A DNA stretch of 64,000 nt, from positions 496,001 to 560,000 of the forward strand of contig NIVC01000206.1 of assembly GCA_002269645.1 (NCBI GenBank), given 5' to 3'. Shown piece after piece: positions 1 to 64,000 of the stretch. The notes beneath the pieces were generated by a model. It did no database searches. It saw nothing but the letters and a program-made list of their open reading frames with translations, and had not been told where the DNA came from. Position 1 is the first letter of the stretch. Each line of letters begins with the position of its first letter. The DNA is from Macrostomum lignano (taxonomy: Eukaryota). The position numbers were made by a program, and so were the translations under genes.

Positions 1-2744
1 AGGCAATATCAATCTATATAAAGCATGAATTGGAAAACTCTAGTCTGCCTCTTTCTGACCCTTGGGTTCCTTGAAACTATCTTTATCTTCTCTCTTTCTT
101 TTTCTTATCATTCTTCTCTTTCCTTTTTCCTTTCTTCTTTTCTCACTGCAATTTCTCACTTTTCTTTCCATTTTCATCTCTCATAAAAACCTAAAAATGC
201 AAAAATGGCAAAAAAATACACTACTTTTTTACTAAGTAAATCTTCCATAGTACTCCATAAAGGAATAATAGGAAAGCAAAAAGAGAGGGGAGAGTGATAA
301 TCATTCTTCTCTTTTCTTGCCCCTTTTGCTTTCTCTCCTCTGAACTCCTCTAACTCTTATTTATTTAGAGTAGTATAGAGAATTTAGTAAAAAAATATAC
401 ATATTCCACTATTTTAGCTGTTTTTGCACTTTTAGGTAGGAAGACTTAGATTTAAGAAATTTTTAGTTTGCCTAAAATATTCTCTATAGTGAGTTTAGGG
501 AAAGGTGCAAAATTTTGTATCATTTGGTTGAGTTGTTTAGGAGTCTATGGCAAATAAGTTTGTATATAGATAGATAGATAGATATATACAGAGTTTTCAT
601 TTCTATGGTTTGAGCAAATTAATTATAAACACTAGCCTATGCAAGCAATCACTTAATAATAGGCCTAATAAGGCTAATATAGTAATACTAAGCCTAATAA
701 TAGATTTGAAAGATTGAAATCAAATAATTATCCAGAATACAGAAATTCAAAATTCAAGATTATATAGACCTTATTATTTTTCCTTCTTTTAGTAATAAAA
801 AACTTACTTATATTGTATAATCACAGCAGATGGAGCTCTATTTAGGTCATGTCTATACCTAGGATATTTGAATAAATTCTACAAATATGTGGGTCACATT
901 AATGGTAAAGTCTAAAAGGTAGTAAGTTGATTAACTGAAAATTGATTCAATAAAAACAGAGCAAAAATTTGACTCAGTTTACTCTCATGGCTTAAGAGTC
1001 ATCTCAGTCTAACTTTTAATTTTAAGTTATGTTAAGTTAATACCATCAGTATGACTTTTTCTCTAGGAATTGGCTTCAATATATTATAGTGCCTTAGCCA
1101 ATGTGGGTTGTTATGCTTGTTTTTAGAATTTAGATCTTATTTTTTAATTAATCAAGGTCTTTTCATCAAAATAGTATATTTTTTATTTCAAAAAATCTGT
1201 TTTTTGTTTTTTACCTATTAAACTGCATGCATAACTTTAAAATTTGCTGCTATCAATCAGCTAGTCTAATACTAAAACTGTCATGGACCTAAAAGTTAGT
1301 ATATTTGAATCTAGGGCTGAAAGGTCACCAACTGACTTCTTTATTACTGATTTAAACAGTGTGACCATGGATACAACACTAAATAAAGTTTTTGATCTTT
1401 GTTGGAACAAGCAGTCGAATGTGAATTTCAATTGGACTGCATCTCATGTTGGTAAGTTGTCAAAATATCTTATATAAATATATACTAGTATCAGTAAATC
1501 ATTTTTCAAATGTATTTATTTTCAAGTCAATGCCAAAAAAGAAACCCTTTCTATGGAGAATGGGTTAGAAAGAGTTATTGATATAGCCTAATGCAGTAAG
1601 AAAATCGTCTCCTATGTCAATCCTGACAATTCCACTGGCGCCTGAGCACATACAAGCCTGTATGCAGATATGCACTCGTACACACGCTTACACAGGGTGG
1701 GTGTATAGCAGCCCTTTGACTTTCCAATCGTTCGGCACCTAGGCCTACAAGTTCCTCTGGCAGCATTGCACGCCTCTCCTTGTGTGCCTTCATTTCTTCC
1801 TTCCTCTGTTGGTTAATGTCTCCATTTATAGTTTCTCCTCATGTCTCTTTAGGCTTTATTCACCATCCATCTATTCAAAAGAACTCCAAGGTATTCCTAG
1901 AATACCCTAGCCAAGGATTACATAGGTGGATGGGAAACTACATTTCTTGAAAAATTCTAAAAATGCATGGTGCAGGTCAACTCATTGGTTTTATAAATCT
2001 ATTTTATCATCTCTGTTACACATATTGTTACACAGTAAGCTAAGAATTAGAAAAAAATATACATAAAAACAATGAGTCAAGCCGTGCCATGCATTTTTAT
2101 GTTGTATGTTTTTTGGTACTGGGAATGTATGTAGAATTAAAAAAATAAACATAGAATCAAAATTTTCTGAGCAAAAAGCTTTGTGAATGGACAAGCGTGG
2201 TACCTGCGGTCTAGGCTTACTGGTTTGTCTACTTACACCAAGTTCCTGCTTTTCTCTAATCCTAGTATGTAGTGTTTAAAGAACGGAGTCAGGACACCAA
2301 TGAATTTTTGCAAACACTAATTCCTTTAGAATTTTATAAATTAAAAATGTCGCAATGGAAGCAGATGCTTTCCCAAGAGCCCAACTTTTCTTTACTAGTA
2401 GTGAAGTCCCAAAATTAGCGATTTACCCGCTCTAATTATTTCCCCTAGCTAAAACTACTGTTAGTAGCGTAAAAGCATTTTTAATCCGTGCCTATTCTAC
2501 TCCTAAATTAATGCCCTACTACATGAATATCAATAGAGCTATAAGAAAGGTAAAAGAATGAAAATATGAACACAGGGTCTGCCTCCTATGAAAAGCAATA
2601 ACAATTTTTCTGCTGAAAAGATAAAATCTGCCTCCTGAAATTTTCTAAGAAACGTACTTTCCCGTCCTACTTTAGTAGTCCTTGACCCTAGCAAGCTTGG
2701 AATTGAGTTTTACTTTTCAATTTCAATTGCTCTACTTTGTTCAG

Positions 2745-5700
2745 TGGCCATCTGCCGCGGAGTTCGCCACGAGGACCTGTCGAAAAGTCTCAATCAGCTG
2801 TTGCACCAGGATGCCAAATCCGTGACCGGCAGCAAAACTAGTTTAAGCGTACAATTTGTTGCTAGAAATCGTCACCGTTCTTCGGCCAATTCTCAGCAGC
2901 TGGTTGAGCAGACTCTCCGCTCATTGCACTCCGCCGCTTTGCTGCCTGGCGGTCTGCTGGCTCTGTGCAAAGCCGCCTCGCAACTGGACGCAGCTGATGT
3001 TCCCGGGCTGGGTGAAGATCGCCGGGCACAAGAGATTATCACTGATCACCGTCTGCAGGGCGTCATGTTGAAACGGCCGCGACTATTGCAACAGCTGGTT
3101 AGGCGTCATCCAGTGTTAGCTAGCGCCATAGCAACCGTTGTTAAGCGGGTGCAACAGAATGCGCAGAGTGCTCGACTGCCAACATCGGCTCCGGGTGCCG
3201 CTTCTGCGGTAAGGAACTGTGGTTATGGGGAAGATGTCGGGTTATGGCACAGCCTAGCATATTAGGACAGTGTCACTGTGTCAGTATGGCATAGGCTGCA
3301 GTGTCAGTATGGCATAGGCTGCAGTGTCAGTATGGCATAGGCTAGGCTGCAGTGTCAGTATGGCATAGGCTGCAGTGTCAGTATGGCATAGGCTAGGCTG
3401 CAGTGTCAGTATGGCATAGGCTGCAGTGTCAGTATGGCATAGGCTGCAGTGTCAGTATGGCATAGGCTAGGCTGCAGTGTCAGTATGGCATAGGCTAGGC
3501 TGCAGTGTCAGTATGGCATAGGCTGCAGTGTCAGTATGGCATAGGCTAGGCTGCAGTGTCAGTATGGCATAGGCTAGGCTGCAGTGTCAGTATGCATAGG
3601 CTGCAGTGTCAGAGTATGGCATAGGCTGCAGTGTCAGTATGGCATAGGCTGCAGTGTCAGTATGGCATAGGCTGCAGTGTCAGTATGCATAGGCTGCAGT
3701 GTCAGAGTATGGCATAGGCTGCAGTGTCAGAGTATGGCATAGGCTGCAGTGTCAGTATGGCATAGGCTGCAGTGTCAGTATGGCATAGGCTGCAGTGTCA
3801 GTATGGCATAGGCTGCAGTGTCAGTATGCATAGGCTGCAGTGTCAGAGTATGGCATAGGCTGCAGTGTCAGAGTATGGCATAGGCTGCAGTGTCAGTATG
3901 GCATAGGCTGCAGTGTCAGTATGGCATAGGCTGCAGTGTCAGTATGGCATAGGCTGCAGTGTCAGTATGGCATACGCTGCAGTGTCAGTATGGCATAGGC
4001 TGCAGTGTCAGTATTGCATAGGCTGCAGTGTCAGTATGGCATAGGCTGCAGTGTCAGTATGGCATAGGCTGCAGTGTCAGTATGCATAGGCTGCAGTGTC
4101 AGTATGGCATAGGCTAGGCTGCAGTGTCAGTATGCATAGGCTGCAGTGTCAGTATGGCATAGGCTGCAGTGTCAGTATGGCATAGGCTGCAGTGTCAGTA
4201 TGGCATAGGCTGCAGTGTCAGTATGGCATAGGCTGCAGTGTCAGTATGGCATAGGCTGCAGTGTCAGTATGGCATAGGCTGCAGTGTCAGTATGGCATAG
4301 GCTGCAGTGTCAGTATGGCATAGGCTAGGCTGCAGTGTCAGTATGCATAGGCTGCAGTGTCAGTATGGCATAGGCTAGGCTGCAGTGTCAGTATGCATAG
4401 GCTGCAGTGTCAGTATGGCATAGGCTGCAGTGTCAGTATGGCATAGGCTAGGCTGCAGTGTCAGTATGGCATAGGCTGCAGTGTCAGTATGGCATAGGCT
4501 GCAGTGTCAGTATGGCATAGGCTGCAGTGTCAGTATGGCATAGGCTGCAGTGTCAGTATGGCATAGGCTGCAGTGTCAGTATGCATAGGCTGCAGTGTCA
4601 GTATGGCATAGGCTGCAGTGTCAGTATGGCATAGGCTGCAGTGTCAGTATGGCATAGGCTGCAGTGTCAGTATGGCATAGGCTGCAGTGTCAGTATGGCA
4701 TAGGCTGCAGTGTCAGTATGGCATAGGCTAGGCTGCAGTGTCAGTATGGCATAGGCTAGGCTGCAGTGTCAGTATGGCATAGGCTAGGCTGCAGTGTCAG
4801 TATGGCATAGGCTAGGCTGCAGTGTCAGTATGGCATAGGCTAGGCTGCAGTGTCAGTATGGCATAGGCTGCAGTGTCAGTATGGCATAGGCTGCAGTGTC
4901 AGTATGGCATAGGCTGCAGTGTCAGAGTATGGCATAGGCTGCAGTGTCAGTATGGCATAGGCTGCAGTGTCAGTATGGCATAGGCTAGGCTGCAGTGTCA
5001 GTATGGCATAGGCTAGGCTGCAGTGTCAGTATGGCATAGGCTAGGCTGCAGTGTCAGAGTATGGCATAGGCTGCAGTGTCAGAGTATGGCATAGGCTGCA
5101 GTGTCAGAGTATGGCATAGGCTGCAGTGTCAGTATGGCATAGGCTAGGCTGCAGTGTCAGTATGGCATAGGCTAGGCTGCAGTGTCAGTATGCATAGGCT
5201 GCAGTGTCAGAGTATGGCATAGGCTGCAGTGTCAGAGTATGGCATAGGCTGCAGTGTCAGTATGGCATAGGCTGCAGTGTCAGTATGGCATAGGCTAGGC
5301 TGCAGTGTCAGTATGGCATAGGCTAGGCTGCAGTGTCAGTATGGCATAGGCTAGGCTGCAGTGTCAGTATGGCATAGGCTGCAGTGTCAGTATGGCATAG
5401 GCTGCAGTGTCAGTATGGCATAGGCTGCAGTGTCAGTATGGCATAGGCTAGGCTGCAGTGTCAGTATGGCATAGGCTAGGCTGCAGTGTCAGTATGGCAT
5501 AGGCTAGGCTGCAGTGTCAGAGTATGGCATAGGCTGCAGTGTCAGAGTATGGCATAGGCTGCAGTGTCAGAGTATGGCATAGGCTGCAGTGTCAGTATGG
5601 CATAGGCTAGGCTGCAGTGTCAGTATGGCATAGGCTAGGCTGCAGTGTCAGTATGCATAGGCTGCAGTGTCAGAGTATGGCATAGGCTGCAGTGTCAGTA

Positions 5701-6478
5701 TGCATAGGCTGCAGTGTCAGAGTATGGCATAGGCTGCAGTGTCAGAGTATGGCATAGGCTGCAGTGTCAGTATGGCATAGGCTGCAGTGTCAGTATGGCA
5801 TAGGCTAGGCTGCAGTGTCAGTATGGCATAGGCTAGGCTGCAGTGTCAGTATGGCATAGGCTAGGCTGCAGTGTCAGAGTATGGCATAGGCTGCAGTGTC
5901 AGAGTATGGCATAGGCTGCAGTGTCAGAGTATGGCATAGGCTGCAGTGTCAGTATGATACAGGTAACAGTTAACGCAACCAAGTAAATGGTTAAAATACT
6001 TACGTTTATTTTTCCTGGTTATCTCTGTTTATCTATAGCACTGAACATCAATTATAAGCTTGCCCTTGCGTAACGCCCCCCCCCCCAGGTCGCTGGCAAC
6101 ATGCCCCCTGGCGCCAATTACAACGTAGACTTCGAGTCCGTTCTAGACGAAGACGAGGACAACGATGGCGAAGGTGAGGACGGCGCCGCCGCAGCCGCCA
6201 TGCCGACACCATCGCCGATGCAACGCGGATCGCGCTCGCGTCCGACCTCTTCGTCAGCTTCCGGCGGAGCTTCGGGCGGTAGCGCCGGCCAAGTGTCGTC
6301 GGATTTCCTGCGCCAAGCGATGGCGCAAGCGTTCACTCTGATTCCAGCTAGGCAGAGGTTTGCTAACCAATTGCGAGCGCTGAGAGAGATGGGCATCACC
6401 GATGAGGAGGCGGCCCTACGAGTTCTCGAGCAGAATAATGGCGACCTGGAGCTCACTATTGATCACATGTTTAATTGA
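2745..6478 (+). CDS. UBL7: Ubiquitin-like protein 7 (UBL...UBA), last two coding exons; first exon not located (probably upstream of the window)
   Basis: Exon 2745-3208 (ttcAG acceptor, phase 1; GCG|gtaagg donor) and exon 6089-6478 (cccAG acceptor, phase 0, stop at 6478) splice in frame. PGLGEDRRAQEII...LQQLVRRHPVLASAIATVV resembles human UBL7 PGLSSDPIALGVL...LDTLVPAHPALVNAIVLVL. C-terminal QLRALREMGITDEEAALRVLEQNNGDLELTIDHMF is a UBA domain like UBL7 QLQQLRDMGIQDDELSLRALQATGGDIQAALELIF. Confidence 0.85.
3278..5956. repeat. Intronic minisatellite, 23-bp unit GTGTCAGTATGGCATAGGCTGCA with 22/25/27-bp variants, about 110 copies
   Basis: Directly visible tandem array filling the last UBL7 intron. 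Confidence 0.98.
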
Positions 6479-7348
6479 ACTTACGGACATTCTGTTCGTG
6501 TCGCGCTACTGTTAGTAATAAATATAAGTTGAACAATTTCTCTGAAATATTCACGGCTATTTGTTTCTATAAGCTGAAATTTCAGGCTCTCAAAGCGGCG
6601 GATGCAGATTAGCTCTTAGGCTTTCCGACTTGGATTGAGTAAATTCAATTGCGTTTCTACCCGTTTTTGCTTTTTTGCTTCTTTCTTCCTTCTTTCGTGT
6701 TCTTTGCTTTAAGTCAATGCGGCGTATATTATTGCCTTTTTCTGTTCAAAGCATGAGTTGAATAAAAATACGATTTCAACGTAATTGCTGCTGCAAAATA
6801 GCAAAATGATTCGCAAAGTTGTCTCTCTGATCTTTTATTTTATTGCTGCAGCAAATTTCGTCTTTAGTTTGTGTGTTCCATAAACAACATTAGATATATC
6901 CACAGAATATACACTGAATGGCGAATCGGCAGTTCTCTATGAAAGCGAAGTAAAATGCGCTCGCACTACTTATGTTGTGAAGGTTATAAGTAGCTGCGAA
7001 ATTTTCAAAGCAAATTTGAATGTAAAAGTCGAGCTTAAGAAAATTTTTAAAAGGTTTGAGTGGTTACTTTGACACTGCTGATGAATGCTGTGCTATGCTT
7101 ATAATTAATTTTGTGCATAACTTTGCTTGCACAAAGTCATGAGCAGTAGCAGCAATTGTTATTGCCTCATTGCAATGTACTTGTGAGTTAAAAAAAGCAG
7201 AAATAACTAGCAGATAACAAAACAGCAAAAAAGCACGCTAGTAGCAAAGCAGCTTGTTAGTAAGAAAAGTAACTAGCGGTTAAATTTTAATTCTGGCAAT
7301 CAGGCAATGCAAGACGCAAAAGCAGTTGCAAATCTCATGCAATCAAGC

Positions 7349-8431
7349 TCATCCTCCTAAACTTCCGCGATTGCTCACTGCAAAATGCTCGCCCACGCTT
7401 TCTCTCCTGCGCCACAATCCATCTAAGCCATTCCATGCCATGCCATCTAAGCTAACTGTGCAAGCCTTCTCAGCAGGAGTCATCGATTCAGTAGCAGAGG
7501 TGATGTTAGCCTCAATTGTTGGGCAGATGCCTGAACTTCTCATGCTCTGTCCTAAGCTTCGCCGAATTGTCGATCTGCAGGGGAGCGGAATTCCCATGTC
7601 GCCGAGGAATCTGTGACATCTGGGACTGAAGTGCAGCAGTCCAGTTACAATGCGCAGACTCGCTAAAGACCAAATCGGCCTACGCTTGCTGAAGTTGGCG
7701 GTGATGTCTTCAGCAGGTAGTTCCGAGAGCGAAGGAGAGCGAAACGAAGCCAATTTTGAGCAGTTGCATTGATGTCCCCATCTTTTCAGCTGAGCTGCCT
7801 CTGCTTTCAACGTGATGAAGCGAGCCTCGAGTAATTTCAGCTTTCGCTGCAGGTTAGCACTCTTTCTTTGTTCCGCTTTCAACTTCCTTATCACAGCATC
7901 TGGTGACGTAGACTTGCGGCCGCGTCCTGCGGTAGCGGAGATGCTCAAGGAGGTGTCCTCCAGTATCTGAGTGCCACTTCTAGCCTGCACCCTTTTAACG
8001 CGAGGCCGCTCCAATTGTGTCCTACTTCGGGGTGGGCGTCGTAGGCTCGGCTGCTGAGTCTCTTTGTACAAGTTCATGGTTGAGTGCGCAGTCCATATTA
8101 ACCGCGCGGTAGATTCATGATGCTGACTGGGGCACATGTACATATTATCGGCAAAGTGCTGGCTGCAGACGCACGCATTCTTCCACTTTGCCTCGTTTTT
8201 CCTGCCCAGGAGGTCAGCTCTGAAGATGCGCTTAGCCCAATCTTCGCATCTGAAGCGAAAAGGGGCTTGACAACGTAAAAACGCTCTCATCATTTCAAAA
8301 AATTAGCCAGCTGCCACTCACCTCTCTCTGGCTGCTGGAAAGCGGTGGAATCTAGTGCCCGGCGGACACTTTCCGGCGTAGTTGGGGCATCCGTAAGCAG
8401 CGCACTGAAGCCTCGAAGCAGACGCAGTCAT
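7349..8431 (-). mobile_element. THAP-domain P-element/THAP9-like transposase, spliced, truncated after the first catalytic Asp (336 aa)
   Basis: Exon 1 8431-8322 MTASASRLQCAAYGCPNYAGKCPPGTRFHRFPAARER, 72-nt intron 8321-8250 (GTGAGT...TTCAG, phase 2), exon 2 8249-7349 (W...VCSQHF...RL) together give a complete C2CH THAP domain. A coiled coil follows, then SPRCHRFL...LPCRSTIRR...CTVSLDGM, resembling the P-transposase SPxxYxxL...LPSxxTLxxW...CxLxFDEM segment, then a stop at 7349. Confidence 0.8.
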
Positions 8432-8923
8432 ACAAAAACAGTATCACAATAAGCCGCGTATTAAAACTCTAGCAGATATGCCTTCGGTATTAGCACTTTT
8501 GAAGCCAAACCTAGCTTCATCAGCACCAGCTTGGGCCATAGATAATGCAATACAGCAAAGACAGGCTAGCGCGATCAATAATGCATTTGACCTGCATGCT
8601 TTCACGCCACGAGCTCGTGCTAGAAAGCCCAAGGCATGCTGTCTATGGCACTAACTTAGAGCGCAGAGGCAGCAGAAGGCAGGGCCAGCCTAAAGGTAGG
8701 TTCTAAAAATAGCACAGTTTAGAAGGGGGGTGGGTTGGTTCTATCAAGCCTTGCTATATTCTGTGGACAAACCCGCAATAAATGGCAAAGGATTATTAAA
8801 GTGCCATTCAGCCTACTTAGTTTTTCTTCACAACAAGAGTAGCCAGTATAGAATATCATTCTTGTACAAGAAATTTTCTCAAAATGTGGGATTCGCCATT
8901 CTGTGTATATTCTGTGGATATAT

Positions 8924-9158
8924 CCCCTAGTTGCACTGGTGCAGAAGTCTGTGGTTTAATTGTTTATTTCATTTACTGACTGCAAATAAATGGCCACCGA
9001 TGGATACATCAAATATTCCCCATTTATACAAGTGTCTATGGCAAACATATTTTTGCCTCGGTCAATAAACTTGTCACTCAAGCATTTATTGTGCAAACAG
9101 TGCAAATAAATGAAATAAACAATTAAACCATAGACTGCTGCACCAGTGCAACTGGGGG
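8924..9158. mobile_element. MITE, about 235 bp, about 60-bp imperfect terminal inverted repeats
   Basis: Left CCCCTAGTTGCACTGGTGCAGAAGTCTGTGGTTTAATTGTTTATTTCATTTA is the reverse complement of right TAAATGAAATAAACAATTAAACCATAGACTGCTGCACCAGTGCAACTGGGGG; ATAT flanks both ends. Confidence 0.8.
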
Positions 9159-9398
9159 ATATATGATTGATCTTATTTCCCGCTGCCCCGAAAGAAATAA
9201 ATTTGCACTCGGCTTTGTACCATAGACTAAAAACTTAATTTTTCATTTTAAAGATTTTAAAGTAAACAAGAAAGTTCAACAAGTTCAAAATTCAGTTAAA
9301 GTTCAACACCACTGCCGTGCAAATTGATCTCGCCTTGGAATTCCAAATCGCGTAGCTCACTGCCACCTCGCAGACCGAAGTGATTTTTAAGTAGAAGA

Positions 9399-9484
9399 TA
9401 ATGCATGGTTTTTAGGGTTGTATTTCTTTAAATCCCCGAGAGCCGAGAGCCAAAGTTAATACAACCCGTAAAAACCATGCATTA
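9399..9484. repeat. Short foldback (about 26-bp arms)
   Basis: TAATGCATGGTTTTTAGGGTTGTATT ... AATACAACCCGTAAAAACCATGCATTA. Confidence 0.7.
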
Positions 9485-10774
9485 CCTCAATTAAATCCCT
9501 GCTTTCAAACTCCGGGATGTATTTAGATACAATTCGCAAAACAGTTTGAACCATAGTGCAAAGAGAGTTAAGGGGACGCAGCCCCCTGCGGGGGTGTGGG
9601 GGCGGAGCCCCCACATGTAGTATAGTGAATTTATAAGATATTCTATGGGTTTGAGGTCAGTATTTTACTTAAATCCCTAGAGCCGAAGGCTTTCGAGATA
9701 TTAATGACATAAAATTTGAATTAAAACATTTAAACTCAAAATTCTAACATTTAAACTACTTTAATTTTGCGGGATGTATTCAGATAAATCCCGGAGCCAT
9801 ACTTGTATGTCTATGGTTGAAGTTGGGGATGGGGATATGGGGGCGAAGCTATATGTCTTACCATAGACAAAATTTCATTAAGAAATTTCTCGAGTCACGA
9901 AAGAAGAGAAGAGAGAAGCTCGCTTATTTAGATACATACAAAAATCCTTGCAATATGTCCGGGAAAGTGATCGATTAAATCCCGCAAAATAAAATCTATG
10001 TCAATAACCTCCCTCAAAGTGTTAAGAATGGTTTTGTTATATTATTACTCTCGCTAAATTTGTAAATGGGGCTGGCTGTGGAGCTTTAAAGTGGTTTAAA
10101 TCACTTTATTAAACGCTATGGTCCGCTTTCATCTCGGAAAGTCAACTAGAAAGGATATAAAGCGAAACATGAGAGAAGCTGCGATTTTTAGTTTTGTGAG
10201 CAAGCCGAGCGGGTGAACTTGCGGGTTTCGCGAAAATTACATCCCCGAAAAGAAAAGAGTAGCCCACTGTGGCGTCTATGGCTTTTTTATGACCCTGAAA
10301 GTTCGAAAGCAGGGATTTAATAGTCCATAATCCATAGAAATAAAGATTTTCCGTGACAATATTTGCGTTCTCTGGGATTTTATTTGGTAACATTCAATAA
10401 TATCCCGTAAAGTCTTTATGTCTATGGTTTATACGAGATTACACATGCCTTTTTCGGGAGTTATTTTCATAAATCCCTCAAAACGCGTGTTTAATCCACA
10501 GATTCTATAAACACTGGTTTAATCTGATACTTAGAATCGGCGTCTCTCAGTTGCATAAGTGTCGCGGCTTGCAGTTGTACCATAGAAAGATTCCAGCGGT
10601 TCTCCTACCTCGGCGGTCTGGTGCTCCACGTGGAGGATTCTATTCTATGGTAAATTTATATCGCAGAAGTCCTTGCAGCAATATAGTTTTATTTCGTTGT
10701 ATAGTAATATCTTTCTTGATTTTCACTCTGTTCGTACCATAGACTAAAAACTTAATTTGGATTTCCTTTTTTTA

Positions 10775-11195
10775 GCTTCTGACTTGGCTAATGCATAGCT
10801 TTTATTGCTAAGTTAGAAAACGGAAATCCAAAGTGGAGACAGGTTGGGCCATAGAAAACATACACAGCCTGACTGAGAAACTTGACTGAGAGACAAGGCT
10901 CAATTAAATCTAGAATCGGACGTCCAAACTTGCTATATATAGCCAGAGTTTTGTCAAAGACAAAGCACAGCCTGTATAATTCAAGAAGGCGACTGCGCGG
11001 ACACGTAAACCGTCAGCTAATTGTATCAGCAGACAGTGGAAAGTGACAGTTCAGAGTCCCATTCTAGATTTAACTGCTTGTCTTTCAGTAAATTTCTAAG
11101 TCAGGATTTTTGTTGACTATGGCCCAACCTGTCTCAACCTTGGATTTCCGTTTTCTAACTTGGTAATAAAAGCTATGCATTAGCTTTTCAGAAGC
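10775..11195. mobile_element. MITE/foldback element, about 420 bp, about 150-bp imperfect terminal inverted repeats
   Basis: GCTAATGCATAGCTTTTATTGCTAAGTTAGAAAACGGAAATCCAAAGTGGAGACAGGTTGGGCCATAG at the left is mirrored by CTATGGCCCAACCTGTCTCAACCTTGGATTTCCGTTTTCTAACTTGGTAATAAAAGCTATGCATTAGC at the right. Confidence 0.85.
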
Positions 11196-12445
11196 GGACA
11201 GAAGCGGACTCAATAAAAATTGACAGTGAGAGCAGTGGTCACTTTGATCCTATGGCACTTTGACACCGAAAAGATTAATGAACTCAGTATGCGTAATATG
11301 CATAAATACTCATCGAGATCATCAGCGCATTGAACTGAATTCTCGTCACACGTTTGGGTTAGATTTGGCAGCATTAGTTTTTGCTGAGATGATACAGGCG
11401 CCGTTCTCATATCTTTTGCTCGAAGGAAACGAATAGACGTCATCTTCGAAGTTGCCTGAGCACACCTTTAGGTCTCTTAAGCGAACGGACTCTAGAGTCA
11501 CTAGCCCAGATTGTGCAGCCAGTTCGTTGCAGTCACGTCACTCAGAAGAAATTTGGCAATTGCACTCGATGGTGTTCAATGGGTTACGCCTCAGGACCAC
11601 CTGAATACGTCATAAGTAGCACGTCTTGGAAAGCGTGACTCATGGTTGAATTTCTGCTGCAGATGAAGGCGAGTCGGCTGTTGGGTGACGGAATTGTCGG
11701 CTGATTTTCCATGCAGGAATGGCATTCTTGCACTCTTGCGTGCAGGAATGAATGTCTATGGTAAAATCTCACTGAAAAAGCATTAGGCGCAGAAATGCAT
11801 TCCTGCACGGTTTTGTGCATTCCTGCACGATGAATAATCCGACAATGGGATTCCTTCACGTTCAATCGTGCGTGAAGGACATTGTGAACTCGTGACCGTG
11901 CAGGAATCATTCATTGTTCCGTGTGTGTAATCAAGCGAAGAAGTGACCACTTTTCATATTGAGTTGACACCAATTTTTTAGGATCTGTGGTGTGCGCTAT
12001 TATTTTTAGCACTGCACTGTCAACAGAGTAGAGAGCTAAGTTATCCAACGGTATTGCGTACGAGTATGAGACAACAGCCAATGATATGTTGGTCTTGAAC
12101 CACCTTGAATTGCAGCTGTGCGCACTCCTTAATCGGGTTAGCTCACGATTTATATAGCTGATCCCAAGGCTAAACAAATTGAGGATTATCTTAAAGGTTG
12201 AGTGAGATCCACTGGCGCTAAAGTCATTGACTAAGAAAGGAAGTTCATTTCTGCACTCAATTCAAGCGAGATATGCACACGCACCTAATTTTTACCAGCT
12301 GTTACCAGTACCTTTTATAATGCTAGCACATCAATTGTGTATTTTTACTAATGCAACAACTATAACTATTCTGAATCAATGCTTTCCTGTTAGTTGAACA
12401 TGTTTCTCTAATTTTCTACAAGGCACGAGTTGTTACTATAGTCAT

Positions 12446-13621
12446 TCAGGCATGGTTAAACAGGTATTTGATGACGAGCCGCATGCCAGGATCGATGTAG
12501 ATCTCTCGCAGACGTCTAGCCAGGGTGTTGTGCTCGCAGCTCCGCTCAGCAGGTGCTGGATAATGATGCAGCCGGTCTTTCGCTAGGCTGCTCACTCTGT
12601 AGACAGCGAAGGCTTGGTAGCAGGACTCCACTTTGACTGGAATGCTGTTCCGGTTTATAGCAATTTCATCCGTGATGATGCTGCGATCGTATTCAGTAAC
12701 GCTGCAGAACCGCTTCTTGCTGAAATAGGTGCGAGAGCAGGGATCGTAGAGTCCGTTTCGAAAGCGGCTGTTGGCGCAGAGTACGTCCAGTTTGGGCTTG
12801 GCGCTGAAGTAGTAAATTCCCTGAGCAATGTTGTCCAAGCTCCATGGATCCCACTCCAGATCTGGATCAACTGAAATCATCAGATCAACTTTATCTGCCA
12901 AATTGTCGTAAATGTAGTTCAGGTACATATTTCTGAGGACACTCATTGTGATGCCGCGATCAACGAGTTCTTCTTCCGTACGCTGCTGTCCCCAGCCGGG
13001 TCTGTGCACCTTCCCGGACCTGTATGTGATGTTAATTTTGCACGGGGCTCTTGAGTTTATTGGCGTGCATCCGAGAATCACCGTCTGATTGTGTTTCCGA
13101 CGCACGTCGTGAAGAAACTCTCGGGTGCCATCGTTCGAGTCATTCTCAACGAAAATCATCCAGTAGTCTTTGAAGAGCTTGCCCAATCTGTGCAACTCCA
13201 CGACGTTTTTCTGCAAGCGCTCCTTGGCGTTTCGCACTGACGCGACAAATACGGCAGTTTTGGTGCGCATCCAGTCTCTCCCAATACGCGTTCGATAGTT
13301 TTGGTCAAGCTCGCGATTCTCTCGTCGCATAAGAGGCATACGTTCGCGTGTATGGACGAAGTACATGGAGCTGTTCTGCAAGTGCAAGACTTCAGCGTGT
13401 CCGTAGCTAAAATCGGAAGATTTTTTCTCAATAAGTTCAGGATCGAGTTGTGTCACAGCGCTTCTGCTGGTTCTGTCTGGACGGTTGATAGAAAGTATAG
13501 CGTTGGGAATTTTTCTTATCTGATGAAAGTAGTCCGTTGTGAGGTGTACATGTAGCATGGATAAACAAAACAGGACATTGCATGAAACAAGAATGCCGGC
13601 GAAAAATTTCATGCCGATCAT
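12446..13621 (-). CDS. Intronless type II membrane GT-A glycosyltransferase, CAP59/CMT1 (GT69)-like, copy 1 (391 aa)
   Basis: N-terminal hydrophobic signal anchor and stem, then motifs VFVASVRN, IFVENDSNDGT, MSVLRNMYL, DPD (DxD), YD, VESCYQAFAVY, CEH, IYIDP. These are recalled as typical of CAP59_mtransfer-like proteins; family assignment is from memory. Confidence 0.75.
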   Translation of the reverse strand: MIGMKFFAGILVSCNVLFCLSMLHVHLTTDYFHQIRKIPNAILSINRPDRTSRSAVTQLDPELIEKKSSDFSYGHAEVLHLQNSSMYFVHTRERMPLMRRENRELDQNYRTRIGRDWMRTKTAVFVASVRNAKERLQKNVVELHRLGKLFKDYWMIFVENDSNDGTREFLHDVRRKHNQTVILGCTPINSRAPCKINITYRSGKVHRPGWGQQRTEEELVDRGITMSVLRNMYLNYIYDNLADKVDLMISVDPDLEWDPWSLDNIAQGIYYFSAKPKLDVLCANSRFRNGLYDPCSRTYFSKKRFCSVTEYDRSIITDEIAINRNSIPVKVESCYQAFAVYRVSSLAKDRLHHYPAPAERSCEHNTLARRLREIYIDPGMRLVIKYLFNHA

Positions 13622-14579
13622 TTTGCTATCGGAATGTACGTGAGCCTTTTTTGACTAGTAAATAGCGCGTGTAATGCATTTTTCTTTTAGGATTGGCTGT
13701 TGAATAACTCGTTTAAGAATTGGAATGATAAAAACAAATTAAAACTATATACAATATATTTTTAATTGAATTAATAACTTGGCCAAAAAAATACATTTAC
13801 ACAACTTTCTTCTGTAAAAACTATTTTGTTAAGCTTTTCTCGACTTTTATAACAGAATAATTATTTAATAATGACACGAATTTTGAAATGTACGATTTCC
13901 TAATAAAACACGTGTCTCTTTGATTTCCACTGCAATTGTCATTGTCTGACAAACGTAGGTAAAATTGCTTGTTAGAAATTTTTAGGAACTTTAAATTGGG
14001 ACATCGGGCTGAAAATTATTACTGATTTCTACAGAAGTACGCGCGTACCTTTAATCATTAGGGACCCAAAAGATAACAAAATTAAATTTCTATCTGGAGT
14101 TTTTTCTGAATTGATCAAATAATTCTAAAATTTATTATTTATGAGTTGTTTTCTATATTTGTTTGTGTTTGTGTTTCTTGTATTGGCTAGTTAATTTACT
14201 TTTATGGGTTAACTGAAGAAATGAAGTACAGGAGTTGTTTGTATTAGTATTGCACAGTTCTTGTGTTTAGGGGTCTGGCGCCTGTCTCGGGGTTCATTTT
14301 AAATAAATTGAATTTAAAGTAAGATACATTGACTCAGAACTTGACCTTCTTGTCCAAAATCCTTACATTCGATGCCCCATGTATGTCATGCTTGTACACT
14401 TTATTAGAAGGCCCATATCTTAATTTGAAACAGTTAATGGACATCTTAATTCTTAACCTGATATTACCACGATCACATAAATCTGAAATTTTTGGCCCGA
14501 GGCGGCTTCTTAAATTAAGAAAAGTTGCTGTTTTTACTGCATGGTTCATTACTTCCATAGCCTACATTGCATGTAGTAT

Positions 14580-14820
14580 GGGGTTGTAGCCTGGTGGTTA
14601 GGGCATCGGACTCGCGACTGAAAGATCTGGGTTTCAATTCTCGACCCACTCGGAACAGTTTGTGTCCTTGAACAGGACATTTAACTCTGCATTGCTTCAG
14701 TTCACCCAGCTGTAAAATGGGTGCCAGCATTAGCTGGGGTAGTTGAGGATGTGTGTGGCGACCCTCATGCAGTCCTTGGACTGAACAGCCGTACGCAGTC
14801 ATCAAATGCGCCGCGCAAAA
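14580..14820 (+). mobile_element. tRNA-derived CORE-type SINE, copy 1
   Basis: A-box-like TAGCCTGGTGG and degenerate B-box GGTTTCAATTC, followed by TGTGTCCTTGAACAGGACATTTAACTCTGCATTGCTTCAGTTCACCCAGCTGTAAAATGGG, which resembles the MIR/CORE domain. Second copy at 57037-57289. Confidence 0.8.
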
Positions 14821-15231
14821 GCGACAGAATTAGACACCGAATGAACAGACACGTGCTGATCATACTTACATTCACATGCAGTCTACAGATATGATATTAC
14901 CACGAGGGCAAAGGGTAAGGGTGCCAAAGGGAGAGCCTTTTATGTCATAGACACATAATTAGACAGGTACATACTATTTTATAGGAGCAGAAAGAAAGGA
15001 TTCAATTTTCAAAATGGAAGAAGTGGATATCAACTTTGAAATAGACTAATTTCAACTTCGACTGGCTGGACAACTTTGAATTACTTGACTTAGCTGTAAT
15101 TGGTACTGGTCTGTAGACACAGCGGTAGCCCCTGAAAGCCCGCAGACAGGTACATGTAGATGCGTGGGGCTGGTCAGGGTGGTCCGCCGGTCCGTCCTGC
15201 AGCGTGATCTTTGTAGGAAATAAGGGGGCTT

Positions 15232-15757
15232 GCCTAGTCGCCCGAAGGAACTATTGTAGATGAGCCGTGGAATGCTGTCGGGCTGGGAGACCTCGTCAAT
15301 GGACGGGTCGGTCCGAGGTAGCGTAGCCGGTCTCTCGTAAAGAAAGGGCAGTGATAAACAAAAGTGCTGAGTATCTTCATTGTCGTACGCGCAAAAAGGG
15401 CAAAGTTCACTATCGAGATCGCCTCGGAGAAAGCAGTGCCTGGCGAGGTAGCCATGGCCGGTAAGGTCATGACAAGGGCTGGAGATGATGGTGGCGCAGC
15501 TTCGCTCCGGCTTCTGCCCGCTTCTTCTCCGCGATTTTCAGTCAGGGATCAACCCTGGCGTCGCCGTGGTTTGTCCTGACTGTGGCCTTGAGCCCCAAAC
15601 GGTGGCCCACCTCTTCAACTGCCCTGCCTATCTGACGCAGCTTTGTCCGGGTGATCTATGGACTAACCCAATCGAGACGTGCACCTTTCTGGAGTCGGCT
15701 GCCCTCAGCAGGCTGGGACCCCGGTCGTAGGTTAACACATACAACAAGGGCTCGAAT
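15232..15757 (+). mobile_element. 3' fragment of a non-LTR retrotransposon (C-terminal CX2C...HX4C domain)
   Basis: ORF 15485-15730 VAQLRSGFCP...CPDCGLEPQTVAHLFNCP...LWTNP, a common LINE ORF2 C-terminal motif, followed by a short TACAACAA tail. Confidence 0.65.
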
Positions 15758-18520
15758 TTCTGACGATTGGTGACCTTCGAGGGCATAGGGACCAGGGGAA
15801 CAGGGCCAAAGAAAGAGCCAAAGCCGCCAACTCAATGTCTGCCAACTCGTTCCCCGGAAACCCTGCGCGCCCTGGGATCCACTTCAGCCTGACACTATTG
15901 CTACTGGCCAGGAGGTTGAGCTGCCGGGCGCAGTCAGCGACTGTCCGGGAGTTTGTGGTGGTGTGGCAAAGGGCCTGTAAGAGGGTCTCCTGAGCGAAGC
16001 CGTTTCCAAGCACGGCCTACTCAAGTTTATCGACCAGGACGTGCAGCGCGCTTTCATTGCGTGCGACCCGCCCGAAAAGCGTGCTGGTTTTCGCTGAGAG
16101 GCTTGTTCTTCAGCTCAACAGAGAGGAGGCGCCAGAGCACCAGTCTTTCCATCAGCTTGACCAGGGAGAAGGTCAGACTGATTGGTCTGAAGGATTTGAT
16201 AGAATGGTAGTCCGGGCGGCCTGGCTTCGGAATGAAGATCACCTTTGCCTCGGTCCCAAGCCTGTGGGACATGGCCAAGCGTTATGCATGCCCGAAAAAG
16301 GCTTACGCAGTTTACGCAGGAAGCCTATGCATTTAACCGTCTCTTTTAGGAGGGCAGGTACAATGCCGTCGGGTCCTGGGGCTTTGAAAGGTTTGAAGTA
16401 GTTTGCCGCGGTACTCTGTGATGATAGAGTCAGCCAGCGCGTGACCTCCTTCAGAGTGGCCCGGAGTGGTCAGGTTGGCCGGCTCGTTGGGGGAAAACGC
16501 AGAGAGCATTACATCAAGCGTTTCCCCTGGGTTATCCATGGACGTGCCGTCGGTGCGTTTGACCGAGGAGAGCTTAGACATTTTGTCCAGCGTAAGTGCT
16601 TTAACAATTCTGGAGGTGGAGTGTAAGCCTCTAGCTCCTCGCAGTATTGACGCCATTTCTGAGCTTTCGCGTTCCTGACCTGCCTTTTAAACTCATGGAT
16701 TGCTTCATGATAGGCGGTTTGGTCCGCTGGGCTCTTGGCTTCAGTTGCTCTGCAATGGAGTCTCTTAGCTCTGCGGCGGAGGTTGCCGAGCTCGTTCCAC
16801 CACTGCGCAGATTTTTTTCCCTTTATAGGCTTTTAAAGGACAGGATGCCTCAAAGGCGGCGGTTAGCGTTTCTGTCAACAAAGTCGCGCACTCATCCGCT
16901 CCTTGGCAAGTCGACGTGATCGTGGATGGTTGGCCGGAAAACCGATAAACTCCTTCAGGGCGAGCCCGAAGGTTTCCCAATCAGTGTTTCTGATGTCCAG
17001 TCTCCATGTAACACGATTTTGCTGCGCGCGGCCATCAGGTTGAAGGAGATGAACTTGTGATCGGAGAGTGAGGAGGCTGGAAGCACCCGCCACGCCCCAA
17101 TGCTTTGGTAGAGCCCGGGTGTTGCGAGTGTGGTATCGATCACCTCCTATCACAGCCCGTTGTCAAATGTAGGGGTGGACCCAGAGTTGCAGAACTCAAG
17201 GGTCGTAGAGGCAACGTAGGCTAGGAGTCTTCGCCTCTCTGATTAATGCCCTTGCTGCCCCAGTGAGTATGGTGGGCGTTGAATGTCGCCAGCAACCATG
17301 AGCTCGCAGTTTTTGGCAGAGCAAAGCTCGACCAGCGTAGCGAGGGTTCTAACGACGACCGAAGCATCACCTGGTAGGTAAAGCGAGGCAATGAGAGTGG
17401 TTTTTCTAGGAAGGAGATCTTCAGATTGGATGACGCAGATGTCCCTGTTAGACAGGTCCTATCTGTGTCACGCGCTGAGCGTTTTGCCGGGAAAAATGCA
17501 GTCTCTGGGAGGCTGATTGGCACTGCCGGGGTAAGTATAGAAACAGTTGTAGCCGGAAGGGGCGTTCTGAGGCTAACCTCTGAGGGTCCAAGGTTCCTGG
17601 ACGAGGATGAGCCCCGGTATGTGGAGCTCGGCCTAACGCATAAGGTTGACCGAGGCTGCGACGCAGTGCTGCAAGTTGATCGGCATCGGATTCCCAGGCT
17701 GCTGATCATTATCACGCAGTTGGGGAATCGTGGAGCAGGTCATCCTCCTCAGAGGTCATCCTCCTCATCCTCGGAGGTGGTTGGCCCGCAGACCTCCATG
17801 GGAGTTTCAGCGTCCTCGGCAGTTAAGGTGGCTGTGGAGTCCTCCGCGGACGTGAGCCCAGCGTGGACGTTTCCGTCGCCTCCCCTGTGTGCTTCGGCGC
17901 CGTCACTACCCATACCCTCCGCCTCGTTGGTCAGGTCGATGCGGGTGACGCCAACTTCCTAGTGAGTGACAGCCTCTAACCAGTCAGTCAGCGCCTCCAC
18001 GCTTTTAACCTGGTCTTCTGGCTGTTGGGTTGGAGCACGAGAAGTGCAGACCCGCTCAAGATGCGCCCGGAGGTTCCTGGCCTGGTCCAGCGCGCGCTGA
18101 ACCAGACCGGACCTCCGGGGGCTCCTGGCAGGTCTGCAGTTGCTCACTTTCTCAGCTTCTCAGCTTCAGAGGCCTCTAACCAATTGGTTCGATTTCGCCA
18201 ATGGCCACAATAATTTTTGGTTACTCCACCAAAGCTGCCATGCGATTCACTCTTCTTGCATGTACGAACGTATGTGGGCCAACCTCCGGGGCATACAAAG
18301 TGTGTACATGCACAGCCAGACGATAAGAGAGTCAGGCCGGGCCGGACGCTATGCACCCTGTCTAAGCGTGTGGTATGTTGTACGTGTCCGTGTGCGGGGT
18401 GACACTTCTCAGGTGTCAGTTTTTGGCGGCGGTGCCCAAAGCGCCTATGTGAACGATATAAACTAGCCATCCTGGTGTGAGTTTTCGCACATAATAATTC
18501 CAACCTACAGCTCATCTCCA
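15758..18520 (-). mobile_element. Degenerate, internally deleted LINE (APE endonuclease - partial RT - RNase H), LOA/Lian-like
   Basis: APE start PINLQHCVAASVNLMR*...LILVQEPW (about 17680-17580) and FNAHHTHWGS...N; RT N-terminal motif VIFIPKPG...SFRPISL...NQHAFRAGR...ESALHVLV; RNase H end LKWIPGRAGFPGNELAD. Multiple frameshifts and stops. The 5' boundary is approximate. Confidence 0.85.
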
Positions 18521-19071
18521 TTGAAGGCTACTTCAGGTGCCAATGGCGCGCCTTTGCAGATTTTGGTAGACATTTTCCCGCCAATCTACTAAACGTAGCA
18601 CTCTACGAAAAGTAGTATCGAAAAGTGCGTCAATGACGAAAACTGTTAATGAGAGTAGCGGGTTTTTATATTCACCCCATGGAGAAAGAAAGGAATGGAT
18701 GATGGAGTGCTAATCTGACTGAGATATTTTTGTTTTGCTCTTTTTCGACTTTTGGCACCTAGCTGGTACCCCCGACACACTTATCAAATTGTTTTGGCTT
18801 AATCCGCTTACATATACATGTATGCATTGTGCGTAGGCACAAAATCCGCCTAAGTAGATAAAGCTGTCTCCATTGAATTACTGATCCTGTTTGTCACACG
18901 TACGCAAGTCTGCACATAAACAAAAACTATAATTTGCTACAAAGTACAAATCATCTACGCAAGTTAAACCCTGTTTTGCCACCTGTTGCCATAACTTATC
19001 GCGTATTTTTGTGAAATTTTGTTATTGCCAACAGTGAAAATATTTTTGCTTAATGTTTTTGTGTTGCCCTC

Positions 19072-19178
19072 CAGGGGCGCCAGCACCAAGGGGCTTTTAG
19101 CACCTGGGGCTTTAGCACCAGGGGCGCCAGCACCAGAGGCGCCAGCACCAGGGACTTTAGCACCAGGGGCGTTAGCAG
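19072..19178. repeat. Short GC-rich minisatellite, about 15-16-bp unit (AGCACCAGGGGC core)
   Basis: About 7 visible degenerate copies. Confidence 0.85.
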
Positions 19179-19900
19179 GAGCCTATCAGTAGCACGTGCA
19201 TGTCGATCTAGATCTCATTTCTCAAGCTCATGCAATACTTCGCAGAATATATTTTCAAATCGTTGAGCTGGAGCTGGCTGATGAGGCCAGCAGAAGTTGT
19301 TAATGATGCGAGCATTTTGAGGTTCTAATAACCCAAACTGCACAGTTGTAATGTTGTTACTAATGGAGTTTTGCAATAGACTACAAAATCAGAGACAGAG
19401 CTTAGATCGATCAGTTTAAATCGATGGCATTGTCTCCAAGGCGCTCCAATTTGCGGTCAATGGAAACGCAGCACCTATAGGGCAATGAGTGCAGACACCT
19501 GTGGCTAGACTCTTGTCTGACCTTATAATTGTGCATTCCATGGAAGTCAACACTAATATAAGCTTATCCGGCATATGATCAGTCTGGACAAAATATGCTT
19601 ATGAGTGAGCAACAGCTGTTTTCTTCTATAGCATCTGTTTTCTTTATGGATGTGCAGCACAAAGGATCGATGCAAAATACTTACAAAACAAGGTCGCCCG
19701 ATCGAGCGAGTTTAACCAATTATTTTTGCTACCTGTTTACCATCCATGCATGCAGGGCTCACATGCAATACACTGTAGGTATCATATTTTTTGTATTTCT
19801 TTGTATATTTGTTTTTTGTCTTTCGCAAGAAAATTATTTTTTTGTCGTTTGCTACTCTTATTACTCCCTTCACCTCCAGTTTTAGTAGCATAAATTAGAC

Positions 19901-21049
19901 TCAATCTGTAGCTATAATGAACCATTCAGGTATGATCAAACATCGCAGACGTCTAGCCAGGGTGTTGTGCTCGCAGCTCCGCTCAGCAGGTGCTGGATAA
20001 TGATGCAGCCGGTCTTTCGCTAGGCTGCTCACTCTGTAGACAGCGAAGGCTTGGTAGCAGGACTCCACTTTGACTGGAATGCTGTTCCGGTTTATAGCAA
20101 TTTCATCCGTGATGATGCTGCGATCGTCTTCGGTAACGCTGCAGAACCGCTTCTTGCTGAAATACGTTCGAGCACAGGGATCGTAGAGTACATTTGAAAA
20201 GCGGCTGTTGGCGCAGAGTACGTCCAGTTTGGGCTTGGCGCTGAAGTAGTAAATTCCCTGAGCAATGTTGTCCAAGCTCCATGGATCCCACTCCAGATCT
20301 GGATCAACTGAAATCATCAGATCAACTTTATCTGCCAAACTGTCGTAAATGTAGTTCAGGTACATGTTTCTGAGGACACTCATTGTGATGCCGCGATCAA
20401 CGAGTTCCTCTTCCGTACGCTGCTGTCCCCAGCCGGGTCTGTGCACCTTCCCGGACCTGTATGTGATGTTAATTTTGCACGGGGCTCTTGAGTTTATTGG
20501 CGTGCATCCGAGAATCACCGTCTGATTGTGTTTCCGACGCACGTCGTGAAGAAACTCTCGGGTGCCATCGTTCGAGTCATTCTCAACGAAAATCATCCAG
20601 TAGTCTTTGAAGAGCTTGCCCAATCTGTGCAACTCCACGACGTTTTTCTGCAAGCGCTCCTTGGCGTTTCGCACTGACGCGACAAATACGGCAGTTTTGG
20701 TGCGCATCCAGTCTCTCCCAATACGCGTTCGATAGTTTTGGTCAAGCTCGCGATTCTCTCGTCGCATAAGAGGCATACGTTCGCGTGTATGGACGAAGTA
20801 CATGGAGCTGTTCTGCAAGTGCAAGACTTCAGCGTGTCCGTAGCTAAAATCGGAAGATTTTTTCTCGATAAGTTCAGGATCGAGTTGTGTCACACGGTGT
20901 TTGCTTCGCTCTAGCTGATTGATAAAAATAATACCATTTGTAAATTTTCCGAATTGATAGAAGTAGTCCGTTGTGAGATGTATCATGGATATACAAAACA
21001 AAACATTAAATGAAACAAGAAGGCAGGCAAAAAGTTTCTTGTCGAACAT
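19901..21049 (-). CDS. CAP59/GT69-like glycosyltransferase, copy 2 (likely start MFDKK at 21049); C-terminus frameshifted
   Basis: Core 19943-20894 is near-identical to 12506-13457. A 43-bp deletion relative to copy 1 removes EIYIDPGMRLVIKYL and shifts the frame, so this may be a hypomorph or young pseudogene. Confidence 0.7.
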   Translation of the reverse strand: MFDKKLFACLLVSFNVLFCISMIHLTTDYFYQFGKFTNGIIFINQLERSKHRVTQLDPELIEKKSSDFSYGHAEVLHLQNSSMYFVHTRERMPLMRRENRELDQNYRTRIGRDWMRTKTAVFVASVRNAKERLQKNVVELHRLGKLFKDYWMIFVENDSNDGTREFLHDVRRKHNQTVILGCTPINSRAPCKINITYRSGKVHRPGWGQQRTEEELVDRGITMSVLRNMYLNYIYDSLADKVDLMISVDPDLEWDPWSLDNIAQGIYYFSAKPKLDVLCANSRFSNVLYDPCARTYFSKKRFCSVTEDDRSIITDEIAINRNSIPVKVESCYQAFAVYRVSSLAKDRLHHYPAPAERSCEHNTLARRLRCLIIPEWFIIATD

Positions 21050-21902
21050 TTTGTTGCGTACTTGATTCGTTTGTTTGTTTTTTGCCGTGACAATTTTTTT
21101 ACCAGTCGTTGACTTGTAGAAAAAGCTTAACACTAGAAGTACTATCTGAATTAAAAAGCTTTATTTTATTGTGATTCGCACACTTCACTCTTTTTATACT
21201 TCACGAAATGCTACTCGTTATAACTGTTTGACAATTTTAGTGAATTGGAAGAAAATACAACTATGGTAATAGTTTTAATTAAAGTAGTTGTAGATTTAAT
21301 TTTTTTAATTACGGTTGATTATTTACTTTTGTTATTTTCATAAAACTTTTGTGTAAAATTTAAAATAACTATGCTAAGCATGTTGCGCGGCCTGATGATG
21401 CCTGAGCCTGAGCCTGTTTATATGTAAGCTATTGAACTTTTTCCTCATCTCGATGCAACAGTGTATAGTGCAATGCAATATAATTGAAGTGCAGTGTAGG
21501 TCAGGTATAGGATCGGATGAATTATACTTTTCATTGCTGTAACTATTGACTTGCAAGGAAGTTATAACTTATAAGATAAATTTCTATAAAGTTATAAAGT
21601 TATAAGCAAAATAAATTAAAAAAGAGGTGAAAAAACTTTCTTATGAACTAATTATGTTGTAAATACAATTTTTATTTAATAATGTTTGAGATTTCAAAGA
21701 GAATTTGAAAATTTTGAATTGATTTTTGTTCATAACAAAGGTCGATAGGCTAGGCCTAGGCCTATGACGTATATTATTATAATATTTAAACAAAAGTGCT
21801 AACTTTAAATATTTTGTTCAATAATAAAAAAGTTGTTAAATTCAGGTAATGTAGCTCGCTTGATAAACAGTGAATAAATGAAGGAAATGAAGAAGGATCA
21901 AC

Positions 21903-22600
21903 GGCAATCCTACACTTCCGTTCGGTAAATTATTTTCACATTTGAATTCGTACCACCGAGTCAAATGACGTCGATTGGCAATGTGTCTATGGCCAAAAGT
22001 TTGAGCGAACAGAGTTTAAAGGGGTGTCAGTTTAAGGGAGCTGTTGCTTGTGAGCTGCTTGTTTTATTGAGCTTCAATTTCTCATATCTTCCAGTCTTCA
22101 TTGCCATGGAGACATGTCCACACCAACACCGTGGAGGGCACATGGGCCCACGCGAAGTGCAAGATCCGCAACATGCATGGCACGAGCGATGCTCTCTTCG
22201 ACGCACACATTGAGGAATTTCTCTGGCGTCGTCTGTATCCCCAATGTCTATTTGGGGCTATCCTGTACTGGATTGGACATTACTATCCATTGTAGACACC
22301 TTAATGACCTGCAGACACACTCTAAGTGACTATGCGCTCTAACAGACTGCTACCATGTTCCACTGTTTTAGTTTTGTTTGGTTACATTGTTCTTTACCAC
22401 GCCTGTTCAAAATTCAATGTCAAAATAATTTACCGAACAGAAGTGTAGGATTCAGACACTCTAAGTGACTATGCGCTCTAACAGACTGCTAGTGCTACCA
22501 TGTTCCACTGTTTTAGTTTTGTTTGGTTACATTGTTATTTACCACGCCTGTTCAAAATTCAATGTCAAAATAATTTACCGAACGGAAGTGTAGGATTGTT
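21903..22600 (+). mobile_element. Non-autonomous Merlin (IS1595/ISXO2-like) DNA transposon with 8-bp TSD
   Basis: About 45-bp TIRs GGCAATCCTACACTTCCGTTCGGTAAATTATTTT; TSD GGATCAAC at 21895-21902 and 22601-22608; internal transposase C-terminal fragment HTNTVEGTWAHAK...HIEEFLWRR...YYPL (22101-22295); about 140-bp tandem duplication of the right end (22313-22597). Confidence 0.88.
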
Positions 22601-24920
22601 GGATCAACATGTTTTCAATGCCAATGCATTTTGTCCACAATGGACATTGTTTAGGCTCACTAAATTTATTAAACAAAGTGAAAGTTTTTTGCTCTTATAT
22701 ATAGGCCTATATTGACTTGAAGAATTAACTATTTGACAAGAGTCAAAATTAAGTATATAACAAAGTACATAAGTTTGGTTAAAAGGTGTGGTACAATCAA
22801 AACAGTTTATTCTAGTTAATGAACAAGCAAAAAAGTTAAAGCTGATGCGGCTAGATCCCCTATGGCAAGCTGATTGTTCAGAGTAGGTTGTTGGGCCTTA
22901 ATGTGCCATGGGCACAGCCTATGGCTATGTCTAGCCATCCATCTATAGCTATGCCATGGGTAATCCCCTTGAATCCAGTCCATTTTGACAACAGGTCATT
23001 TTGACAACAACCATTTCGGCGATTATTCTCAAATCAGATTTTGACTGTATTCTTATCTCATAGCAACAAAAAATTCAGAACTTACACAAATTTACAACCT
23101 TTGTTAAATGTTGTTAAAATGAATTATAGTGTAAAACTTTATATTAAACTTTTTACAAGCTTAGTTAAAACTATGTTAAAACAAATTTTAATGTAAAACC
23201 TAATCAATGCATTGACTGTATAAAACCTTGACACTGATGGACGCTTGGACACTAAAAGTATGGTAAAACAAATGAATTATAATAAGAATTTAATGTTCTT
23301 AAGAAATGACAAGAAAAAAGCTTGTAGAGGACTTTATATATTAGTCCATTCAAATTACAATTCATGTATGATGTTTACTCTTCCACAGGGGCATTCATGC
23401 CACTGCATGCAAGCAGCAATGCCTTAAGAGTTCTGGTGCCAGCTTTGTACTCTGCCCAAAGGCAGAAAAAGGCCTTTTGCCTTGCATGCACTGCTGGCCT
23501 TGTTTCCAAAATGTTTCAACAGTTTCAACAAAATGCCTGCTGGGGGATAGTTCACTATACTGTAGATACTTGTAATTTTTCTATCATATTTGTTGCCAAA
23601 ATGGTCATTGTGATGTCGCTGAAATAGACAAGTACTGTCCCCTTGACTCCCTTGGCTCCTACCTTGGCTAATCTCTGCATGGCTCATTGGGAAAAGAACT
23701 GGATGATCCTTTTATGCGCTCCTAGCTTCTACAAATGTTTTGTTGATGATACTTTTGCTATCTTTGAAGACAAAACTAAGAATGATAAGTTTTTATAAAG
23801 CCATCAACTCCACTCATTCAAATATCAATTTCACTATTAAAGGAGGAGGCAGAAAGCTCCAGTAGCTCCCTTTCCTTGACATTAATGTGGATGCATCTAG
23901 TGAAACTATTAATACCACTGTGTTCAGAAAGCCTAGCTTCACTAGTCTCATGCTGAGGTTTGATTCCCTCTACCCAATGCAATGGAAAATTGGTCTGGTC
24001 TGCTGCTTTATATTTCTTTACTATGCATTTTCCATCTGCAGCTCGTGAGATCTGTTTCACAATGAGATTTAATAGCTGATCTGGTTGCTTAGTCTTAATG
24101 GCTACCCAAAAAACTTTGTTTCTAGGATTATTAACAAATTTCTAAGTAAACCTTAACAAAGCTAAGTGAACCTTATTGCTTGAAAATCTATGAGCCTGAT
24201 ATTCCTATGTTAACTTTTGACTTTTGTTGGATTTTGCTCTATTGAGTTTAAAGATTGAAAAGTTATTCCATAAAAACCTCAAAGCTGAAATTTGTGTTGT
24301 CTTTTGCACCAAAAAGATTGCTAAGTTTGTGAGCAATCTGAAACCCAGTGTGCCCCAACCTCTCACTGCAGGTGTTGTCTACAAATTTAATTGCTCTGGC
24401 AACCAAAGCATTTCCTATATAGGAAAGACCAAACAACACCCGTACACAAAGGTTAAAGAACACTAGCTAAAAAACTCTGCCATTAATGAACATTTGCTCA
24501 CCTGCAAGATCTGTTGTGATATCAAACTATAAAAAAAGATTTAGACTACAGAATTTTGTCAGAATGATAACAAACTTAGCTTATTAGAGGCTATGCACAA
24601 TGCACATCAAAGCCCAACAACTTACTCTTAATAATCAGCTTGCCATGGGGAGGCTAGCCATCAGCTTCAACTTTTTTAGCTTGCTCAATAACCGGACTGG
24701 ATTGTTTTGATTTGTACCACGCCTTTTACCTAAACTTATGTACACTGTAATGTACTAATTTTTTACTACTATCAAATAGTTAAATGTTCCAGTCAATATA
24801 TAAGAGCAAAAAACTTTTACTTCATTTAATACATTTAGTAAGCCCCGACAATGTCCATTGTGGACATAATGCATTGGCATTGAAAACATGTTGATTATCT
24901 CCTTCATTTAAAACGTTGTT
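22601..24920 (+). mobile_element. Decayed Penelope-like retroelement (5'-truncated RT + GIY-YIG) with an inverted pseudo-LTR copy upstream
   Basis: From 23630: SPLAPTLANL.MAH.EK...FYKCFVDDTFAIF (RT YVDD), LPFLDI, GVVYKFNC...SYIGKTKQ...KVKEH (GIY-YIG), with many stops. 22601-22875 is the reverse complement of 24630-24900. Confidence 0.85.
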
Positions 24921-26948
24921 AACATTTGTATAAAAAAAGTTTTTTTAATTAGTTAAACTTAAATATATGATGGAAATGTAACCTTTTTGATAAAAGTTAA
25001 GAATTTTGTTATAAATATAAACTTTTTGTTGACTGTTAAGTTTTGTGTTATCATTTTTTAGATTTTTTATTCAGCTTTACTATGAGTTATAAATTGCATA
25101 AAAAACAAAGTTTTTTATTCTACCTTTATAGTTGCAACCATATATGTTAGGAACTAGTAAAAATTGCATGTTTTTATTTTTTTATGCTTTAAAACATAGT
25201 CTTTAGCATAGGCTATACTACTAAACTGATTTAAATGGTCTTAAATTATAATAAAAAAGATAGATAGTTACATAAATATATATAGTTACTAAGCTTTGGG
25301 CAATGTTAGACTTAGCCTTAGACATCAAATTTTTATCACTGATTTTATATTTAGGAACATTCAAAACTTACTTGTATAGATAGTATAGCTAGGCTTAGTG
25401 TTATTTTAGTCTTAAGAGTTGTCTAGATATAAAATATTAAATGGTATATTTATACTTTAAAATTTAAAGCTAAATTAAAACATTTATTAATTTTACCCAT
25501 ATATAGATATTGCCTTAAATTTTACATTATTAAATTGATTATTTGACAAGGCATTTTATATTATTAATATAGCAAAATTGTTACTCTTGCCTTATAAATT
25601 TGAGCCCAGATTTCATCAAAAGCAATAGTATCTTAGATTTCAAGACATATTCTATTTTATTTGTCTTATGATTTAGTATAGAAAAAAGCTTCAAAAAGCT
25701 TTCCCCTTTTGGATTTAAAAAGTATATTGACTTTTCATATTTTAAATGATAAAACACAACATTTTGACATAACTGAGAACTCCATGAGCAACAAAGATTT
25801 CTTCCTCAACTTTTTGCTCTATAGGCCCATATAGAGTTTTGTATGTAAAAAAAAATTAAAATCATTTTTCCTCTAATAAAAATTGAAAAAAAAATTGTTA
25901 AGAGCTTTATAAAATAAAAAGAAGAAAGAAAGACAAACAAATAAAAAATTAAAGCAACAAATACTCAATATTTGAAGCCTAAACAAAACTATTTTAATTA
26001 TATGAAGAGAAAAGCTTTGTTAAAAAAGAATCCAGGTTATTTTACTCATAATAAAAAAAAATTATTTGAACTAAAAAACTTTTGCTTAAAATAAGTTGAT
26101 TTAACAAATGTTTTATTTTATTCTTTTTTATTTATATCTTTAAGTTGAATTTGATTAAACAGACAAAATATTTTTATTGAAGATGTGATCATTCTTAATG
26201 GTATAAATAATGAAAATGAATGAGTGGGAAATACATTCTAGGACTAAAAATGATATATTCTAAAAAGTCAAAAGTTTGATTTTTTAATAGACCCTAGCCA
26301 ATTTTATAAATGTCTATAATAATGGTAGGTCTATTTGTATATGCTATACTTTATGTATTCTCACAATTTCACATGCCAATATATATTGCTAATATCTATT
26401 CTTGCATTGTAAGCCTAACAAAGAATAATACAATGTAGAAGTAAAAAATAGGTCTTAAATGCAGAAATTTATTGTAACAATATGTCAAGGTCATAAAAGG
26501 AATACTTATTCTTATACAAAGAGTTTTTATAAGATCAAATGAGTTTATGAAATGTCTATTGAAAATATCAAATGTTAGACCTCATATAACATGCCTTACT
26601 CACCTGTAATACACTATAGTGAGAATGATATAATCCTATTCTTAGATATATAGCATTATAAATCTATTGCGACTTGCTCAAAACCTTTTTGCAAAACAAC
26701 CTAGGCCTAGTATTGTGAAATTAAGTTTTGGTTTTGGCTTTTGACAAAATGACCTGATATAGTTACAAAAAGGCTTGAGATAAAACTATTTATTTAAAAA
26801 AACTATTGCATTTATTAGGTAAAATTTATAGGTATTATTTATGGCAAGCAATTTCTTGAATATATATAATATATAACTATAAAAATATATAGAAATATAT
26901 AATACATCATTATTAGTTATTAATATATCTAAATACACTATTTTGCAG

Positions 26949-27186
26949 TATCAATCTCATTAAGATTTTCATCAGTCAAGCACAGACAGGCTTAAATGTC
27001 TACAAATCTGCCTGTTGGCTTAGCACCAACTGTAGGACTATTGGGCTTTTTTGATGGCATTGAATCTTCATCTGGAGGTGGAGCTGCAGCATCGGCTACT
27101 GCTGAGGCTGGGCCACCAGCATCATTGCTGCTGGTTGACCAAGATGGCAGCAGTGTTGGCTGTGCTGATCATCATGAAGCTATTAG
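26949..27186 (+). pseudogene. Exon-like, CpG-depleted segment; possible decayed or upstream RTTN exon
   Basis: ttttgcAG acceptor, AG|gtaaat donor in phase 2 (compatible with the RTTN exon at 41767) and Gly/Ala-rich reading MSTNLPVGLAPTV...GGGAAASATAEAG. There is an in-frame TAA at 26993 and only one CpG. Homology is weak. Confidence 0.3.
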
Positions 27187-27286
27187 GTAAATACATGTAT
27201 ATCTTTATGATGCTACAAGCCTGTGTTTTTAAGGCTACAATCGTTATCTAAACTATGTGTACATACCATAAGATATATATTTCCTC

Positions 27287-30099
27287 TCTATATACTAAAG
27301 CTGACGTCGTGGTCCGGTGGTAGGGTGGGCCGGTGGGCCGGGTTTGTCGACGATCTCCTCCTAGGATTCTTGCAACTCAACTTTCAAACCGGTACCAAAA
27401 CATGTCAAATGTCCCGACGATGCTACAATTTAAAATTCATTTTCAAATTTCAATTTTAAGTGCTTCAAAAAAGCAGAAAACAGCACAAACCAGACAGCCA
27501 GACCAGATGTCTATATATCGCATTCCATGGACTTCCCACTTGACGCTATTTTGTATGGTTGCGCCACAACTTTTCTCCTATCTCTGCAGTGTATTTCATT
27601 TCAGCTGGGGGAGGGTCGCCGGCACTTGAGAATTGGCGGCCTACTTGCTCAGTGTTAAAAAGGGGTGGAGGTGCACACTGCGCGAGAATGGATGGCTTGA
27701 TTTTTTAACTCATCACAGAGTGTACATTGCGCTCTGCAAGTAAGAAACGGGAAAACTTGCACCTTAATTTCTGCTTTTAATTTTCAAGCTACAGAAAAGT
27801 GAATCACACCGTTGGAAAGAGTTTGAAAAACTGAACAGAATGGTATAATTTTCTGTTCCGAAATCTCAACTGCATCAGAGCAATTTGTCATAGAAAATTT
27901 CTTGATTTCAATTTGTCAACCCTGGCTCACTGGCTGACTTTATAGATAATTGCGCAATGATATGGCTACTGATAAGTTTTCCTGCCTTTCAATGGGCAGT
28001 CCTGTGTATTTGTTGGACATTGAAATTCAATGCATCATCTTGCAAGCAGGCAGTGAACGTACACTCGATACTTCAATGCTATAAATCAGACAGTTTCAAA
28101 CGCTAACTGTTCCTCGAGTTTTAAACTTTGAGAGGAGAAACTTATATTGCTGGCAAGATCTTGCAACGCTGAGTTCGGGGATATAAGTTGTTTGCTTTAA
28201 ATATGAAAAGAAAAAGCACAGCATTTGAAAAACTATTTCCATACTTTTAACTTTCTGCAAAGATTGTACTTTAATCTGCAAAGATTGTTGGGGGGAGGGT
28301 TCAACTTCTCACTGCTGCTGTGTATTGGAGGGTTGATTTAGATTGCGCAATGTTTTTGTTAACTTTACCTGAGGCTGATACAGACTGACTGTGAAATCGG
28401 TTGCGCAATGAATTGATTCAATTAGTTCAATATTTTTATCAGTGCCTTTTAACACGAAGCTGTGCGTTCTAACCCTAACCCTAACCCTAACCCTAACCCT
28501 AACCCTAATGAATCTGGCGAGTTGAGTTGTTTGACGGAAAAAATTCGATTAAGTCAAGTTTAGCGGAGACGATTTCAATGTTTAAATTCTGACGGAGAAG
28601 ATTTCTGTTTCGTGGAGAGGATTTCGATGATGTTCAGTTTCACGAAAGGATTTCCATGGTGTTCAGTTTCACGGAGAGGATTTCGATCATGTTCAGCTTC
28701 ACGGAGAGGCTTTCTGTTTCGCGGAGATAATTTATGATTGATTTCTGTTTTATGGAAACAATTTTGATGGATTTAAGTTTCAAGGAGAGGATTTCGAAGG
28801 AGTCCAGTTTCACTGAGAGGATTTCGATGGTTTTTAGTTGCACAGACAGGATTTTTGCTTCGCGGAGAGGATCTTGATGGATTTGGCATCTTCAATCAGT
28901 CAGAGAAGAGAGTAAAGAGAAGACTGAAAAGAGAAGAGAGAAGAGATGATAGAAAACAGAGTAGAAATGAATGGAGAGATTAGACATGACAGATGGGAGA
29001 GAAGAGGGGAGTAAGGCGGGAACGAAGGAAGAGAAAAGAGAAGAGGAGAGAGGAGATGAAGGGAGAGGATATGAGAGAGGAGATATGAGATAGCAGAGAG
29101 GAGACAAGAGAGAAAAGAAAGGAGGGATAAGAGCTTACAGAGGCAATAAAAGAGAGGAAAGAGATAAGAGAGGTGAGAGGTGAGAGGAGAGAGATGAAAG
29201 ATCAGAGATCAAAGATTCAAGAGAAGAAAGTAGTGAGGAGAAAGAAGAGGGTAAAGATGAGAGTGCAGAGAGGAGAGAAACGAGAGGAGACAGGTGATAG
29301 AAAAGAGTGTAAAAAAACAGGATATAAGAAAGGAGAGGGTGAGAGTGAGAGCATATAGGAAAGTGTAAAAGGGGAGAGAGAATAGATAAGTGAGTAGAGA
29401 AGAGATATGAGAGAGGAGAGAGGAGAGATTAGAGAAGAGATGAGGGGAGATAAGAGGAGAGAAGAGGGAATGGAGAGGAGAGAAAAGAGAGGAGAGGAGA
29501 CAGGTGATGCAGTAGAAAGGGAAGAAAGATGGTAGATAAGAAAGGAGAGGGTGAGAGCGTATAAGAGATACGAGTAATGAAAGCAGAGAGAAGAGAGAAA
29601 AGGGAAGAGAGAAAGTAGAGCGGAGACGATAGATAAGTGAGTAGAGATGAGATATGAGAGAGGAGAGAAAAGGGGAGAGATAAGAGAGAAGATATGAGAG
29701 TAGACAGGAGAGGGTACAGACGAAAGGCGAGGGAGAAGAGATAAATAAGGGAGTAGAGATGAGATATGAGAGAGAAGAGATAAGCGAGAAGAGTAGGAAT
29801 AGAGGAGAGAGAGAAGCGAGAGAAGGGAGAGAGGAGGGAGAAGAGAGATGAAAGATCAGAGATGAGAGAGATGAAAGTGTAGAGAGGAGTAATTAGTGAG
29901 GAGAAAGAAGAGAGTAAAAATAAAAATCAGAGCGCAGGGCGCAAGAGATGAGAGATGGGAGTTGATAGATTGTAGAGGATTTGGAGATGATTTGGAAGAT
30001 GGGATTCAATTCATTGAATTTCAGCTGATAGGAGTTCTTCCCCTTCAGAATTCCGGTGATGGGAGTTCTTCCCCTTTCTCCTCCAGAGGAGGAGTTCCA
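27287..30099 (+). mobile_element. Non-autonomous Helitron-like unit U1 (5' TCTATATACTAAA; internal (CCCTAA)6, 30-bp minisatellite and GA-rich tract)
   Basis: Helitron-type 5' end; duplicated as U2; no canonical CTRR end seen for this unit. Confidence 0.6.
28471..28507 (-). repeat. Interstitial telomeric repeat (TTAGGG)6
   Basis: TAACCC x6 visible; the paralogous tract is at 31693-31722. Confidence 0.95.
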
Positions 30100-33000
30100 T
30101 CTATATACTAAAGCTGACGTCGTGGTCCGGTGGTAGGGTGGGCCGGTGGGCCGGGTTTGTCGACGTATATACTAAAGCTGACGTCGTGGTCCGGTGGTAG
30201 GGTGGGCCGGTGGGCCGGGTTTGTCGACGATCTCCTCCTAGGATTCTTGCAACTCAACTTTCAAACCGGTACCAAAACATGTCAAATGTCCCGACGATGC
30301 TACAATTTAAAATTCATTTTCAAATTTCAATTTTAAGTGCTTCAAAAAAGCAGAAAACAGCACAAACCAGACAGCCAGACCAGATGTCTATATATCGCAT
30401 TCCATGGACTTCCCACTTGACGCTATTTTGTATGGTTGCGCCACAACTTTTCTCCTATCTCTGCAGTGTATTTCATTTCAGCTGGGGGAGGGTCGCCGGC
30501 ACTTGAGAATTGGCGGCCTACTTGCTCAGTGTTAAAAAGGGGTGGAGGTGCACACTGCGCGAGAATGGATGGCTTGATTTTTTAACTCATCACAGAGTGT
30601 ACATTGCGCTCTGCAAGTAAGAAACGGGAAAACTTGCACCTTAATTTCTGCTTTTAATTTTCAAGCTACAGAAAAGTGAATCACACCGTTGGAAAGAGTT
30701 TGAAAAACTGAACAGAATGGTATAATTTTCTGTTCCGAAATCTCAACTGCATCAGAGCAATTTGTCATAGAAAATTTCTTGATTTCAATTGTGAAAACGT
30801 TAAGTGGCTGGGGAGGGGTTTCATTAATTTCAATTCTGACTGTGCAATGCACAAGCCTAGACTCTCCCTGTGCATTTGGGGAGGTGCATGGGCTATAGAC
30901 TGATTTTCATATTGAGTGATTGGCTGGAGATAATATTGAGATTAAATAAATGAATCACCGCAGTGTAAACTGCTTTTTTGACCCCCAATAACCTTCTTTT
31001 GCCACTCTGCCTGGGGCTTCAGCCAGTTTGTAAAAATAGCCACCCCAACCTCCGCCCGCGGGCCGCTGTGTATTGAGGGGTGGTGGGTGCGCGTGTTCTA
31101 CGTTCAATGCAAATAAAACCCCCCGCGTGTTGGCGGGTTAAGTTAAGTTTAATGCTTCCCCCGTAACGGGGGGTTGGGCTTGGACTGAGTGTACATAGCT
31201 GTTGTACAGTGTAAAAAGATAGATAGAACTGTGCCGAGATTCAATTGGTTTTATTATCGGCCCTGTGTATTAGCTGGGCAGTGAAATTCAATGAATAAAC
31301 TTGCGAGCTTCTCTAGCAAGAAGTCGGGAAATCGGTAAATTTCAAACGCTAACTGTTCCTCGAGATTTAAACTTTGAGAGGAGAAACTTATATTGCTGGA
31401 AAGATCTTGCAACGCTGAGTTCGGGGATATAAGTTGTTTGCTTTAAATATGAAAAGAAAAAGCACAGCATTTGAAAAACTATTTCCATACTTTTAACTTT
31501 CTGCAAAAGTTGTACTCAGTTTTGCGAGACGTAATAGATAAAGTTGGGGGAGTGTTCAACCTCTCACTGCTGCTGTGTATTGGAGGGTTGATTTAGATTG
31601 ACTGACTGACTGTGAAATCAGTTGCGCAATGAATTGATTCAATTAGTTCAATATTTTTATCAGTGCCTTTTAACACAAACCTGTGCGTAGTTCTAACCCT
31701 AACCCTAACCCTAACCCTAACCAATGAATCCGGAGAGTTGAGTTGTTTGACGGAAAAAAGTCGATTGAGTCCAGTTTAGCGGAGACGATTTCAATGTTTT
31801 AATTTTGACGAAGAGGATTTCTGTTTCGTGGAGAGGATTTCGATGGTGTTCAGTTTCGTGGAGAGGATTTCGATGGCGTTCACTTTCGTGGAAAGGATTT
31901 CGATGATGTTCAGTTTCACGGAGAGGATTTCGATCATGTTCAGCTTCACGGAGAGGATTTCTGTTTCGCGGAGATAATTTATGATTGATTTCTGTTTTAT
32001 GGAGACCATTTTGATGAATTTAAGTTTCAAGGAGAGGATTTCGAAGGAGTCCAGTTTCACGGAGAGGATTTCGATGGTTTTCAGTTGCACGGACAGGATT
32101 TTTCTGCTTCGCGGAGAGGATCTTGATGGATTTGGCATCTTCAATCAGTCAGAGAAGAGAGTAAAGAGAAGACTGAAAAGAGAAGAGAGAAGAGATGATA
32201 GAAAACAGAGTAGAAATGAATGGAGAGATTAGACATGACAGATGGGAGAGAAGAGGGGAGTAAGGCGGGAACGAAGGAAGAGAAAAGAGAAGAGGAGAGA
32301 GGAGATGAAGGGAGAGGATATGAGAGAGGAGATATGAGATAGCAGAGAGGAGACAAGAGAGAAAAGAAAGGAGGGATAAGAGCGTACAGAGGCAATAAAA
32401 GAGAGGAAAGAGATAAGAGAGGTGAGAGGTGAGAGGAGAGAGATGAAAGATCAGAGATCAAAGATTCAAGAGAAGAAAGTAGTGAGGAGAAAGAAGAGGG
32501 TAAAGATGAGAGTGCAGAGAGGAGAGAAACGAGAGGAGACAGGTGATAGAAAAGAGTGTAAAAAAACAGGATATAAGAAAGGAGAGGGTGAGAGTGAGAG
32601 CATATAGGAAAGTGTAAAAGGGGAGAGAGAATAGATAAGTGAGTAGAGAAGAGATATGAGAGAGGAGAGAGGAGAGATTAGAGAAGAGATGAGGGGAGAT
32701 AAGAGGAGAGAAGAGGGAATGGAGAGGAGAGAAAAGAGAGGAGAGGAGACAGGTGATGCAGTAGAAAGGGAAGAAAGATGGTAGATAAGAAAGGAGAGGG
32801 TGAGAGCGTATAAGAGATACGAGTAATGAAAGCAGAGAGAAGAGAGAAAAGGGAAGAGAGAAAGTAGAGCGGAGACGATAGATAAGTGAGTAGAGATGAG
32901 ATATGAGAGAGGAGAGAAAAGGGGAGAGATAAGAGAGAAGATATGAGAGTAGACAGGAGAGGGTACAGACGAAAGGCGAGGGAGAAGAGATAAATAAGGG

Positions 33001-33348
33001 AGTAGAGATGAGATATGAGAGAGAAGAGATAAGCGAGAAGAGTAGGAATAGAGGAGAGAGAGAAGCGAGAGAAGGGAGAGAGGAGGGAGAAGAGAGATGA
33101 AAGATCAGAGATGAGAGAGATGAAAGTGTAGAGAGGAGTAATTAGTGAGGAGAAAGAAGAGAGTAAAAATAAAAATCAGAGCGCAGGGCGCAAGAGATGA
33201 GAGATGGGAGTTGATAGATTGTAGAGGATTTGGAGATGATTTGGAAGATGGGATTCAATTCATTGAATTTCAGCTGATAGGAGTTCTTCCCCTTCAGAAT
33301 TCCGGTGATGGGAGTTCTTCCCCTTTCTCCTCCAGAGGAGGAGTTCCA
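30100..33348 (+). mobile_element. Non-autonomous Helitron-like unit U2, tandem paralogue of U1
   Basis: A|TCTATATACTAAA start; 64-bp 5' tandem duplication (30102-30165); 30166-30790 matches 27289-27912; 31340-33348 matches 28094-30099. Confidence 0.6.
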
Positions 33349-33964
33349 CTCGTATATACTAAAAATGAGTTGTCTGTATGTGGGTATGTGGGTATGCGAT
33401 AGATTTCAGAAAAAATGGCTCAACCGATTTTCTTCAAACTTGCACCATTCGATCAGAAATTTTCCTGGGACGGTACATGCATCTTGGCTAAGAAATTGCT
33501 CAATGATAAAGGGATTAAATATTCGAAAAACATGCTTTTTTGCAAAGGTCAAGCAGCTCTTTCGACCTGGAATGCATTGTAAGAATGCTAGAGAAAAAAC
33601 TGACTGGCTGAATTCCGATTGTGATAAAGATTGCCTCACAACAAGTTGAAAACAGTGTCGAAGAAATGCACACACGACTTGATTAAAATTGCGTAACCAT
33701 ATTGCTAACTTAAATTGAGACTGATACTGGCTGACTGAGAAATTGATTATGTCATAACTTTTTACTTCAATTGACTTGCTCTAAGAATTGAGTTATAAGG
33801 GCCACAATTCATGTTCTCCAATTGAAAAGAGATAGCCAGATGCGAACAGACTGGAATGCTAACGTAGCGACCTGGGTTCGAAACTTAGTAGTGCAAAAAG
33901 AAAATTTAAAAAGATTTTTTTATCACAACACCTTAAAAACACAAAACTGCTAAACATAAGAGAA

Positions 33965-34860
33965 GCGCAATGTCAAACATAGAAGAGCCACTATGTCGAA
34001 CATTAAAGAGCCAACATTTTGAATATAAAAGAGTTAGCATGTCAAACATAAAAGAGCCACCATGCCAAACATAAAATAAGCACTATGTCAAACATATACG
34101 TGACTCCATGTCAAAGATTAAAAAGCCACCATGTCAAACATAGAAGAGCCACCATATCAAACCTAAACGAGCCACCACGTCTAACATTTAAGAGCCACCA
34201 TGTCAAACATTTAAGAGCCACCATGTCAAAACATTTAAGAGCCACCATGTCAAACATTTAAGAGCCACCATGTCAAACATTTAAGAGCCACCATGTCAAA
34301 ACATTTAAGAGCCACCATGTCAAACATTTAAGAGCCACCATGTCAAACATTTAAGAGCCACCATGTCAAACATTTAAGAGCCACCATGTCAAACATTTAA
34401 GAGCCACCATGTCAAACATTTAAGAGCCACCATGTCAAACATATATGTGACTTTATGTCAAACTTTAAAGAGCCACCATTTCGAACATTAAAGAGCCACC
34501 ATTTCGAACATTAAAGAGCCACCGTGTCAGACATAAAAGAGCTACCATTTAGAACAAAAAATAGCCATGATGTCGAACATTAAGGAGCCACTTTGTCTAA
34601 CATTACAAAGCCACCATGTGAAACATTTAGGAGCCACCATGTGAAACATCAAAGAGCCATCATGTGAAACATATACGTGACTCAATGTCAAACATTAAAG
34701 AGCCACCATGTCAAACATTAAAGAGCTATCATGTCAAACACAAAAGAGCTACCATGTCAAACATAGAAGAGCTACCATGTCAAACATTAAAGAGCCACCT
34801 TTTTAAACAAAAAAGAGACACCATTTCAAACATAAAAGAAGTGTCATGCCAAACAAAATG
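33965..34860. repeat. Minisatellite, 23-bp unit CATGTCAAACATTTAAGAGCCAC (homogeneous core 34190-34440)
   Basis: Visible tandem array with diverged flanks. Confidence 0.95.
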
Positions 34861-35039
34861 GAACCATTATAAAGCTAAGGAAATTGTTGCACTAGCTACT
34901 TGTTCTCTGGTGGATGCTTGCTATTTAAGGATGGATACTTGCTTACAGGGGGATGCTTGTTCTTGTGGGTGGAGGGTACTTGCTATCTGAGAGGGGGTTG
35001 CTAGATATCTATAAGGTATCTTTGCATCCAGGTTATGGA

Positions 35040-35790
35040 TAACCTTGCTATCAGGGGTTGCTTGCTGTCTGGGGGATGCTTGCGATCTGGGGGATGCTTG
35101 CTATCTGGGGGATGCTTGCTATCTGGGGTCTGGGGGAATGCTTGCTATCTGGGGGATGCTTGCTATCTGGGGTCTGGGGGAATGCTTGCTATCTGGGGAT
35201 GCTTGCTATCTGGGGGATGCTTGCTATCTGCGGGATGCTTGCTATCTGGGGGATGCTTACTATCTGGGGTCTGGGGGAATGCTTGCTATCTGGGGATGCT
35301 TGCTATCTGGGGTTGCTTGCTATCTGGGGATGCTTGCTATCTGGGGTTGCTTGCTATGGAGGGGATGCTTGCTATCTGTGGGATGCTTGCTATCTGCGGG
35401 ATGCTTGCTATCTGGGGATGCTTACTATCTGGGGTCTGGGGAAATCCTTGCTATTTGGGGATGCTTGCTATCTGGGGGATGCTTGCTATCTGCGGTATGC
35501 TTGCTATCTGGGGGATGCTTACTATCTGGGGTCTGGGGGAATGCTTGCTATCTGGGGATGCTTGCTATCTGGGGTTGCTTGCTATCTGGGGATGCTTGCT
35601 ATCTGGGGTTGCTTGCTATGGGGGGGATGCTTGCTATCGGGGGATGCTTGCTATCGGGGGATGCTTGCTACCTGGGGGATGCTTGCTATCGGGGGATGCT
35701 TGCTACCTGGGGGATGCTTGCAGTCTGGGGGATGCTTGCTATTTGGGGATCGATGCTTGAATGCTGTCTGAGGATGCTTGCCGTCTTGGG
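35040..35790. repeat. Minisatellite, 17-18-bp unit ATGCTTGCTATCTGGGG(G)
   Basis: Visible array; it explains the spurious GGCLLS/GDACYL ORFs. A remnant of the same family lies at 38520-38760. Confidence 0.95.
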
Positions 35791-36589
35791 ATGTTTTGTT
35801 TTTAAGAGGGAATGTCTGTTGTTGTTTTTTAAAGGCTTTATTTCGCTGTCTATTTGTTATTTTTAAAGAACAAGGATTCTATCCAGATGTCCCCCATCGG
35901 GGGGCGAAGATTGCTATCTTCTAATATACTAAAAATGAAATGCTTGGTTGCTTGCTTGTAATTGATTTTCTCCCGAACGGCTCAACCGATTTTCTTCAAA
36001 CTTGCACCATTCGATCAGAAATTTTCCCGGGACGGTACATGCATATTGGCTAAGAAATTGCTCAATGTTAAAGGGATTAAATATTCGAAAAACATGATTT
36101 TTTGCAAAGGTCAAGCAGCTCTTTCGACCTGAAATGCATTGTAAGAATGCTAGAGAAAAATCTGACTGGTTGAATTCTGATTCTGAAATAGATTGCATCA
36201 CAATACACTTTATTTATCGTCTGTGTACTGGCTGAATTTGACACTCAATTGAATTGCGTCACAGCTTTGAGGGTGAAAGTATAGTGCAGTACTGAATTTA
36301 TATTACGTAACCATATTGTTAACTTTCATAGACACTGGTACTGACTTGCCTAAGAAATTGATTATGTCATAACTGCTTCGCGTGACTTTTTACTCTACCT
36401 GACTTGGTGTGAGTGTTGAATTAATTATATAAGTGGTACAAATTCACTGATAACTTCGATGAGAGCTAGCCTAGAGCTGAGCAGACCAGACTGCTAATGC
36501 AGCGACCTAGGTTCGAATCTAAGTAGTTGAAAAGTAGTAGTGTAAAATTTTTTATTAAAAGCTTTTATTAAAGGACTAAGTAAAAACAC

Positions 36590-38495
36590 TTAGATTACTG
36601 CACTCGATAAGCTAAGGATTATTGCTCTTGGCAAACCAAGGAATACTGCACTCGATAAGCCAAGGATTATTGCTCTTGGCAAACCAAGGATTACTGCACT
36701 CGATAAGCCATGGATTATTGCTATTAATAAACCAAGGATTACTGCACTCGATAAGCCAAGGATTATTGCTATTAATAAACCATGAATTACTGCACTCGAT
36801 AAGCCAAGGATTATTGCTATTAATAAACCAAGGATTACTGCACTCATAAGCCATGGATTATTGCTATTAATAAACCAAGGATTACTGCACTCGATAAGCC
36901 AAGGATTATTGCTATTAATAAACCAAGGATTACTGCACTCGATAAACCAAGGATTATTGCTATTAATAAACCAAGGATTACTGCACTCGATAAGCCAAGG
37001 ACTATTGCTATTAATAAACCAAGGATTACTGCACTCAATAAACCAAGGACTATTGCTCTTGGCAAACCAAGGATTACTGCACTCGATAAGCCAAGGACTA
37101 TTGCTCTTGGCAAACCAAGGATTACTGCACTCGATAAGCCATGGATTATTGCTATTAATAAACCAAGGATTACTGCACTCGATAAGCCAAGGATTATTGC
37201 TATTAATAAACTAAGGATTACTGCACTCGATAAACCAAGGATTATTGCTATTAATAAACCAAGGATTATGCACTTGGCAAACCAAGGATTACTGCAATCG
37301 ATAAGCCAAGGATTATTGCTATTAATAAACCAAGCATTACTGCACTCAATAAACCAAGGACTATTGCTATTAATAAACCAAGGATTACTGCACTCAAAAA
37401 ACCAAGGACTATTGCTCTTGGCAAACCAAGGATTACTGCACTCGATAAGCCAAGGATTATTGCTATTAATAAACCAAGGATTACTGCACTCGATAAGCCA
37501 AGGATTATTGCTATTAATAAACCAAGGATTAATGCACTCGATAAACCAAGGATTATTGCTATTAATAAACCAAGGATTACTGCACTCGATAAGCCAAGGA
37601 TTATTGCTATTAATAAACCAAGGATTATGCACTTGGCAAACCAAGGATTACTGCACTCGATAAGCCAAGGATTATTGCTATTAATAAACCAAGGATTACT
37701 GCACTCAATAAACCAAGGACTATTGCTATTAATAAACCAAGGATTACTGCACTCAATAAACCAAGGACTATTGCTCTTGGCAAACCAAGGATTACTGCAC
37801 TCGATAAGCCAAGGACTATTGCTCTTGGCAAACCAAGGATTACTGCACTCGATAAGCCATGGATTATTGCTATTAATAAACCAAGGATTACTGCACTCGA
37901 TAAGCCAAGGATTATTGCTATTAATAAACCAAGGATTACTGCACTCGATAAACCAAGGATTATGCACTTGGCAAACCAAGGATTACTGCACTCGATAAGC
38001 CAAGGATTATTGCTATTAATAAACCAAGGATTACTGCACTCAATAAACCAAGGACTATTGCTATTAATAAACCAAGGATTACTGCACTCAATAAACCAAG
38101 GACTATTGCTCTTGGCAAACCAAGGATTACTGCACTCGATAAGCCAAGGACTATTGCTCTTGGCAAACCAAGGATTACTGCACTCGATAAGCCATGGATT
38201 ATTGCTATTAATAAACCAAGGATTACTGCACTCGATAAGCCAAGGATTATTGCTATTAATAAACCAAGGATTACTGCACTCGATAAGGCATGGATTATTG
38301 CTATTAATAAACCAAGGATTACTGCACTCGATAAGCCAAGGATTATTGCTATTAATAAACCATGAAATACTGCACTCGATAAGCCAAGGATTATTGCTAT
38401 TAATAAACCAAGGATTACTGCACTCGATAAGCCATGGATTATTGCTATTAATAAACTAAGGATTACTGCACTCGATAGCCAAGGATTACTGCGCT
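36590..38495. repeat. Minisatellite, 48-bp dimer of two 24-bp halves (CCAAGGATTACTGCACTCGATAAG / CCAAGGATTATTGCTATTAATAAA)
   Basis: Visible array with higher-order blocks of about 335-360 bp. Confidence 0.97.
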
Positions 38496-38894
38496 TGATA
38501 AGCTTGGCTACATGTATAGGATTATTTCTATCCAGGGATGCTTGCTATTTAGGGATTCTTGCTATGTGCAGGATGCTTGCTATCTGGAAGGATGCTTCTA
38601 CATTATTTGGGGTATGCTTGCTATCTGCAAGATGCTTGCTATCTGCAAGATGCTTGCTATCTGCAGATGCTTGCTATCTGGGTGGATGCTTGCTAGGAGT
38701 ATTAGGGGATGCTTGCTACTGGGGGGATGCTTGCTGTCTTGGGAATATTTTCTATTTAGGGGTAATGACTAAAATTCATGAGAGCTAGCCTAGAGGTAAA
38801 CAGACTAAACTGCTAAATGCAGGGACGATGGTTCGAATTTTTAGAGAGTAGAGTTTTTTTAATTAAAGCCTTTTAACGCCAAGACAAAAAAAAT

Positions 38895-39815
38895 TATGGA
38901 AGCGTCATGTAAACAATCATACAAGCGTCATGTAAACAATCATAGAAGCGTCATGTAAACAATCATAGAAGCGTCATGTAAAAATCATAGAAGCGTCATG
39001 TAAAAATCATAGAAACGTAATGTAAACAATCATAGAAGCGTCATGTTAAAATCATAAAAGCGTCATGTAAACAATCATACAAGCGTCATGTAAACAATCA
39101 TAGAAGCGTCATGTAAAAAAATCATAGAAGCGTCATGTTAAAATCATAAAAGCGTCATAAAAAATCATAGAAGCGTCATGCAAGCAATCATAGAAGCGTA
39201 ATGTAAACAATCATAGAAGCGTCATGTTAAAATCATACAAGCGTCATGTAAACAATCATACAAGCGTCATGTAAACAATCATAGAAGCGTCATGTAAAAA
39301 AATCATAGAAGCGTCATGTTAAAATCATAGAAGCGTCATGTAAACAATCATAGAAGCGTCATGTAAACAATCATAGAAGCGTCATGTAAAAATCATAGAA
39401 GCGTCATGTAAAAATCATAGAAGCGTCATGTAAACAATCATAAAAGCGTCATGTAAACAATCATAGAAGCGTCATGTATACAATCATAGAAGCGTCATGT
39501 AAACAATCATAGAAGCGTCATGTAAAAAATCATAGAAGCGTCATGTAAAAATCATAGAAGCGTCATGTAAAAATCATAGAAGCGTCATGTAAAAATCATA
39601 GAAGCGTCATGTAAAAATCATAGAAGCGTCATGTAAAAAATCATAGAAGCGTCATGTAAAAATCATAAAAGCGTCATGTAAAAAATCATAGAAGCGTCAT
39701 GTAAACAATCATACAAGCGTCATGTAAACAATCATAGAAGCGTCATGTAAAAATCATACAAGCGTCATGTAAACAAGCATAGAAGCGTCATGAAAAAATT
39801 ATAGAAGCCTCATAT
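38895..39815. repeat. Minisatellite, 22-23-bp unit CATGTAAACAATCATAGAAGCGT
   Basis: Visible array, about 40 copies. Confidence 0.97.
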
Positions 39816-40760
39816 AAAAACTAATGAAAGTGTGTCATTTAAAAAATTAAGAAGCATCATGGAAGAATAAAAGAAGCGTAACGTAAAAATCAAAAGAAGC
39901 TTCATGTCAGACATGAAAGAAATGTCATATAAAAATTAAATGAAGCTATAGTACAGTGCTGTGCTGGGGAGAATTACTGAGACGTCAAGGCTCACAGAGA
40001 ATAACTGAGATTACAGGGGGGTTTCTGAGATGTTAAAGCAAAAGTCAGAAGCTACTTCAAAGTACATGTACTTTACTTAAGTTTTTTATTGCATTCTTTG
40101 TTGGCTTGCCACGGTGGGGGGGGGCGCTGATAGAAGAAGAGTCATGTAAAAATAAAAGGAGCACTATGTATACATAAAATAAAAGTCATGTCAAAGTTAA
40201 AAGATTCATTTGGGAATTGCTACGATGTCAAAGCTTGGAGGGAATCGTTATAGTGCTGTGATTCTTAAAGAAGGAATCACTTAAATGCCAAGGCTTAGGG
40301 AAGAAGAATTGCTGTGATTTCAAGGCTTTAGGTTGGGTGAAAGTTAGGTTTACGTCAGGTTTGGGTTGAGGGTTAGATTTTAGCGCGTTTCAAGGTTAAC
40401 AGGGGATTTTTTAGATTTCAAGGTTTATGGGGGGCATCGCTGACATGTCAATGCTTACGAGGGGAATCTATCTATCTATCTATAGCTGAGATGTCAAGGC
40501 TCACGGGGGAATAAATGAGATGTCAAGGCTAATGTCAGAAGCTACATGTAGTTTATTGGAAAAAAGTTATTACATTATTTGTTGGCTCCTCACGGGAGGG
40601 ATCGCTGATAGAAAAAGCGTAATGTAAAAAAAAGAAGCTTTATGTCAAAGTTAAGAGATTCATTTGGGAATCCCTACGATGTCGAGGCTTGCAGGGAATC
40701 GCTATAATGCTGTAGTAGTGCTATAGACTCTTAGAGAGAATTACTGAAATTTCAATGCTT

Positions 40761-40793
40761 TAGGGTTAGGGTTAGGGTTAGGGTTAGGGTTAG
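40761..40793 (+). repeat. Interstitial telomeric repeat (TTAGGG)5
   Basis: Directly visible. Confidence 0.95.
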
Positions 40794-41399
40794 AAAATAG
40801 ACAGATTTTTTAAGATTTCAAGGCTTGTGGGAGCATTGCTGAGATGTCAAGGGGGGAGTTTATATGTTAAGGCTTGTGGGGGGGGATTGCTGACATGTCA
40901 AGGCTTACAAGGGTACTGGTAGCGTACTGAAGCATACTGGTAGAAGTAGCTCTGAAAGAAGGCAAGTATGGTTGAATTTCAATGTCTGTTATAAAATTCT
41001 GCACAAACATGTTTTATTGGTACATAAGCCTGGAATTAAAATGAGAATTCGATTCCTAGCCCCCCTCCCTAAGAATTTTTTTTCATTTAAAAGGATTCGT
41101 CCCTTGCTTATTGGCCACCCCGAAGGCCATTTTTTATCAAAAATGATAAAAATAATTTTTATCAAACACGTTGACATATACAGGGCTCTAAACTAAAAAC
41201 TGTAAAAAGTTGATAGTTTTGTTTTACCTAAAATGCGTTATTAACGATCTCCAAAAATTCCTATTTTAAGCTTAAGCTTAAGAAAAACACTTAAAGTACT
41301 CCTGCTAAAAGGTATATTATATTAGACGAATATTAATTATTTCTGCTCCCCGAAGGGGGGCAAAACTTTAGCTAGTTATAGACTAAATTTTCATGTTAC

Positions 41400-41620
41400 A
41401 TCAAATTTGAGAAATCTAAACTATGATTGGGGAATGTCTAGATTTGGAATTCGATGTGTCTATTAAATCAAGAATGGGAGATGTCTAGACCGTGATTGGA
41501 AGATGTCTAGACTAGGATTTGGATTTGTCTAGACCATGATTGATATTTGTCTAGATCAGGACTGGGAGTTGTCTAAATCACGATTGATCCCGACAGTTAA
41601 TTGATATTTGTCTAAATGCT
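41400..41620. repeat. Degenerate minisatellite, about 22-bp unit (TGTCTAGA core)
   Basis: Repeated ATGTCTAGA/TTGTCTAGA at about 22-bp spacing. Confidence 0.75.
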
Positions 41621-41766
41621 TTCGTAATAAGTAGAACCTAGGTATGTATTTGGCATTGAAGAAGACAATTGCTTTCTTTGAAAGAGGTCTTTTGCTATTC
41701 TAATTATTGTTTACTGCACAGGACTAATAGTTTTTCTACTCTAAAATTCTCACTACTTGTGAGTAG

Positions 41767-44700
41767 GCACGGTCGAGCAAAGCAAACTGCTTCCGCAGCA
41801 GGCAGCGCTGCTGTTGAAGACAACGTCTATCGATTGAATCACCTGCCCTGGGTGGCCCTGACAGAATCAGATAGTCACGTGCTCGATTCAACATTGACGT
41901 CATTGAAATCGCGCTCGATGGCCACAGTTCTAGCTGGGGCTAGATTTTTTAAAGACGTTCTGGCTCGCGATTTTCCAGCGGAAGTGTTTCTACAGAGGAG
42001 CGGACTGCTAGCCTGTCTGGTTGGCTTGGCGGCTGGCGGCAACGGAGGCGGCGGCAAGGAGGCGAACTCCGGCGAGTCGGCAGTTGCCGAGCTGGCCATT
42101 GATTCTCTGCTGCTGTATAGCGACAGATTGGCCGAAAGAATAGGACAGGTATGTGCTGTTGGGCTACGTTTTACCGGACAGTTTAAGAGTAGAATAAAGT
42201 TCAGAGTATAACCCGGACAATTTCAGCGTAGAATCCGGACAGTTTCATAATAGAACACGGACAATTTCAGAGTAGAATCCGGACAGTTTCAGAATAGAAC
42301 TCGGACAGTTTCAGAATTGAGATTGGACGGTTTCAGAATAGAACTCGGACAGTTTTAGAATAGAACTCGGACAGTTTCAGAATAGAACTCGGACAGTTTC
42401 AGAATAGAACTCGGACAGTTTCAGATTAAAACGACTGTTTCAGAATAGAATCCGGACAGTTTCAGAATAGAATCCGGACAGTTTCAGAATAGAATCCGGA
42501 CAGTTTCAGAATAGAATCCGGACAGTTTCAGAATAGAACTCGGACAGTTTCAGAATAGAACTCGGACAGTTTCAGAATAGAACTCGGACTGTTTCAGAAT
42601 AGAACCCGGACAGTTTCAGAAGAGAACCCGGACAGTTTCATAATAGAACGTACATATACCCTAACCAAGCGAAGCCAAACCAAACCAAGGCATTAGATCC
42701 GGATTGTCACGTGCCGCCTCGTTCAGCCGTGCGTCGACGTCAATCTGCCAACGAAGACGGCCGCGACGATCGTGACGAACAGCGCGACGACGCGGCAGAA
42801 GACTTTACGGACAACGACGAAGACGAGAATAACAGTTTAGATTGGAACGCCGCCGATTCAACTGCTCTAGTGGATCCCGATCTGCAGTGGTCGGCTCCTC
42901 GGTGCGCCATCGAATTGGCCGGAGTTGCCGTCGGCTGGCTAGGCAGGGCCACTGTTGAAGCTTCGTCATCGCCGTCAACTCGTAGACTGCAATTGTCTCT
43001 GAGCGGAGCCAGCCTGCTAGGGATGTGCATCGGTGAGGATGCCTGTCTGGCTTCTATGCCCGACCGTCTGGCTGGGCTGCTGGACCTGTGGGCCACTGTG
43101 CTGCATCGGCGGAGTCTGCGCGATGAAGTTTCTGCGCCAGCAGATGTAGCTCTGGCTTATCGACGAGTGTACGCTACTCTGCTACCCTGCCTAATCGATT
43201 TAACTATGCGCCTGGCTGTTAACTCGTCCGGTTGCGTTAGCGATGTTGCCTGGCAACGGTTGCCAAGGTCTACTAGGCAAGAATTATTAGAGGCGTGCCG
43301 TTGCGAAGCTAGTCTATTAGGCCTTTCGAATTATCGAAGGCGGCAATTATTGACTCTGCTATTTTCTTCCGGTGTTGAGCCGGCCAGCGCTGACTGTCTG
43401 GTTGAACGGCGCAGCTTGGACAGTCTCGGCCTGGCCATGTCGGCCGCCTGTCGGTTTCTTCGACAGGCTCCGGATGCCGCTGGATCGTCGGTTGAACTGT
43501 TCGAACTGTTGGACGAAGTGGCGCCAGTAGCTTTGCCGGCTGTTGGCGTGGCCGGTTGCGTCGGCTTTGTAGTGCAATTTGTTCAGGCCTATTCCAGAGC
43601 TTTGGCTATGCGTGACTCGGCATCTGCGGCCGCTAGAGGCGTGTTGCTAGGCCTGCTGGCGCATAGGCAGGCCACGTTGAGAAAGCGTACCTATGCTACC
43701 TGCCTGTTCGTGCTGCAGACTGCCCTGTCGATTGATTCGGCTATGGAGCCTGGGAGTTGCGAATTTCGGCGGGCTAGGTTCCTGTTGGATAGGGACGTGC
43801 TGTACCAGGTGCGAAGTTAGGGGCTTCTCAAGTTCAAAGCTTCATCATGAGCTCGATTCTAATACAGAGCTTCTCAAGTTCAATGCTTCATCATAAGCTC
43901 GATTATAATACACAGCTTCTCAATTTCAAAGCTTCATCATGAGCTCGATTCTAGTACACAGCTTCTCAAGTTCAAAGCTTCATCATAAGCTCGATTATAA
44001 TACACAGCTTCTCAATTTCAAAGCTTCATCATGAGCTCGATTATAATACACAGCTTCTCAAGTTCAATGCTTCATCATAAGCTCGATTCTAATACACAGC
44101 TTCTCAAGTTCAATGCTTCATCATAAGCTGGATTCTAATACACAGCTTCTCAAGTTCAGTGCTTCATCATAAGCTCGATTGTAATACACAGCTTCTCAAG
44201 TTCAGTGCTTCATCATAAGCTCGATTGTAATACACAGCTTCTCAAGTTCAAAGCTTCATCATGAGCTCGATTTTAGTACACAGCTTCTCAATTTCAAAGC
44301 TTCATCACAAGCTCGATTGTAATACACAGCTTCTTAACTTTAAAGCTTCATCATAAGCTCGATTACTCGACACTGTTTTTACTACTGCATCAACGGTCTT
44401 ATAATAAAACTTTTTTATGGTTTAAAAAATGAATTAACTTCACTACAGATCGCCATGTTCGGCTTAGACTCTGAGGCGCCGCCCGAAGTACGAGAGATGG
44501 CCCAGGAGCTGCTCTGCCGTGTGCTTGAATCAAGGCCCTATACTGATGCTGACACCTGGCGCAGGGTAGTGGAAACCTGTCAGCTAGTTTTGCCTGTTTT
44601 GCAGGTAAAAATTTTTTTGGCCTTTTTAATCAATTCAGTATGCAACTATATGTAACTAATGACGGTCATAGCGTCATAAAAAGACAGACTGAGCGGGAGA

Positions 44701-47700
44701 TAGACAGATAGAGTGAGAGAAGATAGACATAGTGGGAGATAGACAGATAGGGTGGGAGATAAACAGATAGAGTAGGAGATAGACAGATAGAGTGGGAGAT
44801 AGACAGATAGAGTGAGAGATAAACAGATACAGTGAGAGATAGACAGATAGAGTGGGAGATAGACAGATAGAGTGGGAGATAGACAGATAGAGTGGGAGAT
44901 AGACAGATAGAGTGGGAGATAGACAGATAGAGTGGGAGATAGACAGATAGAGTGGGAGATAGACAGATAGAGTGAGAGATAGACAGATAGAGTGGGAGAT
45001 AGACAGATAGAGTGGGAGATAGACAGATAGAGTGGGAGATAGACAGATAGGGTGGGAGATAAACAGATAGAGTAGGAGATAGACAGATAGAGTGGGAGAT
45101 AGACAGATAGGGTGGGAGATAAACAGATAGAGTAGGAGATAGACAGATAGAGTGGGAGATAGACAGATAGAGTGGGAGATAGACAGATAGAGTGGGAGAT
45201 AGACAGATAGAGTGAGAGATAAACAGATAGAGTGAGAGATAGACAGATAGAGTGGGAGATAGACAGATAGAGTGGGAGATAGACAGATAGAGTGGGAGAT
45301 AGACAGATAGAGTGGGTGATAGACAGATAGAGTAGGAGATAGACAGATAGAGTAGGAAATAGACAGATAGAGTGGGAGATAGACAGATAGAGTGGGAGAT
45401 AGACAGGTAGAGAGGGAGATAGATAGAGAGGAATATAGAGTGGTGGACAGACAGACAGTGCGGGAGACAGACTGAGCGGGAGATAGATGGAGTGGGTGTG
45501 AGATAAAATATGAAGAGCGTGATCGATAAATAAGGGAGCTATTAATGAATACACCGGCAGCCACCAGTAGACGAAAACTGGCTGATATGTATCGAAATGG
45601 CCAGACATAGAGCTACATGTACATTCACACTCGTTGCACCCAACAGGCGCACACAGACCTGGAGTCGGGATTCGGCCGCTGCCTGCTGGCATTCTGCGGC
45701 ACCCAGTCCAGCCCAGTGGCCGACGCCATGTCTCGCCTACAGCGAATCCGCGCCTGTCTTCGCCTGCTCTACTCGCCAGACGTTGACGTTCGTCGCGAAG
45801 GCGTAGCCCGAGCTTGCGCTTTTCTAACGGCCGAAACCGATTCGGACGCGAAGCAGCCGGTGTTTCTCGACGTCAATCTCAAGCATATGATGAATTTAGT
45901 GTATGTTGATCAGCAACAGCCGAGGCAGTTGGAGACCGCGTCAACTCTAGATCCATCTATGCAGATTGAAGGGTTGAATAAAGTGTACGAGATTTTCCGG
46001 CGCGGCCCGTCCGAGGGCGGAGTTGATCCGGCTGTGAGGAAAAGTGCCGGAGAGCAGGTGAATTATTGATTTATTGATTGATGGCTTTTGGCAGGAACAT
46101 TCATGTGACATCCTTCGTTATAGAGTTTCTAAAATGTTCTGGTGCCACTCGGATCTGTGTTCCCCCTCTCAGCTCCCTCTCCCCCTCTCTCAGATTCCTC
46201 TCCCCCTCTCAGCTCCCTCTTCCCCCTCTCAGATCCCTCTCCCCCTCTCTCAGATTCCTCTCCCCCTCTCAGCTCCCTCTTTCCCCTCTCAGATCCCTCT
46301 CCCCCTCTCTCAGATTCCTCTCCCCCTCTCAGCTCCTTATTCCCCCTCTCAGCTCCTTATTCCACCTCTCAGATCCCTCTCCCCCTCTCAGATCCCTCTC
46401 CCCCTCTCTCAGATTCCTCTCCCCCTCTCAGCTCCCTCTTCCCCCTCTCAGATCCCTCTCCCCCTCTCTCAGATTCCTCTCCCCCTCTCAGCTCCTTATT
46501 CCACCTCTCAGATCCCTCTCCCCCTCTCAGTTCCCTCTCCCCCCTCTAAGATCCCTCTCCCCCTCTCAGTTCCCTCTCCCCCCTCTCTCAGATTCCTCTC
46601 CCCCTCTCAGCTCCTTATTCCACCTCTCAGATCCCTCTCCCCCTCTCAGTTCCCTCTCCCCCCTCTCAGATTCCTCTCCCCCTCTCAGCTCCCTCTCCCC
46701 CTCTCAGATCCCTCTCCCCCTCTCAGATCCCTCTCCCCCTCTCAGATCCCTCTCCCCCTCTCTCAGATCCCTCTCCCCCTCTCTCAGATTCCTCTCCCCC
46801 TCTCAGCTCCCTCTCCCCCCTCTCAGATCCCTCTCCCCCTCTCAGATCCCTCTCCCCCTCTCAGATCCCTCTCCCCCCTCTCAGATCCCTCTCCCCCTCT
46901 CTCAGATTCCTCTCCCCTCTCAGCTCCCTCTCCCCCCTCTCAGATCCCTCTCTCCCTCTCAGATCCCTCTCCCCCCTCTCAGTTCCCTCTCCCCCCTCTC
47001 AGATCCCTCTCCCCCTCTCAGTTCCCTCTCCCCCCTCTCAGATCCCTCTCCCCCTCTCAGTTCCCTCTCCCCCTCTCAGATTCCTCTCCCCCTCTCAGTT
47101 CCCTCTCCCCCCTCTCAGATCCCTCTCCCCCTCTCAGTTCCCTCTCCCCCTCTCAGATCCCTCTCCCCCTCTCAGCTCCCTCTCCCCCTCTCAGCTCCCT
47201 CTCCCCCTCTCTCAGATCCCTTTTCTCTTCTCTCAGATCCCTCTCCCCCTCTCAGCTCCCTTCCCCCCTCTCTCAGATCCCTTTTCTATTCTCTCAGATC
47301 CCTCTCCCCCCTCTCAGTTCCCTCTCCCCCTTTCTCAGATCCCTTTTCTCTTCTCTCAGATCCCTCTCCCCTTCTCAGCTCCCTCTCCCCCTCTCTCAGA
47401 TCCCTTTTCTCTTCTCTCAGATCCCTCTCCCCCTCTCAGCTCCCTCTTCCTCTCTCTCAGATCCCTCTTCCTCTCTCTCAGATCCCTCTTCCTCTCTCTC
47501 AGATCCCCCTTCCCCTCTCAGATCCCTCTTCCTCTCTTAAGACCCCTCTTCCCCCTCGCTCAGATCTCTCTTGCCCATCTCTTAGATAATTCCTTCTTAC
47601 TTGGTGTTTCTCTCTCATACTCTATCTCTAAAAAGTAAATTTTCTAAACATTTGTATCCCCATTCCGTCACCAACAGGTGAGCATATTCCTGCAGAATCC

Positions 47701-50700
47701 CGGCCTGCACCGGCACTTCATCGTGAACCTATCCGGCCTCCAGTACACCATGGATTTAATACAGCGCTGCCTTCGCCGAGACGAAGCCTATCTAAGCATG
47801 GTACTGCCCGCCTGTATCTCCATACTCCGCCGCCTGGCCCTGTTGAATCGCGAAGTTCGCCGACTCCTAGCCGAGGACTACACAGTCTACTCTTGCGCCG
47901 TACGCTGCGCTCTGCATCTGAACTATGACTCATCCTGCAAGCTCGAGGTCAGCCAGTTGCTAGCCCTACTGCTATACGACGAGATGACGCCGCCGGTGCC
48001 CAAAACTGTCAATGATTTCTCTTTACCAGCCGGATTGGTTCGACGCTTGAAACTGCCGTTTCGCTGTACAACCTACGATTTAGCTAATCCCCACGCTGCT
48101 CAAGCTGATAGCTGTGGTGTAGATTCTCTAGCTGGTCAGCGATCGCTTCGGTTGCTATGGAATCTGGCTTGGCAGGCTGGCGGTAGCCGGACCAGACTGC
48201 TAGCTCTGGCCGATAAGCAGCCAGACGTACTAGAAGACTATTCTGAACGAATGCGGCTTAGCGAATTAGATTGGCACCTGTTGAGAGCCGGATGCGCCAG
48301 TTGGTTGGCAGCTGAAGCTATTCAAGATTTATCTGGCGCTAAAGATCATGCGGTTGCTGGATGGGCAGTGGATCGACTGACTGTCTGCCGACTGATGACC
48401 GAGTACCAGCATGAAGACGCTGATAGTCCACAGGCGGTGTACGAAGACGAATGGGACAGCTTTGATGAAGATGGTGAGTTTGCTCTATTCTGTTCTAACT
48501 CTGCTCTAACTCTTAATCCGCTGCATTGTTACCCACCGACCCGTAATCCCCCCCCCCTAATCCGCTGCACTGCTCCTGCTCATAATCCTGATCTAAATCG
48601 CCATTATAATAAATCTTCTAAACTGCTTTTCCCAATCCAGGCAACAACAATAAAAAGCAGTCGAAAAGCAGAGCCAGCGGCCAACGCTCATCCGGCAACC
48701 TAGAAAAAGAAGCAGAAGAAGAGATCGAAGAGCAACCCAGCTCAGCCAGCCGTGTCGATGGCAGCAATAGCGATGCCACCTCAGACGATAATCCTACCTG
48801 GATTGATGCAGCCGACAGGTTCGTTCGAGTTCGTCCAGCTTCCAGCGCTGACTACCGCCTGCTGTGCCGCCTACTCGATTTGCTACTCACCGATTTGGCT
48901 TCTCAGAACAATAATAGTAGTGGTCGGATACGGCTGTTAAATTGGCTATTGAGTCGATTGGCTCCACCGGACGGGGTCCTGCTCTATATTGTTGCTATGG
49001 GCGACGCGTTAGTTTGCGATACGGACAGCGAACGATTGGCCGATGCTAAACGACGCGCCTGGAGATCTTCTGTAGCTCTGGCCGGTGCTGTGGCCGACTG
49101 TCTGCTACTTGATCATGCAGTCGGCACTGAGCAATTGGATTTGGATGCCGCGGCTACGTTTGTATCCACTGTGGCATTCTATCTGGTTAGGAGATTACTA
49201 GCTGGCAAGCATTTGCGTCAGTTGGCTCAACTACACGACTGTCTATCGGCTCTGTTGCGACTTACATCGACAAGTGCTGCTGCTGCTGATGCTGGACAAC
49301 TGCAGTCTGTTTCATCTGGCTGGAACTGGGCCACCGCCTGTCCTTTGCAGGCTGAGGAGCCGCTTAGATTGGCCTGTCTAGAAGCTGTTGGTCAGGTTAG
49401 TTTTCGCCGTTGCCGTCATTCTTATCTACCTTAATTTGCCTCTCCAGTATCGTATTCTAGACCTCTTTGATGTTGCCGTCATTCTTATCTACCTTAATTG
49501 GCTCTAAAGTATCGTATTCTCGATCTCTTTGAAGTTACCGCCATTCTTAATATTCTTATCTACTTTAATTGGCTCTCCAGTATCGTATTCTCGATCTCTT
49601 TGAAGTTACCGCCATTCTTAATATTTTTATCTACTTTAATTGGCTCTCCAGTATCGTATTCTCGATCTCTTTGAAGTTACCGCCATTCTTAATATTTTTA
49701 TCTACTTTAATTGGCTCTCCAGTATCGTATTCTCGATCTCTTTGAAGTTACCGCCATTCTTAATATTTTTATCTACTTTAATTGGCTCTCCAGTATCGTA
49801 TTCTCGATCTCTTTGAAGTTACCGCCATTCTTATTTACCTTAATTGCCTCTCCAGTATCATTTTCTCGATCTCTTTGACGTTGCCGACATTCTTAGCTAC
49901 CTTAATTGCCTCTCCAGTATCATTTTCTCGATCTCTTTGACGTTGCCGGCATTCTTAGCTACCTTAATTGCCTCTCCAGTATCGTATTCTTGATCTCTTT
50001 GATGTTGCCGAAATTCTTATCTATTTTCATTGCTCTTCATTACCTGTCCCTCTACTATTCCAGGTGATGGACTCGTTATTACGCGACAGAGTCGACGTTC
50101 GCGACTCTTTTATGGGCCACGGCAGCCTGCTGTGCCTACTAGGCCTATTGCGCAATCTAGCCGCCGATTGTCAAGGCCAAGCTCAAGGTCAAACACTGCC
50201 GCCTCTAAACGCTTGGAAAATTCCGCTCAACTGGGCCTGCCTACTAGTGGCCGGCCGTCACCAGCTGTTAACAGCCGCCGCTTTAGATTTCCTAGCCTGT
50301 CTGTGCCGCATTTCCGACTCAGCCGCTGCGGCCGTGCATTCCGCCCTGGAATCGGCCGGCGTTAGCGCCGACGGCGCCTGGGGCCTCGGCCTGGCACTGC
50401 TGCGGCCCGGCGCCATTGCCGGCTGCAGTCCGCTAGTTCGTGCCCAAGCCTGCGACCTGCTGGCCTCGTTGATTGCCGCTTCAGCTGCCGCCGCTGGAAG
50501 CGGAACGGACGTCCAGAAGCGACTGGCGTCAGAGAGCAGTCAGCTGGTGTCTTCTTTGGCTCGGCAGTTGTTAGCCTACTGGCCCGAGCCGGAGCTGCCG
50601 CCTAGCGCCGTTGTCCTTCACTCCGGCGCCGGGGTCAGGCGGCAGGCACCGCCGGGCGTCTGTACGCCTCGATTGCTGGCTGGGATTTGTCGACTATTAC

Positions 50701-53700
50701 AAAATCTGTGCTGCCTAATGCCGAACAGATTGCCAGCGGAACTGGCCGAGCTGAAGGTGTGTGTTTCGGCATTTTTAGGTATCTATTAAGACGACGAATC
50801 ATTTGACATAACTATAAGTTCACGACCCAGTTTTGAAGCTGCTTTATCCATCATTTACTCATATCCTCTTCTTTAACCCATTCAGCCCGTCTTTGACCCA
50901 TTTAACCCATATATGACCCATTCAGCCCGTCTTTGACCCATTCAACTCATCTATGACCCACTCAGCCCGTCTTTGACCCATCCAGCCCATCTTTGACCCA
51001 TTCAACTAATCTATGACCCACTCAGCCCGTCTTTGACCCATTCAACTAATCTATGACCCACTCAGCCCGTCTTTGACCCATTCAACCCATCTATGCCCCA
51101 TTCAACCCATCTATGCCCCATTCAACTCATCTATGACCCATTCAACCCATCTATGACCCATTCAACCCATCTATGACCCATTCAACCCATCTATGCCCCA
51201 TTCAACTCATCTATGCCCCATTCAACCCATCTATGACCCATTCAACCCATCTATGACCTATTCAACCCATCTATGCCCCATTCAACCCATCTATGACCCA
51301 TTCAACCCATCTATGACCCATTCAACCCATCTATGACCCATTCAACCCATCTATGCCCCATTCAACCCATCTATGCCCCATTCAACCCATCTATGACCCA
51401 TTCAACCCATCTATGACCCATTCAACCCATCTATGCCCCATTCAACCCATCTATGACCCATTCAACCCATCTGTGCCCCATTCAACCCATCTATGACCCA
51501 TTCAACTCATCTATGACTCATTCAACCCATCTATGACTCATTCAACCCATCTATGACCCATTCAACTCATCTATGACTCATTCAACCCATCTATGACTCA
51601 TTCAACCCATCTATGACCCATTCAACTCATCTATGACTCATTCAACCCATCTATCACTCATTCAACCCATCTTTGACCCATTCAACCCGCATTTGACCCA
51701 GTTGAATTTCCTTGACTTGCGGCCCATCTGGACCTAATCAACTTATGAAACCCATTTGAACAAATCCTAAAGCAAACGAAATGTTCAATTTCCACTCCTA
51801 TTCCCCAGGTGACATCGCTACTAATCGGCCTGCTGGACCCGGGCCTACTGGAGCAGTGCGCTCGGTCTGGTCAGCTGCCCGACCGTCTGGCTCAGCCAAC
51901 CTGCTCTGTGCTTCGCCTTCTTCGCCTATTGGCCTGCGACGATTTGCGATTGCGCGCGCGACTGTTGCACGACGACCGACTGCTTGGCCGGCTGGTACGG
52001 CTGCTCAAATTGCGCTGGAGCTGGGGCGCCGGCTCAAGTGGACAGTCGGGGAAGTCGTCGCCGCGGCCTCCACAACCTGCAATGCTGCGACTGTGGACTG
52101 AGGCTTGTCAAACTTTGACTCTGCTTACATATGGGCGAGAGTTGGGTAAGGGGTTGTCACCTATCTATTGAAGCCATGTGGGCTTCACTTGATTCAAATT
52201 GATTTATTGTTACTTGTGGGTCAGTATGGGTCAAGGCCCAATGTGGGTCTGGGTTCGTTCAATGTCAGTATTGTGTACGTACATCTAGTAGTAAACCAGT
52301 GCTTCTCTATTTTTGGTTGGTACAGGTCGCGTTGACCCGGGCGCAGTGAATCACGTTGCCGCTGCGTTGGCCAATCGATTGCCAGCCTGTTTGTCGGCGC
52401 TGTCTCGCCTGTTGGATTATGACGACTGCGTTGGTGCTGTTGCTGGCAGTGGCTGTCAGAGCGAGGGCTCCAGATCTGCTCTGCTGCTCTGCCATGCTGT
52501 TTTGCATTCGCCAGATTTAAAACCGCTGCTGGACAAGCCTAGAGGTGGCGGCGGCGGAGAGTGCGAGGGTGGAGAAGATGCGGAAAGCTTGGAAAAGGTT
52601 GGTTAATATTTTATTAAGTTGTAGCTTCCGATGTACCGGAGTAGTTTTCAAGGTACCTGAGTGGTTTCAGTGTATCTGAGTAGGTTTCAGTGTATCTGAG
52701 TAGGTTTCAGTGTATCTGAGTAGGTTTCAGTGTATCTGAGTAGGTTTCAGTGTATCTGAGTAGGTTTCAGTGTATCTGAGTAAGTTTCAGTGTATCTGAG
52801 TAGGTTTCAGTGTATCTGAGTAGGTTTCAATGTATCTGAGTAGGTTTCAGTGTATCTGAGTAGGTTTCAGTGTACGTGTACTTAAGCAGGTTAAAATGCA
52901 TTTGGGTAGGTTGATATGCATGAGTGAGCCGTGTCAAATTTTAGTTAGTTGTAATAACATCTTTTCCACAGGCCGGCTCCACTTTCGCCACCCTGGGCGC
53001 TCGCTTCGCCCACCGCCTGATGCGCCGCTACGACACCCTGTGGACTCTGCCAACGTCAGTCGCGAATTCTCCAAACGCTGCCATCGCTGGCATCGCCGAA
53101 GACCGCGCCACCCTGACCGCCGCGCTAAAGATGCTTCTATTAGCCTCGCGATCAGCTAAAACTGCCGCATTAAACGCCGGCTTTGTTGAAGCCCTATTAG
53201 AAACCTTTCGTCGGCCCAGTTTGACTTCGAGCGAAGCTCGGCAAACTGCCGAATTGTTGCAACACCTGATGCACTCGATGCCCGAAGCTAAGCTGGCCGC
53301 CGCGTCTGGTTGCTGCCTAGCCGATCGGGTGCAACGTCTGTGGCCAACTGCGCTGACGCAACCGGCTCTGATGCTGGCCATCCTTCGCCTGCTAGCCGTG
53401 TTCACCTCGCCGCCTCCGTCCAGATGCGCCGGCCTGTCTGCGGGTCTGATCCAAGCTCTACTGCGATTGGCTGGCCAGGATAACCAGCTGTGGCGCGAGG
53501 CTGATCTGGTTGGTTGCGACGATTGAAGTCTTGATCTTTAATGTTCTCACCCAGCTAATGTACATTCACTCTGACCAAGCTTAAACCCCCAATGTACATG
53601 CACCCTGACCAAGCTCAAACCCACTCCATGTCTAAGATCCCACCCATCCCAATGTACACTCGCTCTTATCAGCCTCCTATCCCACCCACCCAATTTACAC

Positions 53701-54327
53701 TCGCTCTTATCAGCCTCCTATCCCACCCACCCAATTTACACTCGCTCTTATCAGCCTCCTATCCCACCCACCCAATGTACACTCGCTCTTATCAGCCTCT
53801 TATCCCACCCACCCAATGTACACTCGCTCTTATCAGCTTCCTATCCCACCCACCCCAATGTACACTCGCTCTTATCAGCCTCCTATCCCACCCACCCCAA
53901 TGTACACTCGCTCTTATCAACCGAGTAGTTCACTTGACTTTCACACTGCAGATCCGTCGCGCCTGCTTCTCCGTTCTGTCCAACGCTGCCCTGACCAGCC
54001 CCGAGCTCCGATCCAGCCTGGTTAAAAGCCGCTTCGTTGAACGATTCAATGCCTTACCGTCTGGCGAGCAGCAGCTGTCGAAATCTGGCAAATCAGCTGC
54101 GGCTGATTGGCTGAGACTGCTGGGCAATTTGAGCATCTCGCCCGATGGCCAGGTGGCTCTGTTAAGCCAGCCCTCGTGTCTGCAGAAATTGTGCGATTTG
54201 GCTACTACCAACGATCTGCGTAGACAGGTTTGAAATGCTCTGTTCTGTTTTTAACCTATGTAGCGGTTTTTACAGAACCCATAGATGAATGGACACTGAG
54301 ACACAGACTACAGACAGACAGACAGAC

Positions 54328-54370
<43 letters not shown>

Positions 54371-54409
54371 GGCAGACAGATAGACAGACAGATAGACAGA
54401 CAGACAGGC

Positions 54410-54457
<48 letters not shown>

Positions 54458-54942
54458 TGCCCGCCTGCCCACCGCAGTGCCGAGCCCTGCTGTGTCTCCG
54501 CAACCTGTCCTGCCACCCGGGCCTGCGCATGCGCATCCTGGCCTGTCAGCAGCGCCTAACGGACTGCCTGCAGTCGGCCATGCAGCCCTGCCAGCGATTG
54601 CTCCGTAGCCAGCAGATGCCCAGGCCGAGACGGTCGCAGCAGCAGCGGCAGAAGCAGAACGAGCTGGCACGGGAGGCTCGAGTCCTGGCCCTGACTGCGT
54701 CCCTGCTGCGGGCGCTGCTGCATGGCAACCAGAGGGCTAAGGCGCAGCTGCGTTCGATCAGCGGCTTGGCTGACACGTTGGCTGGCCTATACGAAACTCT
54801 GCTATCGTCTTTGACAGCAGCCGAGCAGCAGCAGCAGCAACAGCAACAACAGAAATTGCTTCTACTAGAAGATCTCTCGCCAGAAGAAGCCGGTTTCCTG
54901 TTGCGAGATTTAAAACTAGTATTGACCGCTCTGCAACCTTAG
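41767..54942 (+). CDS. RTTN: Rotatin (centriole/cilium protein), 12 exons visible, about 2066 codons; N-terminal RTTN_N exon(s) not located
   Basis: Phase-consistent GT-AG exons: 41767-42148, 42690-43808, 44449-44604, 45647-46057, 47678-48473, 48641-49395, 50064-50756, 51809-52145, 52326-52597, 52972-53508, 53952-54227, 54478-54942. [14 protein letters not shown]...[10 protein letters not shown] matches human RTTN FPWLPLTTADRHVL...[18 protein letters not shown] matches LRKSAAEQ. C-terminal ALLCLRNL...[14 protein letters not shown] matches ALLIFHNV...WALIYNYQKAKTAL. Confidence 0.9.
42175..42650. repeat. Intronic minisatellite, 22-bp unit CGGACAGTTTCAGAATAGAACT
   Basis: Visible array in an RTTN intron. 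Confidence 0.95.
43822..44370. repeat. Intronic minisatellite, 46-bp unit AGCTTCTCAAGTTCAAAGCTTCATCATAAGCTCGATTCTAATACAC
   Basis: About 12 copies beginning 14 nt after the donor. Confidence 0.95.
44690..45420. repeat. Intronic purine-rich minisatellite, 20-bp unit AGACAGATAGAGTGGGAGAT
   Basis: Visible array. Confidence 0.97.
46160..47590. repeat. Intronic pyrimidine-rich minisatellite (CTCTCAG-ATCC/CTCC-CTCTCCCC units, about 19-21 bp)
   Basis: Visible array; it explains the S/P/L-rich ORFs. Confidence 0.97.
49405..50025. repeat. Intronic minisatellite, 62-71-bp units
   Basis: Repeated CTCTCCAGTATCGTATTCTCGATCTCTTTGAAGTTACCGCCATTCTTA. Confidence 0.93.
50870..51700. repeat. Intronic minisatellite, 20-bp unit TTCAACCCATCTATGACCCA
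   Basis: Visible array. Confidence 0.97.
52655..52875. repeat. Intronic minisatellite, 20-bp unit CTGAGTAGGTTTCAGTGTAT
   Basis: About 11 copies. Confidence 0.95.
53640..53920. repeat. Intronic minisatellite, 41-42-bp unit AATGTACACTCGCTCTTATCAGCCTCCTATCCCACCCACCC
   Basis: About 7 copies. Confidence 0.93.
54300..54457. repeat. (CAGA)n microsatellite in the last RTTN intron
   Basis: Directly visible. Confidence 0.98.
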
Positions 54943-55609
54943 CAAGTCAAACAAAGGGATAATTAAAGCCAATTAGGCGAGGAACGGCGAGTGCTAATTA
55001 GATGACGAGGCATTTCATTATTATACTCCCGCTGTTTACCCGCTCGGATATCTGATAGGATTTTGCAAAAAAAAACAAAATGTTTTGTTTTACCGTTTCC
55101 CTGGCGCTGGAACGCATTTTTATCTACTCTAAATTTCATGCTACTGTTGTTAGTAGTAATCCCGTCCAATTATTTATTATTGTTTAAAATTGATTTATGT
55201 GCCATTTTTACTTTAGGAATTTGTAAGGCTAATTGTTTGTGTTTTACTCTTTTGTGGACCAACAGTTTATTTCATGCTCATTTTTCAACATAGCTTTAGA
55301 TGCGTGCAAATTTTCAAATTTTTATATTAAACTAGTTCCCTACCCCTGTTTCTGTGGCTGTTGGACCGTTCCAAATTCGGTAGGATGCAAAATTCTCATT
55401 CGAAATCTGCGCTTCGTTGCAGTTTCTTTTTGCATTCGTTCCATTTTCTAATGCTTTCTGTATTTTGCTTGTGCGAGCTATGAAATATAATTGTGCACTG
55501 ATTGCGTTGACCGCCAAGCTCGCTTTAAGGTTGTCTTCTTGTCCCTTCTGTCAGATGGTCTCCGATATTTAATTAGCTTTGACTTAGTTAAGTCCTTTTG
55601 GATCTGCCT

Positions 55610-55730
55610 CAGTCTGTCTGTGTGTCTGTCTGTCTGTCTGTCTGTCTGTGTCTGTCTGTGTCTGTCTGTCTGTCTGTGTCTGTCTGTCTATCTATTTATC
55701 TATCTATATATCTGTCTGTCTGTCTGTCTG

Positions 55731-55773
<43 letters not shown>

Positions 55774-55826
55774 GTCTGTCTGTCTGTCTGTGTCTGTCTG
55801 TCTGTCTGTCTGTCTGTGTCTGTCTG

Positions 55827-55891
<65 letters not shown>

Positions 55892-55916
55892 GTCTATCTG
55901 TCTGTCTGTCTGTCTG

Positions 55917-55977
<61 letters not shown>

Positions 55978-56092
55978 GTCTGTCTGTCTGTCTGTCTGTC
56001 TGTGTCTGTCTGTCTATCTATTTATCTATCTATCTATCTATCTGTCTGTCTGTCTGTCTAACTGTCTGCCTGCCTGTCTATTTGTCTATCTG
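55610..56092. repeat. Compound (TGTC)n/(TATC)n microsatellite between RTTN and COMMD3
   Basis: Directly visible. Confidence 0.98.
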
Positions 56093-56273
56093 TTTCTCGG
56101 TTTTAATTTGTGCCTTTTAGGCTTCTCTATTTTAGTGTCTGTCTAATTGGCTATCTGTCTTACAGTAGAGTCTCAAGCGTCTATCCATCTGCCTCAGTAC
56201 TTGTACATTCGTCTCGCTCTCATTGTTGCATGCCCGAACCGATCCGGAACCCGAGCCAGATTAAAGAACAACT

Positions 56274-56894
56274 ATGGAGCTGCCACAACAATTCGCCACC
56301 GTATTTCGCTGTTGCGTAGAGCAACTGCCCGCCGACCGATTCCGTGGCCTGTGCGAGGCCGCCTGTCTAATGTTGCACTATTCCAGTGATAGAGATTGGT
56401 TTAAAAAGTCTGACAATAACAAAGCCGCCCCAGCTGCTCCATCGGATCCTTTAGACAAAGAAATCTGTTCAGTGCTCTGCGCCCTACTAGCTGAAGCATT
56501 GAGTCGCGGTGTGAGCTTGAAAGTATTGCTAGCCTGCGCGGAGGAGCGCGGCTTGATTGGCGAACACCTGTCAGTGCTGACTGATTGTGTCAGCTCGGCC
56601 TGGCCTAGTCTCGAGCGTCGAGCTCTGCTAGCTCCCCTGGCAACTGGGCAAGAGGCGTCACTGGGTCACATTGTTGACACCCAATGGCGATTAGTGTACG
56701 AAACCGGTGCCGCCAATTCTGGTCGGTCAGATGAACCAGTTCATTATCAGCTTGGCCTGGCGACTGTCGGGCAGCCAATTGGAGTTCGATTTGTGTGTAC
56801 GAAGCATCAGCTGATGGATTTGCTCAGTCAGACTAGAGAAGCTCTGCGTGCTGTTGAGTCCGTAGCGTCCGGCGATGCTAAATCCACTCGTTAA
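56274..56894 (+). CDS. COMMD3: COMM domain-containing protein 3, intronless CDS (206 aa)
   Basis: SLGHIVDTQWRLVYE...PVHYQLGL...VRFVCTKHQLMDLLSQTREALRAVE matches human COMMD3 SLPHITDVSWRLEYQ...PAYLVTL...ISFSCSMEQLQDLVGKLKDASKSLE; both start MEL. Confidence 0.82.
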   Translation: MELPQQFATVFRCCVEQLPADRFRGLCEAACLMLHYSSDRDWFKKSDNNKAAPAAPSDPLDKEICSVLCALLAEALSRGVSLKVLLACAEERGLIGEHLSVLTDCVSSAWPSLERRALLAPLATGQEASLGHIVDTQWRLVYETGAANSGRSDEPVHYQLGLATVGQPIGVRFVCTKHQLMDLLSQTREALRAVESVASGDAKSTR

Positions 56895-57036
56895 TGAGGG
56901 AAATGACTATTTATACCATTTATTTATTCTTATTTAAGAATTCTTCACTGCCATCTTTTTACTTTTGTCTATGGTAAAAACACCGTCTGTGGCACAGCTT
57001 TGCCTGTACGTGAAAACACATCTGGTTATAATTAAT

Positions 57037-57289
57037 TACACCCGCCCTAATGGCCAGATAGGCAACCGACAGCTGAGCGTCGCATCTGAAGGCTGCGTAC
57101 GGGGGTCGCCACACACACCCTCAATTACCCCAGCTAATGCTGGCACCCATCTTACAGCTGGGTGAGCTGAAGCAATGCAGAGTTATGTTTCCTGCTCAAG
57201 GACACAGATTGTTCCGAGCGGTATCAGGAATCGAACCCCCGACCTTCAAGTCGTAAATCGAACGCTCTAACCACTAGGCTACTACACCC
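57037..57289 (-). mobile_element. tRNA-derived CORE-type SINE, copy 2, inside a small TGTCTATGG...CCATAGACA foldback (56966-57333)
   Basis: Minus strand reads A box TAGCCTAGTGG, B box GGTTCGATTCC, then TGTGTCCTTGAGCAGG...CTTCAGCTCACCCAGCTGTAAGATGGGTGCCAGCATTAGCTGGGG, homologous to 14580-14820. Confidence 0.85.
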
Positions 57290-58135
57290 TCAACGCTTAA
57301 CGCGCTCCCCTTGCACGGTTTTGGCCATAGACAATAGCCGAAGCTAATTAAATGCTCGACGAGAATGAAAAATGTTGAAATAGAATTTGACAGTCATTCA
57401 TTTTTTTTATATATTTAAGCGATAGTTCAAATTTTATAATTGATTACTTTTGCATAATATTAATAAATCACTATTTTTAGTATTATCAAATATTATTCTA
57501 GTATTGTTAATTCCACTTATGGTTACACACATTTGGTGCTGAAAATTTTTTTTAAATTGAGTAAAATAAAGTGCGATTTTGAATATAGAGTGCAATATTG
57601 ATCATTATATTTTATATTACGAATAAAGTCTGTTTTATTGTTATTAATTTGATTGCGGTTGACAGTTGAACAGGGGTAGGGAAAGTACGCACAAATGTAC
57701 ACTGCGCAGCTTAGTGTACATTCATCCCTTTTACCCCTCAGAGTTTATATCAATCTAAGATAAGAGATAACAAAAGTATTTTTATACTCGTCACGTGAAT
57801 TCTCGGCGCTGAAGACGGCGACAGTAAGCGATAGAAGCACGAGAATTGACTGCCAAAATTTTACAGGTTTAGGTGAGGGTTCAGGAATTAGGGTTTAGGA
57901 ATTAGGCTTTAGAAATAGGGGTTAGAAAAAATGATTTTAAAAGTAGGGCTTAGGTTATGTTCGTAATTCAATTTGTATGTGATAAAGGACTTGGAAAAAT
58001 GTCAGAAATTTCATTTAAGATTCAAAGTTTATATGTAATTACCAAAACCACATTGCATTCGGTAGATCCGGTAGAATTAACAAGCTATCTTATCTCTTTC
58101 AGATCCTTGAGATTAAATAATTTAAGAGACAGCAA

Positions 58136-61100
58136 ATGGACTCTGCCTCTAGCAAGCCAGCAGCTTCCGGCAATGTTGACATTGGCAACAGTGGCGACAA
58201 GCGCGGTCAAGGGCGTCGATTGGCTCTGCTAAGTGTTACTGACAAGTCTGGCCTAGTTGACTTTGCTCGCCAGCTGGTTCAACAGCATGGCTACGATCTT
58301 GTATCTTCGGGTGGCACTGCGTCTGTCCTGTCTCAGGCTGGCATTCCTGTGCAAGAGGTAGGGTCACTGGGATTGGAAGCGAAGCCAGGACTTTTTATTG
58401 GTTCACTGAAGTGTCACTAAAAAAGCTTTGTTGGTCGCTGAAAAGTCCCAGAATGTTTAATGGGCCTCTAAAGTGTCCTCGAGGGTTTGGTGAGTCACTG
58501 AATTGTCATTGTAGGTTTGGTGAGTCACTGAATTGTCCTTGTAGGTTTGGTGAGTCACTGAATTGTCATTGTAGGTTTGGTGAGTCACTGAATTGTCCTT
58601 GTAGGTTTGGTGAGTCACTGAAATGTCCTTGAGGGTTTGGTGAGTCACTGAATTGTCATTGTAGGTTTGGTGAGTCACTGAATTGTCATTGTAGGTTTGG
58701 TGAGTCACTGAATTGTCCTTGTAGGTTTGGTGAGTCACTGAATTGTCATTGTAGGTTTGGTGAGTCACTGAATTGTCCTTGTAGGTTTGGTGAGTCACTG
58801 AAATGTCCTTGAGGGTTTGGTGAGTCACTGAATTGTCCTCGAGGGTTTGTGAGTCACTGAATTGTCCTTGAAGGTTTGGTGAGTCACTGAATTGTCATTG
58901 TAGGTTTGGTGAGTCACTGAATTGTCCTTGTAGGTTTGGTGAGTCACTGAATTGTCATTGTAGGTTTGGTGAGTCACTGAATTGTCCTTGTAGGTTTGGT
59001 GAGTCACTGAAATGTCCTTGAGGGTTTGGTGAGTCACTGAATTGTCCTCGAGGGTTTGTGAGTCACTGAATTGTCCTTGAAGGTTTGGTGAGTCACTGAA
59101 TTGTCATTGTAGGTTTGGTGAGTCACTGAATTGTCCTTGTAGGTTTGGTGAGTCACTGAATTGTCATTGTAGGTTTGGTGAGTCACTGAATTGTCCTTGT
59201 AGGTTTGGTGAGTCACTGAATTGTCATTGTAGGTTTGGTGAGTCACTGAATTGTCCTTGTAGGTTTGGTGAGTCACTGAAATATCCTTGAGGGTTTGGTG
59301 AGTCACTGAATTGTCCTCGAGGGTTTGTGAGTCACTGAATTGTCCTTGAAGGTTTGGTGAGTCACTGAATTGTCATTGTAGGTTTGGTGAGTCACTGAAA
59401 TGTCCTTGAGAGTTTAGTGACTCGCTGAAGTTTCCTTGTAATGTCGAACTCAAGGTTAAAAGTATAATCGATACCTCTGATCTCTTAATTTAATAAACTC
59501 ATCCACAAATAACATCTGCTCAAAAAACTGGTTGCATTCGGTCAGGTTAGCGATCTCACCGGCTTTCCCGAGATGCTGGGCGGCCGAGTCAAGACGCTTC
59601 ATCCGGCCATCCACGCCGGGATCCTGTCCCGCTCGGACAATCCCAGCGACGCGGCCGATATGTCGGCCAGAGGCCTGCGTCAAATTGACATGGTGGTCTG
59701 CAACCTGTACGCATTTCAATCCGTGGTGGCTTCGGACACCGTGGATCCCAGTCAAGCCATTGAAAGCGTAGACATCGGCGGCGTGGCTCTGCTACGCGCG
59801 GCCGCTAAGAATCATTGTCGAGTTGTTGTGGTCTGCCAGCCCGGAGACTATGACGCCATCCTGACTGAGCTGGCCGCTCCGGATGGCGGACACGAGGTGA
59901 CTGCGGCCACTCGAAAGCGGCTGGCTGTTCAAGCATTCTGTCACACGTCTGACTACGATGCTGCAATTGCGGGCTATTTTGGTCGGGCCTATTTTGGCCA
60001 ATATCAGGATATTAATTTCATACCGTTAAGGTGAGTTAATAGGGTCTGTCGTATTGCCTATCTACTACATACAGAAGAAATACAGTGGAAATAACAGAAT
60101 AGGTACTTTGCGTTTACAATTACATGCTAAATACTCTACTTATAGTAAAAATATGGGAATTGGGTTAGGGTTAGGGTTAGGGTTAGGGTGAGTAGGAAAT
60201 TTTCAAATTCAACAAAATTCGCATTGTTTTTTCTATTTGTGTTTATTTGGTTTTTGTTTATCCGCTGCAAGACACTAACCGCCTCCGGCCCCCAAAGAGG
60301 GCAGAATGTGCTAGTCCACATATACTAAATCAAAAGTAATTTCTTAGTAGCTAATTAAATATTCGCCTACACCACCCAGGTACGGCATGAATCCCCATCA
60401 GGTACCGGCCAGCATCTCTCATCCGCTTGGCCTCAGCCTGCCCATAGTAACCAAATGCGGCTCGCCAGGCTACGTGAATCTCCTAGACGCATTGAACGCC
60501 TGGCAACTCGTTCGAGAACTGCGCGAAGCTCTCGGCGCCCCGGCCGCTGCATCGTTTAAACACGTCTCGCCTGCCGGTGCGGCAATCGGCACCCTGCCGA
60601 TCGATCCGGAGACTGCAGCTGCTTGTATGGTGGCCGACCTCGCCGCCGAACTGACCCCGCTAGCCGTTGCCTACGCCAGAGCTCGCTCGGCCGATCGAAT
60701 GTCCTCCTTTGGCGACTTTATCGCCCTGTCCGACCCGTGCGACCTGGCCACGGCCAGGGTGATTTCTAGGGAAGTGTCGGATGGAATTATTGCGCCCGGC
60801 TACGAGCCCGACGCCTTTGAATTGTTGCAAAAGAAGAAGGGCGGCAAGTATTGCATACTGGCTATGGATCCGGACTTCCAGCCGCGTGAGTTGCCGGGAG
60901 GAGATAGATGAGGAAGAGACTGGAGAATAGATAAGGAAGAGACTGGAGAGTAAATGAGGGAGAGACTGGAGAATAGAAAAGGAAGAGACTGGAGAGTAGA
61001 TAGGGAGAGACTTGAGAGTAGATAGGGAGAGACTTGAGAGTAGATAGGGAGAGACTGGAGAGTAGATAGGGAGAGACTTGAGAGTAGATAGGGAGAGACT

Positions 61101-62147
61101 GGAGAGTAGATAGGGAGAGACTGGAGAGTAGATAGGGAGAGACTGGAGAGTAGATAGGGTGAGCCTTAAGAGTAGATGGGGAGGAGACTGGAGAGTAGAT
61201 GAAGGAGAAACGAGTGTAGATGGGGAAAGACTGGAGAGTAGATAGGTAGAGACTGGAGAGTAGATAGGGAGAGACTCGAGAGTCGATAGGGAGAGATTGG
61301 AGAGCAGATAAGGGAGATAGGGAGAGAATAAAATAGATATGGACAAAGTAGAGAGAGTACATGTGTAGATTAGCGAGTAGATTACCGTAAACTGGGCTTT
61401 AGAATGACAGCAAGCATCGGCTCTTAGGACAGGTCTCAAATGGCAGCCAGGGGTGAGTAAAAGTCAGTTCAGTTCAGTAGCTAAAAGTACATATTTTAGC
61501 GCCGCATTCCACCCGCAGCACTGGAAGAATCGCGCACCCTGTTCGGCCTCCGCCTGCGCCAGCGACGCAACGACGCTCGCATCGACCCGGCGGAGATGTT
61601 CGCCAAATTCTCCGCTGACGCTCGCCGCGACCTCACTGTGGCCACCATTGCCGTGAAGTACACGCAGTCCAACAGCGTGTGTCTGGCCAAGGACGGCCAA
61701 GTCGTGGGCATCGGCGCCGGGCAGCAGTCGCGAGTTCACTGCACCCGCCTGGCCGCCAGCAAAGCCGACAATTGGTGGCTGCGCCGGCATCCGAGGGCTG
61801 CTGAGTTGCGTTTTAAACGCGGCGTGAAACGACCGGAGATTGCTAATTATATCGATCGGTTCGTGGCCGACGAACTGCTGCCCGGCGATGCCGAGCTGCT
61901 GGAGGATGCGGCTACTCGGCCGCTGGGGCCTGAAGAGCGCCGGGATTGGCTGGAGAAGCTGACGGGCGTCTGTCTGAGTTCGGACGCGTTCTTCCCGTTC
62001 CGTGACAGCATCGACAGGGCGGCCAAGTCGGGCGTCAAATTTGTGTCGGCGCCGGGCGGCTCCGCTAACGACGCCGAAGTGCTGGAGGCTTGCGGTCAGC
62101 ACGGCATTGAGATCGCATTCTCTAATACTAGGCTGTTTCATCATTGA
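58136..62147 (+). CDS. ATIC: Bifunctional AICAR transformylase / IMP cyclohydrolase, 4 exons, 613 aa
   Basis: Exons 58136-58357, 59546-60030, 60380-60885, 61519-62147 (1842 nt, phases 0/2/1). Motifs [82 protein letters not shown]-terminal RLFHH. Confidence 0.97.
58470..59430. repeat. Intronic minisatellite, 30-bp unit GGTTTGGTGAGTCACTGAATTGTCATTGTA, about 31 copies, with an approximately 7-unit higher-order repeat
   Basis: Visible array in ATIC intron 1. Confidence 0.97.
60061..60314 (+). mobile_element. Miniature non-autonomous Helitron (254 bp) containing (TTAGGG)4, in ATIC intron 2
   Basis: A|TCTACTAC 5' end; 3' hairpin GCCCCC-AAA-GAGGGC, 8-nt spacer, CTAG|T; A/T target dinucleotide with no TSD. 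Confidence 0.7.
60900..61330. repeat. Intronic purine-rich minisatellite, 20-bp unit AGACTGGAGAGTAGATAGGG
   Basis: Visible array in ATIC intron 3. Confidence 0.95.
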
Positions 62148-62164
62148 GCGAGATTGACTAGCGA

Positions 62165-62830
62165 TTATCGGTTTTCGCTGATTGGTTTTTAGATAGTGTT
62201 GGTAGCAATTATCGATTTTTGTTAATTGGGTTCAGATTGTGTTGGTAGCAATTATCGATTTTTGTTAATTAGGTTTAGATAGTGTTAGTAGCAATTATAG
62301 ATTTTTGTTAATTGGGTTTAGATAGTGTTGGTAGCAATTATCAATTTTTGTTAATTACGTTTAGATTTTTATGTAGCGATTATCGATTTTTGTTAACTGG
62401 GTTTAGATAGTGTTGGTACCAATTATTAATTGTTGTTAATTAGGTTTAGATTGTGTTATGTAGCGATTATAGATTTTTGTTAATTGGGTTTAGATAGTGT
62501 TGGTACCAATTATTAATTGTTGTTAATTAGGTTTAGATTGTGTTATGTAGCGATTATCGATTTTTGTTAATTGGGTTTAGATAGTGTTGGTAGCAATTAT
62601 CAATTGTTGTTAATTAGGTTTAGATTGTGTTATGTAGCGATTATCGATTTTTGTTAATTGGGTTTAGATAGTGTTGGTAGCAATTATCAATTGTTGTTAA
62701 TTAGGTTTAGATTGTGTTATGTAGCGATTATCGATTTTTGTTGATTGTGTTGCTAGCAATTATAATTTTTTTGTTAATTTGGTTCAGTTTGTGTTTGTAG
62801 CAGGTTTAGTGTGTCAGGATTGTGTTAGGC
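62165..62830. repeat. Minisatellite of about 43-44-bp units with an 88-bp dimer, immediately 3' of the ATIC stop
   Basis: Repeated GGGTTTAGATAGTGTTGGTAGCAATTATCGATTTTTGTTAATT. Confidence 0.92.
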
Positions 62831-63679
62831 AGCGATTATCAATTTTTGTTAACTATCGGTTTCGTTTATTGATTATAGGAATAGCTTTCATTAGTTCCAA
62901 TTTCCAGCACGCTGATAATCGATATTTAAACTAATAAAATGAACTATGTTGCTATTAGTGAGTTAATTAAGTATCGATAATGATTGTCATTATCTATTTA
63001 GAGTTACTTCATTTTCGTTATTAATCGGTCGGTTATCGATTATTTATTGATTCTGTAGCTGCTTAACTATTTGGACCTGAATTATTCATCATTTCAAAAT
63101 TCCAAACTTCAAATTGCTGCTTGTCCCGGTTAAAGTTTTCTATAAATTGCGTTTGTTTTTTCAAGTAAATAATCTCGCAGCTGTTTTTGGCGCTAATAAC
63201 TAAATTATTATTAAAAGTAGCGCCACTGTACCGAAGCAAAGTTCGCTGTTTAAATTATATACAATTCGATAACCGCATTAACAGTTAAGATTCAATGCAA
63301 CACCTTTTTGCTATTGCTGACGTTTCTTTAAACCGAATGATTCTTTGTCCTTCAGTTGTTTTCTCGATTGACTTGTTAAAATGATTAACAATCATTATTA
63401 CCTATTATTATATTACCTACCTTTATTACCTACTAGCAACTGTTTTACTCATTGACCAATTTGGCGAAATCGATTCACTTGGGATTCATTCTATTCTAGA
63501 TTCGAGAATTTAGTGCGAGATTATCGATTGTAAAAATATCTTTCCTGTAATTTGTAAGAAATTCAGTACAAACACCTAGATGCTAATGAGCAGATGCAGC
63601 ATCCTAATTCTTTAAATTTCAACGCTTTGCTGCACAATTGTTTAGCATTTCAAGAACATAGACAGCAGCCTACAGGTCA

Positions 63680-64000
63680 TGGGACAGCACAAGTGGCTAT
63701 GGAAGCTCTTGCATGTCAATTGTGGTCATAATGACAGCACAAGTGGCTATGGAAGCTCTTGCAGGTCAATTGTGGTCATAATGACAGCACAAGTGGCTAT
63801 GGAAGCTCTTGCATGTCAATTGTGGTCATAATGACAGCACAAGTGGCTATGGAAGCTCTTGCATGTCAATTGTGGTCATAATGACAGCACAAGTGGCTAT
63901 GGAAGCTCTTGCATGTCAATTGTGGCCATAATGACAGCACAAGTGGCTATGGAAGCTCTTGCATGTCAATTGTGGCCATAATGACAGCACAAGTGGCTAT
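63680..64000. repeat. Minisatellite, 50-bp unit ATGACAGCACAAGTGGCTATGGAAGCTCTTGCATGTCAATTGTGGTCATA, runs off the window end
   Basis: At least 6 near-perfect copies. Confidence 0.97.

Follow-up and report, generated by a model that had tools for sequence, protein, structure and literature searches.

The window, a stretch of 64,000 nucleotides of Macrostomum lignano contig NIVC01000206.1, carries two glycosyltransferase (GT) genes on its reverse strand, here called copy A and copy B (Table 1). An earlier note, made from the letters of the DNA only, had described them as duplicated and intronless. Indeed, each is one unbroken open reading frame (ORF) without introns and the two products are 91% identical over 376 amino acids. 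The reading frame of copy B reaches upstream to a GTG at position 21133. Copy A is 99% identical to BOX15_Mlig008488g3 on a second contig, which is colinear with the window over the whole 17-kb neighbourhood at 96-98% identity. An exact-protein search found carriers among genome-assembly contigs only, with no transcript contig. Both copies sit inside a 674,802-bp contig amid M. lignano-type satellites and intron-bearing animal genes (e.g., ATIC, with exons at 59.5-62.1 kb of the window), and the introns of the neighbouring genes are filled with satellite, as the earlier note had it. Its description of the locus as a transposon-dense island is only weakly borne out, the traces of mobile elements amounting to RNase H and THAP remnants that stay below threshold, together with a single dispersed repeat of approximately 240 bp.

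Table 1. Features of the glycosyltransferase locus (positions in the window)
Feature	Position	Strand	Description
Copy A	12446..13621	-	Intact CDS in one exon, encoding a type II-anchored GT-A glycosyltransferase of 391 aa; annotated on contig NIVC01000206.1
CEH motif, copy A	12530..12538	-	Residues 362-364; recognised by conservation
DPD motif, copy A	12860..12868	-	Residues 252-254; putative DxD metal/diphosphate-binding motif, D254 invariant in all groups
ENDSNDGTR motif, copy A	13121..13147	-	Residues 159-167; nucleotide-binding motif
Catalytic GT-A domain, copy A	12461..13264	-	Approximately residues 120-387; alternating strand/helix core in the AlphaFold2 model, Foldseek GT-A matches, HMM and hhalign matches to viral homologues
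Signal anchor, copy A	13547..13606	-	Hydrophobic, N-terminal, approximately residues 6-25
Homogenised tract, copy A	12506..13456	-	Low dS against copy B; gene conversion
Spacer between A and B	13622..19900		6.3 kb; degraded retroelement pieces, RNase H remnant at 15732-16013, dispersed repeat at 14580-14822
Copy B	19901..21049 (from ATG)	-	Single-exon CDS, 382 aa; frameshift alters the C-terminus
43-bp deletion junction, copy B	19942..19943	-	GCGA/GCGA microhomology at the borders; EIYIDPGMRLVIK... lost, frame shifted
Homogenised tract, copy B	19943..20893	-	Matches the tract of copy A

The signal anchor and the GT-A domain of the earlier note were both recovered. The Kyte-Doolittle 19-mer value at the N-terminus is 1.99 for copy A and 2.18 for copy B, and ranges from 1.99 to 2.45 over all the paralogues tested. 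In the AlphaFold2 model of copy A (pLDDT 74.6, pTM 0.70) a helix at residues 2-45 is followed by the stem, and GT-A enzymes were matched in a Foldseek search of the PDB (E 1e-8 to 1e-6, probability 1.00). Three N-X-S/T sequons (N83, N178 and N197) and six conserved cysteines join the anchor and the stem as features of a type II topology, in which the catalytic domain would face the lumen. The residues E159, N160, S162, D164 and R167 of the nucleotide-binding motif do not vary in alignment A3, which has 62 members of the wider family; R167 is mostly K in the bacterial members of a 209-sequence group table. The conserved His of the CEH motif may serve as the third metal ligand.

All the motifs listed earlier are present in copy A, among them LRN (residues 229-231), SCYQAFAVY (333-341) and IYIDP (374-378). 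IYIDP is missing from copy B of the window because an out-of-frame deletion of 43 bp replaces its final 19 residues with CLIIPEWFIIATD and a stop codon. Copy B of the window is damaged at its C-terminus, and since the deletion removes a conserved C-terminal strand, this allele has probably lost its function wholly or in part. Its counterpart on contig NIVC01002680.1 is intact and without the deletion, which could also be an assembly error. Synonymous divergence (dS) between A and B is 0.54 in codons 1-57 vs. 0.04 in codons 58-372, and this is seen at both loci. By this sequence pattern the genes are an old duplicate pair, of which the central approximately 950 bp have been homogenised by gene conversion.

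Of the CAP59/GT69 label given in the earlier note, a distant likeness is what stands. Against the Pfam profile PF11735 (gathering threshold 28.8 bits) copy A scored 17.1 bits (E 0.0046), its alignment spanning positions 18-222 of 242, and copy B gave no match at E <= 1. The best paralogue (P0002) reached 27.6 bits and another (P0005) 16.7, the others giving no match, so that all eight M. lignano proteins scanned singly fall below the threshold. It is cleared by the sister sequence P0008 described below (32.8 bits), and 58 of the 62 wider-family members match the profile at E <= 0.01. Judged from these scores, kinship to CAP59/GT69 is at the level of the clan, short of family membership. Nor do the proteins score as conventional GT2 enzymes, an identity that the earlier note had set against its own reading: the top M. 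lignano score against PF00535 (threshold 23.3 bits) is 18.5 bits (P0002) and covers profile positions 6-52 only. PF00535 is also matched by 44 of the 62 members at E <= 0.01. Some of the paralogues are named "Glycosyltransferase family 2 protein" in UniRef.

What had looked like a novelty of two genes is part of a set of at least six divergent paralogue groups, all in M. lignano and 37-71% identical to each other. Paralogues were found on five other contigs, and wherever loci were read, in four of the groups, the genes have no introns and are scattered through the genome; P0002, P0003 and P0006 each consist of one exon and occupy different contigs, with P0006 next to a CHD1-type gene. Three related fragments come from flatworm-like genomes; fragment L055 has a frameshift and fragment L056 is truncated beside a THAP-like element. 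Copy A and no fewer than five further paralogue groups retain ORFs of full length and those catalytic residues that do not vary across the 62-member alignment. The dS between groups is saturated, and dN/dS is 0.21-0.45, the values of recent pairs being based on very few substitutions. The GC3 of 0.56-0.59 lies inside the range of host exons (0.50-0.73). We found no published description of this GT family in Macrostomum in the literature.

A phmmer search run exhaustively against 1.84 billion representatives, NCBI and UniRef eukaryotes among them, yielded 401 matches, most of them without a taxon label. Above 103 bits there are M. lignano and flatworm-like proteins only, and of 30 representative matches looked up, none bore the name of an organism besides M. 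lignano. Beyond the flatworm group the nearest relatives are metagenome and giant-virus proteins (Marseilleviridae-type, GVMAGs) with no more than 36% identity, and some of the approximately 380 metagenome relatives could be protists or other animals. The relatives in giant viruses and bacteria that the earlier note had mentioned do exist. IMG/VR holds 21 loci, including GVMAGs and complete genomes of 346-381 kb, which we take to be Marseilleviridae from their size, the flanking gene content and the BFVD match. NCLDV-like genes, among them DNA polymerase B, thymidine kinase, RING finger, FtsJ and DNA ligase, flank the viral homologues, and the best viral structural match (Foldseek, BFVD) is a glycosyltransferase of Marseillevirus LCMAC102 (E 1.7e-22, 26% identity). 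Bacterial homologues (21-28% identity) were found at 24 loci of metagenome-assembled genomes (MAGs), some of them in sizeable contigs, one a 2.88-Mb chromosome.

The M. lignano proteins score 132-198 bits with the NCLDV profile vs. 87-135 with the bacterial one, the latter being lower by 35-69 bits, and hhalign gave E 4.5e-48 (probability 100, 265 columns) for NCLDV vs. 3.9e-31 for bacteria. The LGCxxNxxxC cysteine loop (Cys185/Cys194), R167 and the N-terminal anchor are common to the flatworm and the viral/metagenome group and rare in bacteria. Indeed, all the subfamily features of the NCLDV and metagenomic CAP59-like GTs (Marseillevirus LCMAC102 type) are present in the flatworm proteins. 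As far as sequence comparison goes, the A/B family is part of a large subfamily composed mostly of giant-virus and metagenome members, distant to both fungal CAP59/GT69 (PF11735) and GT2. The anchor together with a lumenal-type cysteine loop occurs in 86% of the viral and 81% of the metagenomic relatives; since viral relatives already have the anchor, it was not added by retargeting to the secretory pathway in the animal, as had been proposed. All 200 of 200 tree replicates recover the flatworm clade as monophyletic. Its immediate sister is P0008 in 175/200, a sequence without anchor from a 1.3-kb metagenome contig of 37% GC, for which no relative was found in IMG/VR. Bacteria fall within the sister group in 9/200 replicates only. 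The deeper nodes of the backbone have near-zero bootstrap support.

A horizontal origin of the flatworm GT family is plausible. The best explanation as a whole, to which we assign a probability of about 0.6, is an ancient single acquisition by a macrostomid ancestor followed by expansion. Acquisition long ago is probable because the closest non-flatworm relatives are giant-virus and metagenome proteins. Given the near-absent support of the backbone, it is the distribution, the profile scores and indels held in common that lead us to infer the alien origin claimed in the earlier note, and not a supported nesting. The transfer is presumed to have run into the ancestor, bringing it one GT gene, with a giant virus or some other as yet unsampled microbe as the source. 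The gene would then have adapted to host codon composition, and duplication and dispersal under purifying selection would have followed. With its N-terminal anchor the enzyme would expose its catalytic domain to the lumen of the ER or Golgi, and there ENDSxDGTR, DxD and the C-terminal His are predicted to hold a nucleotide-sugar together with a divalent cation. The enzyme would move a hexose, perhaps mannose by analogy with GT69, onto a secretory-pathway glycan or glycoprotein; metal dependence and sugar donor are thus both predictions.

Vertical descent, which we consider rather unlikely, would have an ancient eukaryotic GT-A family of the wider CAP59-like clan kept in macrostomids and lost, or changed past recognition, in other sampled animals, with giant viruses taking copies from protist hosts. 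The divergence and saturated dS of the paralogues date the family far back in the flatworm lineage, and fragments in other flatworm-like genomes, the poor resolution of the backbone and the metagenome relatives that could be eukaryotic also fit such a history. Anchors of type II, the cysteine loop and sequons for N-glycosylation belong to the eukaryotic secretory pathway, and the viral proteins have them as well. However, only Macrostomum-type sequences exceed 103 bits in a search that included NCBI and UniRef eukaryotes, a named eukaryote besides M. lignano is absent from the 30 representatives looked up and every member examined is intronless. In addition, the fungal GT69 model (17-28 bits) fits far more weakly than the viral profile.

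That the genes are decaying, non-functional relics whose frames are merely still open appears improbable. The frameshifting deletion in copy B of the window and the two broken fragments (L055 and L056) point that way, but the second contig has an undamaged copy B, dN/dS is low, and copy A and at least five paralogue groups keep full ORFs and invariant catalytic residues despite saturated dS. Still less credit is due to a bacterial donor of a conventional GT2-type enzyme, fitted later with an anchor. It has in its favour the 24 bacterial MAG loci, the PF00535 matches within the wider family and the UniRef label, but the bacterial homologues are more distant in both identity and profile score, the Cys185/Cys194 loop, R167 and the anchor are missing from most of them, they rarely enter the sister group, and the sub-threshold GT2 matches involve the nucleotide-binding motif only. 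A contaminant or chimeric assembly can practically be dismissed, since despite the viral or metagenomic nature of the nearest non-flatworm relatives the copies lie in a 675-kb contig with intron-bearing animal genes and satellites, a second contig repeats the neighbourhood in colinear order, GC3 is like that of host exons, and paralogues occur on other contigs, one adjoining a CHD1-like gene.

The ancient acquisition remains our preferred reading. A fuller version of it can be offered tentatively, namely that a GT captured from a giant virus or a related unsampled microbe was domesticated in macrostomids and grew into a multigene family whose enzymes make a secretory glycan peculiar to this lineage. 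If so, its carriers might be, for example, adhesive, mucus, eggshell or seminal-fluid glycoproteins, and this would be a rare case of an animal co-opting a virus-type glycosylation enzyme.

Among known systems, GTs of the Marseillevirus LCMAC102 type (A0A481YUL9) share with the flatworm proteins the same architecture from the N-terminal anchor to the C-terminus and the motifs ENDSxDxTR, LGCxxNxxxC, LRN, DxD, SCF..Y, CEH and (N/D)P, with a profile match of 187 bits (E 5e-58). Identity, however, is only 23-31%, and the flatworm proteins, encoded by chromosomal animal genes, have a stem longer by approximately 50 residues, a longer HRPGWG loop after Cys194 and the extra conserved cysteines C282, C295 and C334. 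Of the six GTs encoded by Marseillevirus, L230 and R707 are the only two with biochemical studies (PMC9614988). With fungal CAP59/Cmt1 (PF11735, GT69) the likeness lies in the type II topology and the GT-A fold, the latter predicted for GT69 (PMC8476585). That family includes the Golgi alpha-1,3-mannosyltransferases Cmt1p, Aspergillus fumigatus ClpA and Neurospora crassa GT69-2; Golgi localisation was shown for GT69-2 (PMC8092235), and Cmt1p is described as a GDP-mannose-dependent alpha-1,3-mannosyltransferase (Sommer et al., 2003, as cited in PMC8092235). The M. lignano proteins, however, are under the Pfam threshold, and a mannosyltransferase role would be theirs by analogy only. In the inverting GT-A enzymes of GT2 (PF00535), the 'DDGSTDGT' nucleotide-binding motif is the counterpart of ENDSNDGT, and PcManGT, TarP and the Chlorella virus hyaluronan synthase are structural neighbours, but the sub-threshold matches are limited to approximately 50 residues and identity in the structural alignments is 11-14%. 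Horizontally acquired genes of animals include carbohydrate-active enzymes of bdelloid rotifers and nematodes. The flatworm family resembles such genes in being intronless, expanded, host-like in codons and, as far as the search shows, patchily distributed with the closest relatives outside animals; it differs in that these relatives are mainly from giant viruses and metagenomes, and not bacterial or fungal.

The glycosyltransferase (GT) feature of the window is real. It adds a new animal family to an enzyme kind already known, and of the two copies in the window one is damaged. The genes, described in the earlier note as intronless duplicates, are uninterrupted ORFs lying exactly where they had been placed, and the proteins of copies A and B are 91% identical. 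All the sequence motifs listed for the pair are present in copy A, while the C-terminal IYIDP segment is missing from copy B. In DNA alignment the two copies are homologous only over the coding sequence and approximately 40 nt on its 3' side; their flanks are unrelated. The divergence is uneven, with dS of 0.54 and dN of 0.24 in the first 57 codons and dS of 0.04 in codons 58-372. The same pattern recurs in the A/B pair of a second M. lignano contig (NIVC01002680.1). These substitution rates indicate that the duplication is old and that gene conversion homogenised its core of approximately 950 bp at a later time, when the two loci had not yet separated. No poly(A) trace of retroposition was seen at the pair. 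The CDS-limited homology and the intronless paralogues appear compatible with retroposition and with an intronless ancestor alike, and do not distinguish a retrogene origin.

NIVC01002680.1 is colinear with part of the window at 96-98% identity, both GT copies and the spacer included, which fits a homeologous or haplotypic duplicate, in line with the partial duplication of the M. lignano genome. On that contig copy B ends in ...RRLREIYIDPGMRLVIKAMFDHT followed by the stop. In the window a 43-bp segment of copy B, bounded by GCGA/GCGA microhomology, is missing, and the frameshift leads to the tail CLIIPEWFIIATD and a stop. Since the lost segment is conserved in copy A and in two paralogues (P0002 and P0003) and lies in the last beta-strand of the AlphaFold2 model, window copy B probably represents a crippled allele, provided that the deletion is not an error of the assembly.

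Coordinates of the features in the window and on related contigs
Feature	Sequence	Position	Strand	Basis
GT copy A, uninterrupted ORF, 391 aa	window	12446..13621	-	ORF reading
GT copy B, uninterrupted ORF, 382 aa from ATG	window	19901..21049	-	ORF reading
Segment colinear with NIVC01002680.1	window	5000-21782		
ATIC exons	window	59573-62147	+	Pfam
22-bp satellite array in ATIC intron	window	60900-61317		
Large multi-exon gene	window	41600-57000	+	
Satellite examples in this gene	window	44682-45427, 46161-47571, 50876-51688		
Weak COMM-domain match in this gene	window	56274-56894		Pfam
23-bp satellite array	window	3278-5956		
~240-bp dispersed repeat	window	14580-14822, ~35304-35489		
~240-bp dispersed repeat	L050	5841-6066		
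~240-bp dispersed repeat	L051	1507-1732		
~240-bp dispersed repeat	L052	1533-1769		
THAP-domain-like ORF	window	7349-8293	-	weak PF05485 match
THAP-like ORF	L056	675-1364		
GT cluster with family member	L057	9065-12392		

The contig carrying the window (NIVC01000206.1 of assembly GCA_002269645.1) is 674,802 bp long. Contamination, a concern of the earlier note, is excluded by the host genes on this contig, by the colinear second contig and by the GC3 of the GT genes (0.56-0.59), which is within the host range (0.50-0.73). Exons of ATIC (AICAR transformylase/IMP cyclohydrolase) were recognised among the neighbours. The satellite-filled introns reported for the neighbouring genes were confirmed (19-48-bp satellites), and the names UBL7 and RTTN proposed for these genes found no confirming match by Pfam or PDB sequence search. 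The introns of the large gene to which the name RTTN had been given consist almost wholly of tandem satellites with units of 19-71 bp, and its exons gave no Pfam match except a weak COMM-domain. In addition, the left-hand neighbour gene contains 2.7 kb of a tandemly arrayed 23-bp satellite (108 copies, 92% match), and this array recurs on the second contig at 86-92% identity. What had been called a transposon-dense island amounts, in the A-B spacer, to weakly matching remains of retroelements (RNase H at 20.7 bits) together with a single dispersed repeat of approximately 240 bp. This repeat is SINE- or MITE-like, with 82-85% identity, and three paralogous GT genes happen to have a copy of it less than 8 kb upstream. 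A THAP-domain-like ORF lies near the GT pair, and on a flatworm-like metagenome contig (L056) a similar one comes immediately after a truncated fragment of the GT family; a P-element/THAP9-like transposon family may be active around the GT genes.

The word-indexed homologue search was insensitive (3, 12 and 4 matches, with known paralogues missed) and exhaustive phmmer was used instead. Among 1.84 billion cluster representatives it gave 401 matches at E <= 1e-3, five of them at E <= 1e-30. The named close matches were M. lignano paralogues throughout (Mlig026086, 011967, 008975/021081/022679, 033934, 030790/003076/029645), with 37-71% mutual identity. The three paralogues examined are single-exon genes on separate contigs, one adjoining a CHD1-type gene and another an LTR retrotransposon. 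Three fragments (P0007, P0010 and P0076) share 53-64% identity with one M. lignano subgroup, and the short contigs that carry them contain M. lignano-like satellites or a THAP-like element; the identity and the contig content argue that the family exists in related flatworm-like genomes. The flatworm-type matches end at 193 bits; the next ones, from 103 bits downwards, are metagenome proteins of approximately 300-340 aa that reach at most 36% identity. Of the 30 representatives checked for an organism name, none bore any but M. lignano, and scans of metagenome contigs with flatworm-only profiles retrieved no relatives.

The AlphaFold2 model of copy A (12-sequence alignment, pLDDT 74.6, pTM 0.70) comprises an N-terminal helix (residues 2-45), a helical stem (61-93) and a core of alternating strands and helices (122-387). 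Foldseek matched it in the PDB exclusively to GT-A glycosyltransferases at 11-14% identity (COLGALT1, PcManGT, TarP, ppGalNAc-T2 and Chlorella virus hyaluronan synthase); PDB sequence searches with the GT proteins gave nothing useful. Across 62 relatives E159, N160, D161, S162, D164, T166 and R167, which correspond to the nucleotide-binding motif DDGSTDGT of GT2 enzymes, are invariant or nearly so, as are R230, N231, D252-x-D254 (DxD), D293 and C362-E363-H364. Three N-X-S/T sequons (N83, N178 and N197), six conserved cysteines and a hydrophobic anchor, taken together, fit a predicted type II ER/Golgi-lumenal, metal-dependent nucleotide-sugar transferase. Mannose as the donor sugar is a suggestion drawn solely from the distant GT69 relationship (PMC8092235; PMC8476585). 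Membership in CAP59/GT69, to which the genes had been likened, is not borne out by the Pfam comparison with PF11735 (CAP59_mtransfer), in which copy A reached 17.1 bits against a cut-off of 28.8 and copy B had no match; the Pfam threshold of PF00535 (GT2) was not reached either.

In a neighbour-joining tree of 208 sequences and 272 columns, the monophyly of the flatworm proteins had 100% support and the backbone was without support. Therefore, group-specific profiles, shared indels and cysteines, and the sister-group composition of 200 bootstraps rooted on divergent bacterial members were used. The sister group of the flatworm clade included P0008, the closest non-flatworm relative, in 175 of the 200 bootstraps, and any bacterium in only 9. 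P0008 (ENA ERZ23498939 scaffold_69336) has two features otherwise specific to the flatworm proteins, Cys295 and an extended H(R/K)PG loop, and is without an N-terminal anchor. Its contig is 1.3 kb long, densely packed and of 37% GC; no close relative of P0008 was present in IMG/VR. Several independent lines favour placing the flatworm proteins closer to the viral/metagenome subfamily than to the bacterial one. The giant-virus (NCLDV) profile scored 35-69 bits higher than the bacterial profile for all 16 flatworm proteins, and hhalign of the flatworm profile gave E of 4.5e-48 against NCLDV and 3.9e-31 against bacteria. The LGCxxNxxxC loop and R167 are common to flatworm, viral and metagenome proteins; most bacterial members, by contrast, have a gap in place of the loop and another residue at position 167. 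Finally, the N-terminal anchor is carried by 16/16 flatworm, 18/21 viral, 119/147 metagenome and 4/25 bacterial proteins; its frequency in viral and metagenome relatives contradicts the proposal that it was added after transfer, in retargeting to the secretory pathway.

Homologues were found at 21 IMG/VR loci, including giant-virus MAGs and seven complete genomes of 346-381 kb, lengths that we take to agree with published Marseilleviridae. The flanks in the complete genomes encode DNA ligase, ankyrin and MORN proteins; around the closest viral locus the neighbouring genes are ORFans and matched nothing in Pfam. On metagenome contigs, near relatives are accompanied by genes for DNA polymerase B, thymidine kinase, a RING finger protein, FtsJ, Fapy glycosylase and further glycosyltransferases. 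The top viral match in the structure library, far above the rest, was a glycosyltransferase of Marseillevirus LCMAC102 (E 1.7e-22, 26% identity). On a giant-virus-like contig of 52 kb (L057, Logan SRR30597339) a family member is clustered with Gly_transf_sug (GT32-like) and GT25-like genes, with a NAGPA-domain protein approximately 9 kb upstream. Such an arrangement points to a viral cluster for glycan synthesis and could hint at the pathway. Bacterial homologues, obtained by a profile scan of genome contigs (12-sequence alignment), came from MAGs of Bacteroidota, Verrucomicrobiota and Proteobacteria and are 21-28% identical.

A horizontal origin of the GT family is plausible, the donor and the direction of transfer being inferred. 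An ancient acquisition followed by domestication and expansion in the flatworm lineage would fit the integration among host genes, the intronless state of every member examined, the host-like GC3 and dN/dS of 0.2-0.45. It would also fit the contrast between a flatworm clade that is small and monophyletic and a radiation of viral and metagenomic members that is very diverse, and the searches, in which no closer animal homologue was detected. The less probable alternative is vertical descent with widespread loss in other lineages, most relatives carrying no taxon label and the searches covering no eukaryotic genome collection; the family would then be an ordinary lineage-specific GT expansion. 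Under horizontal acquisition it would be a candidate case of gene flow from a giant virus or microbe to an animal, adding to glycan diversity.

In the laboratory, Macrostomum lignano serves as a model of regeneration, stem-cell biology, bioadhesion and sexual selection, with RNAi and transgenesis established. Its apparently lineage-restricted, expanded family of predicted secretory-pathway GTs offers a tractable animal system for the role of a widespread, uncharacterised viral GT subfamily. Nothing relevant on a Macrostomum GT family, or on CAP59 in giant viruses, was found in the literature. Marseillevirus encodes six GTs, and biochemical work has dealt with only two of them, with no connection drawn to the flatworm family (PMC9614988). 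The flatworm proteins are best filed in an uncharacterised giant-virus/metagenome CAP59-like subfamily, and their closest functional resemblance is to GT69/CAP59 and other type II GT-A transferases of the Golgi.
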